IMG/VR virus record: IMGVR_UViG_3300046170_000524
DNA length: 64,000 nucleotides
Source of the DNA: a virus
Direction: 5' to 3' (one strand)
This document shows, one piece after another, positions 1-64,000 of this stretch. The translations under genes were made by a program, and so were the position numbers. Numbering within the stretch: the stretch's first letter is position 1; each line of letters begins with the position of its first letter. A model generated the notes under the pieces. The model made no database searches and was not told where the DNA came from. It saw only the letters and a list, made by a program, of their open reading frames with translations.

Positions 1-2
1 TA

Positions 3-1430
3 AACCAATCAGGTCAAGAACATGTAAAGACTTTGAGGGGAGCATTAGATACAGGTAATTTCTTCAAAATGAATAAAAAATCACGATCTTTATTAAGAGA
101 GAAACAGAGTATTTCTCAAGAAGATTTTGTAATAGGTTTTGTTTTTAGAAACCAATTAAGAAAAAGTGTCCCCAATCTACTTGAAGGATTTAAAATCTTT
201 TGTAAACAAAACCCAGAATGCAAGCCAAAACTTTTACTTCATACTCATTGGGGAGAAGGTTGGGATATTAATAGATTAATAAAAGAAAAAGGGATAGATC
301 CAGAACAAATTTTAACGACATACTTCTGTGAACATTGCAAAGAGTACGAAATTAAACCCTTCAAAGGAGAGAAGCAGGATTGCGGTTTCTGTGGAAAAGA
401 AAAATCTCAGTCCACGACAAGCACAAAAGCCGGAGTTAATGAAAATCAATTAAATGAGATTTACAATTTGATGGATGTATACTGTCATCCGTTTACTAGC
501 GGAGGTCAAGAAATACCAATACAAGAAGCTAAATTAACAGAATTAATCACATTAGTAACTAATTACAGCTGCGGAGAAGACTGTTGCACTGAAGAAGCTA
601 ATAGCTTACCTTTATCCTGGACAGAGTATAGAGAACCTGGAACTCAATTTATAAAAGCCAGCACTGACCCTAAAAGCATAGCAAACCAACTCAGAAAAGC
701 GCTAAATATGCCTAGTTCAAAAAAAGAAATTATGGGTAAAAAAGCTAGAGAGTTCGTTCTCAATAACTACAGTACAGATATTATTGGAAAAAAGCTTGAA
801 CAAATTATAGATAACATGCCAGAAGTAAATTGGGACTTCAATTTCGAAATCGAAGAGAGAGATCCTTTTTATGAACCGCCTGAAATAGAAAGTGACTCAG
901 AGTGGATAACAGACTTATATAAAAATATATTAAAAGTAGAAACCAATGAATTAGAAGACGGTCATAAACATTGGATGAATAGATTAAACACTGATTTATC
1001 AAGAAAAGATGTAATTAAATATTTTAGAAGCGTAGCAGAAAAAGAAAATAAAGAAAATAAAAAAGTTGAATTAACTGAATTTTTAGATAAAGAAGACGAA
1101 GGTAGTAGATTACTTATAGTTATGCCAGAGAGAATTGGTGATATATATCTATCAACATCATTACTTCCTAATTTCAAAAAACAATATCCAAATTATAATA
1201 TATACTATGCAACAAAACCTCAATATTTTGAAATTCTAGACGGAAACCCTTACGTTCACAAATGCATCCCTTACCATGATTCGCTGGCTAATTTGCCAGC
1301 AATGGAAGGACAAGGGGAGTCGCAAGGATATTTTAATATGGTTTTTATACCATTTTTAGGCACTCAAAGAATAATAAACTTTCCACACAATACAGAAGAT
1401 AAAATACAATTCGAACTATGCACCTTTTAG
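3..1430 (+). CDS. GT4-like glycosyltransferase (5'-truncated) with Zn-ribbon insert, helical DUF4214-like segment and a C-terminal GT9-like N-lobe
   Basis: Frame open from window edge; VFRNQLRKS...NEIYNLMDVYCHPFTSGG GT-B motifs; CEHC/CGFC; C-terminal LLIVMPERIGDIYLSTSLL...GNPYVHK resembles the heptosyltransferase N-lobe. Confidence 0.75.
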   Translation, partial: NQSGQEHVKTLRGALDTGNFFKMNKKSRSLLREKQSISQEDFVIGFVFRNQLRKSVPNLLEGFKIFCKQNPECKPKLLLHTHWGEGWDINRLIKEKGIDPEQILTTYFCEHCKEYEIKPFKGEKQDCGFCGKEKSQSTTSTKAGVNENQLNEIYNLMDVYCHPFTSGGQEIPIQEAKLTELITLVTNYSCGEDCCTEEANSLPLSWTEYREPGTQFIKASTDPKSIANQLRKALNMPSSKKEIMGKKAREFVLNNYSTDIIGKKLEQIIDNMPEVNWDFNFEIEERDPFYEPPEIESDSEWITDLYKNILKVETNELEDGHKHWMNRLNTDLSRKDVIKYFRSVAEKENKENKKVELTEFLDKEDEGSRLLIVMPERIGDIYLSTSLLPNFKKQYPNYNIYYATKPQYFEILDGNPYVHKCIPYHDSLANLPAMEGQGESQGYFNMVFIPFLGTQRIINFPHNTEDKIQFELCTF

Positions 1431-2575
1431 AGCAATACGCACTTTCTTGCGGAATAAAAATTGATAAACCGTTTATAGAAACCTCTTACTACCCAACTGA
1501 AAGCGATAAATACATAACATTGCACACAAGTAATAGGATACAATCCAAAACGTATGACTACTATAATGATGTACTTGATTTAATGCACCCATTTTTGAAA
1601 AAAGAAGGAATTGATATAATTCAAATAGGTTCAAGGAATGAAGAAAAAATTAATCACTGCATACATTACCAAGGAAAAACAACAATAAAACAAGCATCTT
1701 ATTTAATAAAAAATTCTCTATTACATCTTGGTACAGATTCATTCAGTAGCCACGTTGCATCGGGATTCAATAAAAAAATAGTTAGCCTATATTCAGTACT
1801 ATTCAAAGAATGTTGTAAACCATTCTGGGGAGACAGTAACGACCATGTTTTACTTGAGCCTGATTGGTCAAAATCCAAACCTTCATTCTCGGATCAAGAG
1901 TATCCTAAATCGATTAATTCTATAATGCCAGAACAAGTAGCAAAACCTGTACTAGATCTATTGAATATAGCAAATGATTTAAACAGCATAGAAACTTTTC
2001 ATATAGGAAGCGCATACCACGCAGGCTCTTTAAGTGTTATACCCAATCATGTTATGCCAAAAAGTTTTGCGCCAAATCAACCGGCGAATATTTTAGCCAA
2101 CGAACATTTTGATGAAGTAAATATAGCCAAATGGGCATACTCTAGGAAAGTAAACATTTTTCTAGACCAACCAATGCAATATAATTACTTACAAGCAATA
2201 AGAGATAATGTTCATCAAATAAATTATTATATAAAACCCGATGACAATGAAGACTTTTTTAAATTAGTACAAAAAATGGGAATAAAACTAAAATTAATTT
2301 GCGAAGACGAAAACCATATCAACGAAGCAAGATTAAAATTCTTCGATTGGGAAGTTCACTTATCAAAAAAGAAAACAAAAAAAGACATTGACAATTATCA
2401 AAAAATATGTGATAATACTCGTTATAAAAGCGCTCAAATCATATCATCAAACAACATGCTTTACGCAAGTAAAAGCGCATGGAAAAATGATATACCTGGC
2501 AGGCACAATAAAATTATAGACGAACCTGACTTTTGGGACAACGCAATCAACTTAAAACTTTATAACAAAAAATAA
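1418..2575 (+). CDS. GT9 (heptosyltransferase-like) C-lobe protein
   Basis: IIQIG...GKTTIKQASYLIKNSLLHLGTDSFSSHVASGFNKKIVSLY matches the GT9 nucleotide-sugar-binding lobe. Confidence 0.7.
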   Translation: MHLLEQYALSCGIKIDKPFIETSYYPTESDKYITLHTSNRIQSKTYDYYNDVLDLMHPFLKKEGIDIIQIGSRNEEKINHCIHYQGKTTIKQASYLIKNSLLHLGTDSFSSHVASGFNKKIVSLYSVLFKECCKPFWGDSNDHVLLEPDWSKSKPSFSDQEYPKSINSIMPEQVAKPVLDLLNIANDLNSIETFHIGSAYHAGSLSVIPNHVMPKSFAPNQPANILANEHFDEVNIAKWAYSRKVNIFLDQPMQYNYLQAIRDNVHQINYYIKPDDNEDFFKLVQKMGIKLKLICEDENHINEARLKFFDWEVHLSKKKTKKDIDNYQKICDNTRYKSAQIISSNNMLYASKSAWKNDIPGRHNKIIDEPDFWDNAINLKLYNKK

Positions 2576-2576
2576 A

Positions 2577-3398
2577 ATGTCAACAAAAACAACCACAGAT
2601 AATTCAGTAACATACGAATCACAAGCTTCAATCCAAACACCTAAAAGATCAATTCCTGAAAAATACTTAAAAGGCCCAGGACGTTTTTGTAGAAACGAGT
2701 ACGGTTTATTAAATGAAGTGAGTTATGAATTTGACGAAGATGGCTCTGTTAATTGGAGATCTATGATTAAAGATGAACATTTGTTTCCCAACAAGTCATG
2801 GTTTGATCTTCGAAAAAAAGATTTACCACGAACAATTGATGGATTAAAAGATCACCAATTACTTATTAAACTTTCAGGAATCAAAGAACTTGCAAAGCTT
2901 AGGGGATTCTCAGATGTATCTTATGAAGTCGTGAAGTGCGAAGAAGACCATGTTGCGGTAATTTGCAGAGTTACGTTTTTACCTAATTATGAAACTGGAA
3001 GCAAGGCTGTAACTTTTCAGGATATGGCAAATGCAACCTTAAACAATACAAGTAGCTTTGCGACTAAATTCCTAGAGACTATTGCATGTAATCGCGCATT
3101 TGTTCGTTGTGTTAGAAATTTTCTTAATGTTCATATTGTAGGTGATGATGAGATAGATAAATCATCCAACAATAATAATGCTCAAGTTAATATATCAGCA
3201 ACATTAACACCCTATTCAATGATAGAAAATTTAGCGAAAGATAAATTAAATTGCGGAAATTTCGAAGAGTTTAAAGTTGTTCTTCGTGATTGGTGGTCGT
3301 CAGGAAAATATAAAAACGATGAAGTTAAAAACTGGAATGATTACTCTGATATTCCTGCAACACAAGCAAGAATATTAATGAAAGTTATAAACGGTTAA
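2577..3398 (+). CDS. Putative Rad52/Sak-like single-strand annealing protein
   Basis: LIKLSGIKELA...VAVICRVTF...LETIACNRAFVRCVRNFLNVHIVGDDE pattern resembles the Rad52/RecT-superfamily core. Confidence 0.5.
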   Translation: MSTKTTTDNSVTYESQASIQTPKRSIPEKYLKGPGRFCRNEYGLLNEVSYEFDEDGSVNWRSMIKDEHLFPNKSWFDLRKKDLPRTIDGLKDHQLLIKLSGIKELAKLRGFSDVSYEVVKCEEDHVAVICRVTFLPNYETGSKAVTFQDMANATLNNTSSFATKFLETIACNRAFVRCVRNFLNVHIVGDDEIDKSSNNNNAQVNISATLTPYSMIENLAKDKLNCGNFEEFKVVLRDWWSSGKYKNDEVKNWNDYSDIPATQARILMKVING

Positions 3399-6300
3399 TT
3401 TTACTTTTAATTTCTTTTATATCTCTTTCTAGGGAAGAAATTTTATCTTGTTGCTCCTTGATTGCTCCAACTAAAAATGGAATTATACCTTCGTATTTAA
3501 GGCCAAGATATCCATCAGATCTTTTCATTACTAAATGAGGTGCAACTTCACGAACTTCTTGAGCTATTAGTCCATAATCTTTTCCTACATGATTCTTGGA
3601 TTTACTGTTCCATTCAAATTCTACACCTCTTAATGATAGAATTTTAGATAGAGGATTTTCGATCTTAAAGATATTATCCTTAAGTAATATATCTGATTGA
3701 GTATATTGCGCGATAACATCATTGGTAGCGAAAAGATTATTGCACGTGATATCGCCCAATGCTGATAAAGTTATATTGTTATTAGCTATACTTCCTGTTG
3801 AAGAGATTGAACTTACGTTAGAAATAGTTCCTCTTGCAATATTCGCATCAGCAATAGTTCCATTACTAATATTTGCGTAACTTATATTTATGTCATCACC
3901 TTGACTTTTTCCTAATTTAAATTTATTTTTACCATCAACTATTCCGGCGATAAAGAAACTATTATCATGAGTTCGTATATAACCTTTGCCATCAGGGTTA
4001 GAATAGTCAGATTGTTCTCCTAAAGTAATAATATCTTTTACTATAGATGATTCTGTTACTAATAATCCTGTTGCAACATTAGAAAAGCTATTCAGGGCTT
4101 GCCAACGACTTGTGTCGACAGAAGGATTAGGATTTGCGGTATTTCCCACGATATCGGTCTTAGCGATATAATAGTCATTACCATAAGATACTACATCTAC
4201 ATTAAGATTATCTCCTACAGCTCCTGTATAAGAAGTCTCAGGTTTCCATTCTCCCCTAAAGATTGGTCCAGAACCTCGGTTACCCCTATTGCCTTTATCA
4301 GTTACAGAGAAAGTTTGTTTTTTAGTAATTGGAGATGAAGAAACTTGACTCTTAAAATCCTTAACTGTAATATCATAGCTAATAAAAGCTCCATCATCTG
4401 TAGACTTAAATCCAGAAGCGTCAGCAAAAATTAATGTTTTACTTGAAATTGTTTGCGATCCAACAGTTATATTTGAAGAAGGGGTTGCTTGAACAAAAAA
4501 TTCTCCATCCGATAGCTGGGATCCTCTAGTTACTTCGCCCGCTCCGCTTCCATATTTCCTGGGTGTTAACGAAACGCTTCCAAGGAAAACTTGAATACTC
4601 GTACCAGATCCAGTTGGCGACGGATCATTTACTAAATCATAAGTTAAGCCATGATGCTCATTACTTAATACAATGGTAGTGGCATTGGACCCAGCTCTTA
4701 AAGCAAAAATACTTATTTGATCTGAAGCTAATTCAGAGCCGGACGGACCTGTTTCAGAAAAACTACAAGTTATAGTCGCTAAAAGACTTTCTGAAGTACC
4801 TTTAATATCAGAGGGAGGCTCATAAAGAATTTGATTTAAACCTTCAATGTAATAACCTTCGGTATAAGATCCTCCCCCTATTTTTTTTAGTGTGCCGACT
4901 CCACTTTTTGAATATTTATAAAATCCATCCCCCCCAAGATTATTACGAGGGGTAGCTCTTACAGTTATATCACCAGAATTTATTCTGGTTAAATCATCTT
5001 CATTGTAAGATACTGCCTGAGCTGGAGATGCGGTCAGATCAACCGCTCTAGCAGGGCTACCCTCTTTATTGTTACTTAAACTTTGTCTTTTTGTAAAAGT
5101 TTTTAATTGTCCATCTTGATCCTTTACAGTAATTTCGTAATCTATATGAGCTATATTGGAGCTAGATGTCCAACTGGCTACCTTAAACTCGGGTTCTTGA
5201 ATGCTAGAATCAAGAGTTACTCCTGATGTAGTAGTTTTAATATGAAATTGTTTAGGTGCTAAATTTCCCTCTTCACTTTGATAAACAAAAGATGTAGCTC
5301 CCTGAAAAACAGATATAATATTTAAAGTATTATCAAAATTTAAATTTTCTTGGTTATTAGCTCCCAAGGTTACAGGTACGTTTGAAAATTCTTGAGACAT
5401 AACGACCGTCAGGGCATTAGATCCTTCTTTTAAACCGAAAATAGTATATCTATCTTCTGCGACTTCTGTTAATTCATCGCTATCGCTTGACGGACCATCT
5501 TTTGCTTTGCATTTAATTCTTATGGGTAAATTCTTATCATCATATGTTGCCGGTATTTTTAAGAAGGCATTTGATGCTCCTGTTGAAAAAGTTATCTCTC
5601 TTACATTTTCGCTCGTTATACTCTTCCATTCATTATCTATGTATCTAGAAAACTCAAGCAGCATATTTTGACCGCCATCAAAAAAATTAAAATGCTCAAC
5701 GCCAACCGTAATATCACTAGTATTGTTTTTCAATACGCCGAATTGATCATATACTAAAGTCTGAGAATCTGAGACGATCTCAATACCCCTACTCCTACTT
5801 CCTGCTTTCGCTTTTGAGAATGTATATATTTTCTCAAACTCAACAGGAGGAAAGTCGCTGTCATAATCATTACCTCTGTATTTATTATCGAAAACAGGAA
5901 TCTTAAGGGCAACTGTGTCATCCAAGTCAGGAATATTCAAAAATTCTATTTCTAATACCTTCACTGTTTGTTGATTACCAGAACTATCAGTAACTATCCT
6001 TGTTACGTTCTCGCCATAACGTTTATTAATTACAAATTTATCTTTTTCACTATCTGGCACTTCATAATTGTCTTCGTTTTCTTTAAATATTAATTGCTTC
6101 GAAGGATTGCTAGTGATCGTACCTACACTATAACCACTACTAGGCTGCGGATTAACATCATATTTTTTGTAGTCATAGTATTCATGACCTCTTCTGAAAA
6201 TGACCGCTGTTTTACCTTCGTCAAATATTCCTTCTGCAACCTTCCCAAACTCATCAGCAACATATGTATGATTTTCATTATCAAGTAATACCGTATAGGC

Positions 6301-9300
6301 GTCATTACCAGGTTTACTTCCATAAATCGTAACAAAATCAGTAGCCAAAAGTAAGTCTTTAGGATCATCTGCTTCACTATCAGGATCTATATCTTGATTT
6401 TCATGTACCGCAGACGCTTTACAAATAAAAGGAGTCTTATTAAATGTATCCAACTCCTCGTCAAATTTTGATAACACAGCAGTCCCTTCATCTTCATTAA
6501 TATTCCACTTTTTTATAGAATCCTGATTTGGGTTAACTCTCCAATACGACGTATTAGTGGGAAGTTTATTTGGGTCTTTTTTATGATCCTTTATAACTTC
6601 ATATATATTATTTCCATACTTTACATTGTAACCATCTGATATAAAGAAACTTGGATCCAAATCGTTATATTCTTTATAATTCAACCTTATTAGATTCTCA
6701 GGATTTAAGTTCTGGCCAGTAAAAAAGATAATTTTAGCTTCACTCTCTAATTCATCTATTAAGTCAGTTGTAAGAGATAAAGTATTATTATTAAAGGTGT
6801 TTGCACTAGGATCATAATTACCATCGTAATCATAATTATATATTTGATTATTTACGCTTAAATCCATATAGGTAGCTGACTTACCATCAGCAACGAAATC
6901 TACAGCAAGAGATCTTTCCATTGAAGTTCCTTTTCCGGAAACATGAACAACTACAGATCCGTATTTAGGTAAAATTCTATTCGGATTTTCAGTGTCATAT
7001 GAAATCATAGCATTAAATCCAGTGACATCAAATGTAGCTCTGGCAGTTTTTGCTCGAGTAGTTCCAGCATAGTCAGTAAAATCAGTTGGAGGATTATACC
7101 TAAAACCAGATATATCGTAAGCTTCAGGTAAATCTTTATTCTTATTCTTACTCTCGGCAAACTCATCATAAGACACAAAATCCACCAAACCATCAGGAGA
7201 TGATATCCTGAAACGTATATCATCTCGAGTCATTTCACTGTTTTGATAAGTAGCAGTAAATATGCAACTATCAGTATTTCTTGCTGGTTCATAAGATCCA
7301 TCCGATAATTCTAAATACATAAAAGATTTAGGTTCTGCACTTATATCTAAAAACGTAAACTCAGCACCATCAAATTGCTTTATTTTTCCGTAAAGAGTTA
7401 AGACGTCATCGTCAAAAAATAATTTACCATTTTCAGTTTGAAATACGAAAGATCCGTCGCCACTCAAAGCAAACCCTGGATCATTCTTTACGTCATGATT
7501 AGTATTTAAGCCTTGGAAACCAGCACTACGAATCTGTCCTTTTCCACCAGCTTCGGCCAGTTGAATATCTTGCCCTTGAATTACTTCAGATCTTATTTTA
7601 TCTGCGGTTAAATTATGAATTTTTGCGTTAGTGATTGCTGCGTCCTGTATATGAGCGGTTCCTATTGTTGCATTAGCGAAAGCATGCCACATCGGAACAG
7701 GTATACCGCCTGCATTTTTGGCTATAATGAAATCGTCAGTTTCACCGAGTAAAGAAGGTTTTTTTTGATCGACCCCCTCTTGAGTTCCTTCTCCAGCAGG
7801 GTGGTAACTAGAAGTATTATAACTTCCACTATAAACAATATTCCTTAAAGGATTATTAATGCTATTATCAAAAGCTCCACCTCCCGGTCCAGTAAGATTA
7901 AGATCTTCATATAAATCCCCTACATCTATATTATTTTCTTCAGCGTAATCTACTAATTTCACAACACCCTCTCCTGTAGCGCTAAAATAAACAAAAGGAT
8001 CTTGAGTATTACCTTCTGTTACAACATAGCCTTCTCCGTTATAATACAGGAAGTGTTGCACCCAAGATATTCCAGCTCCGTTAGATGAAAAAGGATTATT
8101 TGGAACTAAAGCTAAAACATTAGGAAATGCATTAGTTATGTCTTGTTCAAAATTAGCTATATCTGTTGTCTTAGCCTGCCCAAGAATTAACTCTAAACCC
8201 TCAACATAATCAGAAGTAGAATTCTGTACCCCAGTAAATGGCCCCTTATTACCAGCATAATCAACAGGTCTTACCCAAAAATATCTTTTATCATTTACAG
8301 AGCCTTTATGTAAAGTTTGAATTTTTGAAGAATTCGCGTCTATATTAAAAATATTCTCAGCATTAATAATATCCTCTGCAAAATCATAAAATTCTTCTGG
8401 AATCTCCCCTACGGTATTTTGAACGCCTTCAATTCTTCTATATCCTGTAGAGTTTTCATAAGATCCCAAATAATTTCCTTCTTGATTAATTTCTAATTTG
8501 TCATCTATTGATTGCCAAACTTCATAATAATCAATATCAAGTGGAGCTAAATTTATTACCCCTTCATCATCGATCTGGTAATTAGGCTTTGACCAATTCA
8601 AAAAGTAATTTTCAAATGCAGTATCTCCCTCAAAGCCAACGACAGGTCCAGGTATTTCATCTGTGGTAATATTTAGAGCTGGACCAGGATACGCATTAGG
8701 ACTACTAGAATAATAATTTGAAGGTAAAACCCAAACCAGATCCAACTCTCCTCGATTATCATTGCACCCAAACACCTCTCCACTTCCAAAATCATCAAAA
8801 GGCAATATTTTATAATAATACCCAGTAATTTCCTCTTCTACAGGTGGCTTATCGTCTATAATTTGGTTAATATTATTGCCAAAAGTTAAATCTCCAGCGC
8901 CCAAAACGCTCTTAACAAAAGGTTCACCTTCTCTTATAAGTTTTCCTTCTGAATCTACTATAGAAAAGTCTTTACCAGTAGATCTATACAATAGAACCTC
9001 ACTAGTTTTTTCTCCTCTTCCGTTTGCATAATTAAAATTAAACTTTACTTTAGTAACTTGATCTTGAGAGTCAGAGGTAAATCCTTCACTCAATATAACA
9101 GGAGGAGGATTATCAGCAATAATTCTTTCTTTGTTAATTATTTCTCCTAAATTATTAATAATACCAAGCTCTAAACCCACGGACCTTTTACCACTTTCTG
9201 GCAGATACTTGTCTCCATGTATTTGATTATTTAATTCGCGAGTATATTCAAAATTATAAAAAACTTTAGCGTTATGAATATTTTCAACCAAAGGTCTATT

Positions 9301-10815
9301 ACCCAGATCATCTATATCAGACGAAAGTGTGTCATTTCCTTCTGTAATTCCACTTAAAAATTCATTTGTATGAGGATCAAATAGTGAACCACTAATACCC
9401 ACAACTCCAGGAACCACCCCGTTTTTAAACATAAATTTATATTGATTTAAATCAACTAAATTACCAGCGCCATCAACAACGTCCCAATTAAAAATTAAAT
9501 CATCTTCTCTTTCATTAAACCTAATATTATCAAGCTTTATAGATGAAGTAATTTTTTTAAGAACACCATCTTTCTCCAAACCATTTTCGCTTAAATTCAC
9601 ATAATCTTGTATACCATATTCATCAACAGGAGCAAATGAATAATAATAATCAAATCCAAATTTTTGCTGATGAATAAATGAATCCTTTGATCCAACCTTG
9701 CCAATAGATTCAAAAAATGGTGGTTCTCCTAAATCGGCCCAAAAATCTGTCGAGGGAGGAGCAGTAGAAAAAGGATTATTTTGATGATTGTTTTTGGCTT
9801 CATACACTCTACCGTCTGTATATAATACCCTATCACCTATACCATAAAATACCGATTCTAACTCGGAGTATCTAGGTGCATTTTGCAACGATGTATAATA
9901 ATCTAAATTTTCCGATACACTCTTATCGCTATAAAGTTCAACACCTTGCTGTATATAAAAACCCTGGCAATTTAAATTCATAAAATCGGTGTCATTACAA
10001 AAATAAGATGCATTAAATTCTGCGCCCCGCATATTATATGTAAAGTTACCAATAACAGAAGGATAGTTTATTCCAGTAAGGACACCTGTTGTTGTTCTAT
10101 CAAACTTGTCATGAGCTACAATTTCTATAGCTAGAGTTCTATCGATATTTAATTCATCAAAAAAAGGCTCCTCTAAACTTAAAGAAAATTCCCTATAATT
10201 ATCCAAGGCCCCTAGCACGTCGTCAGATAAAAGATGGTATTTTAAATACTCAGAAGAGGCTAATGTAGCATCATCTATAGCTTCTCCATTTTCTCCCGTT
10301 CTAAAAGATAAAGAAAATTTAGAAAAGAAAGAATCACCAAGAAGTTCATTAGACATAACCTCTCCTTCATTAGGATGACCAAAAGGAGCTATCAAACTCC
10401 AAGATATTTCAGTTTTCCTACCAACGTATTCAGATCTTATATGAAGCGGATCACCTTGAGACGAAGGTTGTAATATAACTTCTTTACCAACACTCGCGTC
10501 GGCTGGCAAATTATCTATATTTATATCAGAAAAAGTAAACGTTGTTTCTAAGAAATTTGGAAATATTTCAATTCTATCTTGAATGAATTCAGATCTAACA
10601 CCTATATCACTTACTGCGAAAACCCTAACGTCAAACACTCCATAATTACCCTGAAGAGGAACTTCTTTAAAAACAGTATCCCCTTCTTCATCCACGAGTT
10701 CGGAACCTCTACCAAGTTCATATTGAAAAGAATAATTATCGGACGTACCAACAACCTCGTATTCTGCATCGAGATCATTTATTTTAAATTCTACACCTAG
10801 AGCTGTTCTTGACAT
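3385..10815 (-). CDS. Giant tail fibre/spike (2476 aa) with C-terminal intramolecular chaperone (peptidase S74)
   Basis: C-terminal SDILLKDNI...LRGVEFEWN...GLIAQEV...KYEGIIPFLVGAIKE; ITNAKIHNLTADKI tail repeat; Ig-like linkers TIFGLKEGSNA/SIFALRAGSNA/TIYGSKPGNDA; directly downstream of gpJ with TAATG overlap. Confidence 0.9.
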   Translation of the reverse strand: MSRTALGVEFKINDLDAEYEVVGTSDNYSFQYELGRGSELVDEEGDTVFKEVPLQGNYGVFDVRVFAVSDIGVRSEFIQDRIEIFPNFLETTFTFSDINIDNLPADASVGKEVILQPSSQGDPLHIRSEYVGRKTEISWSLIAPFGHPNEGEVMSNELLGDSFFSKFSLSFRTGENGEAIDDATLASSEYLKYHLLSDDVLGALDNYREFSLSLEEPFFDELNIDRTLAIEIVAHDKFDRTTTGVLTGINYPSVIGNFTYNMRGAEFNASYFCNDTDFMNLNCQGFYIQQGVELYSDKSVSENLDYYTSLQNAPRYSELESVFYGIGDRVLYTDGRVYEAKNNHQNNPFSTAPPSTDFWADLGEPPFFESIGKVGSKDSFIHQQKFGFDYYYSFAPVDEYGIQDYVNLSENGLEKDGVLKKITSSIKLDNIRFNEREDDLIFNWDVVDGAGNLVDLNQYKFMFKNGVVPGVVGISGSLFDPHTNEFLSGITEGNDTLSSDIDDLGNRPLVENIHNAKVFYNFEYTRELNNQIHGDKYLPESGKRSVGLELGIINNLGEIINKERIIADNPPPVILSEGFTSDSQDQVTKVKFNFNYANGRGEKTSEVLLYRSTGKDFSIVDSEGKLIREGEPFVKSVLGAGDLTFGNNINQIIDDKPPVEEEITGYYYKILPFDDFGSGEVFGCNDNRGELDLVWVLPSNYYSSSPNAYPGPALNITTDEIPGPVVGFEGDTAFENYFLNWSKPNYQIDDEGVINLAPLDIDYYEVWQSIDDKLEINQEGNYLGSYENSTGYRRIEGVQNTVGEIPEEFYDFAEDIINAENIFNIDANSSKIQTLHKGSVNDKRYFWVRPVDYAGNKGPFTGVQNSTSDYVEGLELILGQAKTTDIANFEQDITNAFPNVLALVPNNPFSSNGAGISWVQHFLYYNGEGYVVTEGNTQDPFVYFSATGEGVVKLVDYAEENNIDVGDLYEDLNLTGPGGGAFDNSINNPLRNIVYSGSYNTSSYHPAGEGTQEGVDQKKPSLLGETDDFIIAKNAGGIPVPMWHAFANATIGTAHIQDAAITNAKIHNLTADKIRSEVIQGQDIQLAEAGGKGQIRSAGFQGLNTNHDVKNDPGFALSGDGSFVFQTENGKLFFDDDVLTLYGKIKQFDGAEFTFLDISAEPKSFMYLELSDGSYEPARNTDSCIFTATYQNSEMTRDDIRFRISSPDGLVDFVSYDEFAESKNKNKDLPEAYDISGFRYNPPTDFTDYAGTTRAKTARATFDVTGFNAMISYDTENPNRILPKYGSVVVHVSGKGTSMERSLAVDFVADGKSATYMDLSVNNQIYNYDYDGNYDPSANTFNNNTLSLTTDLIDELESEAKIIFFTGQNLNPENLIRLNYKEYNDLDPSFFISDGYNVKYGNNIYEVIKDHKKDPNKLPTNTSYWRVNPNQDSIKKWNINEDEGTAVLSKFDEELDTFNKTPFICKASAVHENQDIDPDSEADDPKDLLLATDFVTIYGSKPGNDAYTVLLDNENHTYVADEFGKVAEGIFDEGKTAVIFRRGHEYYDYKKYDVNPQPSSGYSVGTITSNPSKQLIFKENEDNYEVPDSEKDKFVINKRYGENVTRIVTDSSGNQQTVKVLEIEFLNIPDLDDTVALKIPVFDNKYRGNDYDSDFPPVEFEKIYTFSKAKAGSRSRGIEIVSDSQTLVYDQFGVLKNNTSDITVGVEHFNFFDGGQNMLLEFSRYIDNEWKSITSENVREITFSTGASNAFLKIPATYDDKNLPIRIKCKAKDGPSSDSDELTEVAEDRYTIFGLKEGSNALTVVMSQEFSNVPVTLGANNQENLNFDNTLNIISVFQGATSFVYQSEEGNLAPKQFHIKTTTSGVTLDSSIQEPEFKVASWTSSSNIAHIDYEITVKDQDGQLKTFTKRQSLSNNKEGSPARAVDLTASPAQAVSYNEDDLTRINSGDITVRATPRNNLGGDGFYKYSKSGVGTLKKIGGGSYTEGYYIEGLNQILYEPPSDIKGTSESLLATITCSFSETGPSGSELASDQISIFALRAGSNATTIVLSNEHHGLTYDLVNDPSPTGSGTSIQVFLGSVSLTPRKYGSGAGEVTRGSQLSDGEFFVQATPSSNITVGSQTISSKTLIFADASGFKSTDDGAFISYDITVKDFKSQVSSSPITKKQTFSVTDKGNRGNRGSGPIFRGEWKPETSYTGAVGDNLNVDVVSYGNDYYIAKTDIVGNTANPNPSVDTSRWQALNSFSNVATGLLVTESSIVKDIITLGEQSDYSNPDGKGYIRTHDNSFFIAGIVDGKNKFKLGKSQGDDINISYANISNGTIADANIARGTISNVSSISSTGSIANNNITLSALGDITCNNLFATNDVIAQYTQSDILLKDNIFKIENPLSKILSLRGVEFEWNSKSKNHVGKDYGLIAQEVREVAPHLVMKRSDGYLGLKYEGIIPFLVGAIKEQQDKISSLERDIKEIKSKINRL

Positions 10816-13800
10816 TATACGCTTAAATCTGTTAGAATTAAATCCTCAGGAGCTTCAGGTAGACTCATATTAGCCTGAGGAGGTATCGGCATTAAAGGTA
10901 ATTGTATAGAGGCATCTTTATCAACCATATCAAATTTACTCTGGCTATACTCTATGCCCTGAACCTCGAATTGATTATTATCAAGCTCTTTAACCCCAAG
11001 AGTCCTAAATAATTGTGTTTGAAAAATTCTCGAGGTTTTAATATTAATATCTTCAGTAAAAAATATTTCACCCTTATCTACTATTGAAGCAGAATCAATT
11101 GAATTAAATACTTCATGAGAATCGATCAACTCAATTGTATTAGCATCAACATAAATTGTATTCCATTGTTTATTTATTTGTGAATCTAAATCCTGCTCAG
11201 AAGAATTAAAATTTTTAATACTTATATTTCTATTTGCAAATAGATCAACGCCATGGTTATCAATCAACTTAATAATTATAGAATTTTTATTTTGCACAGA
11301 TAGATCTTGAGATTTTTTTTCTATAGAAAAAATTTCACATTCATTATAGCCCGGATTCGAAGAACTATACGAGTTCCCCGACAATTCTTCAGGGATTTCA
11401 CCTGGTGTATCAGTACTATTATCTCCTGAAGTCAATTTAAGTCCTATATATTTTTCACTCACATCTACAATATCAAATTCCTTATCGCCCAATTTATATG
11501 ATTCACCAACTGAATAACCATCAACATTATCATACACATATAGCTTAACGGGATCAGGTTTATTTTGCTCGTAAATTACTGCAGCCCACATTGACTTATC
11601 TCTTAAATCTAAATACCACCAACCAACTCTTTTATTCGGGGAGTTAGAAATTTCAGATATATCATAATTAGTCCACGCCCATCCCACATTTGTCAACCAA
11701 AACCAAAAACCTTCCTCTCCAGTATTAGGCTGCCCTGTTAGTTGGCCTAAATATACCCAACCGAAACTAAAAGTATAAAACCAGTCGTCACCTACATCAA
11801 TTAATGTTCCAAACAAACTAGATTCATACAATTTATTTTTTTCGGGATTACCGGGTTTATCCACAAAAATATTATTTAGTACACCTACGTTAGATGAGTC
11901 TTGTCCGCGAGAACCGCTAGTAGCAAATAAACCATTTAATGAAAATGGAGTACCGATTTCCAGTTGTTTAAACGCTAATAAAGTCACAGGGGAAATAGAC
12001 TGACCTACACTTTCCACACAAACAAAATGCTCTCCACCTTCATTAAGAAAATAATCTTTACCGCTGTCAATTATATTAACTTCTGATCCATTTTCTTGCT
12101 CAGAAACTTTAAAGGTATTTCTTGTAGAATTTACTACAAAATAGGCATTTGCCCCTCTCTTATCTACATTTAAACCAGATGGCAATAAACCTAAAGATGA
12201 AAACCTAACTCGATCGCCATCTTTCAATCCATGCTTATAAATTTTTATAGTATTTGTCCCCAAATCTAAACCAAAACTCATCCTTAAATCTAAATCAGTT
12301 ATTAAAGTTTTTTGTCCCTGAGGCCCTTTTTCGTCTAACTCTTCATCAACAAAAACTCGACCTTCAAATCTAAGTATTTGCGGAGAATAAATAGAATCTA
12401 TGTCTACATCTTGATCTTCTTGACTTTTTTCTACTTTAGCTCTTTGGTTTATAGTTTCATATTTTTCATTATCCAAGCCTACGTTGATAACAATTTCAAC
12501 ATTTCTTATGCTAGGCAAATTAGTCAAATCCTTGTCTACTAAAATACTTAATTTATCTTTTTCCTGAATTTGCCCCTGACTATCAGTATATTTACTTTTA
12601 AAAAACAAATTCAAAATCCTTCCACTCGTAGAATCGCCAGATCTATTTTCGTCAGAAACTTCAAACAATGAACCAGGAAAAAGAAACGAACCCTCAGACC
12701 CTGTAACGAATTGAATTTTTTCAGACTCTAAATTAGATGAAGCTAATACCCATTTAGCTAACCTTCTAGCCATACTTCGAGAAGTTATACCCATACCCAT
12801 AGTTTCCTTTTCTATATATCCATAAATTTGCATTGCAGCAGCGTCCTCTTCGTAAACTACATCTGGCTTATAATTCCTTTCTTTATTATTAAATCTGACC
12901 AAACTTGCAGTTACTTTTTTGTTTTTCGCGAAACCAGAATAAGAAAACCCCTCTTTTTTCCTTACGTTTGAATTATTAAATAACATTATAGGAGTTTTTT
13001 TTGAATCTTGAACTACAGAAATCTTACCCGCAGTATATGTCACCATACCTCTAAATAATGAAGCTAATGAATTTAATGCGTTTATTGCCTCAGACTGCTC
13101 GGTTAGATACAAATTTGATTCAAACCTCGGCTCAACAATAGAGTGGTTAAGTTGGGTGGCGCATGCACCAATAGTTATATTTGCATCTGCGTTTTTGTAT
13201 GAAGAACTGTTACTTGCGAAGGTCGGACCGGTCACTAAAACTAACATATCCCCATTTGTTACTTGAGAATCAACTATAAATCTTTCCTCGATATCATATT
13301 CACCTTTTCTCGTAACAGAGTCTTTAGCTAAAGCGGACTGCACATTATTAGAAGGTGATATCTGATCGTCGGTATAATTATGTTTATGAATAAAAAATGC
13401 AATTTTCTTACCCTTAAACTGATTTCTATCTCCAAAGTCTTTAAGGAAATCTCCTTCAGTATAAGAAAAAGGTATAAAGTCTCCACTTTCATTACTAGAT
13501 CTATCAGGGTGTCTAAACTGGTCTAATTTTATTTTAATATAAAAAGCTCCAGGAGGGTTTTTATATCTCCTTAACCCTATTTTCATGAGAATTTTGATCC
13601 AAAACATTTTCGGTAGTAAAAGCAAGCGGCAATCTATTTGTAGTTTCTACAGGGTAATTAGTTTCAACAAGTTCATCACAATACTTAGCTATTTTATACA
13701 ACTGCCACTTATCAACCATCAAATCCTCAACTCCATATTTACCTAACCCATATCTATAATTAGTCAGTAAATCATAAAAGACCCAAGCCGGGATTATTAC

Positions 13801-15559
13801 TCCAAACTCGTTTTTCATCAGGTATAGAAAACACAGATTCTCCATCTCTTTGCCCTGCAAACAAACCGTTCCAAGGTCCATTATATGTCCTTGACTCCGG
13901 CTCATAATTGGAGGGGACAAGAATTTTTTTCATTTTTATATGATAAGACCTAACAGGAATATTATTAAAATTCTTACTATCAAATTTTATCTTAACAGCA
14001 GCCGTATGTGGATAAATAACCTTTTCTTCTATAGATTCCTGAATATAAGGAATTTTAATAGACTTTTGCCTCATTATACCGCCAACATGACCAAGAAAAG
14101 TAGAATTATTTCCATTAGGATTATCATAACTGACCGAACCAGAGCTATCTACGGATTGATCGAATTCCGAAGTAAGTTTTACAACTGAAAAATTTAATTG
14201 CTCAGAGTTATCAACGAAAAGAATACCGGGATCATACTTTACAGATATAGAAAATTCATAAAATGAAGTTGCTAAGCCTTGTATCATAAAAAAATAATTA
14301 TCCCCCACTTGTATTTTTTGCAGCCCTTTTGTTATTTTCTTTCCATTAACTTCATCAGAATTAGGCGTACCTTCAAGATAATGAATATCATTTGAATTTA
14401 TATCGCTGCTAGGATCAAGTATATTAATTCTTTTTCCGTTTTTAGTGTAAAAAATAACAAATCTAATAGAGTCACTTAATGTGTCTCCAGGATCTTTATT
14501 CATCTGCATCATGTTAACTGCAAATTGAATCGTTATTTTACTAACATTTCTATCGGTTATAGCGTGAGAGAAAATGAAAGCCTGTTTTTTTATCGCAGAT
14601 TCAAAATTATTATATACAGACTTAGCAGTTCCACCTAAATAAGGTCCTGGCCCATACAACTGAGTTCCATATTGAATAGTGTAGGAAATATTACTAGATA
14701 ATGCATCAGAGTCAGAGCTCAAACCTTTTTTTAATTTAGGCAGCTCGTCATCTTCATTTAAAACATAATTAAAACTCTCTATTTCTCCACTGGAAACAGT
14801 ATTTTTAATCTGCACATTATTTAAATATATTCCTTCTCTAATATCAGTGGTGGTTAATAAGTTACCATTTTTATCCACAAGTCCAGCTATCGGACCCTCA
14901 CACAGCAAATCTATATATTCTGTAGTTGAATAAGATTCTAAAACACTAGATTTAGATTTCGAGTTCCTTTTTAAATTAAATGTACTAACTTTCGCATCAA
15001 TATTAGCAGAGCCTATCTTAAGCAATCCATAACCTAAAGGAACAGGAATTCCTTGGGCCTGACGATTTCTTTGTCCAGCAAGCAATAAAGATTTGGAAGA
15101 TACTTTTGTGCCAGGTTTAGGAGGAGCAGGAGGCTTAAATAAAGCTTGAGTTATAAATGATATAGCAACAGCAATCGCTACATAAGTTGCAACAGTTAAA
15201 ACTGTAGCAAGTACTCCTTTTCCTATCATATTCACCCAAAAACCACCAATAACCGTACTAGCAACTGCCCCACCCTTGGGCACCGGTAAAATATGAATCT
15301 CGTCACTTTTTATCTCCGAGTTTAGATTGTTTTTAGTAATTAAACTATCTACAGCATCATTTTCTGATTCAACTTTCAAAGGGTCTTTTAATAGAATTAT
15401 GTACTTATTACCCTTAACATGCTCTCTGACAGTATGTTCAAAAAAACCCGAAGAATTCGCCTCTATAGCAGACAACGCTTCTTGTATAGTCGAAACGTTC
15501 AACTCCCATGATGAGTTGAATTTCTTGCCTAATTCTCCATAAAGACGAACCTTTTTCAT
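10815..15559 (-). CDS. gpI-gpJ fusion central tail tip/host-specificity protein, interrupted by two apparent frameshifts (~13790, ~13585)
   Basis: N-terminal MKKVRLYGELGKKF (gpI); PVPLGYG, DLLCEGPIAGL, YPHTA, SNNP/AWVFYDLLTNYRYGLG, EPRFESN, GITSRSMARRLAKW (gpJ) spread over track ORFs 13772-15559, 13561-13920 and 10815-13625. Confidence 0.85.
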
Positions 15560-15582
15560 TACCTTAAACCTTAATTTAAATA

Positions 15583-15924
15583 TTACACTTTAATTTCATA
15601 AAAACAAAAACAATCTGTTTTCAGACTATATATTAAAAATGAAATACCTAAACTCAATGAATTCTCTATATCCGAAGTGGAAGGTTTTTCGGAAATATTT
15701 AAGTGAGAATGAAATATACAGTAAATATTATCCATCACCAGATAAGCTGGGTTTATAACAAAAGTTTTCTTAGGGCTAGCACTTAAATTATCAAGCTTAA
15801 TAAAATCACTAACCTCAAGAGTATTTTTGTCATATAAAAATAACCCACAAGACTCTTGATGATTATTTTCTATAGAAAATTGCTTGGCCTCTTCCAGTAA
15901 TTTCTCTGGAATTTTATCTTTCAA
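15583..15924 (-). CDS. JAB/MPN metalloprotease (lambda gpK N-domain-like, no NlpC/P60)
   Basis: ESCG and HSHLNISEKPSTSD form an intact JAMM motif; located between gpL and gpI-J. Confidence 0.85.
   Translation of the reverse strand: MKDKIPEKLLEEAKQFSIENNHQESCGLFLYDKNTLEVSDFIKLDNLSASPKKTFVINPAYLVMDNIYCIFHSHLNISEKPSTSDIENSLSLGISFLIYSLKTDCFCFYEIKV
15584..15588 (-). promoter_or_regulatory. GTGTA motif (putative late promoter) upstream of gpI-J
   Basis: AAGTGTAATA on - strand ~25 nt upstream of ATG 15559. Confidence 0.5.
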
Positions 15925-16993
15925 TAGGATACTGTTCTGTACCAGGAAAACCGCCGAATCTTAAACCTACATTATCTGTTTGATTATAATCAATTAAGCT
16001 AGGATCATCCTTAGAAAATCTTTTTTTGCAAGACTCTATACTTTTCGTACAGGCATCTTCTAGCCAATAATCTGCATTAAAAAATGGATGGAAATTTTTA
16101 GCCAACTCATGATCTTTAGCGCACACAAAAACTTTTGGCGCTGAAACGTAAGGGTTTTTAGATTTTTCGTTTACTATTTTAACCACATCATTCAATTTAT
16201 AGCCCTTTAAATTTTCTGGATTACCATTTTTACCATATTTGCTCCATTCTGGAATATCAGATATGCCATTAGAATACAGTCCCGGATCTACGCGACCCTC
16301 ACTATCCTTCGAGAAGTTTGAGGTCAATGATTTACTTGAGCCTGTTTCAATAGGTAAACCTTTGTAACCGCAACCTATTTTACATCTATAAGTCCAATTA
16401 CAATATCTAGATAAAATAACTCTAGCCGGAACCATAGAATCTTCTATCTCAAGCACAGAAGTTAATTCAAACTCTATAACAGAATTTTGCTCTCCAACTT
16501 TTTTGTTGATATAGAAAATATCATCCAAGAAGCTAGCGCCTGGATCGCTCATTCCAAAAGGATTCTTTATTAGATCATTAATATTTCTATTTAAATAATT
16601 ATTATTATCTAAAAACCCTGCATAAGTTCTTTTTCTTGTTACCTTGCACCCCAAGAAATCTTTGTTCATTTTAACTATTTTAGACAACAATCCCACTGGA
16701 GAAGCTATTCTTAATGTGGGCCTAGGCATTTTGCCGTCAGATTTATTTTCAAAGCCGGAAGCTTCTATGGGCAATGGCTGATACGCATTACCTTTCCAAT
16801 AAATAGGGTTAGTTCCATTTTGCATTGAAGAAAATCTATATATAGGCTCAGAATTAGGAGAGGTATCCAATAAAGACTCAAATTCCTCAAAAATATATTG
16901 AAGATTACTAAAATCTATTTCAAACAATTCTACCACAACATCTGGCATAATAGATACCATTTGTCTATTTAAATTTATTTCAGAGGAACCCAT
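15914..16993 (-). CDS. Minor tail tip protein L (lambda gpL-like)
   Basis: VVELFEIDF, GNAYQPLPIEASGF, KVTRKRTYA, CNWTYRCKIGC...CTKSIESCKKRF (Fe-S cysteines), FGGFPG. Confidence 0.9.
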   Translation of the reverse strand: MGSSEINLNRQMVSIMPDVVVELFEIDFSNLQYIFEEFESLLDTSPNSEPIYRFSSMQNGTNPIYWKGNAYQPLPIEASGFENKSDGKMPRPTLRIASPVGLLSKIVKMNKDFLGCKVTRKRTYAGFLDNNNYLNRNINDLIKNPFGMSDPGASFLDDIFYINKKVGEQNSVIEFELTSVLEIEDSMVPARVILSRYCNWTYRCKIGCGYKGLPIETGSSKSLTSNFSKDSEGRVDPGLYSNGISDIPEWSKYGKNGNPENLKGYKLNDVVKIVNEKSKNPYVSAPKVFVCAKDHELAKNFHPFFNADYWLEDACTKSIESCKKRFSKDDPSLIDYNQTDNVGLRFGGFPGTEQYPIER

Positions 16994-19900
16994 TATATAT
17001 TGATAGTAATTAAGCCTTGTAAATTTTCTACAGATCCGTTATTATATACGACATTAAATGAATTTGTGTAAAAATTAGCTGACCTTAAGGCTATTAACGA
17101 GTCCCCGTTTTGATTGATGATATTATTTTCATTTTGGTCTATTATATTTATAATAAATTCTTGAGATCTATACACTACATCTATATAACCTCTTTGTTTT
17201 GCGTCTAAAATTGACACCTTATTTTTCTTGAAAAACTCAACCCCAATAATATAATCTGCATAAGAAGATCCTCCTAGGAAGGAAGACGTTATAAGCCCAT
17301 CATTTCTTTGCCTGAAATGATTTACTCTATTAGCTCCAACTTTTTCATCAGAAAATGCGCCATCGCCATTATCTACAAGAGTCTTGAAAGATATCCCACC
17401 CTCATCTCCATTTGTAAAAAATTTGCTCAGCTTAATATATTTTCCGTTGAGACCAAAAGGTAAATCAGGAGAAGAAGGTAACTGTATAATATAATCTTCG
17501 TTAGTTAAGTCATTCTGAATAATCAGGGGAACTTCATCTTCTTCTTGACCAAGGATTTCGAATAGTAATTTTTCGTGTTGATCTATTATAATTGAAGACA
17601 AAGTAATTGGGGAAACCCCTTTGTTTTCAAAAAATATCCTACGTCTATGATCTCTATTCCTACTACTAGCGTCATTTCCTATAGAAAACGTTACTGGAGA
17701 AGAGAAATTTAACTCTGGTGGGTCAACTGGAGAATCATTAAATCGATTATCTATTTTTTCTGAAGAGAAATTAAACGGAACCTGCTTAAATACAGCGGTT
17801 ATAGTATGAGAATTCTTATAAACATAAGTATGATTCCATGATTCGCACACAAAATTTAATTTCCTATCATATGGAGCAGGCGGAGAGTATATAAAAGGAA
17901 TAAACCCGAGATGATCTTCCAAGAAATGAAGTACAGCATAAGCTTCGGAATCATCTCTTGATTTAAAAGATAAATTTAGCTCCAAAAGACTTTCGTTAAT
18001 TCCATCTTTGTAAAATTGAGAATAACCGTTTGTTGCAGATATTTCTGATAAATTAAATTTTTGATTAACATCTAAACCAATAGAAGGCTTCCATATAAAT
18101 TCCCTTGACCACGTATTTGTGTTTATATCTCTAAATTTTAAAAGATCATCGTCATCTCTATATTCTTCCACCGGAGGAGTATTAGCTATCGGAAAGTTGG
18201 ATATGTTATAATAATACTTATGATTACCTGTTGAGAAAACAACGTCATTATATTCATAGTATTCAGATTGATCATATTCATCAGCCCTTCTCACAAATAA
18301 GCCTTCTGATTTATTCAATATAGATGTATTAAAATTTCTCAAAGTCAAGGACAAATCATTACTATTCTCGAAATTCATTTTATGATCAATCCCTCCACAT
18401 ATAAATCTTGTCGTTTGAGCATTTAAAGAGTCATAGGGGTGAAAAGTTGAACCTCCATCCCACCTAAAACCTGATATTCCCTGAGAATATTTCAGGAAAT
18501 CTGAAGGAGCATCCTTTTCTAATTGACCTTGATGATTCTCTATAAAATGAACGATAGCGTTAGCCTCTTTATTTGTTCGATTTTTAAAATTTAATTTAGC
18601 TTCAAAACCAAGAGCATTAATAGACTTAGGGCTTCTATGGGTATATCCGTTAGAATATTCAATCATATTGTTTTCTACCTTATATGAAGCTGTTGACCCA
18701 TAATCTGCATCAAAGAAAAACACATCCGAAGCCCAGACATCTGGACTGTCAGAAGGAAACGAGTCAGTAATAGTTATATACAGTTCATTTGAAGACTTAT
18801 GTTCGTAATTCCTAATGTAGGTAGAGTCATTTATACCTTGAATTAATATCCTAGCCCTATAATCTTCTGTACTTGTTGGAACCGAAACTTCAGGATCTTC
18901 TGGTAAATTTACCTCAGGAACCTTAGACTCACTTGTTTCGTATACTGCCCTGGGCTTATTATCAGATTGTAACGTGTTAGTTATTTTATACCATTTAGAT
19001 TCGGAAAAATTATATACCCCTATAGATTCAGATTCGAGTTTAGATGTTTGCGAAGATGCCCCGGGATATCTTTGCCAAAAAGTCCACCCTAGATTTCCGA
19101 AATCAGACTTACCCTCAGATATCATAAATGCTAGACCCCTTCTCGCCAAACTATCATTAGTATAAAACCACGTTGGATTAGAATCGTCCAAAATATTAAC
19201 CTGAGACAAGTAAAAACATATTTCTCTACTTGACCCATGCAATGTAGAAAATTGAACTTTACCCAAACTTTCGTGATCAATTTGGATATCATCTATAGGT
19301 AAAGGAGTAGTTAAAGAGCTAGATGGATCACTATCGTATAAAAATCTACCAAAACCTTCTTTATCTAAACCTTCAGGGAATTGAGGGTGAGAAGATCCAT
19401 TGCTTGATTGGTAATTCTGCCATTGAGAAGATACAGAATCAAAAGAGTCCACCCATCTTACAAAATTTCTTCCATACCAATAAAAGTTATTTTTAACAAT
19501 ATTATCAGAACCAGCGTCATCGCTATCAAAGAACCAAGAGTTAGTAAAGTAATTAAGTCCGTTATTAATATCAGCTTCATTTCCGCCTAAAATCTGATTT
19601 AAACTTAAATCTGATTTAATTCTTACATCGTAATTAGTATCAATACCTTGAATGATATATTGACCATCAGAACCATTTTCCGAACCCTGCAAATCTATGG
19701 TTTGACCAATCTTAAAAGTATTACTAATTGTATCTAGTTGATTATATTCATCGATAATACTATTGGTAGGCCTACCATCAATTTTAATAGATTGATTTTC
19801 ATCAGGATACAAAGAAAATCTATTAGACCCTTCTATAGTTGCTCCACCACCCAGAACATTATCTTTTTTTGCATAATAAAACAATCCGTCCCCAGTATTA

Positions 19901-20007
19901 TAAACAAAATCAAATTTTTCATAAACTGCATTTTGATCAAAGACTCCGCTATAGTTACTAATATGGCTTTGTTGTTGATTATAAAAATGTTGATATGATG
20001 AAGTCAT
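16993..20007 (-). CDS. Minor tail protein with two tandem gpM-like domains plus inserted modules
   Basis: Two copies of the F.W.P...NGY.Q...GIN...L.F..R...EA.A..HF.E.H.G pattern; upstream of gpL. Confidence 0.75.
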   Translation of the reverse strand: MTSSYQHFYNQQQSHISNYSGVFDQNAVYEKFDFVYNTGDGLFYYAKKDNVLGGGATIEGSNRFSLYPDENQSIKIDGRPTNSIIDEYNQLDTISNTFKIGQTIDLQGSENGSDGQYIIQGIDTNYDVRIKSDLSLNQILGGNEADINNGLNYFTNSWFFDSDDAGSDNIVKNNFYWYGRNFVRWVDSFDSVSSQWQNYQSSNGSSHPQFPEGLDKEGFGRFLYDSDPSSSLTTPLPIDDIQIDHESLGKVQFSTLHGSSREICFYLSQVNILDDSNPTWFYTNDSLARRGLAFMISEGKSDFGNLGWTFWQRYPGASSQTSKLESESIGVYNFSESKWYKITNTLQSDNKPRAVYETSESKVPEVNLPEDPEVSVPTSTEDYRARILIQGINDSTYIRNYEHKSSNELYITITDSFPSDSPDVWASDVFFFDADYGSTASYKVENNMIEYSNGYTHRSPKSINALGFEAKLNFKNRTNKEANAIVHFIENHQGQLEKDAPSDFLKYSQGISGFRWDGGSTFHPYDSLNAQTTRFICGGIDHKMNFENSNDLSLTLRNFNTSILNKSEGLFVRRADEYDQSEYYEYNDVVFSTGNHKYYYNISNFPIANTPPVEEYRDDDDLLKFRDINTNTWSREFIWKPSIGLDVNQKFNLSEISATNGYSQFYKDGINESLLELNLSFKSRDDSEAYAVLHFLEDHLGFIPFIYSPPAPYDRKLNFVCESWNHTYVYKNSHTITAVFKQVPFNFSSEKIDNRFNDSPVDPPELNFSSPVTFSIGNDASSRNRDHRRRIFFENKGVSPITLSSIIIDQHEKLLFEILGQEEDEVPLIIQNDLTNEDYIIQLPSSPDLPFGLNGKYIKLSKFFTNGDEGGISFKTLVDNGDGAFSDEKVGANRVNHFRQRNDGLITSSFLGGSSYADYIIGVEFFKKNKVSILDAKQRGYIDVVYRSQEFIINIIDQNENNIINQNGDSLIALRSANFYTNSFNVVYNNGSVENLQGLITINI

Positions 20008-20924
20008 TATTTAATAATCTCTGTTATTGTTATTTGCGAGGAAGATCGACCCCCTTCTTCCATAGATATAGATTGCCCTTGTATTTTTCCATCTACAGAA
20101 AATTTAGCTAACTTATTTCCGTTTAAACCATACAAATAAGCAGATATTCTAGAATTAGCTATATTATCAACAGTATTCAGTCCCTGATAATCTCCAAATA
20201 TATTCATATCATCAATAATTTCATTAGCAGTGACAGACATTTCAGACTCTATTTTTTCTATTGAAACTCTGTGAGGAACAGGTCCGTCAGAATCCGTCAT
20301 GATATAACTGCTTTCGTTTTCTCTTATTTTGTGACTTTCTTTTCTTTCAATTTTTGCAGCATACTTTAATGAAGAAATCTCGAATTGACCACCAATTAAG
20401 TTATCTGCATCTATACTTGAGATTTTTACGTTCCCAAAAGATTTAATAGAATGAGCGAAATCAACAATATTTTTCCTAAACCTTCTACCAACAGACCTTC
20501 TAATAGTTCCATATATATCATATTCGGCAGAGGCAGATATAACAGAAAAAGGAGTCATTGAAAAAGAAAAAGACTTTAAGTACATATTATTAAATGAATA
20601 TCTTCCTACCTCATTATTATGTATAGGATCTTCAGACATTCCAGCCTTAATATCAAAAAGCCTATCAATAGAATTAGCAGCCCCATCTTGAGCAAATGTT
20701 TCTGCTGATATATAAAAACTGATAGATAGAGAACCTTTTAATCCGCCACTAGGAGAATATTTCAAAAACTCTGTTTTAGCGCCTGCGATAGATAAATCAA
20801 GATCTCCATAAACTCTTTCCGCTTCTAATGATGGGCGAATAGATAAAGATGCACTACTAACCATAATATTTTGACCATTTAACGTGATCTTTCCGTCTTC
20901 AAATCTTAAAAAAGGATTTTTCAT
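20007..20924 (-). CDS. Tail-tube-fold/distal tail protein paralogue
   Basis: Between TMP and gpM; beta-strand pattern VSSASLSIRPSLEAERVYG...GSLSISFY resembles the major tube protein. Confidence 0.5.
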   Translation of the reverse strand: MKNPFLRFEDGKITLNGQNIMVSSASLSIRPSLEAERVYGDLDLSIAGAKTEFLKYSPSGGLKGSLSISFYISAETFAQDGAANSIDRLFDIKAGMSEDPIHNNEVGRYSFNNMYLKSFSFSMTPFSVISASAEYDIYGTIRRSVGRRFRKNIVDFAHSIKSFGNVKISSIDADNLIGGQFEISSLKYAAKIERKESHKIRENESSYIMTDSDGPVPHRVSIEKIESEMSVTANEIIDDMNIFGDYQGLNTVDNIANSRISAYLYGLNGNKLAKFSVDGKIQGQSISMEEGGRSSSQITITEIIK

Positions 20925-22051
20925 GATACTGGATTATGATAGGTGTCATAACCTTTATATGTTAAAGATATAGACATTTCGCCTTCTACAGAAGAATTAA
21001 TAGATTCTCCTATAAGCCTAATATTATTGCCAGTAAAAGAATTAATAACTACATCCCTCTGAGAGTCTCTTAATTCTATTTCTATACTGCTCTTTGGAGC
21101 AGATTGAATACGATCTTTAATTTCTCTTATTTCATACTCATCTGCGATCATTGTAAAATTAATGTTAGTCTCAATAGGGTATTGAGTTTCTACCTGAACT
21201 GGCTCTAGGTTCTTATAAGTTGGCTCATTATTAACAGTCCAATCCTCATCATCTCCTTTTGGTAGTGCATATATAGGATTCAAGCTTAGTGACCTACTAT
21301 AACTAAAGTCGCTGATAGCATCAACCTCGAAATCACTAACCTTTAGTTTTATCGTTGACTGATCAGTAAAACTAATATCAGGATGTTCTTTGTATGCAAT
21401 TTCTGATAAATTATAAGGCACAATTTCAAAGGCGTCTTGACCTAACCCTAAGATAGTATTACCCTCAATAGTTCTTGATTTTGGATATAAACTTGAATAC
21501 AGAGCATCGTGAATAGATAATTCTTTTTTAAAAAAATAATCATAAAGATTAGGTCTACCATCAATTAAAATTTGGCCAAAGTTATCAGTATAAAATACTT
21601 GATCCCCATTAAAATATTCCATATGATCTTCTTTTAAAACATAAGATACAGTTTTCATTACATTTTTACCAAGCTCTCCATATACAGTAATATCAGTCTG
21701 TATCTCAGGAATTTGTCCTACAGAACAAGATATAGAATAATTATTTACTCTACCTTTTTTAAAACCAAACCCCTTTCTATTATTGTCGTACAAAATAACA
21801 CCATTAATATCATCTTCATCAAATGAATACTTACCTAAAGCGTTTGTCTCTAATAAAGGGTCAAAGCTCACCATTTGACGTGATATAGAAAAATTACCTT
21901 CTAATGGTTTCTGAATTAACGCATCTATGAAACCCACACCAGCCACTTTAATTGTCTTTTCACTTATTCCGTAATTTCCATCGATACTAGTAACACCAGA
22001 TAAGGCGCAACCATTAACAACAATAGTTTGTTCGTAATTAGAGTAACTCAT
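20921..22051 (-). CDS. Tail-tube-fold/distal tail protein paralogue (start revised to MSYSNYEQ at 22051)
   Basis: SGVTSIDGNYGISEK..., ISDFSYSRSLSLNPIYAL...YPIETNINF resemble the two halves of the major tube; ATG follows the corrected TMP stop. Confidence 0.55.
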   Translation of the reverse strand: MSYSNYEQTIVVNGCALSGVTSIDGNYGISEKTIKVAGVGFIDALIQKPLEGNFSISRQMVSFDPLLETNALGKYSFDEDDINGVILYDNNRKGFGFKKGRVNNYSISCSVGQIPEIQTDITVYGELGKNVMKTVSYVLKEDHMEYFNGDQVFYTDNFGQILIDGRPNLYDYFFKKELSIHDALYSSLYPKSRTIEGNTILGLGQDAFEIVPYNLSEIAYKEHPDISFTDQSTIKLKVSDFEVDAISDFSYSRSLSLNPIYALPKGDDEDWTVNNEPTYKNLEPVQVETQYPIETNINFTMIADEYEIREIKDRIQSAPKSSIEIELRDSQRDVVINSFTGNNIRLIGESINSSVEGEMSISLTYKGYDTYHNPVS

Positions 22052-22052
22052 C

Positions 22053-25000
22053 CTACTTAGTATCCTGCAGTAACCCTCCAGGTTTTTGCTCCTCAACGAT
22101 AACAGATAAAACTTGCATTTTTATTTTTTCAGTAAACTCCTTCATTCTTTCTCTTTGATCCTTGGAGTCGCCATTCCCCATCCTGAGATTGCTCTTCTGA
22201 TTTCTTACCTGATTTATCGAGGTTTAAAGTTATATTAATATTATTAGTAGATGACGAAGAACTATCCCGAGATCCACTTGAGCCATCCCCGACCAATCCG
22301 CCATCATAAAATTTACCAGCATTTATTTTATCTAATAAAGGCTTACCCATTTGCCTAACAGAATTAGCTTTTATGACATATTCTCCTTCGCTAAGCATCG
22401 CTGGAATTTGGTCGATCCCAGATTTGCCGTTAATCATGCCACCTGATGCATATTTTTTTACCGACCCCCCACTGGAGAACGGATCAATTTTGTAAGGATT
22501 AAAGCCTAACCTATTTGTCATAGAATCAAATTGAGCAGGAGCATCAAAATTAAAAGCTCCTTCTGGCATTCTACTTATGGTGTCAGCCCCTAAACCCATT
22601 TTATCACCACCGCCACCACCAAATAATCCCCCTTCAAATGCGGCATTTATCCCAAAACTCAATCCAGCAGATAATGCAGTACCCAACAGTTGATTTCTTA
22701 GAGCCTTCTTTTTCATTTTTTTCTGCAAAGCTTCCATTTTTCGCTTCTTTTCTTCTCGTAAAATCTCATTCATGGAATCAACGTCTTCTTGAATCGCGAC
22801 GCTTTCTGCTTGACCACTATAGAAGAATCCAGACATCGGCATACTTTGATAAGCTCTGCCAGAATCTACACCTTTACCAGGACCAAAATTTGCAGCCAAT
22901 GCAGACCCAGGAGCAGGACCTCCCGCAGAAAACCTTTTTACTGCCCCCACTCCGTAACTACCAAAACCGTAACTTTTATAACTTGTATCTATCGGTTTAT
23001 TTTTTATAAAATCAGGTAATAAATAATTAGGGCTACCCTTTTGCCACCACTTATTAGGCGTAGCGTAATCAAAAGGATTTACCTTAGGATTATTTATTTT
23101 ATCCGTTAAGTAATTATATTTAGCTTCAATTTTTGGGATCTCAAGAGAAGTTCTGGCATTTCTAATTTCCAAGTCTTTTTGTTTAACTAAAGACTTTCTT
23201 GTTTCTTCAAAAATATTAGCATTTTTATTCACAGGAAAGTCGGGTAAAGAAGCGGAGCCTGTTTTAATTGGCGAACTAAAAGCCTCTGCCAAGCCGATCT
23301 GAGAGCCTGACTTAATTGGCGAACTAAAAGCTTCGGCTAAACTAGTTTTTTTAATTGTTGATTGTTGTAAGTTTTTTAATTGAGCTTTTTGATATTCTTG
23401 CTGGAAAAGTTTCATATTCTTTTCGTTTTGAAAGAAATCCATCATACGATCCTTAAAATTTCTTGGAGGAAGAACGCTAAACTGAGGTTGAGGAGAGAAA
23501 AAGCTTTCTAATGAATTTACTGATCCTCCAGAATTATATTTTGGAACCTTACCTCTGGCATTTATTTGATGCATAAAATTAGAGCCGTATTTATTAACCG
23601 CCCTTCTATTCATGACATATTCTCCATTAGAAACCATAGCGGGAACACCTCCTCCATTAGAGTAATTTCTAACATTCCCTCCTGAAGATAAGCCTATTGC
23701 CCCTACAACTGTATTAGCTGCGGAAGTTAAAAACGCGCCTTGCATAGCTTGCAAAAATCCCATAGCAACACCTTGCAGCGCATCACCTAAATCTTTACTA
23801 CTATCTATCGCTGCATCCATGGCGGTCACAAGTCCATCACGAAAATGAGTTGCGGTTATTGTACCCAATTGGTAATCTAATCTGCTAGCATCATCCAACA
23901 TTTTATCAGATGCGTCAGTGAAACCACCAGAAAAAGATGCTTCATGCTTAATTTGTTCTGCAGCTATTTGTTTTTCTAGAGAAAGCTGTTTTATTTTTTG
24001 ATCAACAATAACATCATTTGTTACCCTGATTTGCTCACTTCGGTCTTCACTTTTTTGAAGTTCTACATTTAATTCTTTTTCTAGTTGAGCTTTCGTTTTA
24101 CCTTTGTCATCTTTGTAATCATCTTTTTTAGATTCTAAAGCTTTTTGCCTTTGAGTTAAATCCAATCGCTTTTCAGCTTCTTTACTTTCTTCTATTAGTT
24201 GATTTTTTCTAATTTCAGCTATTTGATAATTTAAATCTATTTCTTTTTCTCTAAATTTTATATCGTGACTCTCTTGTATTCGTTTATAATCAGGGCCATC
24301 AGAAAGAGTGCGTTGCAGTTTTGCGGTTTTCCTAGCTTCATTACTGATTTTGTCTCCTAATGCCATCGTCCTAATATAATCTTGGTGAGCTTCTTTTTGC
24401 TTCTTTATTGCATCAAGTCTATTGGCAACAAGATTATTTATCTCTTTTTCCTTGTCAGCCCTTTCTCCAGCTAACTCTTTCTCTTTTTCTGCAAGGTCAA
24501 CGGAGTTTTTCTTTGCGGTGATAAAATTTTCTATTTGTAATTTAATTTCAACACCAACCTTGAGTTGATTATATAAATTTATTAACTCTTCTTCAGTTAA
24601 TTTTGCTAACTCTTTTTCTAGCTCCATCTTTTCAGCTAGAGCTTTCTTTTCTTCGTCGCTCTTATCAGAAAAGCCCTCTTCTCTTTCAAGCAGCGCTTGC
24701 TTTAAAGCATTTTTGGTTGTATTATCTCCAGCAGCTATTCCCATAAGCTGCTCTTTCAAGAGGTTCGATGCAGAATCTTCTTTGAGAGCTAGTTGTTCAG
24801 AGGCTTTATTTAAAGCTTCTTGGTATTTAATTTCTGATTTTTGCCGTTCTGTCAAAAATTCACCGCCAAGAGAAGTTAGAGCTTTTAAATCTATTTGTTG
24901 TTTATCATATTCATCTTTTATCTTTAACTGGCTCATCGCCGCCGCTTTTTGAGCTTTTAATTGAGCTTTTTGGAGATTAAGTTGAAGAATAATCCCTGCA

Positions 25001-28000
25001 TTTTGTTTTGACAAGGATCGATTAGCTTCTTCCTCCAGCAATAGACGCTTAGCATCTATATCAGATTTAGATTTCTTAAAGTCCTCAAGAGGCAACCCTT
25101 CTATCATATTCGCATATTCCGAACCAGTAAAAATTTTATTCTTTTTATCTTCAGGATCAAGAAGATTCTGACTTATAATTTTTTGATCTGCAGGTAATTC
25201 TCTAAATAAATTTGCGAAGTTCTTTCTTTCTAATCTGGTTCTTTCATCTTTTAATGCCGCTTTCTCTAATTCCATGGCAAATTTCTTTGGATTCATATTG
25301 AAGGACTCAAATTGTTTAGATTGAAAACTAGGATACGAAGCCTTAGCGGCGACTAGAAGAGGGTCTTTTTCTTTTTTATATACAAGCCCACTTCTATTTT
25401 TGAATTCATCAATCAATCCTTGAGTTGTTTTTCGCTTGAAAGCAACTGGAGCAGCTTTAGATAGTCTATCTTTAACATCTTGATCGGAAAATTCTTTCAA
25501 TTTACCCATTTTAGCTGCTTGACTGACAACATTCATTACATCCTGATTAGAAGTTATAGAAGTAGATATACGCATAGATCTAACTCTAGCTTCTTCCTTA
25601 ATAGCTTCCTCGCTTTCATCTAAAGCTCCCGTAAGGCCAGATATTGCCCCAATTACTCCGCCGATTGCCGTACCAAGAGGTCCAAACATCATACCCATGG
25701 CAGCGCCTGTACCTGCGCCCATCAAGGCCCCACCAGCAGCATAACTTCCTCCTTGCATTCTTTGAACTCTTTCTCGCTCGGTTTCTCCTTGCCTCCCTTC
25801 TTGCAAAAAGCCAGCAATCATTGGGGCTCCCATCATCAACCCCATACCTCCAAATCCAGATAGCCCTCTTCCAACTGCATTGTTTGAAAAAGCTTGGTTA
25901 GCGTTGATAGCTTTTTGCGTTAGACCTCCAGCTCTAGCAACAACCCCCATTTTTTTAGTAGATTCTGCAGCCATTTTTGACGCATAAGCTTGATCTTGAA
26001 GATTTCTCGTTAATTGTTTTTCAACGCCTTGCAATCTTTTAGTTACATCTTTTCCAGACTTCTTTAGTTGGTTAAGTTCTTTTTGTTCTTTAAGTAATTT
26101 TTTATTTTCAACATTTAATTCTTTTTGTAATTCGGCTGCGGACTTATATTCATCTCTTCCTGCACTAAAATCAGATAAAAAGTTTGAAGCGTAATTAGGC
26201 ACATATCCTTTTGCTCCAAATACATCTTTTAATCCGTTTGGTTCGTCTCTTGTATTAGTTACTCCAAGACCGATTGGATTACCTTTATTCATTAGAGCTG
26301 GATGTGTTCCTACTCTGATTTGAGAAACGGGGAATTCCTGCGTCACGCTCTCTACCTATTGCATCAGATAATGGGTTTGCGAAATTAGGAATGTAACCGT
26401 TCAGCGTGACCTTGATAGATCTGATTTATTACCTTTCTTAGGGTATATTAGTTGCTGCAGCAGAAGTATACTTCATCTCAATAGCGCTCAGCGAATCATT
26501 ACCGACCATGAAATTACTTAAAATTCTTGCGTCTTTTCCAAGAAAATCAAAAGCAGCTTGTTCATTATCAACTTTATTACCTCCGAGCGCAGCTCGTAAA
26601 GAAGCTTCGTATAAATCCCCTAAAGCTCCAGCTCCAACATGTTTGGTTACGTCTTTTACTCCTCCAGAATTTTCACCTAATATTTTTTTTTGTAAAGTCT
26701 GTGCGAACCTAGACAAACCATTTTTTATTTCATCTGAAATAACATTTCTAACTTTTTGAGTTTCTGCGAGATTTTGATCTCTTTTAGCTGCCTCTATGTC
26801 TCCAGAAGTGATAGGATCTAGCGCTTTAGTGGGTAATGATACTTTTAGTGTTTTAGAGTTTAAATGTTTCGTTGCGGTTTTAAAATCTAAACCAGTCATT
26901 TTAGCGTAATTAGCAGCAAGTCTATCTTTTTTAGATTTTGAGTTATTCCGCTGATAGGCATACTATAACTTTTCGCGTTAAACCTTCAGGTCCGGCTCCT
27001 AAAATTACGCCCATACTTTTAATACCTGTTAGACCAAGAGGTTTTGCAAATTTATTTAAATCAATAACAGGATTACCGGTTTTTTGGTTTTCAAAAATTT
27101 TTTCTCTCGACGAGGTTTTCTTGCCCATGGTCATAGATTGAAAAGTAAAAGTATCTTCTGGATCCAGGAAATTTTTTATTAAAGTTCGGAATGTATCCTT
27201 TAGCTGCGTATGGATCAAATCCATGCACAGGAACCAAACGCTTGCTGATAATTTTTGCCTGCCTTACTAGATAAAGGAGGCATTATTGCTGGTTGACTTA
27301 ATCCTGAGAATGTTTTAACTTTTTCTGCGCTATTATAAATAACAGATCCTTCGCCAGGCATATCCATTGATCGAATACTTCCTGCGGCATATCCACCACG
27401 AGCAGCCTGTTCTCTTTCTGGGTTCGCAAAATTTGGTATATGACCGTAAGCACGGCCTCTGCGAGGTGTTAGGTTTGCTCCAAAGCCTTTCGAGTATAAT
27501 GTAGCTGCACTGCTTTTAGCGACAGAGTCGAGCATTTTTGCTTCAGCTACTTGAGCTCTTAAAAGTCCAAGAATTATTTTTTCTTTTTCTGTTCGAGAAA
27601 TGTCTGTGCGCAACATTTCTTTACTTAATTCAGAACTTCTTCCAAACAGTCCTACAAGAGATGTTTGAATTGCTTTTTGTTTCTGAGCTTCGCTAGTTAC
27701 TCCAATTAATGAAGTTAAACTTTCTTTAGCGAAACTTGCAGCTTTTAAAAATAACTTACCGAATACGGCTGTTATAATAACTAAACCTGGACCACTAATT
27801 ACATTACCCAATCCTTTTAAAAACCCATTAGCAAATTTATTCCCGCTTCCTTCTCCGTCCCCTAAAATTCCAGACAAGCCTTCTGCTCCACTTTTTACTA
27901 TATTTAAAACTTTTTCAATTCCTGGGGCAAGCATTATCTCTCCGATTTGAGCAGATACCTGTTTAATTGCCAACCCAGTTTCGGTTGCAACTGCCGCCAT

Positions 28001-29068
28001 GGTATTTCTTAATTGTTCATTTTTCTCTATAGCTTCATTTGTTGCTCCTGCAGAAATTTGAGTTGCGTTTGCAAGGATACCATTTTGTTTCGCGGCATCA
28101 CCAAGAACAGCTTTTAAAACGTTGATTTGAAAAACGCCACCGACTGTCTGAGCTATTTGCGCTTTTTGGGCCTCGGATAATGAATCAAAAGTGTTTGCGA
28201 GATCAGTTAATATTTTCTTCGCTCCAAGAGTCTTACCTTCGATATCTCTAACAGCAATTCCTAAATTCTCTAGTTGATTTAAAGTATCAGTTCTTCCGAT
28301 ACGAGTAAAAATAGTTTTAAAGGAGTTACCAATAACCTTGCCGCCTCGAGCTGTTTGTTGCTGAGCGGCAGTGACTAAGCCAATTAACTCATCAATATTG
28401 ACTCCAGCTCCTTTAGCTGCTGCACCAGTTCTAGATATAGCGTCAGCAAAATCTTCTGCGCTAACCGCAAACTTAACATCAACTGCGGCGAATTTACTTA
28501 CTAATTGAGTAGTATCCTTGATTTGATTACCATAGGTATTCATTGCGGCAGTTAATGACTTTACTGCCTCCGCAGAATCCATACCTGTTAATCGAGTAAG
28601 AATAAGAGCGTCTTTTGTTCTTTTTAAAGATTCTTCTACATTAAGGCCTTGACGAGCATACTCTGTCGCAGCGTCAGCTGCAACCTTAAATGCTGCACCA
28701 GTTTCTTTAGCTACTTTAAATAAACCATCACTAAACGCTTCAAGCTTTTGAGTGCTCAGACCCATAACAACATTAATATCCGCCAAAGATTTTTCAACTT
28801 CAACCATATTGCGAACCATTCCTTTAAATGCGTCCGCCATACCGTTGATTATTGCCATCGAAGCGCCGAAAGCTATAATACGAGCATTCGCGGCTTCCAT
28901 AGACTTACTGAATTCATCAGCAGCCCGCTTCATATTACCTAAAGGTTGGGTCGCGCCCTTATCGTCAACACTTATTTTAATAGGTTGACGCCTAATTCTG
29001 TTTACAGCAGACTGAACCGCTGCCTCAAGAGGTTGTGTATTACCGTGTACGTCAAGATTTATAGCCAT
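22053..29068 (-). CDS. Tape measure protein (~2330 aa when rejoined), with several apparent frameshifts at 26.4-27.2 kb and 22176-22179
   Basis: N-terminal TP901-type core (EKSLADINVV, EYARQGL, FKTIFTRI); GYIPNF repeats; IPAMLSEGEYVI motif; removing one C at 22176-22179 gives ...EKIKMQVLSVIVEEQKPGGLLQDTK* abutting the next ATG. Confidence 0.9.
23255..23340. repeat. In-frame 48-nt tandem duplication in TMP (LAEAFSSPIK x2)
   Basis: ttaattggcgaactaaaagc at 23264-23283 and 23312-23331. Confidence 0.9.
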
Positions 29069-29097
29069 ATTACCTTATTCCTTAATTCAGGTAATTA

Positions 29098-29102
29098 TAC
29101 AC
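29098..29102 (-). promoter_or_regulatory. GTGTA motif upstream of TMP
   Basis: TAGTGTATAAT on - strand ~30 nt upstream of ATG 29068. Confidence 0.5.
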
Positions 29103-29108
29103 TAAATA

Positions 29109-30095
29109 TTATTCTACGCCATGTAATTTCATTAAATCTTCCATATTTAAAGTGCCACCTTTTTTCTTTGCTTCTTCATGAAGGTTAATACCTCCCTTAG
29201 GTTTTTGTATACCAAGAAACTCATAATCTTCATCTTTAGCGCCGACAAGAGTACCTGCGTCCCCTTCAGATAATTTTTCCTTTACCTTATCTCTTTCTTC
29301 TTTAGAGCTACTACCAAATTCTAGTAGTTTAGCGGGATCTTGCTTTATATTTTCTGGAATATTTTCATTACTATCGAATATATTTTTAAATACTCTAGTA
29401 TAAACAATTAATCTTATTTGATTATATGTCAATGCACAAAACGGCTTTCCATAAAACTGCATACTATCTTCCGCAAAACTTAAATATGGATTATAAAATT
29501 CTTCTAATATAGTATATTGTATATTTTCTTCAGTAAAGCCCTCAAATATTTGATTATAATTAAATATATATTTTTTAATATCATGATCTTCTAATTCATC
29601 ATAAACTTCTTCACTAAATAATACTTCATTTAAATCTTTGTCTTTGTAAAAACTTTTAATCATATAAAAATCATTCATACGATCTTTTGCATATTTTTCA
29701 CAAGTATTACCAATTAACGATGCTCTCTGAGACTCTAATTCATTAAGCTCTCTAGATTCTTTATCAATCAATTCATTTTGTTTATCAATCGCATTTTTAA
29801 GAACCATCTTATCTCTACCGTCTTTTAAGCCTTTGATAAATATTTTCTTACGCTCAATGCTATCTTCATCAGAATTACTCCATTCACCTTCTTTATTCAA
29901 GAAAACAAGCATGTCACTTTCTGTGGGCACACCTCTTTTTTCGGCAATCTTAAAATACTTATATTCTATTTCCTCAAGCTCTACTTGATCGTGAGGAGTA
30001 AGATGTTTAATGTATACAAACTCTTCTTCAATAATAGAAGTAGAGTATCCACGAACTATATCTCTAAATATTTTTCTTCGTGCTACAGTTTCCAC
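29109..30095 (-). CDS. Putative tail assembly chaperone (gpT-position)
   Basis: Immediately upstream of TMP; acidic, helical. Confidence 0.55.
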   Translation of the reverse strand: METVARRKIFRDIVRGYSTSIIEEEFVYIKHLTPHDQVELEEIEYKYFKIAEKRGVPTESDMLVFLNKEGEWSNSDEDSIERKKIFIKGLKDGRDKMVLKNAIDKQNELIDKESRELNELESQRASLIGNTCEKYAKDRMNDFYMIKSFYKDKDLNEVLFSEEVYDELEDHDIKKYIFNYNQIFEGFTEENIQYTILEEFYNPYLSFAEDSMQFYGKPFCALTYNQIRLIVYTRVFKNIFDSNENIPENIKQDPAKLLEFGSSSKEERDKVKEKLSEGDAGTLVGAKDEDYEFLGIQKPKGGINLHEEAKKKGGTLNMEDLMKLHGVE

Positions 30096-30100
30096 GCATA

Positions 30101-30922
30101 TTAAACCCTACCCTCTTCAATATCTTCGTCTAGTTTAGCGAAATCAGCGGTCGATACTGCGCCAGAACTATAATACCAAAAACTAAACAATGCAGCAACT
30201 TTACCGCCAACAATATCGTAAAGCTCATCACCCTCTTCTTCTAGTTCGTAATACCTTTCAAGCTTTTGTTCAAAATCATTACCCTCAAAAAGAGGAACAA
30301 GGTCATCACTATCTTCCTTTTGGGTATATGTTAAGTGAAGGATATACCACTGAATAACTTTATTTTCTGCACGAACATCTGCAGTATGATTAAATAAATT
30401 AGAATATGAAGTTTCTACATCAACGATATTTTTCCTAAGCTCAGTAATTTCAGCGGAAATTTCATCTAACTTTTTTTGATCTTCGTCAGAGATTTTACTT
30501 TTAATTCTTACCCTTTCGCTTTCTTGAGATAATTCTCCATAGCGAATATACATTTTGGTTAAAGCTTTTGCGTCTTCTTCTGGAAGCAGTCCTCCGGTGT
30601 CACTATATTTTTTTGCGAGCATAGCTTTAGTAAGAATCCCCTTTTTAACGCACTTGCTCATTTCAACGCTAAATTCTAATTCCGCGTCTTCAATCTGCCT
30701 TCTGCTAGGTTGCTTCATGACTAACCTATAAGGAATTTTTTCTTCAACTTCTTTAGTTACGGAAACCTCCTCTTCCTCGCCTGTCTCTTGATTTTTGACT
30801 TTATTCGTTTCAGTTTTTTTAACTTTTTCTTTTTTCTCAAAAGTAAAACTATAAATTTCGCGCAGTTTTTTGCGAGTATCATTCATAGTTGGAGTCTTGT
30901 CTAGTGTTTCTGTGTTTTCCAT
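30101..30922 (-). CDS. Putative tail assembly chaperone (gpG-position)
   Basis: LVMKQPSRRQIEDAELEF pattern; synteny upstream of TMP. Confidence 0.55.
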   Translation of the reverse strand: MENTETLDKTPTMNDTRKKLREIYSFTFEKKEKVKKTETNKVKNQETGEEEEVSVTKEVEEKIPYRLVMKQPSRRQIEDAELEFSVEMSKCVKKGILTKAMLAKKYSDTGGLLPEEDAKALTKMYIRYGELSQESERVRIKSKISDEDQKKLDEISAEITELRKNIVDVETSYSNLFNHTADVRAENKVIQWYILHLTYTQKEDSDDLVPLFEGNDFEQKLERYYELEEEGDELYDIVGGKVAALFSFWYYSSGAVSTADFAKLDEDIEEGRV

Positions 30923-30928
30923 AATATT

Positions 30929-31216
30929 TTATTTAAATATAAATCCTATAGTATAATTATCTAATTCACTTTCGATATTTCTAATAGTTTCATTACCAAT
31001 ATCTAAAGTTTTTTTTCGAAGATGTTTTAATTTCTCTTCACTGAAATAATCGGCCTGGTCAACAACAGGTATACAACCCTCTGGTAGATTGTTTTTTAAT
31101 TTATCAAAATTTATTTGATGCTCTTTATGTAAATCCTCTAGAATAATCAGAAACCCCTTAAAGAGGGAAACTGTATTCCGATGGTAACATTTTTTAAAAA
31201 TGTCTTCTGCTTCCAT
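30929..31216 (-). CDS. Hypothetical protein
   Basis: 95-aa ORF heading the chaperone-TMP operon. Confidence 0.7.
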   Translation of the reverse strand: MEAEDIFKKCYHRNTVSLFKGFLIILEDLHKEHQINFDKLKNNLPEGCIPVVDQADYFSEEKLKHLRKKTLDIGNETIRNIESELDNYTIGFIFK

Positions 31217-31255
31217 ATACTTATACCTTTATTTTACCTTGTGCCTATAATGAGA

Positions 31256-31280
31256 TACACAAAAAATAATCTTTAGTGTA
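31256..31280. promoter_or_regulatory. Back-to-back TACAC...GTGTA motif pair at divergent junction
   Basis: TACAC 31256-31260 and GTGTA 31276-31280 between divergent starts 31216 and 31290. Confidence 0.6.
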
Positions 31281-31289
31281 AAACTATCT

Positions 31290-31766
31290 ATGGCAGACTT
31301 TTTATCACAAGAAGAAAAAGAAAAAATTGCAGTAAATTTACTGGATCTTCATGATACTTTTGCAAGAGATATAGTTGTTTATAAAGAAGCTAAAAAAGTA
31401 ATTATAAATACAGACCCAAACTATAACTACCTTTACGGAAGCTCTGGTAAATCAACACCTAGCGTAAAAAATGTTCCTGTTAAAAAAATATTTAAAGCAA
31501 GAATAAGATATGATACAGACAGAAACTTGGAGTACTTCGGAGAGACTGGAACTCAGATAAAAGTAAATCGCCCTGATCCAAACAGCACAGTAAGAATTAA
31601 ATTAAAGCTCGAAGATTATGAATTTATAAAAGAAGCTAAAAGAGTTGAATTAGATGGAAGAATGTTTCACGTTGAATCAGATCCTAGGCCTCATGGATTA
31701 TTTGACTCTATTCAGTTTATAACTCTTTTCCTCAAACCAATAGAAGCTAATGGTAAAACGTCTTGA
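31290..31766 (+). CDS. Putative head-tail joining/closure protein
   Basis: Beta-rich; DTFARDIVVYK, FKARIRY, RVELDGRMFHV; first of a three-gene block before the tube gene. Confidence 0.5.
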   Translation: MADFLSQEEKEKIAVNLLDLHDTFARDIVVYKEAKKVIINTDPNYNYLYGSSGKSTPSVKNVPVKKIFKARIRYDTDRNLEYFGETGTQIKVNRPDPNSTVRIKLKLEDYEFIKEAKRVELDGRMFHVESDPRPHGLFDSIQFITLFLKPIEANGKTS

Positions 31767-32373
31767 TAGATCTATAAAACTTGCAATAAATAAGCAAATA
31801 AAAAACGACAGAGATCTTAATTCTCAAGCTCGATTAATTATTGAAAAACAATTTAGAGTTATTAAACAAAAGATGCTTTCAGAATTTGAATCTCATCCGG
31901 TAACACGAGAATTGAAAGCGGGCTCGGCATCTTCAAATATAACAAATTCCTTAGATGAAGGTAATCTATATGGCTTCATTGGTTTTGAGGCTGGGTCAGA
32001 TCCCACAGAGGACATATTTTTCTTGCTTCAAAAAACAAATATTTTTATAAAAAAAAGAATGATGGGAAGAATGGGTTTTATATGGACTTACATGATAACC
32101 TCTCCTTCTTTAAGGGATTTATACAAAGTGACCCCCATGCCATGGGCTAAAGGTTATAGTTGGCTACAAGAGCTTGAGGGTAGAGGTATACCAAATATAG
32201 GTCAGTACATGTATAAACAAATAAATTCAAGCAGATCGCAAGCAGGTTTTCAAAGCAAAAATAGATCAAGCGGAGGATCATTAAAAATTCCTTATGTAAA
32301 AAAAATGCTATTAGATTTTGAAAATAAGTTGAATGCAATCGAAGCTTCTAGAGTATCAGCTAAAAACTTTTAA
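31750..32373 (+). CDS. Putative neck/tail completion protein
   Basis: Synteny; GNLYGFIGF motif. Confidence 0.45.
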   Translation: MVKRLDRSIKLAINKQIKNDRDLNSQARLIIEKQFRVIKQKMLSEFESHPVTRELKAGSASSNITNSLDEGNLYGFIGFEAGSDPTEDIFFLLQKTNIFIKKRMMGRMGFIWTYMITSPSLRDLYKVTPMPWAKGYSWLQELEGRGIPNIGQYMYKQINSSRSQAGFQSKNRSSGGSLKIPYVKKMLLDFENKLNAIEASRVSAKNF

Positions 32374-32375
32374 AA

Positions 32376-33224
32376 ATGAAACCCCAGTTCCAGCACGAAT
32401 TAACTACAAGCTTTATGCTTTGGGCCGATAATTTTATAACAAACACGGCAGAAGCTTACCAGAATTATACATCTCCACTATATCCAATGGATGCAGATGA
32501 CCAATTAGGGGAGGATTTTGTGACATATAGTAGCCCTCATAAGCAATGGGTTTTCGATGAAAGCGTAGAGGGAGCGCAAATACCAAGCGGAATTTACAAT
32601 AACGGAGAATTTATAAAAAGAGGGGATAGCGGCTTAATATTAGATTTTGATGATGGACGAGTAATATTAGATTCTTCTTTTGGGGCAAACAATATGACAT
32701 TAAGCGGACAATATTCTGTAAAAGAATTTAATTTCTACATAACCAATCAAACAGAAGAGCAGTTAATAATAGACAGTAAATTTGACTCAAACGGAAGATT
32801 TAAGCAAGAATTATCTGGCATCGCTCCACATAAACAAGTGATACCTGCGATCTTTGTTAATCCAGAATTAGTTCAAAATGAAGCATTTGCATTTGGAGGA
32901 GAAGACAAAACAACAACAAATATAAGATGTGTAGTTTTCGCAGAAAACACTTTTCAGCTAGATGGAGCTCTATCTGTTTTCACAGATTCAAAAAACGAAG
33001 TATTCTCTAAGCTTGATTTTTCAGATTATCCATTAAATGAATTCGGAGATGTAACAGGATTTAATTATAAAACTGTAGCGACAGAAAAAAAATCAAGACT
33101 CTTTCACATAGAAGACGTCAGGGCATCTAAGCTAAGCGATCGCGTAAGTAAAAACATAGATCAATCATTATTTATTGGTTTTTTGGATTTTGAAGTTACT
33201 AATTTAAGATTTCCTAGACAATAA
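32376..33224 (+). CDS. Putative tail terminator
   Basis: Directly upstream of tube gene; PAIFV...FAFGGED...NIRCVVFA. Confidence 0.5.
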   Translation: MKPQFQHELTTSFMLWADNFITNTAEAYQNYTSPLYPMDADDQLGEDFVTYSSPHKQWVFDESVEGAQIPSGIYNNGEFIKRGDSGLILDFDDGRVILDSSFGANNMTLSGQYSVKEFNFYITNQTEEQLIIDSKFDSNGRFKQELSGIAPHKQVIPAIFVNPELVQNEAFAFGGEDKTTTNIRCVVFAENTFQLDGALSVFTDSKNEVFSKLDFSDYPLNEFGDVTGFNYKTVATEKKSRLFHIEDVRASKLSDRVSKNIDQSLFIGFLDFEVTNLRFPRQ

Positions 33225-33287
33225 AGTTCCCTTTATAACATAAAAAATGTAATTTTAAACAGAAATTTAACCTTATATCAAAATATC

Positions 33288-34562
33288 ATGGCAAATAGAG
33301 CAAGAGTAATTTATCAAAGCGAGGCGTTGTATGCCGGAACAGTTGATGCAACAGGCCATCACTTTACCGCTTCAACAGATAATTGGGCAAGTAAAACAGG
33401 TTACGCAACCCAAGCAGAAGCGGATGCAATAAACGGACAAGTTAGAACAGGTATAATGCAACTTCGCAGAGTTCAAAGTGCAAATTATAGTTTCACAGTA
33501 AATAGAGAAGACGTAAATCAATTCGGTCAACTAGCGAGAATAGATTCAGTTTCACTTGAGCCGCCAACAGTAACTTTAGATTTTTCGTACTACCTAACGA
33601 ATGGAATTAATGAAAGAATCCTAGGGTTTAACGTAGATGGTCAAACTTCAGCTTTGGCTTCAGATATATTACTAGGTAAAACAGAAAATGCAGAAAACCC
33701 AGGAGGAAAAAACTTTTTTATATTAACCACTCCGGAAGCCTCAGATGCAGTAGGCAATCAAGATAGTGATACAGAGAAAAATGTTATAGCCCTAGGAAAT
33801 GGTTTTGTATCTAATTATTCAATTGAAGCTTCAGTAGGAGGAATGCCAACGGCGAACGTAACTATTGACGGGTTTAATTTAAGAAGTTACGCTTCAACAA
33901 AAGACCTAGAATTACCAGCTATAAATACTACATACGGTATACCCGTAACAGGCATGGAATTTTCACTTCCACCAGCCATTAGTGGAGTACATGATGTAGA
34001 TTCAGAAATTGACTTCGGCAAAGAAGGTGTTTCTTGCTTAAGGCCTGGAGACATACATATGGCATTAGGTAATGCGGGAAGAGCTGGATTATTTGAACCT
34101 CTACCTTTTTCCGACCCAGAAAAAGATTATGATGCAGGAAGCGCACACATTCAGAGCTTTAGTATTGATGTTCCTGTTTCAAGAAGCACAATCAATAGAC
34201 TCGGAAATCCATATGGATATAGTAAAGTTGTAGACTTTCCATTAAACATTTCGGTTTCAGTAAGTGCAATTCTTTCAGATTTAAAAGAAGGTAATGTTAC
34301 AGATATGCTTTTTGATGATGAACAACACGATCTGCAATTCGTACTCAGGGAACCTAATCAATTTGGAACAGGAGATACTGCAATGATCTATACAATTAAA
34401 AATGCAAGATTAGAAGGTGAATCATTCAGTTCTTCAATTGGAGACAACAAGACGGTAGACCTAACCTTTAGTGCTCAAGTCGGAGGACCACAAGACACAG
34501 GTAACGGTTTATTTATATCCGGCTCCAGAAATGCAACTGGAATACATGAATATTTTGCTTGA
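33288..34562 (+). CDS. Major tail tube protein
   Basis: RVQSANYSFTVNREDVNQFG, IQSFSIDVPVSRSTINRLG, SSSIGDNKTVDLTF; own upstream motif (ATGTAAT 33247) and strong terminator. Confidence 0.75.
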   Translation: MANRARVIYQSEALYAGTVDATGHHFTASTDNWASKTGYATQAEADAINGQVRTGIMQLRRVQSANYSFTVNREDVNQFGQLARIDSVSLEPPTVTLDFSYYLTNGINERILGFNVDGQTSALASDILLGKTENAENPGGKNFFILTTPEASDAVGNQDSDTEKNVIALGNGFVSNYSIEASVGGMPTANVTIDGFNLRSYASTKDLELPAINTTYGIPVTGMEFSLPPAISGVHDVDSEIDFGKEGVSCLRPGDIHMALGNAGRAGLFEPLPFSDPEKDYDAGSAHIQSFSIDVPVSRSTINRLGNPYGYSKVVDFPLNISVSVSAILSDLKEGNVTDMLFDDEQHDLQFVLREPNQFGTGDTAMIYTIKNARLEGESFSSSIGDNKTVDLTFSAQVGGPQDTGNGLFISGSRNATGIHEYFA

Positions 34563-34584
34563 TTTTTGATATAATTAAGTAACT

Positions 34585-34614
34585 AAAAAACCCCCGTTTT
34601 ACGGGGGTTTTTTT
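34585..34614. terminator. Bidirectional rho-independent terminator
   Basis: AAAAAACCCCCG-TTTTA-CGGGGGTTTTTTT between convergent tube genes. Confidence 0.9.
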
Positions 34615-36973
34615 ATTTAGTTAAAGCTATCTTTTTAACACCTAACTCAGTCACCATATAACAGAAGCTTGACTCAATAATTTTAAATCCCACTTCAGAA
34701 TAAACGGGGGTTAAAGAACTATCAATAAGAGGCACTTTTGCCCATTCAAATTCATCAATGCATATGTATAAAAATTCTCCATTAGTAGATAATTCCTCAG
34801 CAAGAAATTCCCCTGAAACGCTTCGATAAACTATAGAGTATCTAGTTTTGTAATTACCAAAATACAAATAATCATTTTGAAAATATATAAAACCTTCAAC
34901 AGGAACCTCAACTCTTTGCGTTGACGAGCCAATAGTATTAAATACTCTTAAATCGAACTTATAAAGATTTTGAGTAATCTCAATCTCCTCTTTAATTTTA
35001 ATGCCTGTATCCTCGTGAATTAAAAATAGCTCGGCATCATCTAACAAAAACTCATACTCTACGGGGTAATCATAAAATGGATCAGTTAACTCTAGAGATT
35101 GAGCTTCTGATAATTTTGTAATAAAATCTACAGGAATAACCTGCAATTCATTTGCCCATATTGGAGCGGTATCAATAACATTAACAATTTCTATTCTCAG
35201 TCTTTTTTCTGAAACACCAGCTTCGTTAGACGCTAATACAGTTATTTGATAAATATTCTTACTTTCGTAATCTGGTGGAGTTCTAAAATAAAGATTCAGT
35301 CCTTCATTCAAAATAAATTCAAATCTTTGATCTCCCTGTAGAGAATAATAAACTTTACTATCTCCTTCGTCTATATTTTTATCGAACTCTATCTTAGAAG
35401 TGTCGTTTTCTAAATAAAGTATAACCTCAGCAGGTTTTTCCCATGAAGGAGGTATTTCTGGTATAAATCTAGGATAAATTTTAAATCCGTCTCTTTCACT
35501 AATATCGAAAGACATAGAAGAGCTGACCATTACCTCCGACCCTATAGTATGAGTATAAGTTTGAGCCTTTAACTGTACCCTATTAAATTCAAAAGTTATA
35601 TTATTTGCTATTTTAAATAATGCTATATTTGATATATTTTTTTTATCTATAGCTATAAGAGGAAACCTCCTCCAACCAAGAATCGTTTTAATATATACAA
35701 AATGTTTAGTGATTACTTTTTGACCGATATTATAGCCGCTAAAAGAAACGCTTGTTTCAGCTAAAGCTATTTTCCCTTTAGATTCAGAATCTATAGAAAC
35801 ATAATAAAAATCGCAATTTTGACTAATTTTTTCTTGAGGGGCATTAAAAGGGCCTGACCCCTGATAAGGTAAATATCCGCTTTCAACAACTACTTTTTTA
35901 TATCTCCAAATATTACCTCCTATATTTATGTAATAGTTATTTCCATCACAGAAAAAATCTCCAGCATCTCCACGCGTTGACTTAGGTTTAATCGGTTGAT
36001 TTACTATGATTTCATATGTATCACTTTCAGTCAAAAAAGTTTCTGTTGCGTCTTTATTTAGCTCCCTTAGTACCATATCTATAGACATATTTCCAATAAT
36101 TGGAAGCTTAAGTTTTTTATTAAAGGCATAATTGCTTCCCATTCCGTAAATATCTTGTCTAGGAATTGGAATATCTATATCTAGATTTTGAATTGCGGCG
36201 TGCACTGAATCCAATACATTACCACCCCGATCCCCACTTAACTTAATTATTGAAGAAGTTATATCTCCCGCTGCGGTAGCGGAAACTTCCCGAGAAGTAT
36301 GCGGGTCAAACGCAGTGTCGGACTCGTGATAAAAATTATCTATAGCAAAAGAGCTTAAAGATACCTCTTCCTGACTCTTCGAGTTGTCTGGGCCTAACTT
36401 TATTGATGGTAGTTTTGGTTTTGATTCAGTGGAATACAGATCAAAACTCATATTCAATCCGCTATAAGATAATTCCGCAGTGGCAAGTTTACCTACAGAC
36501 AAGTTATACTTATAACTCACTAAAAAAGCATTACCAATCCCTATTACATTAAAATTTTCAAAATCAGCTTCGCTAGGCAAAAGGTTCAAATCCTCATGCT
36601 CATTTTTATTCGAAGTGACAACAATAATATTAATATCGTCGGTATTACTTTTGCTTATAAAATCTTTTAACACGCTATACTCTTGACTTAAGTGAAACCC
36701 AGCAGATTTCTCATTAATAGCTCCTGCAAATAAGTAAGATATCGCGCAATTTACCTCTGGACCTCTAATTACTGGACTTTGATAATTTCTAGTGATAAGC
36801 CTATCGCTACCTATAGCTTTAATATCCGATGAAACATGAGCGAAACTGTAATTCATACCCTGAACACGTATTAAGTTTCTGTAAATAGAACCTTCTTCCT
36901 TAAAACCTGGAGAGTTGGTTAGCAAAATCCCCAACCTCTCATAGGTTAACCTATCAATTACTCCTTGTGCCAT
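34613..36973 (-). CDS. Tail tube paralogue extended with short beta repeats and a cadherin-like domain
   Basis: IRVQGMNYSF and IQNLDIDIPIPRQDIYGMG align with major tube; FRTPPDYESKNIYQITVLASN...IEIVNVIDTAPIW cadherin-like; repeats such as GEFLYICIDEFEWAKVPL. Confidence 0.7.
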   Translation of the reverse strand: MAQGVIDRLTYERLGILLTNSPGFKEEGSIYRNLIRVQGMNYSFAHVSSDIKAIGSDRLITRNYQSPVIRGPEVNCAISYLFAGAINEKSAGFHLSQEYSVLKDFISKSNTDDINIIVVTSNKNEHEDLNLLPSEADFENFNVIGIGNAFLVSYKYNLSVGKLATAELSYSGLNMSFDLYSTESKPKLPSIKLGPDNSKSQEEVSLSSFAIDNFYHESDTAFDPHTSREVSATAAGDITSSIIKLSGDRGGNVLDSVHAAIQNLDIDIPIPRQDIYGMGSNYAFNKKLKLPIIGNMSIDMVLRELNKDATETFLTESDTYEIIVNQPIKPKSTRGDAGDFFCDGNNYYINIGGNIWRYKKVVVESGYLPYQGSGPFNAPQEKISQNCDFYYVSIDSESKGKIALAETSVSFSGYNIGQKVITKHFVYIKTILGWRRFPLIAIDKKNISNIALFKIANNITFEFNRVQLKAQTYTHTIGSEVMVSSSMSFDISERDGFKIYPRFIPEIPPSWEKPAEVILYLENDTSKIEFDKNIDEGDSKVYYSLQGDQRFEFILNEGLNLYFRTPPDYESKNIYQITVLASNEAGVSEKRLRIEIVNVIDTAPIWANELQVIPVDFITKLSEAQSLELTDPFYDYPVEYEFLLDDAELFLIHEDTGIKIKEEIEITQNLYKFDLRVFNTIGSSTQRVEVPVEGFIYFQNDYLYFGNYKTRYSIVYRSVSGEFLAEELSTNGEFLYICIDEFEWAKVPLIDSSLTPVYSEVGFKIIESSFCYMVTELGVKKIALTK

Positions 36974-36982
36974 TAAAGTTAT

Positions 36983-37008
36983 TACACAATTTCTTCTATT
37001 TTAGTGTA
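36983..37008. promoter_or_regulatory. Back-to-back TATTACAC...GTGTAATA motif pair
   Basis: Inverted copies between divergent starts 36973 and 37025. Confidence 0.65.
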
Positions 37009-37024
37009 ATAAAGCTTACTTGTT

Positions 37025-38077
37025 ATGCCAAATCAAAGAATATCAGAACTAAATGAAAAACTTAAATTAAATTCTAATTGTTTGGGGTATATAAAGTTCA
37101 GGGATGCTACCGATGCGGTTAGTACTGATAACAATAAATTACTCTTAATAGCTAAAGAGAGAAGTTACAACAAAAAAACTTCTTTTGCTAATCTTAAAAA
37201 ATCTATATTAGATTCATCTTTACAAAATAATTTAGATCAAAATATAAATGGGAAGAAAATATTTGTAAACAAATGTTCTTTTAGAGAGGTTGCAGATAAA
37301 CAAGTTGAAAACTTATACAAAGACAGCTATATAAATCAGTCAAATACAAACAGTGATCCTTATGCTAAATTTCAAGAAAAACAAATACTTCTCTCCGCGA
37401 GCAATAAAGTAAACTTTTCAAAGTCAGTTTCATTTTCTGAAAAAAACGGACTTAGTATAGGAAAATTACAAAACTTAGGGTCATTAAATACATCCGGCAA
37501 AACCTATATACCAAATATATACATAAAAGAAAATGGAGTTTATAAAAAAGTTGAAAACCAAGAAAATCAAGATAATAATATTTATTTTAACCAAAAATTA
37601 CAGGCCGAAAAAAATATACACAAAATATATCTACCAAAAACTTTTAAATATAAACCAGTTATATCTGTAAACTTATTAAACAATAATCAAGAAAATTTCA
37701 TAGCTTATACTATATTTAATGTAACTGAATTAAGTTTTTATATCAAATTCGATCAAGCATTAAATTCAAACAACTACAGCGTAGACATCTCCGCCTTCAG
37801 TCCGTCTACATTAGATAATTCAAACACAAACCCTTTAAATGATTCAAAAAAAATACAAAGATTCCATACATTATTAAATCAAGATAACACAACTCATACA
37901 ATAAACTTTCCATTTAGCTATAATTCTACCCCAGTAATTCATGTTTCAATTGAAAATGAAGAAATTCCGCCTGTTTATTCAGTCAGCAACATAACAAATA
38001 ATTCATTTGAAATAAAATTCCAAAATAGCACGGGAACAGATTTCATAATTCATACTTTATCGCAAGAAATAAATTAA
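37025..38077 (+). CDS. Accessory tail fibre with H-type-lectin-like repeats
   Basis: N-terminal QRISEL; DQNINGKKIF fibre motif; two repeats of the I.(L/F)P..F...PVI.V type followed by ...(N/L)SF.IKF. Confidence 0.55.
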   Translation: MPNQRISELNEKLKLNSNCLGYIKFRDATDAVSTDNNKLLLIAKERSYNKKTSFANLKKSILDSSLQNNLDQNINGKKIFVNKCSFREVADKQVENLYKDSYINQSNTNSDPYAKFQEKQILLSASNKVNFSKSVSFSEKNGLSIGKLQNLGSLNTSGKTYIPNIYIKENGVYKKVENQENQDNNIYFNQKLQAEKNIHKIYLPKTFKYKPVISVNLLNNNQENFIAYTIFNVTELSFYIKFDQALNSNNYSVDISAFSPSTLDNSNTNPLNDSKKIQRFHTLLNQDNTTHTINFPFSYNSTPVIHVSIENEEIPPVYSVSNITNNSFEIKFQNSTGTDFIIHTLSQEIN

Positions 38078-38079
38078 AA

Positions 38080-39111
38080 ATGGCAACAAATAATAGAATA
38101 TCAAGTTTCGAAGATCAAGAATCGCTTTCATCTTTTGACAATTCTTTCATTCAATCTGACTTCAATTCATCAATAGGTAATGACGACGACGATGTATTAT
38201 TTCTAATAACCACATCTGGAATAGGGAATGAAAAAATTAGTTTTAAAAATTTAAAAAAATCAATACTAGATACATCCGTATTACTAAGTGGAGATCAAAA
38301 TATTAGAGGGCAAAAAACTTTTCTTCAAGAATGCCTATTTATTGGAGGAGTAGATATAGCTTCGCATAGCGTAGAGGATTACATATATCATTCGGGAGAT
38401 CCATCTACCTATATACAATTTGATTCTGGCGAAATAAATCTATCTGCAGCTAATGCTATCACAATAGATAGCAGCGGTAGTTTCATGTCAATAAGCAACT
38501 CAGGTGCGGTTTCTATAAATTCTCATGAAAAATCGGGAGCTTTAAATGTTAGTGGAGACGCCTTTCTAGATGAAGTTTTCATCTTAAATTCAAATGAGCA
38601 ATTTCAAAAATTAACTTCAAGCGTAGAAGATTCTGTTAATTTTACAATAAACTTAAATCAAGGAGATTCTATTCATACCATCGACCTACCTAAAACTTTT
38701 GAAGAGCCCCCATCGATTTTCCTAACCCTAGAAGAAACAGATGTTAATAAGTCAATATCTCAATTTCAATATTCATTAAATAATATTAAAGAATCTAGTT
38801 TCGAAATTTCATTTCTTTCACCGCTGGCCAGCGACTCGATTAACATGCATGTATTAGCTAAACCAAAAGGAGTTTCTTCGAGCCCTCAAACAAAAACTAT
38901 ATCTTTTACAAAAGATTTAAATTCAGGAGAGTCTTCTTTTCAAGTTGACTTTCCTGAGATATTTAACGATAAGCCGATAATATCTACATCTCTAGAAGCT
39001 TCATTTCAGCAATCTTATATACTGCAAAATACAACAATAGGAAACTTTCAGATATTGTTTGAATCTGGATTACAGCAAGACGCAAAGCTACATATTCACG
39101 CAACAAGATAA
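38080..39111 (+). CDS. Accessory tail fibre paralogue with H-type-lectin-like repeats
   Basis: NNRISSF; GDQNIRGQKTF; IDLPKTFEEPPSIF and VDFPEIFNDKPIIS repeats; paralogous to upstream gene. Confidence 0.55.
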   Translation: MATNNRISSFEDQESLSSFDNSFIQSDFNSSIGNDDDDVLFLITTSGIGNEKISFKNLKKSILDTSVLLSGDQNIRGQKTFLQECLFIGGVDIASHSVEDYIYHSGDPSTYIQFDSGEINLSAANAITIDSSGSFMSISNSGAVSINSHEKSGALNVSGDAFLDEVFILNSNEQFQKLTSSVEDSVNFTINLNQGDSIHTIDLPKTFEEPPSIFLTLEETDVNKSISQFQYSLNNIKESSFEISFLSPLASDSINMHVLAKPKGVSSSPQTKTISFTKDLNSGESSFQVDFPEIFNDKPIISTSLEASFQQSYILQNTTIGNFQILFESGLQQDAKLHIHATR

Positions 39112-39114
39112 AGC

Positions 39115-39143
39115 TTGACATTTAATTTCATACCTGCTATAAT
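39115..39143 (+). promoter_or_regulatory. Sigma70-type promoter, leaderless
   Basis: TTGACA-17-TATAAT with TG extension; 6 nt to ATG 39150. Confidence 0.85.
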
Positions 39144-39149
39144 TCAGGC

Positions 39150-39689
39150 ATGAATAATTTATTGTATAGAACTAAATGTTATTTAGTAGGCCACATGCAA
39201 TACGTTAGTGGCAGAAACTGGAGAGAGCATGTAACAGAAAAGTTAGGCCCACTGGGAATAACTTGCTTTGATCCTTATAAAAAACCATTCATTAAAGACG
39301 TAGAAGAAGATGAAGCCTCTCGCCAAGAAATGGAAACTTGGATGAAGACTAAGCAATACGATAGAGTTACAGATCGAATGAAAACGGTTCGAGCGTATGA
39401 TCTAAATTTAGTTGATCGAAGCGATTTTATAATAGCCCACCTTGTTCCTGAAGTCGCAAGCTGGGGTAGCGCAGAGGAGATCGTAACTGCAGTTAGAGAG
39501 AAAAAACCTGTTTTTGTTAGCATGGAAGGTGGAAAATCAAAAACCCCACTTTGGATGCTTGGAATGTTTCCTCATAAATATATTTATAACACAGTAGATG
39601 AAATAATTGACATGCTATTTGCAATAGATTGCGGCAACAAACCTATAGATTCAGACAGATGGAGATTACTTCAAAAAAAATTTAGATGA
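39150..39689 (+). CDS. Nucleoside 2-deoxyribosyltransferase-like/nucleotide N-glycosidase
   Basis: CYLVGHMQ...NWRE...FDPY...DLNLVDRSDFII...SWGSAEE. Confidence 0.7.
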   Translation: MNNLLYRTKCYLVGHMQYVSGRNWREHVTEKLGPLGITCFDPYKKPFIKDVEEDEASRQEMETWMKTKQYDRVTDRMKTVRAYDLNLVDRSDFIIAHLVPEVASWGSAEEIVTAVREKKPVFVSMEGGKSKTPLWMLGMFPHKYIYNTVDEIIDMLFAIDCGNKPIDSDRWRLLQKKFR

Positions 39690-39808
39690 TACACATATTA
39701 GCTACGGCATATTTTGAATTCTTTCCTGGGGACTGGCTTTTTTTTGGAGCCTTAGGCACAGTTATTTGGTTTATAAAATCAAAAAATGATGATAACTTTT
39801 ATGGATAA
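39686..39808 (+). CDS. 40-aa small membrane protein (not in ORF track)
   Basis: MIHILATAYFEFFPGDWLFFGALGTVIWFIKSKNDDNFYG; ATGA overlap upstream, 8-nt overlap with guaC. Confidence 0.6.
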   Translation: MIHILATAYFEFFPGDWLFFGALGTVIWFIKSKNDDNFYG

Positions 39809-40775
39809 GCAATATAAATATTCAGACATCGTGCTGACTCCTGAGTATAGTGAATGCACCAGTAGGTCAGAGTGTGACACAAGCGTGAAATTTTGTGGAT
39901 TTAATTTCAAGCTTCCAATTATTCCTGCAAATATGCAATCTGTTATCAACATGAGTCTAGCAAAATGGATGAGTCAAAATGATTATTTTTATATTATGCA
40001 CCGATTTCATAATGATCTCGCAGATAATGTAGCTATTGCAAATGCCGAGAACTGGAAGATAATATCCTTTAGCGTAGGAGTTCAAGACTCAGATCAAGAT
40101 AAAATACATAAAATAAAAAAGCGCGGAAACGTCATTGACTTTCTAACAATAGATATCGCGCACGGTCATTCAAAAAAAATGATTGATATGATTAAATTTA
40201 TCAAAAAAGAGTTGCCGAGCACAAAAATTATAGCGGGTAACGTAGCGACTCGACAAGCTGTGATTGACTTAGCTAATGCAGGAGCAGACGTAGTAAAAGT
40301 TGGAATCGGCCAAGGCTCTCCTTGTACTACAAAAGATAAAACCGGGTTTACACTACCTATGTTTAGTTGTACAAAATCTTGTAGTTCAGTATATATTGGC
40401 GAAGATGAAGATAATTTAAACAAAGTTCCAATTATTGCAGACGGAGGAGTTACATGTAACGGAGATATCACAAAGGCTATTGTTGCTGGCGCGGACATGG
40501 TTATGGCAGGAGGTTTATTTGCGAGCTGCGTGGATAGTCCTGCCACCGTGATAGAAATTAATGGAGAGTTCCACAAAGCTTATTTTGGTTCAGCAAGCTA
40601 TGAAAATAAAAAACATCGCAACCACATCGAAGGCAAACTCAATAAAATAAAAAACAACGGAATGACATATGACCAAAAATTGCAAGAAATAAAACAAGAC
40701 TTACAAAGCTCAATCTCTTATGCAGGTGGTCGAGATGTGAGCGTTTTACAAAAAACTAAATATTTATATCAATAG
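39801..40775 (+). CDS. guaC: GMP reductase (start revised to MDKQYKY)
   Basis: DIAHGH, AGNV, KVGIGQGSPCTT, IIADGG, YFGSAS; IMPDH/GMPR barrel without CBS domains. Confidence 0.85.
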   Translation: MDKQYKYSDIVLTPEYSECTSRSECDTSVKFCGFNFKLPIIPANMQSVINMSLAKWMSQNDYFYIMHRFHNDLADNVAIANAENWKIISFSVGVQDSDQDKIHKIKKRGNVIDFLTIDIAHGHSKKMIDMIKFIKKELPSTKIIAGNVATRQAVIDLANAGADVVKVGIGQGSPCTTKDKTGFTLPMFSCTKSCSSVYIGEDEDNLNKVPIIADGGVTCNGDITKAIVAGADMVMAGGLFASCVDSPATVIEINGEFHKAYFGSASYENKKHRNHIEGKLNKIKNNGMTYDQKLQEIKQDLQSSISYAGGRDVSVLQKTKYLYQ

Positions 40776-40778
40776 CAC

Positions 40779-40807
40779 TTGACATTTATATTTTTTTATA
40801 CTATAAT
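40779..40807 (+). promoter_or_regulatory. Sigma70-type promoter, near-leaderless
   Basis: TTGACA-17-TATAAT; 7 nt to ATG 40815. Confidence 0.85.
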
Positions 40808-40814
40808 CAGTACC

Positions 40815-40988
40815 ATGAACAAATCAATAGCAAAAGAAATAAGAAAAATCATTAACCATGATACAAAACTTTCTGACGCAACCCAAAAGCGAGTATATTC
40901 TCGTGCAAAAAAACAATACACAAAACTCAGTAAAGGAGCAAAACCTTTATTTTTAGAAGAACTTAAAAATTTATATAAACAAAATTAA
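40815..40988 (+). CDS. Small basic hypothetical protein (start revised to MNKSIAK)
   Basis: ATG directly after promoter. Confidence 0.7.
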   Translation: MNKSIAKEIRKIINHDTKLSDATQKRVYSRAKKQYTKLSKGAKPLFLEELKNLYKQN

Positions 40989-40990
40989 TT

Positions 40991-41314
40991 ATGGAAAATC
41001 AAGCACAAGATAAGCAACAATCAGAGTGGCGCAACCGTGAGCTAGGAGCTCTTTGGGTGCGCAGTGGAAAGAATCAAAAATATCTTTCAGGAACAATCAA
41101 TGTCGAAACTATGCCAGGAGTTACAGAGCCTGTAAAAGTAGTTGTATTCACCAATAAAGGTCGAGATAAAAATGAAAGAGCGCCAGATTATGTAATTTAT
41201 AGATCCGAAGAGGCATCTCAAGATAAAACTAATGTCGAGCAAGTCGCAAAGCAAGCGGCGGAAGAAGTAAAGTCGACTCAAAGCAATGAAGATATCCCTG
41301 AAGAATTATTTTAA
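40991..41314 (+). CDS. DUF736-like putative single-stranded DNA-binding protein
   Basis: GALW...KYLSG...APDYVIY plus acidic tip EDIPEELF. Confidence 0.6.
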   Translation: MENQAQDKQQSEWRNRELGALWVRSGKNQKYLSGTINVETMPGVTEPVKVVVFTNKGRDKNERAPDYVIYRSEEASQDKTNVEQVAKQAAEEVKSTQSNEDIPEELF

Positions 41315-41316
41315 TT

Positions 41317-41502
41317 ATGGAAAAACAATTTTGGCATAGTAAAAAATTCTGGGCAGCGGTAGTTGCTGCGGGTGTACCTATTGTAAATCATTTCTTTAAT
41401 CTAGGTTTAACGCAAGAAATTGTAATGCAAATCGTAAGTCCGGTCGTAGCATATATCTTAGGTCAAGGTCTTGCAGATTTAGGTAAAAATAAAAACAATT
41501 GA
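41317..41502 (+). CDS. Putative holin-like small membrane protein
   Basis: SKKFW...YILGQGLAD; two hydrophobic segments, basic C-terminus. Confidence 0.5.
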   Translation: MEKQFWHSKKFWAAVVAAGVPIVNHFFNLGLTQEIVMQIVSPVVAYILGQGLADLGKNKNN

Positions 41503-41512
41503 TCTTTGAAAA
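41501..41512 (+). promoter_or_regulatory. boxA-like element upstream of tmRNA
   Basis: GATCTTTGAAAA 4 nt before the tmRNA 5' end. Confidence 0.45.
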
Positions 41513-41516
41513 TTAT

Positions 41517-41884
41517 GGGCGTATACTGGATTCGATTTAAATTGAATTTGTATACTGCAAGTAGGAGTGTGTCTGGCTCCTAAATAAGACACAAATCATT
41601 ACATGGCAAAAATCTTAGTCGTGTTGAAAGCTTCGCTCCAAAAAGCGAAGTTTTCGCTTTGGCAGCGTAACACCTGTCACCTCGCAACTTTTGACGCAGA
41701 TAGAAAGATTGCGGGGTCATCAATCTGCAAAAACAGATAAAAGTTTTCTTGTATCACAAACTGAAAATAATTGAAACAAAAAGTTGGATGTTAATATCAT
41801 AACTTTAAAAAAAATTAACTAAACTTGTAGATGTATATCTCTGAAAATTTAAAGACGCGGGTTCAACTCCCGCTACGTCCACCA
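41517..41884 (+). ncRNA. ssrA: tmRNA, tag (A)GKNLSRVESFAPKSEVFALAA
   Basis: 5' GGGCGTATACTGGATTCGA; acceptor stem GGGCGTA/TACGTCC with G3-U70, then ACCA; T-arm GCGGGTTCAACTCCCGC; pseudoknot AGGAG/CTCCT with GTGTCT/AGACAC; tag frame 41605-41670 ending ALAA-stop. Confidence 0.95.
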
Positions 41885-41914
41885 TTTCCACAAAATCATT
41901 AATCAAAACAAAAC

Positions 41915-42151
41915 ATGAATGACGAAGAAAATGTCAATCAACTTATTTTCAAAAAAATATTAAATAATAAAAATAAACCCGAACACCTTACTGAAAAAGA
42001 GTGGGATGCTATACTTAAAAAAATAGCTCACGCAATCAACAAATCATCAAAAAAAACAAAGCCAGTTTCTTTAGGTAGGAGAAAAGTTCTTGCAAAAGAA
42101 ATTAAAGAAGGCTTTGATCTACTTAGAGTGTACTATAATTACCTAGATTAA
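41915..42151 (+). CDS. Hypothetical protein
   Basis: 78-aa ORF. Confidence 0.65.
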   Translation: MNDEENVNQLIFKKILNNKNKPEHLTEKEWDAILKKIAHAINKSSKKTKPVSLGRRKVLAKEIKEGFDLLRVYYNYLD

Positions 42152-42165
42152 TAAAATAAAATTCA

Positions 42166-42336
42166 ATGAACGAAGAAGAAGAAGAAGAAGAGAATGAGAT
42201 TATGTTCGAGCCCGATGACGCGCTTATTTTAGCTTTAAATGAAATTCATGACTTAAAGCAGCTAGTTGAAACGCAAGATTCCGCAATTGAAGAATTAAAG
42301 AGTCAGTTAAGTCTCCTTGCTAAGAAAATTAAGTAA
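42166..42336 (+). CDS. 56-aa acidic coiled-coil protein (not in ORF track)
   Basis: MNEEEEEEENEIMFEPDDALILALNEIHDLKQLVETQ...; fills the gap. Confidence 0.6.
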   Translation: MNEEEEEEENEIMFEPDDALILALNEIHDLKQLVETQDSAIEELKSQLSLLAKKIK

Positions 42337-42344
42337 ATTAACGC

Positions 42345-42373
42345 TTGACTTATAGCTACATATATGAGATAAT
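42345..42373 (+). promoter_or_regulatory. Sigma70-type promoter
   Basis: TTGACT-17-GATAAT with TG extension; 8 nt to ATG 42382. Confidence 0.75.
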
Positions 42374-42381
42374 ACTCGTAT

Positions 42382-42654
42382 ATGAAAAAAATCTCATTAA
42401 ACAAAGATGGTACTCCGCGCAAACGCCGTAACTCAGGCAAAAAAAGCGGTTCAGCTATTGTGTCCTTGTCAGTTAACGAGATCTTAGAGCTCGCATCACA
42501 AGAAGTTTCCTCTATTCCTGTTAGTGAAGATTGGGTTAAAGGTAGGCTTTACGCAAATTATCTTGCAAACAAAAAAGTTTCTAATGATTTCTCAGAACTT
42601 CAGTCAGTGGAAGACAAAATCGAATACGCTATAACATCTTTTGATAATGAATAA
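42382..42654 (+). CDS. Hypothetical protein with AT-hook-like basic N-terminus, coupled to ruvB
   Basis: LNKDGTPRKRRNSGKK; overlaps ruvB start. Confidence 0.7.
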   Translation: MKKISLNKDGTPRKRRNSGKKSGSAIVSLSVNEILELASQEVSSIPVSEDWVKGRLYANYLANKKVSNDFSELQSVEDKIEYAITSFDNE

Positions 42655-43573
42655 TTATTTTTCACACTTAATCGGTCAAGAAAACGTTAAGAAAAAACTT
42701 AACTTTTACTTAAAAGCTTATCATGCCACCAGCGTATGCCCTTTCCTAAATTTAGTTGGAGCAAAAGGATTAGGTAAAACTCTTTTCGCAAAAGAATTCG
42801 CTAAAAACTTGAACAATAAAGATGGAGGTAAGAGACCTTTTTTAGAGTTAAATTGTTCAACAATTAAAAGCAATACTCAATTTTTCGAACAAATCTTTAT
42901 TCCAATCATCATGAATAATGAGATCACTATTTTATTTGATGAAGCGCATGCGTTACCTAAAGACTTGACAATGGCTTTCTTGACTATCTTTAACACAGAA
43001 AAGACAAACAAAAAAGAATTTACTTTTGAAGATCAGACTTTTGAATTTGATTTCACAAAGCAAACATTTATTTTTGCAACAACCGAAAGCGATAAATTAT
43101 TTCCGCCCTTAAAAGACAGGTTAACAACAGTTGACTTTGAAGCCTATAATGCTAATGACTTAGGAGAAATTATTAAATTAAATTGCGATGGAATTAATTT
43201 CTCTGAAGAAGCGATGGATAAGCTTTCATTAACTGTCAGAGGAAACGCTCGCAATGCAGTTATGCGCTCAAAAGAAATTGTGCTCTACTGTGAGAGCGAA
43301 AATCAAAACACTTTTGAATCAAAAGATTATGAAGCCCTTACAGATTTACTTGGCATACTCCCTCATGGAATTACTTGTACAGAAAAACAAATTCTACAAA
43401 TTCTTGAAGAAAGAGGTAGTTGCAAGTTGCAAACCTTATCCGCAATTACGGGCTTAAGCCCAACATCTCTAAGAAGAGACCATGAAATATATCTTCTGCG
43501 CAAAAACTTTATGCAAATTGATGGAGAAAGAAAGATAACTAATTCAGGCAAAAATTTAATTAAATCAATATAA
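42647..43573 (+). CDS. ruvB: Holliday junction branch migration ATPase RuvB-like
   Basis: LIGQENVKKKL, Walker A GAKGLGKT, Walker B ILFDEAHAL, FATTE...PLKDR, RGNARNA, C-terminal winged helix. Confidence 0.85.
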   Translation: MNNYFSHLIGQENVKKKLNFYLKAYHATSVCPFLNLVGAKGLGKTLFAKEFAKNLNNKDGGKRPFLELNCSTIKSNTQFFEQIFIPIIMNNEITILFDEAHALPKDLTMAFLTIFNTEKTNKKEFTFEDQTFEFDFTKQTFIFATTESDKLFPPLKDRLTTVDFEAYNANDLGEIIKLNCDGINFSEEAMDKLSLTVRGNARNAVMRSKEIVLYCESENQNTFESKDYEALTDLLGILPHGITCTEKQILQILEERGSCKLQTLSAITGLSPTSLRRDHEIYLLRKNFMQIDGERKITNSGKNLIKSI

Positions 43574-43576
43574 TAT

Positions 43577-43771
43577 ATGACAACAGAAACAAAAAGTAAA
43601 GTATATGTAGTAACTAGAAATTCAAGAAGAATTGAAGAAAGAAATTACTCTTCAAAAGAAGATGCGGAGGCTAGAGCTCAAAAATTAGTTAATGTGTTAA
43701 AAACATGGAGAGACCCCGATCTAAAAAAAGTCAAAGTGGTGCATACAGATAAACCTCAAAAAATCAGATAG
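43577..43771 (+). CDS. Hypothetical protein
   Basis: 64-aa coupled ORF. Confidence 0.65.
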   Translation: MTTETKSKVYVVTRNSRRIEERNYSSKEDAEARAQKLVNVLKTWRDPDLKKVKVVHTDKPQKIR

Positions 43772-44277
43772 TGCTAGAAGATAAGCCAAAGTTTAAAAAT
43801 TTATTTGAAGAACTAGCTTTCAATCGGGGTTATACCCCTAGAAAAAGAAATAGTTCTGACAAAAACTGCAAAAATGTATCTCACATCTTGACAGGAAAAG
43901 GGTCAGAAGGAAAACCCATCAAAATTAAAGTTGATGTCAAAAAAATTAAAAATAAAAAACAAGACCAAAATTGGCTTTGGATTGAATTCAAAAATGCTAG
44001 TGGTAGGAACGGATGGATTCATGGAGATGCACACTTTATCGTTTTTGAGCGCAAAGAAGATTTTATTTTTGTTAACCGCAAAGAACTCTCGTCTTGGATA
44101 AGCTCTTCTAATAAAATTAGATACGATTTGCCATTTGTAACATTAGCGAAAAAAGCAAAGTACAGAATATACAAAAGAGCTGGAGAAAAAGACGAGATAA
44201 CTCAGATTAAAGTTGATGACATAAAAGATTTAAAGTCATTCCAGATATGGAAAAAGCCCGATGGCAAATCAACCTGA
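43771..44277 (+). CDS. PD-(D/E)XK-fold nuclease-like protein
   Basis: GTG start; IKVDVKK...WLWIEFKNASGRNGWIHGDAHFIVFE. Confidence 0.6.
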   Translation: MLEDKPKFKNLFEELAFNRGYTPRKRNSSDKNCKNVSHILTGKGSEGKPIKIKVDVKKIKNKKQDQNWLWIEFKNASGRNGWIHGDAHFIVFERKEDFIFVNRKELSSWISSSNKIRYDLPFVTLAKKAKYRIYKRAGEKDEITQIKVDDIKDLKSFQIWKKPDGKST

Positions 44278-44689
44278 ACTAGATAAAACTTATATAAAAA
44301 TGGCGAGACAGTGGAGCTCTTTATCTAAAGCTAAGAGGCTCCAAGTTGGATGTTTAATTGTTAAAGACGGATCAATTATATCCGATGGATATAATGGCAC
44401 ACCAAAAGGTTTCAATAACCAATGTGAAGATATAGACTATTTTAATCAACTTGTAACTCGCAAGGAAGTTTTGCATGCAGAAAGTAATGCAATTACCAAA
44501 TTAGCAAAGTCTACACAATCTAGTTCTGGAGCAACAATGTATGTCACAACCTCACCTTGCATTGAATGCGCCAAGCTTATTATTCAATCAGACATCATTA
44601 GAGTTGTATATTCAGATTTTTATCGCAGTAATGCAGGTATAAATCTTCTAAAAAAAGCGGGAATAAAAGTAGAACAGCTACAAATTTAA
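44261..44689 (+). CDS. dCMP deaminase
   Basis: VGCLIVKDGSIISDGYNGTP, HAESNAI, SPCIECAKLI. Confidence 0.92.
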   Translation: MANQPELDKTYIKMARQWSSLSKAKRLQVGCLIVKDGSIISDGYNGTPKGFNNQCEDIDYFNQLVTRKEVLHAESNAITKLAKSTQSSSGATMYVTTSPCIECAKLIIQSDIIRVVYSDFYRSNAGINLLKKAGIKVEQLQI

Positions 44690-44702
44690 ATTATCATCTT
44701 AA

Positions 44703-45266
44703 ATGATAGAAGGTATCTCAATTATAATAATTTTGTTTTTGTGTTATTTTGTATATAAATACAAACCGCAAGACGACTCCGAACTAGATGATCTAAGAAA
44801 TGAAAATGAATTTTTAAAATTAAAATTAAATGAATTCAACACAGAATCAAAAGGCAGAGAAGATAGTTTAACAAAAATTATTAATGAATTACAGTCATCT
44901 ATTCCAAAAGATAGAGAGGATTTTGAGAAGAGGAACAACATTCAGTCGCAGCAGATAAAAGAACTTCAGGAGAAGCTCGATAGCGAGACTGAGGCTCGTA
45001 AGAAAGTTCTTTCGCAGAAGAAGAGTGGGGAGGTCAGGCTTGGGCATATAGCGGAGACCCTAGCTCCCTTCTTGGATCAATTTGAATTTGATCCAGAGAG
45101 ATGTTCTTTTATGGGTAAACCGATTGACTATATATCATTCGGAGATGATGAGATAACTTTTATAGAAGTAAAAAGCGGTAACGCACAATTAAATCAAAGA
45201 CAAAGACAAATTAAACAATTAGTAAAACAAAAAGCAATATCATGGAAAGAAGTAAGGATAAAATGA
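44703..45266 (+). CDS. Membrane-anchored Holliday-junction-resolvase-like endonuclease (Endonuc_Holl type)
   Basis: N-terminal TM, coiled coil, GHIAETLAPF...MGKPIDYI...FIEVKSG..QLNQRQ. Confidence 0.8.
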   Translation: MIEGISIIIILFLCYFVYKYKPQDDSELDDLRNENEFLKLKLNEFNTESKGREDSLTKIINELQSSIPKDREDFEKRNNIQSQQIKELQEKLDSETEARKKVLSQKKSGEVRLGHIAETLAPFLDQFEFDPERCSFMGKPIDYISFGDDEITFIEVKSGNAQLNQRQRQIKQLVKQKAISWKEVRIK

Positions 45267-46039
45267 GTTTTAATTTATTAAGATTTCTCAAAGAACTTAA
45301 GGGTAAAAAAATTATCTACACGCCAAATCCAGGGAATGCGGGAGATAGCTTAATTGCTTCGAGCACTTTAGATATATTCAAAAAGATTAATTTAGACTTC
45401 GAAATCCAAAACCCTAAAAACAAATTTAACAAAAAAACAATTATCTATGGAGGAGGAGGGAATCTAATAGATAAATATGATAATTTAAGAAATTTTTTAT
45501 GGAAAAATCTTAAAGATAATCGAATAATTGTTTTGCCCCACACATTTAGTCACTGCGACAAATTATTAAATCGCATAGGTAGTAATGTAACATTAATCGC
45601 AAGAGAAAGAGTTTCATTCGATTACATCAAAACGCATATGCTATACCCCGAGAACGCTTTACTTTCAGATGACATGGCATTCCACCTTGATAATTTAGAC
45701 TTCTACATAAATGAACCTAATGCAGGCATATGCAATGCCTTTAGGCTAGATAAGGAAAAGACAAGTGTTGATATACCTGACAACAATAAGGATGTATCAG
45801 CGGATTTTATTTTTAAACAGAATACTTTAAATGAAAGTCATATAAAAATTTCTGCAGATAATTTACTTCGCTATCTATCTAAATTCGAGGAGATTAATAC
45901 AAATCGACTACATGTAGGTATAGCTGGCTCACTTCTAGGAAGAAAAGTTAATCTCTTCCCTAATTCATATTATAAAAACGAAGCGGTCTTCTCTTTCTCA
46001 ATTAAAAATAAGTATAAAAATACATCATTTATGAATTAA
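45263..46039 (+). CDS. Polysaccharide pyruvyl transferase family protein
   Basis: GNAGDSLI, GGGGNL, IARERVSF, SDDMAF, TNRLHVGI; ATGA overlap start. Confidence 0.8.
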   Translation: MSFNLLRFLKELKGKKIIYTPNPGNAGDSLIASSTLDIFKKINLDFEIQNPKNKFNKKTIIYGGGGNLIDKYDNLRNFLWKNLKDNRIIVLPHTFSHCDKLLNRIGSNVTLIARERVSFDYIKTHMLYPENALLSDDMAFHLDNLDFYINEPNAGICNAFRLDKEKTSVDIPDNNKDVSADFIFKQNTLNESHIKISADNLLRYLSKFEEINTNRLHVGIAGSLLGRKVNLFPNSYYKNEAVFSFSIKNKYKNTSFMN

Positions 46040-46043
46040 TGCA

Positions 46044-46463
46044 ATGAAACTCAAAATCAAAAAATTAAACGAACGCGCAGAAATTCCTTTTTATGCGAAG
46101 GATGGAGATGCAGGAATGGATTTAGTTGCAACTACTCTTGTTCGAACAAGTAAGTTTTTCGAATACGGAACAGATTTAGCGATGGAGATTCCTAAAGGTT
46201 ATGTTGGTTTGCTCTTCCCAAGATCAAGTATTTCAAAAACAGATCATTTTTTGCGCAACTCTGTTGGAGTTATAGACTCTGGATATCGCGGAGAAATTAA
46301 ACTGCGTATGAGCATTCCTGCTTTAGGTGAAACTGAATATTTAATAGGAGACAAAGTTGGTCAATTAATTCTAATGAAACTTCCTTGGGTTGAAATAGAA
46401 GAAGTTGAAGAGCTTTCTAATACTGATCGTGGAGAAGGTGGATTCGGAAGTACAGGAACTTAA
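46044..46463 (+). CDS. dut: Trimeric dUTPase
   Basis: GDAGMDL, PRSS, GVIDSGYRGE, RGEGGFGSTG. Confidence 0.95.
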   Translation: MKLKIKKLNERAEIPFYAKDGDAGMDLVATTLVRTSKFFEYGTDLAMEIPKGYVGLLFPRSSISKTDHFLRNSVGVIDSGYRGEIKLRMSIPALGETEYLIGDKVGQLILMKLPWVEIEEVEELSNTDRGEGGFGSTGT

Positions 46464-46472
46464 AATTAAGCC

Positions 46473-46501
46473 TTGACATAAAACCGAATATATGAGATAA
46501 T
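46473..46501 (+). promoter_or_regulatory. Sigma70-type promoter, leaderless
   Basis: TTGACA-17-GATAAT with TG extension; 6 nt to ATG 46508. Confidence 0.8.
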
Positions 46502-46507
46502 ACTAGC

Positions 46508-46756
46508 ATGTTCAATATTAAATCAAAGTTAAAAAACAAAGTTATGAAAAATCAAGATCAACGTTATTTCGTAGTATATAAAAATGCAGAAGATGAGGTC
46601 AAGACTTATGAAATTGGCCGCCCTCAATTAACAGAATCCTTTGGAAACAAAGAAGAAGAGAGAAACAATATTGGATTCAAAGCTTACTGCTTTGGTCGTC
46701 AAGAAGTTCGTTCATTTCGTCATGATAGAATCGTTTCCCTTGCTCGCGCATCGTGA
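46508..46756 (+). CDS. Stand-alone WYL-like domain protein
   Basis: VVYKNAEDEVKTYEI...FKAYCFGRQEVRSFRHDRI matches the WYL signature. Confidence 0.65.
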   Translation: MFNIKSKLKNKVMKNQDQRYFVVYKNAEDEVKTYEIGRPQLTESFGNKEEERNNIGFKAYCFGRQEVRSFRHDRIVSLARAS

Positions 46757-46959
46757 GAGGGGCAATGGTAGACTATTCTCTTAACAAGTTTTGTCCATTA
46801 TTGATCATAGGGTTTTTGCTTTTTTATAACTTCGGTTATTTAAAGTTTGAACCTTATATCATTTTGGGCTTGATTTGTTTTATAGAGAAATTTAATTTTA
46901 ATGTAGGATACTCAGTAGCTTACTGCGAATGCCATGGAATAAACTTAAGAGGTGAATAA
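46753..46959 (+). CDS. Small membrane protein
   Basis: Two hydrophobic stretches; GTGA overlap. Confidence 0.55.
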   Translation: MRGAMVDYSLNKFCPLLIIGFLLFYNFGYLKFEPYIILGLICFIEKFNFNVGYSVAYCECHGINLRGE

Positions 46960-47295
46960 AGAAGAGAGAGATAAACTTTATTTTGAGGTATATACGCTAT
47001 GGTATCACGAAAAAGATAAGTCAAAAAAACAAACCTTTAGAAAAGTTCTAGATTTAATTGAGTTCACACAAAAAGCAAGAACGCAGTTAAAAGCAGTAGA
47101 AACCTTATTTCAAGAAATAGTTTGAAATTATCAGATCAAGATAAATTCTTTTTTTTAAAATGCGCAGAGGAGCTAGCTGAGCTTTCTGTCGAATTATTAC
47201 AGGCAGTCAATAAACCCAGAAAAAACAATCATAAAAAAATTCTACTTGAGATACAAGATGTAGAAAAGTATTTTAAAGAAATTAAAAACCTATGA
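46952..47295 (+). CDS. Hypothetical protein, probably frameshifted near 47100-47125 (not in ORF track)
   Basis: GTG-started frame MNKEERDKLYFEVYTLWYHE... and a downstream start-less frame ending ...YFKEIKNL* with ATGA overlap into the next gene. Confidence 0.45.
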
Positions 47296-47951
47296 AAATA
47301 ATTTTTTGTCTACCCGGAAGAGAATTCACTAATAACTTTTTAGTTAGTTGGACAGATTTAATCACAGAGCTCCCAAATCACGGCATACAATGGGGCCTCT
47401 CTCAAAAGTATAGCGTAAATAGATACTTTGTCTGCAATTCGTGTTTAGGTGGGGATAGCTTGGAAGGTAAAAATCAAAAACCATTTCAAGGAAAGTTGGA
47501 CTATGACTATATAATGTGGATAGACAGCGATCAAGTTTTTCGTCCAGATAATTTTTTTAATTTGTTAAGAAGAGCTCAAGACACGAAAGTCGATATTTTA
47601 TCAGGCTTATATTTTATGCAGGGCGGAACTTATTTTGCTACAGTAGAAAACTGGGATTTAGACTTTTTTAAGAAAAATGGGCACTTTCAATTTTTAACGC
47701 CAAAAGATATCGAAGGTCGCAAAAATATATTTCCAGTTTCATATACAGGATTTGGATGGCTTCTAGTCAAAAAAGGAGTTTTTGAATCTTTAGACTATCC
47801 TTGGGTGCAACCAACCTGGCTTGAAATCGGAGATGTAAAAGAAATGACTACAACTGATTGCGCTTTTATGCATCGTGCAGCAGATAAAGGTTTCAAAACA
47901 TACATTGATCCAACTATTATTGTTGGCCACGAAAAAATGATGATACTGTAA
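47292..47951 (+). CDS. GT-A fold glycosyltransferase
   Basis: DYDYIMWIDSDQVF (DxD), YTGFGWLLVK, DPTIIVGHEK. Confidence 0.8.
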   Translation: MKIIFCLPGREFTNNFLVSWTDLITELPNHGIQWGLSQKYSVNRYFVCNSCLGGDSLEGKNQKPFQGKLDYDYIMWIDSDQVFRPDNFFNLLRRAQDTKVDILSGLYFMQGGTYFATVENWDLDFFKKNGHFQFLTPKDIEGRKNIFPVSYTGFGWLLVKKGVFESLDYPWVQPTWLEIGDVKEMTTTDCAFMHRAADKGFKTYIDPTIIVGHEKMMIL

Positions 47952-47993
47952 TACCAAACACCCTAAGAATAATTTTTTTAACAAAAACGATTG

Positions 47994-48902
47994 CTACTTA
48001 AATATTTTTTTAGACAACCAAGCTAGAATTGAAGTGACGGCCATTCCTATTATTCTAAAAATAGATTTATTTTTCTTAGGCTCTATTTTTTTATTCGGGT
48101 CTACGGGTAAGGAATCAGATTTAGTTTTTAAATAGATTGGGCCTAGAGCATTAATTAGTATTTTTTCATACAAAGAGCTTTCCAAGTAAAAAAAACCTCT
48201 TTTACCAAACCATTTACCCCAACTGTTTTGAAACTCCCAATATAAATCGCCGTCAATTATTTTCCAGCCGGTCATAGCTATAGCGTGACCTCCAATCGGT
48301 TTAGATTTTAAGTATTTTTCTGAGTTAACAATTCCATTTGATGGGGTGTAGTATAAAGCTTCGTGCACATTAATAGATGTCCATAAAGATTCTTGAAGTA
48401 AAGCCTTTTTAATTAAATTATGATTACTTTTCAAAACAACATGATAAGACTCAATTTTATACTTAGAAGCATTCTGCTGTGCCCCCTCTATCATCTGAGT
48501 GTCTTCGTTATCTCTGTATGGCCAATATTCTTCTTCGCAGCAACCCTCGACAACCAAGCCCCTACATGCGCCTTTTATTGTTGTTCCTGAGTAATCTTCT
48601 CCGGGAAACGGGTCATTTTCCTTACCTTTTTTATATATCCACATAGCGCTTGGCTCTTTACCTTTAAATTCTGGAGTATCTCCATAAACCACCCTACCGC
48701 TGTGACCAACGCAAGACCCTATCTTACCTTGATTCTTAACTGATGGGGTTAAGTTTTTTCTGCTAAACTCTTTATTAGAGACTGATTGATTGCCGACAAG
48801 CATATCTTCGCTAAACAACCAATCCCTTTCGTCTACAGGAGTTTCGGGGACATTTAAGACTTTATTTTTGTATAAATTTTTTTTAATTATTTTTCCAATC
48901 AT
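47994..48902 (-). CDS. Papain-like cysteine peptidase (C1), start revised to MIGKIIKK
   Basis: QGKIGSCVG, GGHAI, QNSWG: Gln/Cys/His/Asn intact; C-terminal hydrophobic helix. Confidence 0.9.
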   Translation of the reverse strand: MIGKIIKKNLYKNKVLNVPETPVDERDWLFSEDMLVGNQSVSNKEFSRKNLTPSVKNQGKIGSCVGHSGRVVYGDTPEFKGKEPSAMWIYKKGKENDPFPGEDYSGTTIKGACRGLVVEGCCEEEYWPYRDNEDTQMIEGAQQNASKYKIESYHVVLKSNHNLIKKALLQESLWTSINVHEALYYTPSNGIVNSEKYLKSKPIGGHAIAMTGWKIIDGDLYWEFQNSWGKWFGKRGFFYLESSLYEKILINALGPIYLKTKSDSLPVDPNKKIEPKKNKSIFRIIGMAVTSILAWLSKKIFK

Positions 48903-48911
48903 ATAAGTTGT

Positions 48912-48928
48912 TACACATCTATAGTGTA
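48912..48928. promoter_or_regulatory. Back-to-back TACAC...GTGTA pair
   Basis: TACAC 48912-48916 and GTGTA 48924-48928 between divergent starts 48902 and 48939. Confidence 0.6.
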
Positions 48929-48938
48929 TATATATTAT

Positions 48939-49169
48939 ATGCGTTTTTTGTTTTGCTTTCTTTTTACTATAGGCTGCTCTCATAAAAAAGAGCCTATGCC
49001 GAGAGACACACTATTTTTAGATAAAAATAGAGATTGGTATCATTTATACGAGCAAGAGCTAAAAACTGCAATATATAATAAAGATGATGCAGCATTTTAC
49101 TTCTTTTGGCCAGAATACCTTAAAGAGATAGAAAAAAGAAAGCTTAATAGTGTAAGTCAAAAACAATGA
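48939..49169 (+). CDS. Putative lipoprotein
   Basis: MRFLFCFLFTIGC lipobox-like signal. Confidence 0.55.
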   Translation: MRFLFCFLFTIGCSHKKEPMPRDTLFLDKNRDWYHLYEQELKTAIYNKDDAAFYFFWPEYLKEIEKRKLNSVSQKQ

Positions 49170-50725
49170 ATTTTAAAATATTTTTTATTTGTCACGAAGA
49201 ATCTAATTCGTATAAAGATGCGTTTAATTTATTTGATTTGCTACCAGATGAGATTAAAAATTCTTTAGAAGAAGTAGAACTAATTGACACTCTTAATGTA
49301 GTTGATTTAACTCATAATTCATTGCAGAATATTACCCCAATAAGCAAAGAACAATCTATTTCTTTTTCAACAAATCCTCAACTTATTGGATTATGTCAAA
49401 CCCACATAAATATATGGCGCAAAGTCGCAGAGCAAGAGCTTGATTTTTGCTTTGTTATTGAAGATAATGTCAATTTTTCCGACTTCTTAACGCTTTTACT
49501 TTCCAATCCAGATATTCCAGAAAAATTAGATTTTGTAAATTTCACTTCAACAGATTTCTTATCCTCCGCTTGCTATTACATTTCAAATCGAGGTGCAAAA
49601 AAACTCATATCAATTCATGAAGACCCAAAATTACTTAATTTGGACATTTTTTACGAAAATAATTTTACTAAAAATTCAATTAAATGTGAGCATCTTAAAT
49701 TTATAGAATATTGTACTCTTGAAAAAGTAGGCTTCCATTATAGAATAAATTTCATCAACAAAGATCTGATAAGATATCACCCAAAAAATTATAAAAAAAT
49801 AGAAGATAATTTTGAATTTTGGAAAAAAGACTTAAGCATTACCTCTTGCATCTGTACTTATGGCAATTATGAATCCTGCAGAGAAACTCTTTTATCATTA
49901 ATACAACAAACTATATCAGATGATAAAAATAAAATTTTTATTATAGATAATTTTCCCATAAATCAAATCGATGGTGAGAGATTAGAGCATTTTAAAAAGT
50001 TAAAGTCTCTTTGCGATTTATATGATCACTGCGAGTATATTCACACCCCAACATCTGGGTTGTCCGAGTCTCGTAATATAGCTATAGATAAATGCACAAC
50101 TGACTTAATTTTTTACATAGACGATGATGCGATAGCAAATTTTGACTTACTTGAGAATTTTAAATCTAAATTTTTAAAATTCCAGAATCTTGCGGTTTGT
50201 GGTGGAAAAGTTGTCCCCAAGTGGATCAGCGAAAGACCTGACTGGCTAAACGATAATTTACTTAAGTTTTTATCAATACAAAATTCCGATTCAAAAAATG
50301 TCATTCTTACGGAAGAATCTGAGGAATATATAGTCGGAACAAATATGTGCTTTCGCACCTCTATTCTCAAAAAATCTGGAGGGTTTAATGTCGCATTAGG
50401 AAGGCGAGGTCAAATTTTAATGAGCGGAGAAGAAGATGAATTATTTTCTAGACTAAAACAAAATTATACATGTGTTTACAGCTCAGATTGCTTGGTTTAC
50501 CATAAAATATTTCCAGCAAGACTTGAAGAACATTGGTTTATAAAACGATGTGCTTGGCAATTAATTTCTAACAAATTTATCTTAGGACAAAAACACTCCT
50601 ACCCAGAAGAGTTAGAGATTTTTCTCAACCAAAACAAAGATAAACTATTTGCAAAAAATCTAGATTCTAAAAGTTTTTCAGATAAATTAAGCTATATTCA
50701 ATTACTGTTAGAATATCTTTTATAA
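49166..50725 (+). CDS. GT25-like plus GT2 fusion glycosyltransferase
   Basis: N: GLCQTHINIW...VIEDN, CYYISNRGAKKL; C: CICTY, IIDN, GLSESRN, YIDDDA. Confidence 0.8.
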   Translation: MNFKIFFICHEESNSYKDAFNLFDLLPDEIKNSLEEVELIDTLNVVDLTHNSLQNITPISKEQSISFSTNPQLIGLCQTHINIWRKVAEQELDFCFVIEDNVNFSDFLTLLLSNPDIPEKLDFVNFTSTDFLSSACYYISNRGAKKLISIHEDPKLLNLDIFYENNFTKNSIKCEHLKFIEYCTLEKVGFHYRINFINKDLIRYHPKNYKKIEDNFEFWKKDLSITSCICTYGNYESCRETLLSLIQQTISDDKNKIFIIDNFPINQIDGERLEHFKKLKSLCDLYDHCEYIHTPTSGLSESRNIAIDKCTTDLIFYIDDDAIANFDLLENFKSKFLKFQNLAVCGGKVVPKWISERPDWLNDNLLKFLSIQNSDSKNVILTEESEEYIVGTNMCFRTSILKKSGGFNVALGRRGQILMSGEEDELFSRLKQNYTCVYSSDCLVYHKIFPARLEEHWFIKRCAWQLISNKFILGQKHSYPEELEIFLNQNKDKLFAKNLDSKSFSDKLSYIQLLLEYLL

Positions 50726-51721
50726 ATGAAAAAAATTTTAAGTTTTTCCAGCAGTATAAAAAAAGACTCGATCATTTGTCTTTGTCCAATGCGCAATGAA
50801 GAGCATATTTTACATAGCTTCCTAGACCACTATTATTCGCACGGAGTCTCTCATTTTGTTTTTTTTGACAATTTATCTGATGATAATACAATTAATATAC
50901 TAAAAGATTTAAGCTCAAAATATAATATTGAAGCTTATATATGCGAAGAATCTTTTATTGCTTCCAAATGGGGTAGCAATTGGGCTAATGATTTTATGCA
51001 AAAATATTGCATTGATAATTGGTGCATCACTATTGATGCTGATGAATTTTTTATGCCAAAAAATAACCAAAAGATAATAGATTTAATCAGCAATCTTGAA
51101 GCACGTAAATTAAATTCTGCGAGATCAATACTCGTAGATATGTATCCAAAAAACTTAAATTCTGTACATAACCAAACTATAGAAAGTTCTTGTTTTTTTG
51201 ATCGGTTTAATGAAATATATTACAAAGATGGCTACAGCGATTTTGGTCAAAAATATGTCATGGGAGGACTTAGAAAAAGAGTTTATGATTCGTTTAATAT
51301 GATCAGTAAATGCAGTTTATTCAAAAACGAATTTTATTTATCTCACCATGTTAGCGGGGGATGGCACTGGATCAAACCTTTATCTGAATTTTACAACTTC
51401 TATCTTAATAATATAGCCATAGCACCAGTTTCATCAACATCATATTTTGATAAAAAATCTTACCTTGAAGCCGTTAAAAAAAGCTTAGAGACCGTTAGAG
51501 ATACAGAAGCATTTTGCGCTCTTTTGCATTATAAATTTTTAAGAAAAGATATCTACGCATTTTTCCAAGAAAGAGTTGAAAGAAATCAAGATTGGAATGA
51601 TAGCGAAGAATATAAAAATTATATTTCTCAAAAAGAAACATCATTTTTTCATGAGAGATACAGCGTAGATTCTTCTGATAATATCAATTTAGTATATAGC
51701 GAATTAATTGATAAATTATGA
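50726..51721 (+). CDS. GT-A glycosyltransferase (GT2_4/GT92-like)
   Basis: MRNEEHIL..FLDHY...FDNLSDDNT; ITIDADEF. Confidence 0.8.
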   Translation: MKKILSFSSSIKKDSIICLCPMRNEEHILHSFLDHYYSHGVSHFVFFDNLSDDNTINILKDLSSKYNIEAYICEESFIASKWGSNWANDFMQKYCIDNWCITIDADEFFMPKNNQKIIDLISNLEARKLNSARSILVDMYPKNLNSVHNQTIESSCFFDRFNEIYYKDGYSDFGQKYVMGGLRKRVYDSFNMISKCSLFKNEFYLSHHVSGGWHWIKPLSEFYNFYLNNIAIAPVSSTSYFDKKSYLEAVKKSLETVRDTEAFCALLHYKFLRKDIYAFFQERVERNQDWNDSEEYKNYISQKETSFFHERYSVDSSDNINLVYSELIDKL

Positions 51722-52440
51722 AAGCATACATGATAACATACATGAAATCCAAAGAGAGGGTTGAAAACTTTAAGCTGGCCAAGACTTTGTCTGATGGTAA
51801 TTTAAATTTATTTGAAGCGGTAGACGGACTTGAAAACTATGAATCTTTATGTGAATTTGATCGCAAGCATCATTTTCACACAGATTTTTACAAAGATAAA
51901 TGGAAAAACATGCCTGGAAAATTAGGTTGCAATTTATCTTATTCAGTTTTATTTAGCAAAATACTCAAAGAAGATCTCAAAGAAAATTGGTTTTTAATAT
52001 TAGAAGACGATGCTGGAGTAAAAAAAGGCTTTATCGAAGAAGCTGAATTAATTGCCGAAAAAGCCGATTCAATAGGCACTCATTTTGTACGGCTTCATGT
52101 GGGAGAAGGAAAAGGGTTTTGGCCAGAAGACACAGGTTATTGGAATTTTTCGAAATCGCAACAGTTTAATGAAGCTTTTTTAGTAGGTCACAATTTTTAT
52201 AAAATGATTCCGCAGTGGTACACTACCGCCCAATTAATTAACAAGGAGGGGATTAGAAGATTGCTTGAAGTTCGCCCTTGGAATGAAAACATTGATTTGC
52301 TATTAAATAGCTTTTCGCATCTTATTTTCGCAACGGCATACCCCTCTGAAAGTTTTTTCTCAAAAGGAAGTTGTGGAGTCGAAGATGATCAAAGCGAAAT
52401 GGGAAGTGTAATCTATGAAAACCAAACTTTTTTATCATGA
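51718..52440 (+). CDS. GT25-family glycosyltransferase
   Basis: FEAVDG, GKLGCNLSY, LILEDDA. Confidence 0.8.
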   Translation: MKAYMITYMKSKERVENFKLAKTLSDGNLNLFEAVDGLENYESLCEFDRKHHFHTDFYKDKWKNMPGKLGCNLSYSVLFSKILKEDLKENWFLILEDDAGVKKGFIEEAELIAEKADSIGTHFVRLHVGEGKGFWPEDTGYWNFSKSQQFNEAFLVGHNFYKMIPQWYTTAQLINKEGIRRLLEVRPWNENIDLLLNSFSHLIFATAYPSESFFSKGSCGVEDDQSEMGSVIYENQTFLS

Positions 52441-53153
52441 TAATATCACACTCAAAAAAATTTATTTTTATACATATTCCAAAATGCGCAGGCACATCAA
52501 TTAGAAAAAAAATAGAAAACCATTTCCATAAAAACGGAATGCTCGAAATGGAAGATTTAATTTCTTTTAAAGTGGGATATGACGAGCTACCTATATCAGG
52601 CACTTCGGCAAACTGGGAAATAATACATGATTATACAGAAGATCAGTTAAGGCTGTATGAAGAATTTCATCAACATAGCACCTTTTCTTTAGTAGAGTCT
52701 GTTTTTAATAGGGAAAAAATTAACTTAGACGAGTATTTTAAGTTTGCATTTTGCAGAAACCCTTGGGACAGAAAAGTATCTCAATATTTTTTTGGTAGAC
52801 AGCAAGCGGAAAAAGGACACGAATGGGCAGTGTCGAACAAAAATCTTCAAAAACCATTTAAACATTTTGCTTCGAGAGCTGAAAACTGGGGAAAATTTAG
52901 AGATGGGCAGCATCAGTGGGTTTTAAATAAAGAAGGTAAATTAGGCTTAGACTTTATCGGCAAATCAGAAAATCTTCAGCAAGATTTTAATTATGTTTGC
53001 GAAAAAATAGGCTTGCCTCAGATGGAGTTGCCGCATTCTAATAAATCTAAACACAAACATTACACAGAGTACTATGACGAGGAAGCTAAAAATTCGTTCG
53101 CCAAAAACTACTCAAAAGACATTGAATTTTTTAATTACAAATTTGGAGAATGA
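52437..53153 (+). CDS. Sulfotransferase (Sulfotransfer_2 type)
   Basis: 5'-PSB FIHIPKCAGTS; 3'-PB FCRNPWDRKVS. Confidence 0.9.
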   Translation: MIISHSKKFIFIHIPKCAGTSIRKKIENHFHKNGMLEMEDLISFKVGYDELPISGTSANWEIIHDYTEDQLRLYEEFHQHSTFSLVESVFNREKINLDEYFKFAFCRNPWDRKVSQYFFGRQQAEKGHEWAVSNKNLQKPFKHFASRAENWGKFRDGQHQWVLNKEGKLGLDFIGKSENLQQDFNYVCEKIGLPQMELPHSNKSKHKHYTEYYDEEAKNSFAKNYSKDIEFFNYKFGE

Positions 53154-53154
53154 A

Positions 53155-54138
53155 ATGTCATACATCGATCAAGCTGTTAAATTTCGGATGGGAAAGTGGC
53201 ATTTTCAAAAATATCCATCTAATTTAGAGCTTGACTGGGAAGATTATTCTTTATTTAGCCCCGACGACCAAAGATTTTTGTATTGGATAGAGAAATGTAA
53301 ATTTTTTGAAATCAAAAAAAACCCCGGTTTAATTTTAGATTCGAGAGATCACTTGAATGAAAAAAATCTAGAGTTAAGGATTAATCGATTACAGAAAAAT
53401 CATCATCTCAACCTTAAAAAATATCCATACGTATCTCACAATCGCCCTGCTGACAAAGATTATTCTATACTATGGTCTCTGAGCCAAACGCACGAAAGAA
53501 TAGTATCGAAATGGCAAGATCACTATAATTTTGAAGATAAAAAAGACGAAATCGTATGGAGGGGAGTCGCATCAGGGTTAGACCGCCAACTTAATCGCGT
53601 TGGTAAATTTTCTGATTTTAATAAAAGCATTAAAGAAGTTCAAAGGTTCATTTTTGTCAACAAATTTTCAAAAAAATATAATATAAAATTCGTTGACTTC
53701 CCCTTGAAATTTAAAAATAAATTTACTAAAGATAGATTGCAGGATTTTGATTTATTTCTTAAAAATAATCCTCACGCATTGGGCGAACAATTATCGTGGG
53801 CTCAAGATATTTGCTCTTATAAATACATACTAAACCTAGAAGGCTATGATTGGCCCTCTAGCTTATGCAAATCCTTACGGTCTAACAGTGTAACTATTGC
53901 AACGACCCCTAAGTGGCATAATATTTTACATTTTAAGCTTGAACCATGGGAGCACTATATTCCAATCAAAGATGATGGGTCGGACCTAGAGAATAAACTC
54001 GCATGGTGTAAATCCAATAACAAAGAATGTAAGAAAATCTCTGACAGGGCAAGTCTTTATATGTCTCAGTTTACCGAGGTCTCTGAAACTGAAATACAAA
54101 AAAAAATATTCAAAAAACTTCATGAAAACAGAATATAG
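53155..54138 (+). CDS. GT90/CAP10-like glycosyltransferase (start revised to MSYIDQ)
   Basis: IVWRG, YKYILNLEG, LEPWEHYIPIK.D.SDL. Confidence 0.85.
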   Translation: MSYIDQAVKFRMGKWHFQKYPSNLELDWEDYSLFSPDDQRFLYWIEKCKFFEIKKNPGLILDSRDHLNEKNLELRINRLQKNHHLNLKKYPYVSHNRPADKDYSILWSLSQTHERIVSKWQDHYNFEDKKDEIVWRGVASGLDRQLNRVGKFSDFNKSIKEVQRFIFVNKFSKKYNIKFVDFPLKFKNKFTKDRLQDFDLFLKNNPHALGEQLSWAQDICSYKYILNLEGYDWPSSLCKSLRSNSVTIATTPKWHNILHFKLEPWEHYIPIKDDGSDLENKLAWCKSNNKECKKISDRASLYMSQFTEVSETEIQKKIFKKLHENRI

Positions 54139-54754
54139 TCCTAATAAATTTCTTTTTATACATCTTCCAAAATGCGGAGGAATGTCGATGGAGCAGATCT
54201 GCAGAGATAATGGAATACTAATTGACCCAAGAAACGCAGACACTAAATATTTAAATGAAAAGTTTAATACTGATGTATATTGTAGCTTTGAGGACCAAAA
54301 AAAATTAAGTTTTTCTTTTTCTTTCGCAAGAAATCCATACGACAGGGTGGTTTCAGCCTGGAAATGCCCATGGGTTAGCGGAAAAAAAATATCTCAAAAT
54401 AATTTTAAAAATGAATTTCATGATTTTCGTGATTTCGTTTTTAATTTTTTACCTAATGAACACGACTTTTCTTTTTTTAGATGGTCTCATGTTATGCCTT
54501 TCACAGACCCAAGGTTCGCAATTTTTGACGATAAACAAGAACTTCAATTAAGTTTCTTGGGAAAACTGGAGACATATCAAGAAGATTTTGATTTCGTGTG
54601 TGATTCTATTAATATAAAAAAACAAAACTTACCTCATAAAAATAAAACTAATCATAAAAAATATACTGAATATTATGATGACGAAACTCGTCAAATCGTT
54701 GCGGAAAAATACGCAAAAGACATTGAGTATTTTGGGTACAAATTTGCGGAATAA
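54122..54754 (+). CDS. Sulfotransferase (Sulfotransfer_2 type), paralogue
   Basis: FIHLPKCGGMS; FARNPYDRVVS; C-terminus homologous to 52437-53153. Confidence 0.9.
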   Translation: MKTEYSPNKFLFIHLPKCGGMSMEQICRDNGILIDPRNADTKYLNEKFNTDVYCSFEDQKKLSFSFSFARNPYDRVVSAWKCPWVSGKKISQNNFKNEFHDFRDFVFNFLPNEHDFSFFRWSHVMPFTDPRFAIFDDKQELQLSFLGKLETYQEDFDFVCDSINIKKQNLPHKNKTNHKKYTEYYDDETRQIVAEKYAKDIEYFGYKFAE

Positions 54755-54763
54755 TTATTGAGC

Positions 54764-55567
54764 TTATTCTGGTCTTTTGCCTAAAGGTTTTCCATCTTGA
54801 CCAATTTGACCATCCCTGATCTTGGTGGCAGACACTTCTTGTAATTCTTTACTTAGCTCTAGTTGTTCGATATTATAACCAACACCTCTTCCATAAAATA
54901 CATCCATAATATTAGGCAGTTCAACAACCTTAATTTTGTTTCCGAATTCGATACAAGCAGAATGTATTTCTTTTTTGACTTTTTCAAAATCATAGGGATT
55001 ACTATCATCAATTCCTCCAACATCTCTTAATGCAATACAGCATTGCCCTGTTCTTTTAATTGCTTCCGCAACAAGGCTTTTGTGCCCAATATGAAATGGC
55101 TGATATCTACCTATGAGCAATGCAGTTGGAGCTTGGTTATCCCACGCTTCAGTTTCATTTAATTTACCAACAACTTTACTAACCCACTCTTCTGGAGTTC
55201 CATCTATTAATCTCAGGTCATAGTTCAAAGGCTTTTCAAACATCTTGTTTGTATCTTCATATCTACCTTCTTGAATTCTATCTACCCATATTGTAAAATC
55301 TGCATTAAATGCCTTCCTAGTTTCTTGGGTTGGACACACAAAATCCGCAATCACATAATTACCTCCCATTTTTGCCCAGTCACACAACTTGCTCATTCTT
55401 TTTGCATGAGAAAGCCGATCCTCTTCCGAGAAACCCAGTTCCGAATAGATGTCCTGCCTTACAGCATCTGCATTAAACCAAGCGGCGTTTAACTTGGCAA
55501 CGAGCTTTTCAGCTAGTGTCGTCTTTCCTGATCCAGGAAGTCCCATTATAAGAATTTTTCTTTTCAT
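54764..55567 (-). CDS. cysC: APS kinase-like domain fused to a HIGH-family nucleotidyltransferase
   Basis: GLPGSGKTT, NADAVR, LGFSEEDR, FVCP; then GRYQPFHIGH and VSATKIR. Confidence 0.75.
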   Translation of the reverse strand: MKRKILIMGLPGSGKTTLAEKLVAKLNAAWFNADAVRQDIYSELGFSEEDRLSHAKRMSKLCDWAKMGGNYVIADFVCPTQETRKAFNADFTIWVDRIQEGRYEDTNKMFEKPLNYDLRLIDGTPEEWVSKVVGKLNETEAWDNQAPTALLIGRYQPFHIGHKSLVAEAIKRTGQCCIALRDVGGIDDSNPYDFEKVKKEIHSACIEFGNKIKVVELPNIMDVFYGRGVGYNIEQLELSKELQEVSATKIRDGQIGQDGKPLGKRPE

Positions 55568-55577
55568 ATTTTTTTAG

Positions 55578-55582
55578 TACAC
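55578..55582 (-). promoter_or_regulatory. GTGTA motif upstream of cysC fusion
   Basis: TTGTGTACT on - strand, 10 nt gap to ATG 55567. Confidence 0.5.
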
Positions 55583-55590
55583 AATTTCGA

Positions 55591-55950
55591 TTAAGTTAAA
55601 TAAGTTAATTTTAATTTTTCACATATCGCTATTTTTTCAGCCTTAGACAATAAACGATATTGATTTTGCGCATATTCATTTATCCTCATTTCTCTTTTTT
55701 CGGGAGATCCATTCACCCAATCTAAAACTAAAGAATGATTAATATTATCAATTAAATAATTTATTATTTCTTTTTCTAGTAATTGGCTATAAATTTCAAT
55801 TCTTTCTTTTGTAGACATACCTTCGTATTTCATTTTTGCCTCTAACATACATCCTGTCCTCTTCAAAATTTCTGACGGAACTTGTGAAGCCACAACGCAT
55901 TCTTGATACAAATAATCAAGCACCATTTGACGCTCTTTTCTTTTTAGCAT
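55591..55950 (-). CDS. Hypothetical protein
   Basis: 119-aa ORF; GTGTA motif at 55960-55964 upstream. Confidence 0.65.
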   Translation of the reverse strand: MLKRKERQMVLDYLYQECVVASQVPSEILKRTGCMLEAKMKYEGMSTKERIEIYSQLLEKEIINYLIDNINHSLVLDWVNGSPEKREMRINEYAQNQYRLLSKAEKIAICEKLKLTYLT

Positions 55951-56002
55951 ACATATATATACACCCCGAAAACCGCTATTTATGCAGGTTTGATAAATTT
56001 TC

Positions 56003-56031
56003 TTGACATACTATTCCGTAAATGATATGAT
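56003..56031 (+). promoter_or_regulatory. Sigma70-type promoter, leaderless
   Basis: TTGACA-17-TATGAT with TG extension; 6 nt to ATG 56038. Confidence 0.8.
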
Positions 56032-56037
56032 AAAATC

Positions 56038-56298
56038 ATGTTTGACGATGGTATAGCAAATGAATTTGAAGAAGCTCATCAAAAAGGATTGAATCGCGGA
56101 TTTGATCTTGGATGGAGTTATAAAGGTCAATTTGATCGTTCAATTATTCGTGGACACTTGGAGAAATTAGAGAAACAACATAAGAAACTTTCTAATCCAG
56201 AAGCTAAATTAAGAATCTTATCGCAAAAAGATGTTCTGCGCCAAGCTTTAAGGGAAATGGAGAATCATCCCTGTAATAAAGAAAGAAGGTATAAATGA
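56038..56298 (+). CDS. Hypothetical protein
   Basis: 86-aa ORF after promoter. Confidence 0.7.
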   Translation: MFDDGIANEFEEAHQKGLNRGFDLGWSYKGQFDRSIIRGHLEKLEKQHKKLSNPEAKLRILSQKDVLRQALREMENHPCNKERRYK

Positions 56299-56477
56299 AC
56301 AATTATAAGCTAGATATTTCAAAAGAAGAATGGATAGAAGCTTATACCCAAGAATGGATTTTGGAATGGTGCGCAAAGAATCATCCTGAGATTTTTGAGA
56401 AAGCAAAGCAGAGCTTATCTGAAATTTATGACGAAAAAGAGTGTATACTAGATAAACCTAGTATTGCTCATGAATGA
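56295..56477 (+). CDS. Hypothetical protein
   Basis: 60-aa coupled ORF. Confidence 0.65.
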   Translation: MNNYKLDISKEEWIEAYTQEWILEWCAKNHPEIFEKAKQSLSEIYDEKECILDKPSIAHE

Positions 56478-56667
56478 AAAACAACTTCAATTTGAAATAA
56501 TAAAACGCGACAGACAAATTCAAGATTTGTATGTATTAATAGACACGCTTCAAACAAACCTTCGATCAGCTTCTAATTTATTAGACAAAGAAAACAAAGA
56601 TAAAATAGTTAATGTACAAAGTTATAAATGGTGCATGAATTGGAAAGCTGGAGACGAAAAGTTATAA
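56470..56667 (+). CDS. Small coiled-coil hypothetical protein
   Basis: MNEKQLQFEII...; ATG preferred to the TTG at 56464. Confidence 0.6.
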   Translation: MNEKQLQFEIIKRDRQIQDLYVLIDTLQTNLRSASNLLDKENKDKIVNVQSYKWCMNWKAGDEKL

Positions 56668-56678
56668 TCCTTTAACAA

Positions 56679-56771
56679 GGAGAGATGGCTGAGCTGGTTT
56701 AAGGCGGTGGTTTGCTAAACCATTGAAGGGATATTACCCTTCCGCAGGTTCGAATCCTGTTCTCTCCGCCA
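56679..56771 (+). tRNA. tRNA-Ser(GCT)
   Basis: Acceptor GGAGAGA/TCTCTCC, G73, encoded CCA; anticodon GCT 56714-56716; long variable arm; GGTTCGAATCC T-loop; preceded by boxA-like TCCTTTAACAA. Confidence 0.95.
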
Positions 56772-56778
56772 TTTTATC

Positions 56779-56807
56779 TTGACTTTATAAACATAATGTG
56801 TTAGTAT
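56779..56807 (+). promoter_or_regulatory. Sigma70-type promoter, leaderless
   Basis: TTGACT-17-TAGTAT with TG extension; 6 nt to ATG 56814. Confidence 0.7.
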
Positions 56808-56866
56808 TCATTCATGGATAAAGAATCAGATCTATCTTATGTTAAAGAATTCAACCCGACATCCCT

Positions 56867-57364
56867 ATGAGTGCAAAAAAAAAATTTAAAAAAGTAGCTA
56901 AGTTTCGTAAATTGCGTAAAAATATTTGCAACAGCTTCAAAAAGGAATTGATCAGCATAAAAAACGATGGAGACAAAAGTTTATTAATGCATCGACTGAA
57001 ACAAATGTCAGACCATGTAATCTGCAAACTTAAACCTGAAACCATCAGAAAAAACAGAAGAAAGTTTCATTTATTAATGTATTCAGATCAAAAATGTTTC
57101 TATACTAGAAAGATTCGTTCACTTCCAACTCGGGCGCTCAAAAAACAAAATTGCTTTGTATGTGAAGAAAAATCAACAGAGATACATCATATAATTCAGA
57201 TTCAAAACGGAGGTCCACCTGCAGAAGTTAATAATCTTATACCAATTTGCTCTTCTTGCCATCAAAAAATTCATCCTTGGATGTCTAAAAGTTTACCGCG
57301 AATAGATGGATTAAAACATGCGTCAGAGATAATTCCAGAAGAAATATCTAACTTATTGAATTGA
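56867..57364 (+). CDS. HNH endonuclease
   Basis: CFVC...EIHHII...GG...NNLIPICSSCHQKIH. Confidence 0.85.
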   Translation: MSAKKKFKKVAKFRKLRKNICNSFKKELISIKNDGDKSLLMHRLKQMSDHVICKLKPETIRKNRRKFHLLMYSDQKCFYTRKIRSLPTRALKKQNCFVCEEKSTEIHHIIQIQNGGPPAEVNNLIPICSSCHQKIHPWMSKSLPRIDGLKHASEIIPEEISNLLN

Positions 57365-57389
57365 CAATATTTTAAAAATTTATTAAACT
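57361..57389 (+). promoter_or_regulatory. Sigma70-type promoter, leaderless
   Basis: TTGACA-17-TAAACT; 6 nt to ATG 57396. Confidence 0.75.
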
Positions 57390-57395
57390 TTAATT

Positions 57396-57701
57396 ATGAC
57401 TAAAGAAAAAGATCCATTTCACGACGAAGAGATTGACTCGGCTTGCCCAATTACAAATAAACAAGTAATTGATGATTGCCATATTAAAATTGAGTTTGGA
57501 TATGGTAGTGATTTAGATATGACGACTTATAGTTTTTCTCCTGTTCACGACGAAGTCGGCAAGAAAGTTTTAGATTACATACAATTACTCATGCCAAAAG
57601 GACACTCCATAGATGAATTCGGCAATAATATGATGGATGAAGATTTTGATTGGGGTGAATGGTCGGAAGAAGACAAACGCAACCACGGATTAATAGATTG
57701 A
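57396..57701 (+). CDS. Acidic hypothetical protein
   Basis: 101-aa ORF after promoter. Confidence 0.7.
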   Translation: MTKEKDPFHDEEIDSACPITNKQVIDDCHIKIEFGYGSDLDMTTYSFSPVHDEVGKKVLDYIQLLMPKGHSIDEFGNNMMDEDFDWGEWSEEDKRNHGLID

Positions 57702-57874
57702 GACCTTGGAGAAATGTAAACGCTTTAGGCAAAGTATGCATTATATTTTGCGTAATTAATATGTTTTTAGCTATAAAATTAGCATTAATACCAAGTTATT
57801 TATGTTTATTTCAATTTTTTTTCGCAGCCACTTGCGGATTAGGAACTTATTCAAACAAATGTCAAAAAGAGTAG
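57698..57874 (+). CDS. Small membrane protein
   Basis: TTG overlapping the upstream stop; two hydrophobic segments. Confidence 0.5.
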   Translation: MRPWRNVNALGKVCIIFCVINMFLAIKLALIPSYLCLFQFFFAATCGLGTYSNKCQKE

Positions 57875-58398
57875 AAAAAAGACACAATGGAAATACTTTA
57901 TTTCGAGGGCATAGTATGCTCAACGGCTTAATAAAAGATTTACTTGCATACTTTCAATCTGCCTCTTGGACAGATGAAGATGAATCAACTAAGTTAAAAA
58001 TATTTTCAAATATAATTAAACCCAATAAATGTTGGTATTGTGGAGTTAAGGATCAAAGAGATATGGATCACTTTATGCCAACGAATGGAAGATTATTTGA
58101 CCCCCCTATGTTTGGTTTAGAGCATCAAGGAAACATCATTCCTTCTTGCAAGTCTTGCAACGCAAACAAAAGCAATAAGCATCCTATCGCTTGGCTTAAA
58201 CGGGGCATCGTAACTAAAGGTAAGGAATTTACATTCCCTAAAAAAAGAGTCGCGGCGTTTGAATTATTTTTCGATACATTTGAAAATAAACTCGTTGCAG
58301 ATAAAGATCTAACAGATATAATAGTTAATCAAGCAATACCGAAATGTGAGGCACAAACAAGAGAATTAGCTAATTTTGAAGAATGGATTCAACTATAA
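57859..58398 (+). CDS. HNH endonuclease (start revised to MSKRVEK)
   Basis: CWYCG...MDHFMP...GNIIPSCKSCNANK. Confidence 0.85.
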   Translation: MSKRVEKRHNGNTLFRGHSMLNGLIKDLLAYFQSASWTDEDESTKLKIFSNIIKPNKCWYCGVKDQRDMDHFMPTNGRLFDPPMFGLEHQGNIIPSCKSCNANKSNKHPIAWLKRGIVTKGKEFTFPKKRVAAFELFFDTFENKLVADKDLTDIIVNQAIPKCEAQTRELANFEEWIQL

Positions 58399-58399
58399 A

Positions 58400-58404
58400 G
58401 TGTA
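58400..58404 (+). promoter_or_regulatory. GTGTA motif heading the LicD-MTase-reductase operon
   Basis: AAGTGTATTT, 9 nt gap to ATG 58414. Confidence 0.5.
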
Positions 58405-58413
58405 TTTTAAATC

Positions 58414-58710
58414 ATGTGGAATTATAGAATAATTAAAGATAAAGATACTTATGGTCTTTATGAGGTCATGTATAATGATAATGGAGAAATTTTCGCACAT
58501 ACCGAAGAGCCTGAAATCGTTGGTGAAGACCCTAAAGATTTACTCGACACTTTGGAATTAATGATTTCTGATGTAAATAAACACATTATTGATGGCAAAG
58601 AAATACTTGAAATAGATAAAATAAAATTCGCTAAACCATGCGAAGATTATGACAAAGGCGAAGAAGTAACATTTGAAGAATTAGAAAATATATTAAAGGA
58701 TTTAGAATAA
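58414..58710 (+). CDS. Hypothetical phage protein
   Basis: MWNYRII...YGLYEVMYNDNG. Confidence 0.7.
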   Translation: MWNYRIIKDKDTYGLYEVMYNDNGEIFAHTEEPEIVGEDPKDLLDTLELMISDVNKHIIDGKEILEIDKIKFAKPCEDYDKGEEVTFEELENILKDLE

Positions 58711-58712
58711 TT

Positions 58713-59243
58713 ATGGCAGGAATACGCACAGATAAAGAAAAATTAAATCGCACACTAGAAATTCTAGCGAATATTTTACGTGAAGAGAATATAAATGATT
58801 GGTTTATATTTTTTGGGACATTGCTTGGAATTATTCGAGAAGATAGCTGCATAGAGGGTGATGACGATTTAGATATCATGATTAATTGCGATTATCAACA
58901 ATTAAGGAATGTATTCGAGAAAAGGGGTTTCGTCTTCATGCAGGGTAAGTATGGGATTAAAAACCCTGATAAGATATTAAAAAGTGAACCAACGCAAGAA
59001 TTTGGATCAATTGATTTTTATATGTGCAATGTCAATGAATTGGGTGACTTCCATACGCCTTGGCATGGAGTAATCGCAACCAATTCTTATATTGATATTA
59101 ATCAGAAATCACTCGAAAAGCTTGCTTGGAACAACACTGCTTTAAACATTCCCAATAATTATAAAGAAAAGCTTACTAATATGTATGGTGATTGGAAAAC
59201 CCCACAATCAAAAAGTTGCAAAATGCATATAGGGAAAGTATAA
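58713..59243 (+). CDS. LicD/fukutin-like nucleotidyltransferase-fold phosphotransferase
   Basis: WFIFFGTLLGIIRE...DDDLDI. Confidence 0.8.
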   Translation: MAGIRTDKEKLNRTLEILANILREENINDWFIFFGTLLGIIREDSCIEGDDDLDIMINCDYQQLRNVFEKRGFVFMQGKYGIKNPDKILKSEPTQEFGSIDFYMCNVNELGDFHTPWHGVIATNSYIDINQKSLEKLAWNNTALNIPNNYKEKLTNMYGDWKTPQSKSCKMHIGKV

Positions 59244-59244
59244 A

Positions 59245-59871
59245 ATGGACAAACAATACTGGGACACATTTTACAAAAACTACGCAAATAGAGATGACAT
59301 TTCAGAATGTAGTACATTTGCAAGTTTTTGCTGTGATAATTTTTTAAACAAAGAACCAAAAACAATCACAGATCTTGGCTGCGGTAACGCTAGAGACGCT
59401 AAACATTTTGCGAGAAATCATTTAGTATATGGCATAGATCAAAGTATCGACGATCAAGTTATAAATAGAAACAGATTGCCATCATTAAAGTTAATAGAAC
59501 AAGATTTTGTTCGCGATGAATATAATTTTAGTGAAAAAGTAGATGTTTTTTATTCTAGATTTACAATTCATTCAATAACAGAGGAAGACCAGAAAGAATT
59601 ATTGCCTAAAGTTTATAATTATTTGAACTCAGGGGGATTGTTCTGCATTGAAGTTCGCACCACCAAAGATACAAAATTTGGAGTTGGCAAGCATATATGT
59701 GACACAACATATTTTAATGATGGGCACACTCGTAGATTCGTAGATTCACAAAAGTTTTTAAATACAGTTCTATCTCTTGGATTTAAATTGCTTTATTTCA
59801 ACGAGCAAGATAATTTGTCTATTTACAAAGACGACAACCCTGTATTAATGAGAATAATTTTAGAGAAATAA
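59245..59871 (+). CDS. Class I SAM-dependent methyltransferase
   Basis: ITDLGCGNARD, YGIDQS, FYSRFTIHSI. Confidence 0.88.
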   Translation: MDKQYWDTFYKNYANRDDISECSTFASFCCDNFLNKEPKTITDLGCGNARDAKHFARNHLVYGIDQSIDDQVINRNRLPSLKLIEQDFVRDEYNFSEKVDVFYSRFTIHSITEEDQKELLPKVYNYLNSGGLFCIEVRTTKDTKFGVGKHICDTTYFNDGHTRRFVDSQKFLNTVLSLGFKLLYFNEQDNLSIYKDDNPVLMRIILEK

Positions 59872-59873
59872 TA

Positions 59874-60722
59874 ATGCACATTATATTAGGCAAAAACGGA
59901 TACATAGCAGAAGCCATCATAAAAGAATTAAAATCACGCGATTTACCTCATGTCGCTTGGAGTAGAAGTGATGTTGATTATACAAATCTTGCAGAACTCA
60001 AATATAATCTTTATATTTTAGGAGACGATTTACATATAATTAATTGCGCAGGATATATTGGCAAACCAAATGTTGATGCTTGTGAATTAGCAAAAGCTGA
60101 TTGCATAGAAGGTAATGTTTTGCTTCCTGCGATGTTGGCTCAATTGTGTCACGAAAGCAAATATAATTTTACGCAAATATCTTCGGGCTGCATCTATGGT
60201 GGATATGAAAAAGATTTCACCGAACAAGATGCTCCTAATTTTGATTTCCAAAATGGTAGTTTTTATAGCGGAACTAAAGCTCTTGCAGAGAAAGTTGTAT
60301 TGCAAAATAATGCAAATAGCTATATCTTTAGATTGCGTATTCCATTTGATGAATATGCATCTCCAAGAAACTACTTGACTAAATTACTATCTTACGATAC
60401 TTTATTAGATGCGAAAAATTCTCTATCTCATAGAGCTGATTTTGCCAAATATACAATGGATTTAATACAGCAAAAAGTACCACATGGAATTTATAATATC
60501 ACAAATAAAGGTAGCGTTACCACAAAAGATGTGGTTGAACTAATTAAAAAATATAATTTATCAGATAAAGATTTTAAATTTTTTGATAATTTAGAATCTT
60601 TCAGCAAAGAGACTATTGCCCCAAGATCAAACTGCGTCCTTGACACAACTAAAATCGAACAATATATTAAAATAAGAACGGCAACAGAAGCATTAGAAGA
60701 AGCAATTCAAAAATACACTTGA
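59874..60722 (+). CDS. NDP-4-keto-6-deoxysugar reductase/epimerase (RmlD/UER1-like SDR)
   Basis: LGKNGYIA, INCAGYIGKPNVDACE, SSGCIY, SFYSGTK. Confidence 0.8.
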   Translation: MHIILGKNGYIAEAIIKELKSRDLPHVAWSRSDVDYTNLAELKYNLYILGDDLHIINCAGYIGKPNVDACELAKADCIEGNVLLPAMLAQLCHESKYNFTQISSGCIYGGYEKDFTEQDAPNFDFQNGSFYSGTKALAEKVVLQNNANSYIFRLRIPFDEYASPRNYLTKLLSYDTLLDAKNSLSHRADFAKYTMDLIQQKVPHGIYNITNKGSVTTKDVVELIKKYNLSDKDFKFFDNLESFSKETIAPRSNCVLDTTKIEQYIKIRTATEALEEAIQKYT

Positions 60723-60747
60723 CAATTAAATTATATTTTGCTATACT
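60719..60747 (+). promoter_or_regulatory. Sigma70-type promoter, leaderless
   Basis: TTGACA-17-TATACT with TG extension; 6 nt to ATG 60754. Confidence 0.85.
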
Positions 60748-60753
60748 ATTCAT

Positions 60754-60876
60754 ATGGAAATAATAATAGCATCACTTATGAGTTGTTTTTTAAATAAAAC
60801 AGTAATTTACTTTAAACCCATTCAACCCGCAGATGAAATAGTTGAAGTTCAAATAGTAAATTCAGAAACAAACTAA
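60754..60876 (+). CDS. 40-aa protein (not in ORF track)
   Basis: MEIIIASLMSCFLNKTVIYFKPIQPADEIVEVQIVNSETN directly after promoter. Confidence 0.55.
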   Translation: MEIIIASLMSCFLNKTVIYFKPIQPADEIVEVQIVNSETN

Positions 60877-60978
60877 AGTAATAAATAACAACGCGAAATC
60901 TACGACAATATCTCTCTCTAAGAAAAACAAAAATAGAGAAATTATTATATATAGACTTTTTTCAAGCTCGGCATCCAT
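60862..60978 (-). CDS. ~38-aa membrane microprotein (not in ORF track)
   Basis: MDAELEKSLYIIISLFLFFLERDIVVDFAL...; TAATG coupling. Confidence 0.5.
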   Translation of the reverse strand: MDAELEKSLYIIISLFLFFLERDIVVDFALLFITLVCF

Positions 60979-61064
60979 TATTTGCTAGGATAAAATATAA
61001 CAAACATAGCAGAAATCAAAGAAAACCAAAGCAAAATCTGCCAAGCCTCCATTATAAAGTTCAT
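60978..61064 (-). CDS. 28-aa membrane microprotein (not in ORF track)
   Basis: MNFIMEAWQILLWFSLISAMFVIFYPSK; ATGA coupling. Confidence 0.5.
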   Translation of the reverse strand: MNFIMEAWQILLWFSLISAMFVIFYPSK

Positions 61065-61294
61065 TTATTTAATTTTTCGAAAATTTTGATAATATCAGAT
61101 CTTCTATCCTCAAGAAGCTTTGAAGACTGATTCCAACGCTCAGAATCCCGTGCTTCATTTTTAGCGAGAGATATTTCTAGATTTCTAACTTTTTCCGATA
61201 ATTTTTCGACTCGTGCATTTTCTTTTTTTAGAAAAAAGGCTACAACAGATACCATTGTGCCTAAAGCAATCAATATTATTTTTTCAACTTCCAT
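61061..61294 (-). CDS. TM plus coiled-coil protein, holin/anti-holin-like (start revised to MEVEK)
   Basis: N-terminal TM then coiled coil; GTGTA motif at 61304-61308. Confidence 0.55.
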   Translation of the reverse strand: MEVEKIILIALGTMVSVVAFFLKKENARVEKLSEKVRNLEISLAKNEARDSERWNQSSKLLEDRRSDIIKIFEKLNK

Positions 61295-61319
61295 ATTTAT
61301 ATATACACCCAAAAACACC

Positions 61320-61348
61320 TTGACATTCAGTGTCTAAACTGATATACT
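61320..61348 (+). promoter_or_regulatory. Sigma70-type promoter, near-leaderless
   Basis: TTGACA-17-TATACT with TG extension; 7 nt to ATG 61356. Confidence 0.85.
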
Positions 61349-61355
61349 ATTCAAT

Positions 61356-62405
61356 ATGACAACAATACTAGGACTTACTTGTATAAGCGAAGAGCTAAAA
61401 GATAAAGACAAAAAGAAATATTCATTTCGCACAATGACCCGCAAGCGTTTCAATGATTTGTGTACCTCAGAAGGTAGAGATGAAGCTATTTTTCAATTAT
61501 CTGAGAGAATTTTGCACAATGTTAGTGTTACTCAATATATTATCAATCATTGTCATTCCTCAAATATTAGGCATTATCGTCTTAGCAGTAATTTATGTCC
61601 CTTGGTTACTGATGAAACATTGGAAATTGATTTCGAAACGCTTCCCGACATCAAAGCAATCAAGCAAGAATTTCGACATATAGGTATTCTCGCAAAAACA
61701 TTGGGTATCAGCATGGGTTCGCACCCCGATCAATTTTGCGTATTAGCTTCACTCAATCAAGATGCAGTTCGCAGAACAATAATCGAACTAAATTTTCAAG
61801 CGAAAATCTTTGACATGATTGGATTACCGCGAGATCATACTGCTCCCATGAATATTCATGTGAATGCAAGCCCAACACCTATTGTAGGAGTTGAGATGAT
61901 GATCGCATCCGAGCAGATACATAAACTTAAAATCAAACAGCTCGCAGAACGCTTCTACGAGAATTTGCAAAAATGCGATGAAGGGGTACGAAATCGTCTT
62001 ACTATCGAGAACGAGGACAAAGGATTTTTTAATGTAGATACTTGTTTGCAGTTCAGCGAATATTTACTTGAGAAATATCAATACAATTTGCCTGTAGTTC
62101 ACGACAATCTTCACGATAATTGCAATCCGTCAGAGGAGAAAAATATTACCAGAAATGCGGAGCGATGTGCTTACACATGGGTAAACCAAGGAGAAGGAGA
62201 TAACAATTTTATTTCACCTGTATTTCATTGGTCTTTCGGTAAACCCGAAAAACCAAGGGCTCATGCAGATTATGCACCGCCACATAATTCTTATCCGCCT
62301 GTAGTAGCTATCGATCCAAACTATCCCGCAAAGTTTGAAATCGAGCTAAAATTGAAAGATAAAGCAATTCGTTTGCTTAAACAACAAGTCGAAGTATCTA
62401 TTTAA
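61356..62405 (+). CDS. uvsE: UV DNA damage endonuclease
   Basis: LGLTCIS, HYRLSS, HPDQFCVLAS, NIHV, RLTIENED, HDNLH, AHADY, IELKLKDKA. Confidence 0.9.
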   Translation: MTTILGLTCISEELKDKDKKKYSFRTMTRKRFNDLCTSEGRDEAIFQLSERILHNVSVTQYIINHCHSSNIRHYRLSSNLCPLVTDETLEIDFETLPDIKAIKQEFRHIGILAKTLGISMGSHPDQFCVLASLNQDAVRRTIIELNFQAKIFDMIGLPRDHTAPMNIHVNASPTPIVGVEMMIASEQIHKLKIKQLAERFYENLQKCDEGVRNRLTIENEDKGFFNVDTCLQFSEYLLEKYQYNLPVVHDNLHDNCNPSEEKNITRNAERCAYTWVNQGEGDNNFISPVFHWSFGKPEKPRAHADYAPPHNSYPPVVAIDPNYPAKFEIELKLKDKAIRLLKQQVEVSI

Positions 62406-63003
62406 TTTTATTGCTTTTCAACAAGTTTTCCTTTGCCCAGAGAGGCTGCAAATTTGTGTAGTGATTGGCTTGCCAAGGATCATCAGAATTATTAATATAC
62501 CAATCAAGAGGCGTGATGTGATCGATATGCCATCCATCAAAACCATGATTATCCCAAGTCATACCTTCTTGCCATTGCGATTCTATATGTTCTTTAAATT
62601 GCTCAAGAGAGCAACCAAGGAAATCTAATGATTTGATATTTTTTTCTTGCTTCGTTGCGTCAGCCACTCTTAAGGTATATCTTCTAATGATGCATTTTAA
62701 TTTATACAAATGATTATTTTTATAATTTTGCTTATGCCAAGAATTTACTCTTTTAATTATCTTATCTTTATTTTTTAAATAATGCCTTTTTTTGTTTTCT
62801 TGTAATGCTTGCTGATTTTTCTTAGCGTATTCTTTTTGATATTCAGCAATTTTAACTTTATTTTTTTGTGCGTATCGTTTTTGTTGCTTGCCAGTGCAAG
62901 ATTTGCAAATAGGTCTTAATCTATCTTTTTTTGTTCGATCTTTATTGAAATCGATCAAAGATTTTTCTTCTTGACATTTCGTGCATTTTTTGATATTATC
63001 CAC
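62398..63003 (-). CDS. HNH-type putative homing endonuclease with N-terminal Zn finger
   Basis: CTKC...CKSC; FLGCS...GMTWDN...WHIDHI.P...HYTNLQPLWAKENL.K. Confidence 0.85.
   Translation of the reverse strand: MDNIKKCTKCQEEKSLIDFNKDRTKKDRLRPICKSCTGKQQKRYAQKNKVKIAEYQKEYAKKNQQALQENKKRHYLKNKDKIIKRVNSWHKQNYKNNHLYKLKCIIRRYTLRVADATKQEKNIKSLDFLGCSLEQFKEHIESQWQEGMTWDNHGFDGWHIDHITPLDWYINNSDDPWQANHYTNLQPLWAKENLLKSNKIK
62971..62999 (+). promoter_or_regulatory. Sigma70-type promoter inside the 5' end of the HNH gene, facing the GIY-YIG gene
   Basis: TTGACA-17-TATTAT with TG extension; ATG at 63024. Confidence 0.65.
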
Positions 63004-63023
63004 TGTAATATATTACACTTTTT

Positions 63024-63635
63024 ATGGCTATTTGTTATTTAATTAAGCAACTTAATTCAAGAAAAAAAACTTATTATAAAATAGGAGTATCGAGCAGTAA
63101 AAATCAAACAGAAAGATTGAGGCATTTACAAACAGGAAATCCGCATAAATTAGTTATAATTAAGACCCACAAATTACAAACCAAACATCTTGCGGAAAAA
63201 CTAGAGCAATATATTTTGAGAGGATTGGACTCCTCAAATATAAAACGCTGTCAAGGAGAATGGGTTTTTGGGGATTCAAAAAAAATAGAATTAACTTTTA
63301 ATAATTGTTTTAAAAAATTCTCCCTCTTAAAAGAAGAAGATATTAAAAACACGAAAAGATGGAGTTTTGGAAGGGGAGGATTAAACCCCTCTATTGCTGC
63401 ACAAAAATCCATAAAAGTAAGACAAAGCAAGGCAAAATCTTGGCGAAAAGATATTAACCTTATGGAGAATATCAAAATAGCCATACAACAACTGAAAAAA
63501 CCTACGCTCCGAAAAATTGCTGAAATTTTAAATAATAAAGGTCTTGTGACGATCCGAGGCAAGCAATGGAACAAAGCTCAACTTTCAGTTCAATTGAAAG
63601 TAATGGGATTTCAGAAGTGGCAAGATTTAGTCTAA
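63024..63635 (+). CDS. GIY-YIG (T5orf172-type) nuclease fused to recombinase-type DNA-binding domain
   Basis: CYLI...YKIGVS...RLRHLQTGNP; C-terminal LRKIAEILNNKGLVTIRGKQW. Confidence 0.75.
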   Translation: MAICYLIKQLNSRKKTYYKIGVSSSKNQTERLRHLQTGNPHKLVIIKTHKLQTKHLAEKLEQYILRGLDSSNIKRCQGEWVFGDSKKIELTFNNCFKKFSLLKEEDIKNTKRWSFGRGGLNPSIAAQKSIKVRQSKAKSWRKDINLMENIKIAIQQLKKPTLRKIAEILNNKGLVTIRGKQWNKAQLSVQLKVMGFQKWQDLV

Positions 63636-64000
63636 CTCAAATCATGCAATGCAATATCAAAATCAGCATTAACTGCACCATTGTTTCCGTCTGAATCTAC
63701 AATATTAAATATTATATCTGTTTTTGGTTGTAGCTTAGTTGGAAAGTCAAGGCTTCTTTGCGTATCGTGATCTGTTCCAAAAGATACAATTTCGCGTACT
63801 CGAAACACTTTACCAAATTCGCGTGTCCTTATTTGAGCAGTAAAATTTATACTACTTGAACTTGGTTTTTGAGCGGATAAACTATATTTGGTTAAATAAC
63901 CAATTTTATCAGCAGGAATTGTATATACGCACATGAGCGTTTGATTATTGCCATCAAGAATTTTAACATAATCAATTGAACCCCCAACTTCATTGATTGT
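63632..64000 (-). CDS. Phage protein, 5'-truncated by window edge (possibly virion)
   Basis: Frame open to 64000: ...ILDGNNQTLMCVYTIPADKIGYL...LQPKTDI. Confidence 0.65.
   Translation of the reverse strand, partial: TINEVGGSIDYVKILDGNNQTLMCVYTIPADKIGYLTKYSLSAQKPSSSSINFTAQIRTREFGKVFRVREIVSFGTDHDTQRSLDFPTKLQPKTDIIFNIVDSDGNNGAVNADFDIALHDLS

What the first reader, a model, noticed from the sequence alone, without database searches (positions are those of the whole stretch)
48912..55582. Candidate phage-encoded PAPS-dependent glycan sulfation system under a putative late promoter
A tightly coupled + operon runs lipoprotein, GT25-GT2 fusion, GT2_4, GT25, sulfotransferase, GT90, sulfotransferase. 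It converges on an APS-kinase fusion on the - strand. Seen: both sulfotransferases keep the PAPS-binding motifs (HxPKC.G.S and RNP.DR.VS). The operon and the kinase are each preceded by the GTGTA motif that also heads tail genes. Known: sulfotransferases need PAPS, made by ATP sulfurylase then APS kinase. Inference: the phage builds and sulfates a glycan late in infection, for example on virion proteins as camouflage or for adhesion, or on the host envelope for superinfection exclusion. More sugar enzymes sit at 1-2.6, 45.3, 47.3 and 58.7-60.7 kb.
Basis: partly seen in the sequence, partly recalled or inferred. Interest (0 to 1): 0.85.

Follow-up and report, generated by a model that had tools for sequence, protein, structure and literature searches.

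The report
Phage glycan-sulfation operon with PAPS supply
A large uncultured marine phage carries an operon of sugar-adding and sulfate-adding enzymes facing a conserved small enzyme that most likely makes their sulfate donor (PAPS), so this abundant phage lineage probably builds sulfated sugar chains during infection, a capacity for which I found no experimental study in phages.

Summary
At 48939-54754 (+) seven tightly packed genes encode a small lipoprotein-like protein, four glycosyltransferases and two Sulfotransfer_2 enzymes with intact PAPS-binding motifs. They converge on a 267-aa gene (54764-55567, -) that joins a trimmed APS kinase to a small NMNAT-like nucleotidyltransferase.

Comparative genomics supports a sulfation system.
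- The fusion is conserved (70-94% identity) in related 120-220 kb marine phages.
- All 13 near-complete relatives carry sulfotransferases (up to 10 Sulfotransfer_2 matches; one has only Sulfotransfer_1/3-type genes).
- None of the four relatives tested has Sat or CysD.
- In distant phages the only sulfotransferase in the record sits beside the fusion.
- In Ralstonia phage phiRSL1 the kinase alone sits in a glycosyltransferase and sulfotransferase operon.

SAR11 bacteria carry the same kinase and transferase pair. The two SAR11 genomes tested lack Sat and CysD.

Not supported: the "late promoter" label. GTGTA is a start-linked, -10-like element. It heads non-structural genes and no recognisable tail gene.

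The acceptor (host envelope glycan, virion protein or DNA) is unknown. That the small domain is an ATP sulfurylase is inferred, not shown. Earlier AI notes of this scan reached the same "mini PAPS synthase" idea on other phage DNA.

The parts
48924..48938 (+). GTGTATATATATTAT: GTGTA / TG+TATATA -10-like element ending just before the operon's ATG. It is mirrored by GTGTA at 48912-48916 (-) in front of the divergent peptidase gene.
   Evidence: conserved TGTA(A/T) core in front of the kinase gene in relatives
48939..49169 (+). 76-aa lipoprotein-like protein (MRFLFCFLFTIGC...), first gene of the operon
   Evidence: sequence read directly; no Pfam or NCBIfam family; homologs at 37-55% identity in 9 related loci
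49166..50725 (+). 519-aa glycosyltransferase: GT2 domain (residues 228-401) with a weak GT25-like N-terminal piece
   Evidence: Pfam; NCBIfam weak AglG/HpsE-like match; no transmembrane segment
50726..51721 (+). 331-aa Glyco_tranf_2_4 / GT92-like glycosyltransferase
   Evidence: Pfam
51718..52440 (+). 240-aa GT25 glycosyltransferase (LOS/LPS galactosyltransferase family)
   Evidence: Pfam (44.9 bits, full-length match)
52437..53153 (+). 238-aa Sulfotransfer_2 sulfotransferase (ST1, P0002) with 5'-PSB (HIPKCAGTS) and 3'-PB (RNPWDRKVS) motifs
   Evidence: RNA-library contigs at 52252-53060
53074..54138 (+). GT90-like glycosyltransferase of up to 354 aa. The first ATG overlaps ST1 by 80 nt, so the true start may lie further downstream.
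   Evidence: Pfam (65.3 bits, residues 241-333)
54122..54754 (+). 210-aa Sulfotransfer_2 sulfotransferase (ST2, P0003) with HLPKCGGMS and RNPYDRVVS
   Evidence: RNA-library contig at 54242-54460
54764..55567 (-). 267-aa fusion (P0001): trimmed APS-kinase domain (residues 1-~140) plus mini NMNAT-like HxGH nucleotidyltransferase (~146-267). Candidate PAPS supply.
   Evidence: co-occurrence with sulfotransferases
55578..55582 (-). GTGTA motif 15 nt before the kinase ATG
55591..55950 (-). 119-aa protein of unknown function directly upstream of the kinase gene, with its own GTGTA at 55960-55964
   Evidence: homologs in only 4 related loci
45242..46039 (+). polysaccharide pyruvyl transferase (further glycan-decorating gene of the same strand block)
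   Evidence: Pfam
58713..60722 (+). LicD-family phosphotransferase, SAM methyltransferase and RmlD-like reductase (further glycan genes)
   Evidence: Pfam; orf98 at 58414, just upstream, carries the GTGTA-N9-ATG motif
3..2575 (+). GT1+DUF4214 protein and GT9 (heptosyltransferase-family) protein, converging on the giant tail-fibre gene
   Evidence: Pfam; PHROGs

Best explanation
The region is a variable 'glycan island' of a large uncultured marine tailed phage. It holds a seven-gene operon: a lipoprotein-like protein, four soluble glycosyltransferases and two Sulfotransfer_2 enzymes. The operon builds and sulfates an oligosaccharide in the infected cell's cytoplasm.

The operon converges on a far more conserved gene whose product supplies the sulfate donor. 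Its N-terminal domain is a trimmed APS kinase (APS + ATP -> PAPS). This step is well supported. Its C-terminal 120-residue NMNAT-like HxGH domain most likely adenylylates sulfate (ATP + sulfate -> APS + PPi). If so, the 267-aa protein is a self-sufficient mini PAPS synthase. This step is inferred, at about 50-55%.

The transferases differ strongly between close relatives while the PAPS gene stays constant. That pattern suggests diversifying selection on the glycan. The acceptor is unknown. My ranking is: a host envelope glycolipid or lipid-linked glycan first (GT9, GT25, LicD and pyruvyl-transferase are families that work on cell-surface glycans), virion proteins second, DNA bases third.

Each transcription unit seems to start at a TG-extended -10-like GTGTA element that would give leaderless or near-leaderless mRNAs. 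The timing of expression is unknown.
For: FAMILIES AND MOTIFS
- Pfam assignments for all enzymes.
- PAPS-binding K, RNP and S are invariant across 21 sulfotransferase homologs.
- No transmembrane segment in any enzyme.

KINASE DOMAIN
- Best sequence and fold matches are all APS kinases: 2yvu and 7yq0 at E 2e-7 to 9e-7; Foldseek 7yq1, 2ofw and others, target-normalised TM-score 0.6-0.77.
- The alignment covers the P-loop, the DGD-like NAD..R motif, the LGFSxxDR motif and the FISP-like FVCP motif.

CO-OCCURRENCE WITH SULFOTRANSFERASES
- 26 of 80 loci holding the fusion have a sulfotransferase within 10 kb, up to six of them.
- 12 of 13 complete close relatives have 1-10 Sulfotransfer_2 matches. 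The 13th (G024) has Sulfotransfer_1/3-type genes 4.7 kb from the fusion.
- In three distant lineages (fusion 43% identical), the one or two Sulfotransfer_2 matches in records of 58-238 kb lie 30 nt to 5 kb from the fusion; the nearest is always within 1.6 kb.
- Sulfotransfer_2 is the most recurrent Pfam family among the fusion's neighbours in 19 distant loci. No NAD-metabolism family appears among the 25 most recurrent neighbour families listed.
- In phiRSL1, a homologous kinase without the transferase domain heads an operon with glycosyltransferases and a 'Galactose-3-O-sulfotransferase'.

NO CANONICAL SULFATE ACTIVATION
- No Sat and no CysD/CysH in G002-G005.
- No NAMPT in 13 of 13 complete relatives.

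PYROPHOSPHATASE
- Inorganic pyrophosphatase is present in 10 of 13 complete relatives.
- It lies within 1.1 kb of the fusion in six loci.

SAR11
- The kinase and transferase pair is a syntenic core gene pair.
- Two genomes have AprB and canonical CoaD, CoaE and NadD. They have no Sat and no CysD.
- Papers report that sat is present in only one SAR11 strain (PMC3448164). They also report sulfotransferases in the SAR11 hypervariable region (10.64898/2026.04.03.716430).

CONSERVATION CONTRAST IN L001
- Kinase 94% identical; sulfotransferases 35-40%; glycosyltransferases 29-35%.

EXPRESSION
- RNA-library contigs cover ST1, ST2 and the kinase. This is weak evidence.
Against: - No biochemical data exist for any of these proteins.
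- The kinase scores far below the NCBIfam equivalog cut-offs (44 against 138.7 bits). It also lacks the usual lid and C-terminal half.
- By sequence the transferase domain is closest to NadM/archaeal NMNAT (E 2e-8). No ATP sulfurylase appears up to E = 10.
- Fold search does not discriminate: PPAT Z 9.8, NadM 9.0, Sat 8.2.
- Fusion homologs occur in phages with no detectable sulfotransferase. These are Xylella/Stenotrophomonas Sano- and Salvoviruses, where the gene sits beside a NADAR protein, and the complete records G036 and G046.
- In SAR11 the pair sits in an operon with an enoyl-CoA hydratase and a CoA-binding protein, not with sulfation genes. AprBA could supply APS there without any ATP sulfurylase.
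- Pyrophosphatase also sits beside other small cytidylyltransferase-like genes in some relatives, so that link is not specific to the fusion.
- No pyrophosphatase or CysQ-like gene was found in this window.
- The acceptor is unknown. No priming transferase, flippase or polymerase was seen in the window.
Confidence: 0.7

Rival explanations
1. Sulfation is real, but the fusion is only an APS kinase that phosphorylates host-made APS (from host CysDN, Sat or AprBA). The NMNAT-like domain does something else, such as adenylylating a different phosphate ester, acting as a regulatory or scaffolding domain, or re-making NAD.
For: - phiRSL1 and RsoM2USA carry the kinase without the transferase domain. 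In phiRSL1 a sulfotransferase is nevertheless in the same operon.
- The transferase domain is NadM-like by sequence.
- Stand-alone kinase and stand-alone transferase genes exist.
- SAR11 has AprB, which can make APS.
Against: - The two domains are fused or adjacent in thousands of sequences, with every catalytic motif invariant.
- The pair is kept in SAR11, which already has NadD, CoaD and CoaE but no Sat or CysD.
- Pyrophosphatase is adjacent to the fusion in six loci.
- The C-terminal half of NMNAT, which as I recall holds the nicotinamide site, has no aligned counterpart here.
Confidence: 0.22
2. The fusion has nothing to do with sulfation. It is a NadR-like NAD salvage enzyme (ribosylnicotinamide kinase plus NMN adenylyltransferase), or another cofactor or sugar-nucleotide enzyme (kinase plus adenylyl/cytidylyltransferase, as in HldE or CoA synthase). 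The sulfotransferases use host PAPS.
For: - NadM, NadR and PPAT are the best matches for the C-terminal domain.
- In Sano- and Salvoviruses the gene lies beside a NADAR (NAD/ADP-ribose) protein and no sulfotransferase is present.
- JGI annotations call some homologs 'nicotinamide riboside kinase/phosphopantetheine adenylyltransferase'.
- GT9 and LicD in the window use ADP- or CDP-activated donors (the donor types are from my own knowledge).
Against: - The kinase domain's best matches by sequence and fold are all APS kinases, over the substrate-binding motifs. The NadR kinase family matches only at the P-loop.
- The gene-neighbourhood link is to sulfotransferases specifically, in several independent lineages and for three sulfotransferase families.
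- No NAMPT in 13 relatives.
- No NAD-metabolism family appears among the 25 most recurrent neighbour families listed.
- SAR11 already has NadD, CoaD and CoaE.
Confidence: 0.1
3. The product is not a cell-surface or virion glycan but a hypermodified DNA base, a glycosylated and perhaps sulfated nucleobase that protects phage DNA from host nucleases.
For: - In phiRSL1 the homologous kinase and a sulfotransferase sit among TET-associated (DNA-base) glycosyltransferases and sugar-nucleotide enzymes.
- The operon here lies among nucleotide-metabolism genes: dCMP deaminase, dUTPase, a nucleoside deoxyribosyltransferase-like protein and GMP reductase.
Against: - No TAGT, T4-type DNA glucosyltransferase, TET/JBP or base hydroxymethylase was found among the window ORFs scanned.
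- The transferase families here (GT2, GT25, GT90, GT92-like, GT9, LicD, pyruvyl transferase) are glycan or glycoprotein families.
- Six to eleven sulfotransferase matches per genome, plus many glycosyltransferases, point to a complex glycan.
Confidence: 0.07

Closest known systems
Bacterial sulfation cassettes with a dedicated PAPS supply: rhizobial NodP/NodQ + NodH (Nod-factor sulfation) and similar (own knowledge)
   Same: An accessory, mobile gene set couples its own sulfate activation to a carbohydrate sulfotransferase and to glycosyltransferases. PAPS is made for sulfation, not for cysteine synthesis.
   Different: - NodPQ are CysD/CysN/CysC homologs. Here there is no CysD, CysN or Sat.
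- In their place stand a trimmed APS kinase and a 120-residue NMNAT-like domain.
- The carrier is a lytic-type phage genome.
- The sulfotransferases are Sulfotransfer_2 and are multiplied to 6-11 matches per genome in many relatives.
Bifunctional PAPS synthases (metazoan PAPSS1/2, PDB 1x6v/1xjq; Aquifex and fungal Sat-APS kinase fusions)
   Same: - Domain logic: an APS kinase joined to an adenylyltransferase of the HxxH (HUP) superfamily. In PAPSS the kinase is also N-terminal.
- The kinase domain is homologous.
   Different: - 267 residues against about 620.
- The second domain gives no match to the ATP-sulfurylase family (PF01747). By sequence it is NadM/NMNAT-like.
- The kinase lid is shortened.
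- Activity is untested.
Virion glycosylation in mycobacteriophages (Freeman et al. 2023, Cell Host Microbe, PMC10527164; cited through PMC12801897) and capsid glycosylation by chlorovirus-encoded glycosyltransferases (own knowledge)
   Same: Virus-encoded soluble glycosyltransferases act in the cytoplasm on a viral product. This would be one possible acceptor here.
   Different: - As I recall, no sulfation or PAPS supply is part of those systems.
- As I recall, the glycosyltransferases there lie next to capsid and tail genes. Here the operon lies in a non-structural block.
- No glycosylated virion protein is known for this phage.
Ralstonia jumbo phage phiRSL1 ORF232-238 (annotated APS kinase, glycosyltransferases, nucleotidyltransferases, Galactose-3-O-sulfotransferase)
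   Same: A cultured phage has a homologous APS-kinase domain (43% identity) in one operon with glycosyltransferases and a sulfotransferase.
   Different: - The kinase has no NMNAT-like domain.
- The glycosyltransferases are TET-associated DNA-base glycosyltransferases.
- The sulfotransferase belongs to another family.
- My paper searches found no functional study of it.
Phage-mediated host surface glycan modification (O-antigen seroconversion by Gtr/Oac-type genes of temperate phages; own knowledge)
   Same: Phage genes alter a host envelope glycan. The usual rationale is to block superinfection or re-adsorption.
   Different: - Those systems use one to three genes that work with the host's lipid carrier.
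- No sulfation is involved.
- Here the gene set is far larger, hypervariable, and carried by a large, apparently lytic phage.

Membership tests
Sulfotransfer_2 (PF03567) carbohydrate sulfotransferases | Whole-protein score above the Pfam gathering cut-off over most of the profile | tested here: met
   59.6 and 58.1 bits against a cut-off of 22, covering profile positions 4-252 and 9-252 of 252
Sulfotransfer_2 (PF03567) carbohydrate sulfotransferases | 5'-phosphosulfate-binding loop (PKxGxT/S with the catalytic Lys) and 3'-phosphate-binding RNPxxRxxS motif | tested here: met
   HIPKCAGTS / RNPWDRKVS and HLPKCGGMS / RNPYDRVVS. K17, R70, N71 and S78 are invariant in 21 homologs.
Sulfotransfer_2 (PF03567) carbohydrate sulfotransferases | PAPS-dependent sulfate transfer to a sugar acceptor | not testable with these tools
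No solved relative was found by sequence.
APS kinase (CysC; PF01583, TIGR00455) | P-loop plus the APS-binding motifs of the N-terminal half (DGD..R, LGFS..DR, FISP) | tested here: met
   GLPGSGKT, NADAVR, LGFSEEDR and FVCP align with the APS kinases 2yvu, 7yq0 and 2pey. Pfam gives 49.5 bits against a cut-off of 21.1. These residues are invariant in 26 homologs.
APS kinase (CysC; PF01583, TIGR00455) | Full-length match to the family model, including the lid and C-terminal half, at equivalog level | tested here: not met
   Matches stop at about residue 90 (profile positions 5-92 of 152). TIGR00455 gives 44.1 bits against a cut-off of 138.7. The lid is replaced by the family-specific EGRYEDTNKMF motif.
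APS kinase (CysC; PF01583, TIGR00455) | APS-kinase fold | tested here: met
   The top Foldseek hits are all APS kinases (7yq1, 2ofw, 4fxp, 4rfv; target-normalised TM-score 0.6-0.77). The model has mean pLDDT 84.5.
Sat-type ATP sulfurylase (PF01747) | Sequence match to the family | tested here: not met
   No PF01747 hit at E <= 0.01. No ATP sulfurylase chain up to E = 10 with the domain profile.
Sat-type ATP sulfurylase (PF01747) | Shared catalytic-domain fold (HUP nucleotidyltransferase with HxxH) | tested here: inconclusive
   1v47 gives Z 8.2 over 118 aligned residues, tied with PPAT (9.8), NadM (9.0) and NadR (8.5). Foldseek E-values are 1e-3 to 2e-2 for all of these.
NadM / archaeal NMN adenylyltransferase | GxFQPFHxGH and ISxTxxR ATP-binding motifs | tested here: met
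   GRYQPFHIGH and VSATKIR, invariant in homologs
NadM / archaeal NMN adenylyltransferase | Full-length family match, including the part after the third strand (which as I recall binds NMN) | tested here: not met
   The profile aligns only its first ~60 positions to 2qjt, 1f9a and 1ej2. TIGR01527 gives 19.9 bits against a cut-off of 181. The domain is about 120 residues, against about 170.
Glycosyltransferase families GT2, GT25, GT90 | Pfam score above the gathering cut-off | tested here: met
   The N-terminal GT25 piece of the 519-aa protein is borderline (25.7 against 24, with no stretch passing alone). The GT90 match covers a quarter of the profile.
Bacterial lipoprotein | Signal peptide followed by a lipobox with an invariant Cys | tested here: inconclusive
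   MRFLFCFLFTIG-C was read from the sequence. Position -3 is not the usual Leu, and no dedicated predictor was available.
Phage late promoter | Late timing, or exclusive association with structural and lysis genes | tested here: not met
   The 8 GTGTA-N9/10-ATG sites head a peptidase, the kinase, the operon and small unknown ORFs. None of the PHROG-recognised tail genes has one. Timing itself cannot be tested here.

The most novel reading that the evidence does not exclude
The 120-residue NMNAT-like domain is a third, unrecognised class of ATP sulfurylase. That would make this 267-aa protein the smallest known PAPS synthase, and the enzyme that supplies activated sulfate both in an abundant lineage of marine phages and in SAR11, which is reported to lack sat. 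With it, these phages would decorate either their virions or the infected cell with hypervariable sulfated glycans, using up to about ten sulfotransferases per genome. That would be a phage-made analogue of the sulfated glycans typical of marine eukaryotes.
Probability: 0.45. Interest if true: 0.88.

Novelty: new variant of a known kind. Interest (0 to 1): 0.72.

Why it matters
- Sulfated glycans are a hallmark of marine algae and animals, and they shape particle stickiness, grazing and carbon export. In my paper searches I found no study in which a phage was shown to make them.
- The one paper I read that discusses phage sulfotransferases says their function is unclear (PMC10580990).
- The gene families here are very abundant in ocean metagenomes. 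The fusion has more than 7,000 clusters at 90% identity, and the sulfotransferase has about 2,400.
- If these phages sulfate their virions or their hosts' surfaces, that bears on host recognition, on superinfection exclusion and on how virus particles behave in seawater.
- If the small domain is an ATP sulfurylase, that would add a new enzyme class. It would also revise the sulfur-metabolism picture of SAR11.

Tried and rejected
- Nucleotide search of the operon against 50,697 phage records found no match.
- A weak Sulfotransfer_2 hit in Xylella phage Bacata (E 0.0015) was checked. The 194-aa ORF has no sulfotransferase motifs and, judged by eye only, may be a DNA-binding or small-terminase-type protein. 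I rejected it.
- phiRSL1 ORF238's C-terminus and the gene after the RsoM2USA kinase were compared with the transferase-domain profile. No similarity was found.
- Fold searches of the transferase domain (Foldseek and VIA-align wide) could not separate NMNAT, PPAT and ATP sulfurylase.
- From memory I thought the YGRDVGY motif might match the GRDHAG loop of Sat. Sequence searches gave no support, so I do not use it as evidence.
- The sigma-70 and terminator consensus scan was at chance level.
- No pyrophosphatase homolog is present in the window.
- The CoA-synthase reading (PPAT plus a 3'-kinase) was considered, because PPAT is the top fold hit and the SAR11 operon holds CoA-related genes. I set it aside because SAR11 has canonical CoaD and CoaE.
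- Fusions of the kinase with the DUF4118 membrane domain gave no functional clue.
- Parts of the region without RNA-library contigs say nothing about expression.
- Complex prediction was not used, because no protein-protein binding claim is made.
- The host was not determined. MAG labels on close homologs (Halobacteriovorax, Cellvibrionales, Woesebacteria) look like binned phage contigs and were not used.

Full report
WHAT IS THERE

The window is part of a large tailed phage. The minus strand from 3.4 to 31 kb encodes a tape-measure protein, a J-like central fibre, a minor tail protein and a 2,476-aa fibre (PHROGs). G+C content is about 33% throughout.

From 48939 to 54754 on the plus strand, seven genes overlap by 4 bases or abut. 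Pfam assigns them as follows.
- 48939-49169: a 76-aa protein with a signal-peptide and lipobox-like start.
- 49166-50725: a 519-aa GT2 enzyme with a weak GT25-like N-terminus.
- 50726-51721: a Glyco_tranf_2_4/GT92-like enzyme.
- 51718-52440: a GT25 enzyme.
- 52437-53153: a Sulfotransfer_2 enzyme (ST1).
- 53074-54138: a GT90-like enzyme.
- 54122-54754: a second Sulfotransfer_2 enzyme (ST2).

The Lys, Arg-Asn and Ser of those motifs are invariant in 21 homologs. None of the enzymes has a membrane-spanning segment.

Nine bases beyond the last stop codon, on the other strand, ends a 267-aa gene (54764-55567). It has two parts.
- The first ~90 residues match APS kinases by sequence, and the N-terminal domain matches them by predicted fold.
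- The last ~120 residues carry GRYQPFHIGH and SATKIR, the signature of NadM/archaeal NMN adenylyltransferases.

One correction: the operon's first gene starts at ATG 48939. The GTG at 48924 belongs to the GTGTA motif.

THE GTGTA MOTIF

The pentamer is not enriched in the window (50 seen, 58 expected). However, all eight occurrences of GTGTA-N9/10-ATG lie at the first ATG of an ORF of 76 codons or more.
- These sites are the operon, the kinase gene, ORF119 upstream of the kinase, the divergently transcribed papain-like peptidase (true start 48902), orf98 in front of LicD, and three others.
- In relatives, a TGTA(A/T) core sits 13-17 nt before the kinase ATG in about 30 of 43 loci, although the surrounding sequence has diverged.
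- The element reads as TG followed by TATATA or TACTAA. It is placed so that transcription would begin at or next to the ATG.
- It therefore looks like an extended -10-type promoter giving leaderless messages.

Nothing marks the motif as late. No PHROG-recognised tail gene has it at this spacing. The operon also lies among genes for dCMP deaminase, dUTPase, a Holliday-junction resolvase, a RuvB-like ATPase and GMP reductase. A consensus promoter and terminator scan was at chance level.

IS IT A SYSTEM? EVIDENCE FROM RELATIVES

Abundance.
- The kinase-transferase fusion is very common. At least 152 IMG/VR contigs encode it.
- More than 7,000 clusters at 90% identity match it, and 2,580 clusters at 50% identity.
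- The longest contigs are 190-240 kb.

Co-occurrence in close relatives (fusion 70-94% identical).
- 12 of 13 near-complete genomes carry 1-10 Sulfotransfer_2 matches.
- The thirteenth carries Sulfotransfer_1/3-type genes 4.7 kb from the fusion.
- Four relatives that were searched have no Sat-type ATP sulfurylase and no CysD/CysH.

Conservation contrast.
- The transferases are much less conserved than the fusion. In the nearest locus (L001) the fusion is 94% identical, the sulfotransferases are 35-40% and the glycosyltransferases 29-35%.
- So a constant donor-supply gene sits beside a fast-changing set of transferases.
- In L001-L003 the sulfotransferase genes converge on the kinase gene, as they do here.

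Distant T4-like phages (fusion 41-47% identical).
- In three separate lineages, the one or two Sulfotransfer_2 matches in records of 58-238 kb lie 30 nt to 5 kb from the fusion; the nearest is always within 1.6 kb.
- Among 119 neighbouring proteins from 19 such loci, Sulfotransfer_2 is the most recurrent family. No NAD-metabolism family appears among the 25 most recurrent neighbour families listed.

Cultured phages.
- In Ralstonia phage phiRSL1, a homologous kinase without the second domain opens an operon with glycosyltransferases, sugar-nucleotide enzymes and an annotated galactose-3-O-sulfotransferase.

Taken together, three sulfotransferase families in independent lineages are linked to this kinase. 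I take the APS-kinase role as well supported.

THE SECOND DOMAIN

What the searches show.
- By sequence it is NadM-like, but only over its first 60 residues. No ATP sulfurylase is matched.
- By fold it is a generic HxxH nucleotidyltransferase. PPAT, NadM, NadR and Thermus ATP sulfurylase all score Z 8-10.
- Homology therefore does not tell the substrate.

Indirect evidence that it adenylylates sulfate.
- It is fused or adjacent to the kinase throughout the family, and all its motifs are invariant.
- The four relatives tested have no other ATP sulfurylase, and none of the 13 complete relatives has NAMPT.
- Ten of 13 relatives encode an inorganic pyrophosphatase. That enzyme pulls the unfavourable sulfurylase reaction forward.
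- The pyrophosphatase lies within 1.1 kb of the fusion in six loci.
- SAR11 keeps the kinase and transferase pair as a syntenic core gene pair.
- Two SAR11 genomes have canonical NadD, CoaD and CoaE and AprB, but no Sat and no CysD. One of them has a sulfotransferase.
- Published work says that only one SAR11 strain has sat, and mentions an 'APS kinase' (PMC3448164). It also says that the SAR11 hypervariable region carries sulfotransferases while assimilatory sulfate reduction is absent (10.64898/2026.04.03.716430).

Evidence against this reading.
- Fusion homologs exist in phages without any detectable sulfotransferase. In Sano- and Salvoviruses the gene lies beside a NADAR protein. The complete records G036 and G046 also have none.
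- In SAR11 the pair sits in an operon with an enoyl-CoA hydratase and a CoA-binding protein.
- AprBA could supply APS without any sulfurylase.
- Pyrophosphatase also neighbours other small cytidylyltransferase-like genes in some relatives.

I put the mini-PAPS-synthase reading at about one half.

WHAT IS SULFATED?

This is unknown.
- All the enzymes are soluble, so the chemistry is cytoplasmic.
- GT9, GT25, LicD and pyruvyl transferases are families that work on LPS cores and surface polysaccharides (own knowledge). This favours a host envelope glycan finished at the inner face of the membrane and exported by host machinery.
- Virion glycosylation, as in mycobacteriophages (PMC10527164), is the main alternative.
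- A DNA-base glycan, as the phiRSL1 context suggests, is a minor one. No DNA-type glycosyltransferase or base hydroxymethylase was seen among the window ORFs scanned.

Expression.
- Metatranscriptome contigs from one study cover ST1, ST2, the kinase, the peptidase and LicD at 99% identity or more.
- DNA carry-over cannot be excluded, and contigs say nothing about timing.

VERDICT

- The core interpretation, a phage-encoded PAPS-dependent glycan sulfation system, is supported by conservation and gene neighbourhood. Nothing has been tested biochemically.
- The 'late promoter' label is unsupported.
- I found no paper describing such a system in phages. One paper on OM43 phages states that the role of phage sulfotransferases is unclear (PMC10580990).
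- Earlier AI notes of this scan reached the same 'mini PAPS synthase' idea on other phage genomes. I treat these as leads, not as evidence. I found the SAR11 link independently. I tested their AprBA and pyrophosphatase leads myself.

Noticed in passing
window 48902-48939: Two GTGTA motifs lie back to back (48916-48912 on the - strand, 48924-48928 on the + strand), 7 nt apart. Each is 14-15 nt from the ATG of a divergent gene: the papain-family C1 peptidase (47994-48902, -) and the glycan operon (+). This looks like a compact divergent promoter pair. The peptidase ORF as listed (start 48983) would overlap the operon, so the true start is probably 48902.
   Followed up: partly
window 56785-57395: One RNA-library contig joins 56785 to 57395 with 27 other letters in between. 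It skips exactly the HNH endonuclease ORF (56867-57364). A population variant therefore lacks this HNH gene, which points to a mobile homing-endonuclease insertion.
   Followed up: no
L160:7998-10824 (Candidatus Pelagibacter sp. complete genome) and about 44 syntenic SAR11 loci: In SAR11 the kinase (134 aa) and the mini nucleotidyltransferase (124 aa) are separate adjacent genes. They form a tight operon with an enoyl-CoA hydratase and a CoA-binding protein. In a few genomes two YeeE/YedE-type 'sulphur transport' half-genes follow. The meaning of the CoA link is unexplained.
   Followed up: partly
P0123, P0190, P0200, P0201, P0216, P0238, P0243 (metagenome proteins): The kinase domain, or the whole fusion, is repeatedly joined to the DUF4118 membrane domain, at either end. 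Some versions of this enzyme would therefore be membrane-anchored. The reason is unknown.
   Followed up: no
L087 (Ralstonia phage phiRSL1, ORF232-238): An APS-kinase homolog, three TET-associated (DNA-base) glycosyltransferases, an APH-like kinase, a sugar-1-phosphate nucleotidyltransferase and a galactose-3-O-sulfotransferase form one operon. The product could be a sulfated glycosylated DNA base in a cultured phage.
   Followed up: partly
Related records G005 (27.3-29.8 kb), G008 (25.3-27.3 kb), G012 (118.6-120.5 kb), G009 (175.9-176.7 kb): Some relatives carry a second small cluster: a cytidylyltransferase-like protein of about 140 aa, an inorganic pyrophosphatase and (in G005, G008 and G012) an Inositol_P-family phosphatase that could be CysQ-like. 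It may be a PAP-removal or sugar-nucleotide module. It is absent from this window.
   Followed up: no
L084 and L088 (Xylella phage Bacata, Stenotrophomonas phage Bhz60): In 56-kb Casjensviridae phages the fusion homolog overlaps a NADAR (COG3236) gene. It also lies four to seven genes from an annotated 'cysteine dioxygenase' and a MazG-like pyrophosphatase. No sulfotransferase was found in Bacata, the one record searched. This is the best counter-example to a purely sulfation-linked role.
   Followed up: partly
window 37025-40775: Two adjacent proteins carry H-type lectin domains; the second also has a below-cut-off BppL_N (baseplate) match. They are followed by a nucleoside 2-deoxyribosyltransferase-like protein and a GMP reductase/IMPDH-family enzyme. 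The lectin proteins may be sugar-binding receptor-binding proteins.
   Followed up: no

Follow-up and report, generated by a model that had tools for sequence, protein, structure and literature searches.

Could one small phage protein carry out both steps of sulfate activation, from ATP and sulfate to PAPS? The question is raised by a gene in the 64,000-nucleotide stretch of DNA analysed here (the window), which belongs to a large tailed phage with tape-measure and tail genes and a GC content of ~33%. Near-identical genes are found on marine contigs of 190-240 kb, and a megablast search with 10 kb of the window against phage records gave no match. All sulfate activation begins, to our knowledge, with ATP sulfurylase, and only two types of this enzyme are known, Sat and CysDN. 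We favor, with moderate confidence, the reading that the protein encoded by this gene (P0001) is a minimal bifunctional PAPS synthase whose ATP sulfurylase is non-orthologous to the known ones. There are no enzyme data behind this reading; its support is circumstantial and no activity has been measured. A literature search found no paper that describes the fusion, or the related SAR11 gene discussed below, as a sulfurylase. The gene and its two parts are as follows.

54764..55567, minus strand: whole gene for the 267-aa two-domain protein P0001, candidate minimal PAPS synthase (open reading frame and translation, PHROG 10255).
55151..55567, minus strand: N-terminal domain, residues 1-139, a shortened APS-kinase-like P-loop kinase (Pfam, PDB profiles, fold).
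54767..55150, minus strand: C-terminal domain, residues 140-267, a minimal HxGH nucleotidyltransferase and proposed sulfate adenylyltransferase (motifs, profile A2).

Read on the plus strand, 54764-55567 contains many stops, while the minus strand yields the 267 residues given by the original prediction, with the stop codon at 54764-54766. The motifs on which that prediction rested are all present: GLPGSGKTT at residues 9-17, NADAVR at 32-37, LGFSEEDR at 44-51, GRYQPFHIGH at 153-162, and SATKIR at 246-251. The last of these had been read as a KMSKS-type motif, which is incorrect; it is the ISxTxxR motif of the cytidylyltransferase-like superfamily. P0001 matches PHROG 10255 (‘kinase’) with E 1.5e-52, residues 4-252 lying on profile positions 3-226 of 230, a PHROG to which the ‘kinase’ genes of the Xylella phages Sano and Salvo also belong. 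The family is large (7161 matches in one search and 2580 in another). An alignment of 43 diverse homologues (A1), only 30-45% identical in sequence, was used to follow the motifs; because they are invariant across these diverse members, they are not the product of chance. With this alignment, AlphaFold2 gave a two-domain model of P0001 with a mean pLDDT of 92.8. The alignment was needed, as the single sequence alone gave an unusable model (pLDDT 35.6). Pfam and the model agree that two domains lie on one chain with the kinase first; the activity of the second domain is inferred.

The N-terminal half is a trimmed APS kinase, because its match ends at position 92 of the 152 in the Pfam profile and the helical lid is mostly gone. 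The original prediction had assigned APS-kinase hallmarks to this P-loop domain, and Pfam, motif alignments, and fold agree with it. Pfam APS_kinase (PF01583) matches residues 5-87 (E 6e-13, 49.5 bits against a cut-off of 21.1) from profile position 5 onward. Past the end of the main match, FEKP can still be placed on the YExP of APS kinases in a second, weak segment. The score against TIGR00455 is 44.1 bits, below the cut-off of 138.7. APS kinases in the PDB are matched by profile at E 6e-16 to 1e-12. In superpositions with VIA-align, the best partner of the kinase half is 4rfv (Z 19.1, rmsd 1.5 Å over 126 residues), and other APS-kinase structures score similarly (2yvu, Z 18.7; 2gks, Z 18.0). 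The next best family is gluconate kinase (Z 16.6), and shikimate kinases reach ~13-13.8. The top 48 Foldseek matches of the P0001 model are nearly all APS kinases.

The motifs of the kinase half tell the same story at the level of single residues. The Walker A P-loop GxxGxGK(S/T)T is present as GLPGSGKTT, in which G9, G14, and K15 are invariant in the 43 homologues. NADAVR and LGFSEEDR correspond column for column to DGDxxR and LGFSxEDR (2yvu, 7yq0, 2pey; HMMER), and FVCP aligns with the F(I/V)SP of solved APS kinases (HMMER). R37 is invariant in the same homologues, and conservation is 90% or more at D34, F46, and R51. The first Asp of DGDxxR is Asn in P0001; several homologues have DGD. In APS kinases the Asp and Arg of D-x-x-R and the Phe and Arg of LGFSxxDR bind APS; (D)GDxxR and LGFSxxDR hold Mg2+ together with the phosphosulfate and adenine of APS.

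A NadR-like reading of the protein, as a ribosylnicotinamide kinase joined to an NMNAT, was rejected: APS kinase is far ahead of AAA_28/NRK, and NRK1 superposes with a Z of only 10.8 against 19. One relative, P0266, joins the C-domain to a chorismate synthase fragment and was disregarded, as it looks like a chimeric or truncated call. Fusions with a DUF4118 membrane domain (e.g., P0121) also exist; they recall the N-terminal half of KdpD, an idea that was abandoned for lack of a match to any KdpD family. The contigs of P0121 and of a stand-alone C-domain (P0221) are too short to show their neighbors.

The C-terminal half is by descent a cut-down NadM or archaeal NMNAT and not a Sat, because it matches NadM and NMNAT, has lost ~25 residues, and bears no specific likeness to Sat. 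Pfam CTP_transf_like matches residues 151-175 (26.4 bits, cut-off 21). A profile made from an alignment of the C-domain alone (A2) matches Francisella NadM (2qjt, 6e-9) and the M. jannaschii MJ0541 NMNAT (1f9a, 4e-8) in the PDB, and Sat is absent from its PDB matches even at E <= 10. An hhalign comparison of the C-domain with seven genuine SAR11 Sat proteins gave a probability of 6%, with only the HxGH stretch aligned. The best PF01747 match, at E 0.002 and below cut-off, is to the C-domain of a homologue. The Sat motifs QxRNxxHxxH and GRDHAG are absent from the C-domain; the SAR11 Sat proteins show QTRNIPHFGH and GRDHAG. The AlphaFold2 model depicts a very small domain of three strands, two helices, and a long ordered loop. 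Structure searches with the P0001 model (Foldseek, VIA-align) returned lists filled by matches to the kinase half.

This ancestry supports a rival explanation, in which the kinase half alone serves sulfation with APS supplied by host AprBA or CysDN, and the fused C-domain is an ordinary NMN/NaMN or other NAD/ADP-ribose adenylyltransferase. Its closest sequence relatives are NadM and archaeal NMNAT, and the NMNAT-type motifs GRxQPxHxGH and S(G/A)TxIR are both present, as is the NMNAT-type NP(F/Y) segment. We nevertheless hold this explanation to be quite improbable. The alignment with NMNAT breaks off at NMNAT residue 65-78 and is picked up again only at GY...SGTEIR (1f9a 110-133); from strand 3 to the GY...SGTxIR end, the C-domain lacks ~25 residues. 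In their place stands YGR(D/G)VGY, an invariant motif that is new relative to NMNAT and reads YGRGVGY in P0001. The missing middle stretch of NMNAT carries the nicotinamide-stacking Trp and binds NMN. The NCBIfam matches on residues 149-226 are weak and both far below cut-off, with 19.9 bits against 181.2 for TIGR01527 and 23.2 against 127 for NF002243. Further evidence on both sides of this explanation comes from genome context and is given below.

The C-domain is probably an active enzyme, an inference from its motifs, because HxGH and ISxTxxR are invariant in the 43 diverse homologues. The invariant residues of the domain are G153, R154, Q156, H159, H162, G226, R227, G230, and R251. If the acceptor is sulfate, R154 and R227 may bind it. 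The data show the domain identities, the fold of the kinase half, the conserved motifs, the loss of the NMNAT middle stretch, and the genomic associations described below; that the C-domain is specific for sulfate, its catalysis, and the direction of flux are all inferred.

The genes that lie beside the fusion gene in the window form a plus-strand run from 49166 to 54754 of glycosyltransferases and sulfotransferases.

49166-50725, plus strand: GT2/GT25 fusion glycosyltransferase (Pfam).
50726-51721, plus strand: GT2_4 glycosyltransferase (Pfam).
51718-52440, plus strand: GT25 glycosyltransferase (Pfam).
52437..53153, plus strand: sulfotransferase (Sulfotransfer_2), presumed PAPS consumer (Pfam E 6.5e-16).
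53074..54138, plus strand: GT90-family glycosyltransferase between the two sulfotransferases (Pfam Glyco_transf_90 E 6.5e-18).
54122..54754, plus strand: second sulfotransferase (Sulfotransfer_2) (Pfam E 1.9e-15).

The adjacent sulfotransferases that had been claimed are thus two Sulfotransfer_2 genes by Pfam. The fusion gene is convergent with the second of them, their stop codons being 9 bp apart, and therefore lies outside the sulfotransferase operon. The original prediction had also stated that the window has no sat gene. This holds: a profile built from seven SAR11 Sat proteins and searched in six frames found nothing at E <= 10.

Co-occurrence of the gene with sulfotransferases had been set beforehand as a check, and the check was passed, as 30-32 of 38 gene-bearing phage records have a sulfotransferase. 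PF03567 (Sulfotransfer_2) is found in 26 of the 38, in up to 11 copies, and in none of 14 control genomes. Four further records carry Sulfotransfer_1/3 (PF13469/PF00685) within ~5 kb of the gene, and 4-6 of the 38 are without a firmly recognized sulfotransferase. Sat (PF01747) was found in none of the 38 records, the sole weak match being the C-domain itself, and the CysD family (PF01507, PAPS_reduct) in none of the 19 related near-complete phage records tested. In a wider set of 80 viral loci with 8-kb flanks, a sulfotransferase is present in 20 by BLAST clustering or 24 by iterated profile. It is the commonest neighbor family, antisense artefacts aside, and GDP-mannose dehydratase and HldE-like genes are other frequent neighbors. 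For three of these loci (L065, L082, and L083) the sulfotransferase rests on the iterated profile, which is circular for L065, without confirmation by Pfam.

Putative sulfotransferases beside the gene in two loci, L066 and L081, were not accepted, as neither Pfam nor hhalign confirmed them. A language-model look-up grouped one of these candidates with viral ‘sulfotransferase family’ clusters; this is no more than a lead.

The Sano-type phages bear on both readings of the C-domain. Two genes upstream of their fusion gene lies a Sulfotransfer_4-like gene (Bhz60_00032, 26.2 bits; Sano gp33, 20.7 bits; cut-off 22.8); this hidden sulfotransferase, unannotated in Xylella phage Sano, is added by the present analysis. 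In the same phages a NADAR gene comes immediately before the fusion gene, and a MazG gene is close by. The NADAR adjacency points to NAD/ADP-ribose metabolism and is a point in favor of an NMNAT-like activity. A second such point is that Ralstonia phage phiRSL1 manages with the kinase alone, clustered with nucleotidyltransferases and a sulfotransferase; its kinase near a sulfotransferase also counts for the PAPS-synthase reading.

An independent tie of the C-domain to APS, unforeseen in the original prediction, comes from bacteria. A pattern search of bacterial genomes with the C-domain gave more than 480 sites, almost all in Pelagibacteraceae and with 52-59% identity. SAR11 are among the most abundant bacteria of the ocean. 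On complete SAR11 chromosomes each half has a gene of its own, and the two genes, for 135 aa and ~125 aa, lie side by side. One such kinase gene (L134:7582-7989, 135 aa) is 51% identical to the phage kinase half, and a stand-alone transferase upstream of aprBA (L168:5619-5999, 126 aa) is 51% identical to the phage C-domain. The fused form is found in some SAR11 and other Alphaproteobacteria, in one case directly after a Sulfotransfer_2 gene (92 bits). That SAR11 is the host of the phage is inferred and supported only by this ~51% identity and by low GC.

It has been reported that ATP sulfurylase is missing from most SAR11 despite the presence of AprAB (PMC10356861), and that sulfotransferases lie in the hypervariable region of Pelagibacter (bioRxiv 10.64898/2026.04.03.716430). 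In four complete SAR11 genomes we found neither Sat nor CysD/CysH; AprA was present in all four, and Sulfotransfer_2 and full-length CysC in two of the four each. Among 151 Pelagibacterales genomes, each at least 80% complete, the small transferase is present in 122, Sat in 7, and AprA in 123. Transferase and AprA occur together in 117 genomes, the transferase alone in 5, AprA alone in 6, and neither in 23 (odds ratio 90, Fisher p 4e-17, with no correction for phylogeny). One of the genomes counted, G119, is unpublished and positive for both; without it the first count becomes 116 of 150 genomes. Six of the 7 Sat-bearing genomes retain the small transferase, and hence Sat and the transferase are not complementary.

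In 23 genomes no more than 2 kb separates the transferase from aprA, and the genes take one of two arrangements. In the convergent arrangement (e.g., L167) the mini kinase and the transferase face a 116-aa ORF followed by aprA, aprB, and a 265-aa membrane ORF. In the co-directional arrangement (e.g., L168) the order is transferase, 263-aa membrane ORF, aprB, aprA, and 116-aa ORF. The membrane ORF of these loci has at least four hydrophobic segments and is a putative AprM. No kinase is adjacent in the four co-directional genomes; three of them lack any APS-kinase match and the fourth has a sub-threshold match only. These kinase-free apr genomes tie the small transferase to APS on its own. The apr clusters of other sulfur oxidizers often carry sat, and the small transferase occupies the place beside aprMBA where sat often sits. 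The co-distribution with aprA, the adjacency, and the kinase-free apr-operon arrangement are added by the present analysis. NAD metabolism does not explain the stand-alone SAR11 form upstream of aprBA without an APS kinase; this form and the joint occurrence with aprA count against an ordinary NMN/NaMN adenylyltransferase.

In most SAR11 genomes the pair lies ~50 kb or more from aprA, among genes of one-carbon and CoA metabolism; in the complete genome L134, genes for an enoyl-CoA hydratase and for a CoA-binding protein are among the neighbors. Such neighbors fit an explanation in which the pair makes another 3'-phosphorylated adenylate, as PPAT and dephospho-CoA kinase do, and the sulfur context is coincidental. 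The chemical logic of adenylyl transfer and then 3'-phosphorylation is the same, and JGI has named some members of the P0001 family ‘phosphopantetheine adenylyltransferase’ fusions. This explanation is very hard to credit. The kinase half superposes on APS kinases with Z 17-19 and on dephospho-CoA kinases with only ~11, PPAT is among the matches of the C-domain profile only at E 0.06-0.4, and the enrichment of sulfotransferases and aprA would be left unexplained.

Harder to dismiss, though still unlikely in our judgment, is the possibility that the C-domain acts on APS or PAPS without being an ATP sulfurylase. It could be a regulatory or scaffold module, or catalyze a reaction such as APS + phosphate -> ADP + sulfate. 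The genomic ties are to APS-handling genes generally (APS kinase, AprBA, sulfotransferases) and leave the reaction unspecified, and the domain is unusually small. An APS-kinase-like domain that is regulatory and not catalytic is part of fungal ATP sulfurylase, a precedent for degenerate partners. The invariance of HxGH and ISxTxxR across sequences only 30-45% identical argues for catalysis and against a mere module, and SAR11 with AprBA and without sat need an enzyme that turns APS into sulfate (PMC10356861).

We therefore return to the PAPS-synthase reading, in which the C-domain would move AMP from ATP onto sulfate and so release APS and pyrophosphate (EC 2.7.7.4). The shortened APS kinase would then phosphorylate the 3'-OH of APS, and the resulting PAPS would pass to the phage sulfotransferases. 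Together with the neighboring glycosyltransferases, these would probably build a sulfated glycan during infection. The fusion of the two halves in the phage would pull the unfavorable first step forward and thereby feed the sulfotransferases. In SAR11 the transferase may also run in reverse behind AprBA (APS + PPi -> ATP + sulfate) and would thus supply the ‘missing sat’ of sulfite oxidation. Against this reading stand the NMNAT descent and very small size of the C-domain, the retention of the transferase in six of the seven Sat-bearing SAR11 genomes, the full-length CysC of two complete SAR11 genomes, the distance of the pair from aprA in most SAR11 genomes, the NADAR gene of the Sano-type phages, the position of the fusion gene outside the sulfotransferase operon of the window, the phage records without a firmly recognized sulfotransferase, and a co-occurrence with aprA that is uncorrected for shared ancestry. 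That this NMNAT-derived domain of ~120 aa represents a third class of ATP sulfurylase, orthologous to neither Sat nor CysDN, is a proposal that we rate only slightly above an even chance.

The consequences would reach beyond the phage. How SAR11 turns APS into sulfate, or makes APS, is a gap, and a conserved enzyme of 125 aa encoded next to aprBA would fill it. If the proposal is true, the long-missing sat partner of AprBA has been identified in most SAR11, and sulfite oxidation there comes with a substrate-level gain of ATP; the transferase and the mini APS kinase would moreover give SAR11 its PAPS. Models of marine sulfite, taurine, and DMSP-derived sulfur fluxes would change. P0001 would be the smallest known PAPS synthase and a phage auxiliary gene that drives phage-directed glycan sulfation, and large marine phages would bring a complete miniaturized sulfate-donor supply for up to 11 sulfotransferases. 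Sulfation with enzymes or inside cells could also profit from a PAPS synthase of only 267 aa.

Among known systems, metazoan PAPSS1/2 (1x6v, 1xjq) is the closest in layout. Like P0001, it has an APS kinase at the N-terminus of a single polypeptide and its sulfate-activating domain, proposed in the case of P0001, at the C-terminus, and the kinase domain of PAPSS1 superposes on the kinase half of P0001. PAPSS differs in its length of ~620 aa and in its Sat-type sulfurylase, which has QxRNxxHxxH, GRDHAG, and a PUA-like subdomain, whereas the 267-aa P0001 has an NMNAT-derived second domain without a Sat profile match and a shortened kinase lid. CysC (PF01583; 4rfv, 2yvu, 7yq1, 1m7g) shares with the kinase half the fold, the P-loop, D-x-x-R, LGFSxxDR, and F(V/I)(C/S)P, but the kinase half is only ~139 aa, has most of the lid region deleted, and stays below the TIGR00455 cut-off. 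NadM and archaeal NMNAT (2qjt, 1f9a, 1hyb) share GR(F/Y)QPFHxGH, the NP(F/Y) segment, and S(A/G)TxIR with the C-domain. In contrast to NMNAT (~170 aa), the C-domain has ~125 aa, lacks ~25 residues with YGR(D/G)VGY in their place, and stands in a genomic context of APS and PAPS and not of NAD. The Sat (PF01747) of sat-aprBA clusters resembles the C-domain in the proposed reaction and in its membership of the broad HxxH nucleotidyltransferase superfamily. Unlike Sat, the C-domain has no QxRNxxHxxH, GRDHAG, or Sat profile match, and it is about one third the size.

The Sano-type phages Xylella phage Sano and Bhz60 carry a sulfotransferase-like gene annotated in both cases as a hypothetical protein:

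L001 (Sano locus), 4969-5556: gp33, Sulfotransfer_4 match of 20.7 bits
L002 (Bhz60 locus), 4978-5556: Bhz60_00032, Sulfotransfer_4 match of 26.2 bits, above the cut-off

Both loci have the gene order sulfotransferase-like, NADAR, kinase fusion. Because the Sulfotransfer_4 matches lie within this run, the Sano-type phages may sulfate something. Some phages without a recognised sulfotransferase encode families of 205-216-aa proteins directly upstream of the fusion (L066:6099-7992, L081:6716-7992 and L048:194-808). The N-termini of these proteins are P-loop-like (GAPGSKWS, GPQGSGNH). Pfam gave no match for them, and a language-model look-up placed one among viral 'sulfotransferase family' clusters.

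Further genes were noted in the window and in L055, a locus from one phage group:

window 47994-48983, minus strand: gene for a cysteine protease of the papain family (C1), upstream of the run of glycosyltransferase and sulfotransferase genes
window 56867-57364 and 57802-58398, plus strand: two HNH endonuclease genes, just past the kinase fusion
L055, 9291-10835: tryptophan-halogenase-family gene (E 6e-105), 0.5 kb downstream of the fusion

A papain-family protease gene is unusual in a phage. In the metagenomic proteins P0121, P0188, P0199 and P0198, a DUF4118 membrane domain is attached at either end to the mini APS kinase or to the entire fusion, which suggests that membrane-anchored versions exist.

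The fused gene also occurs in contigs assigned to a 'Cellvibrionales' MAG (L088; JAYQMT010000004.1, 210,818 bp) and a 'Halobacteriovorax' MAG (L087; PBIO01000001.1, 34 kb), with 84-91% identity to the C-domain of the window's protein. L088 matches a phage genome in size, and the two contigs probably stem from phages and ended up in bacterial MAGs through binning.

Both SAR11 arrangements of the small transferase near aprA share a conserved 116-aa ORF directly 3' of aprA:

L167, 7019-7369, minus strand: 116-aa ORF
L168, 9243-9593, plus strand: 116-aa ORF

Pfam gave no match for this ORF, possibly a member of the apr cluster that has gone unrecognised. Canonical Sat is present in only a few SAR11 genomes. 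The gene after it encodes a pyruvate-kinase-barrel protein in three cases (L175, L176 and L177; genomes G091, G068 and G111) and a glycerophosphotransferase in two (L171 and L172), and these different downstream neighbours suggest two separate acquisitions of canonical Sat in SAR11.
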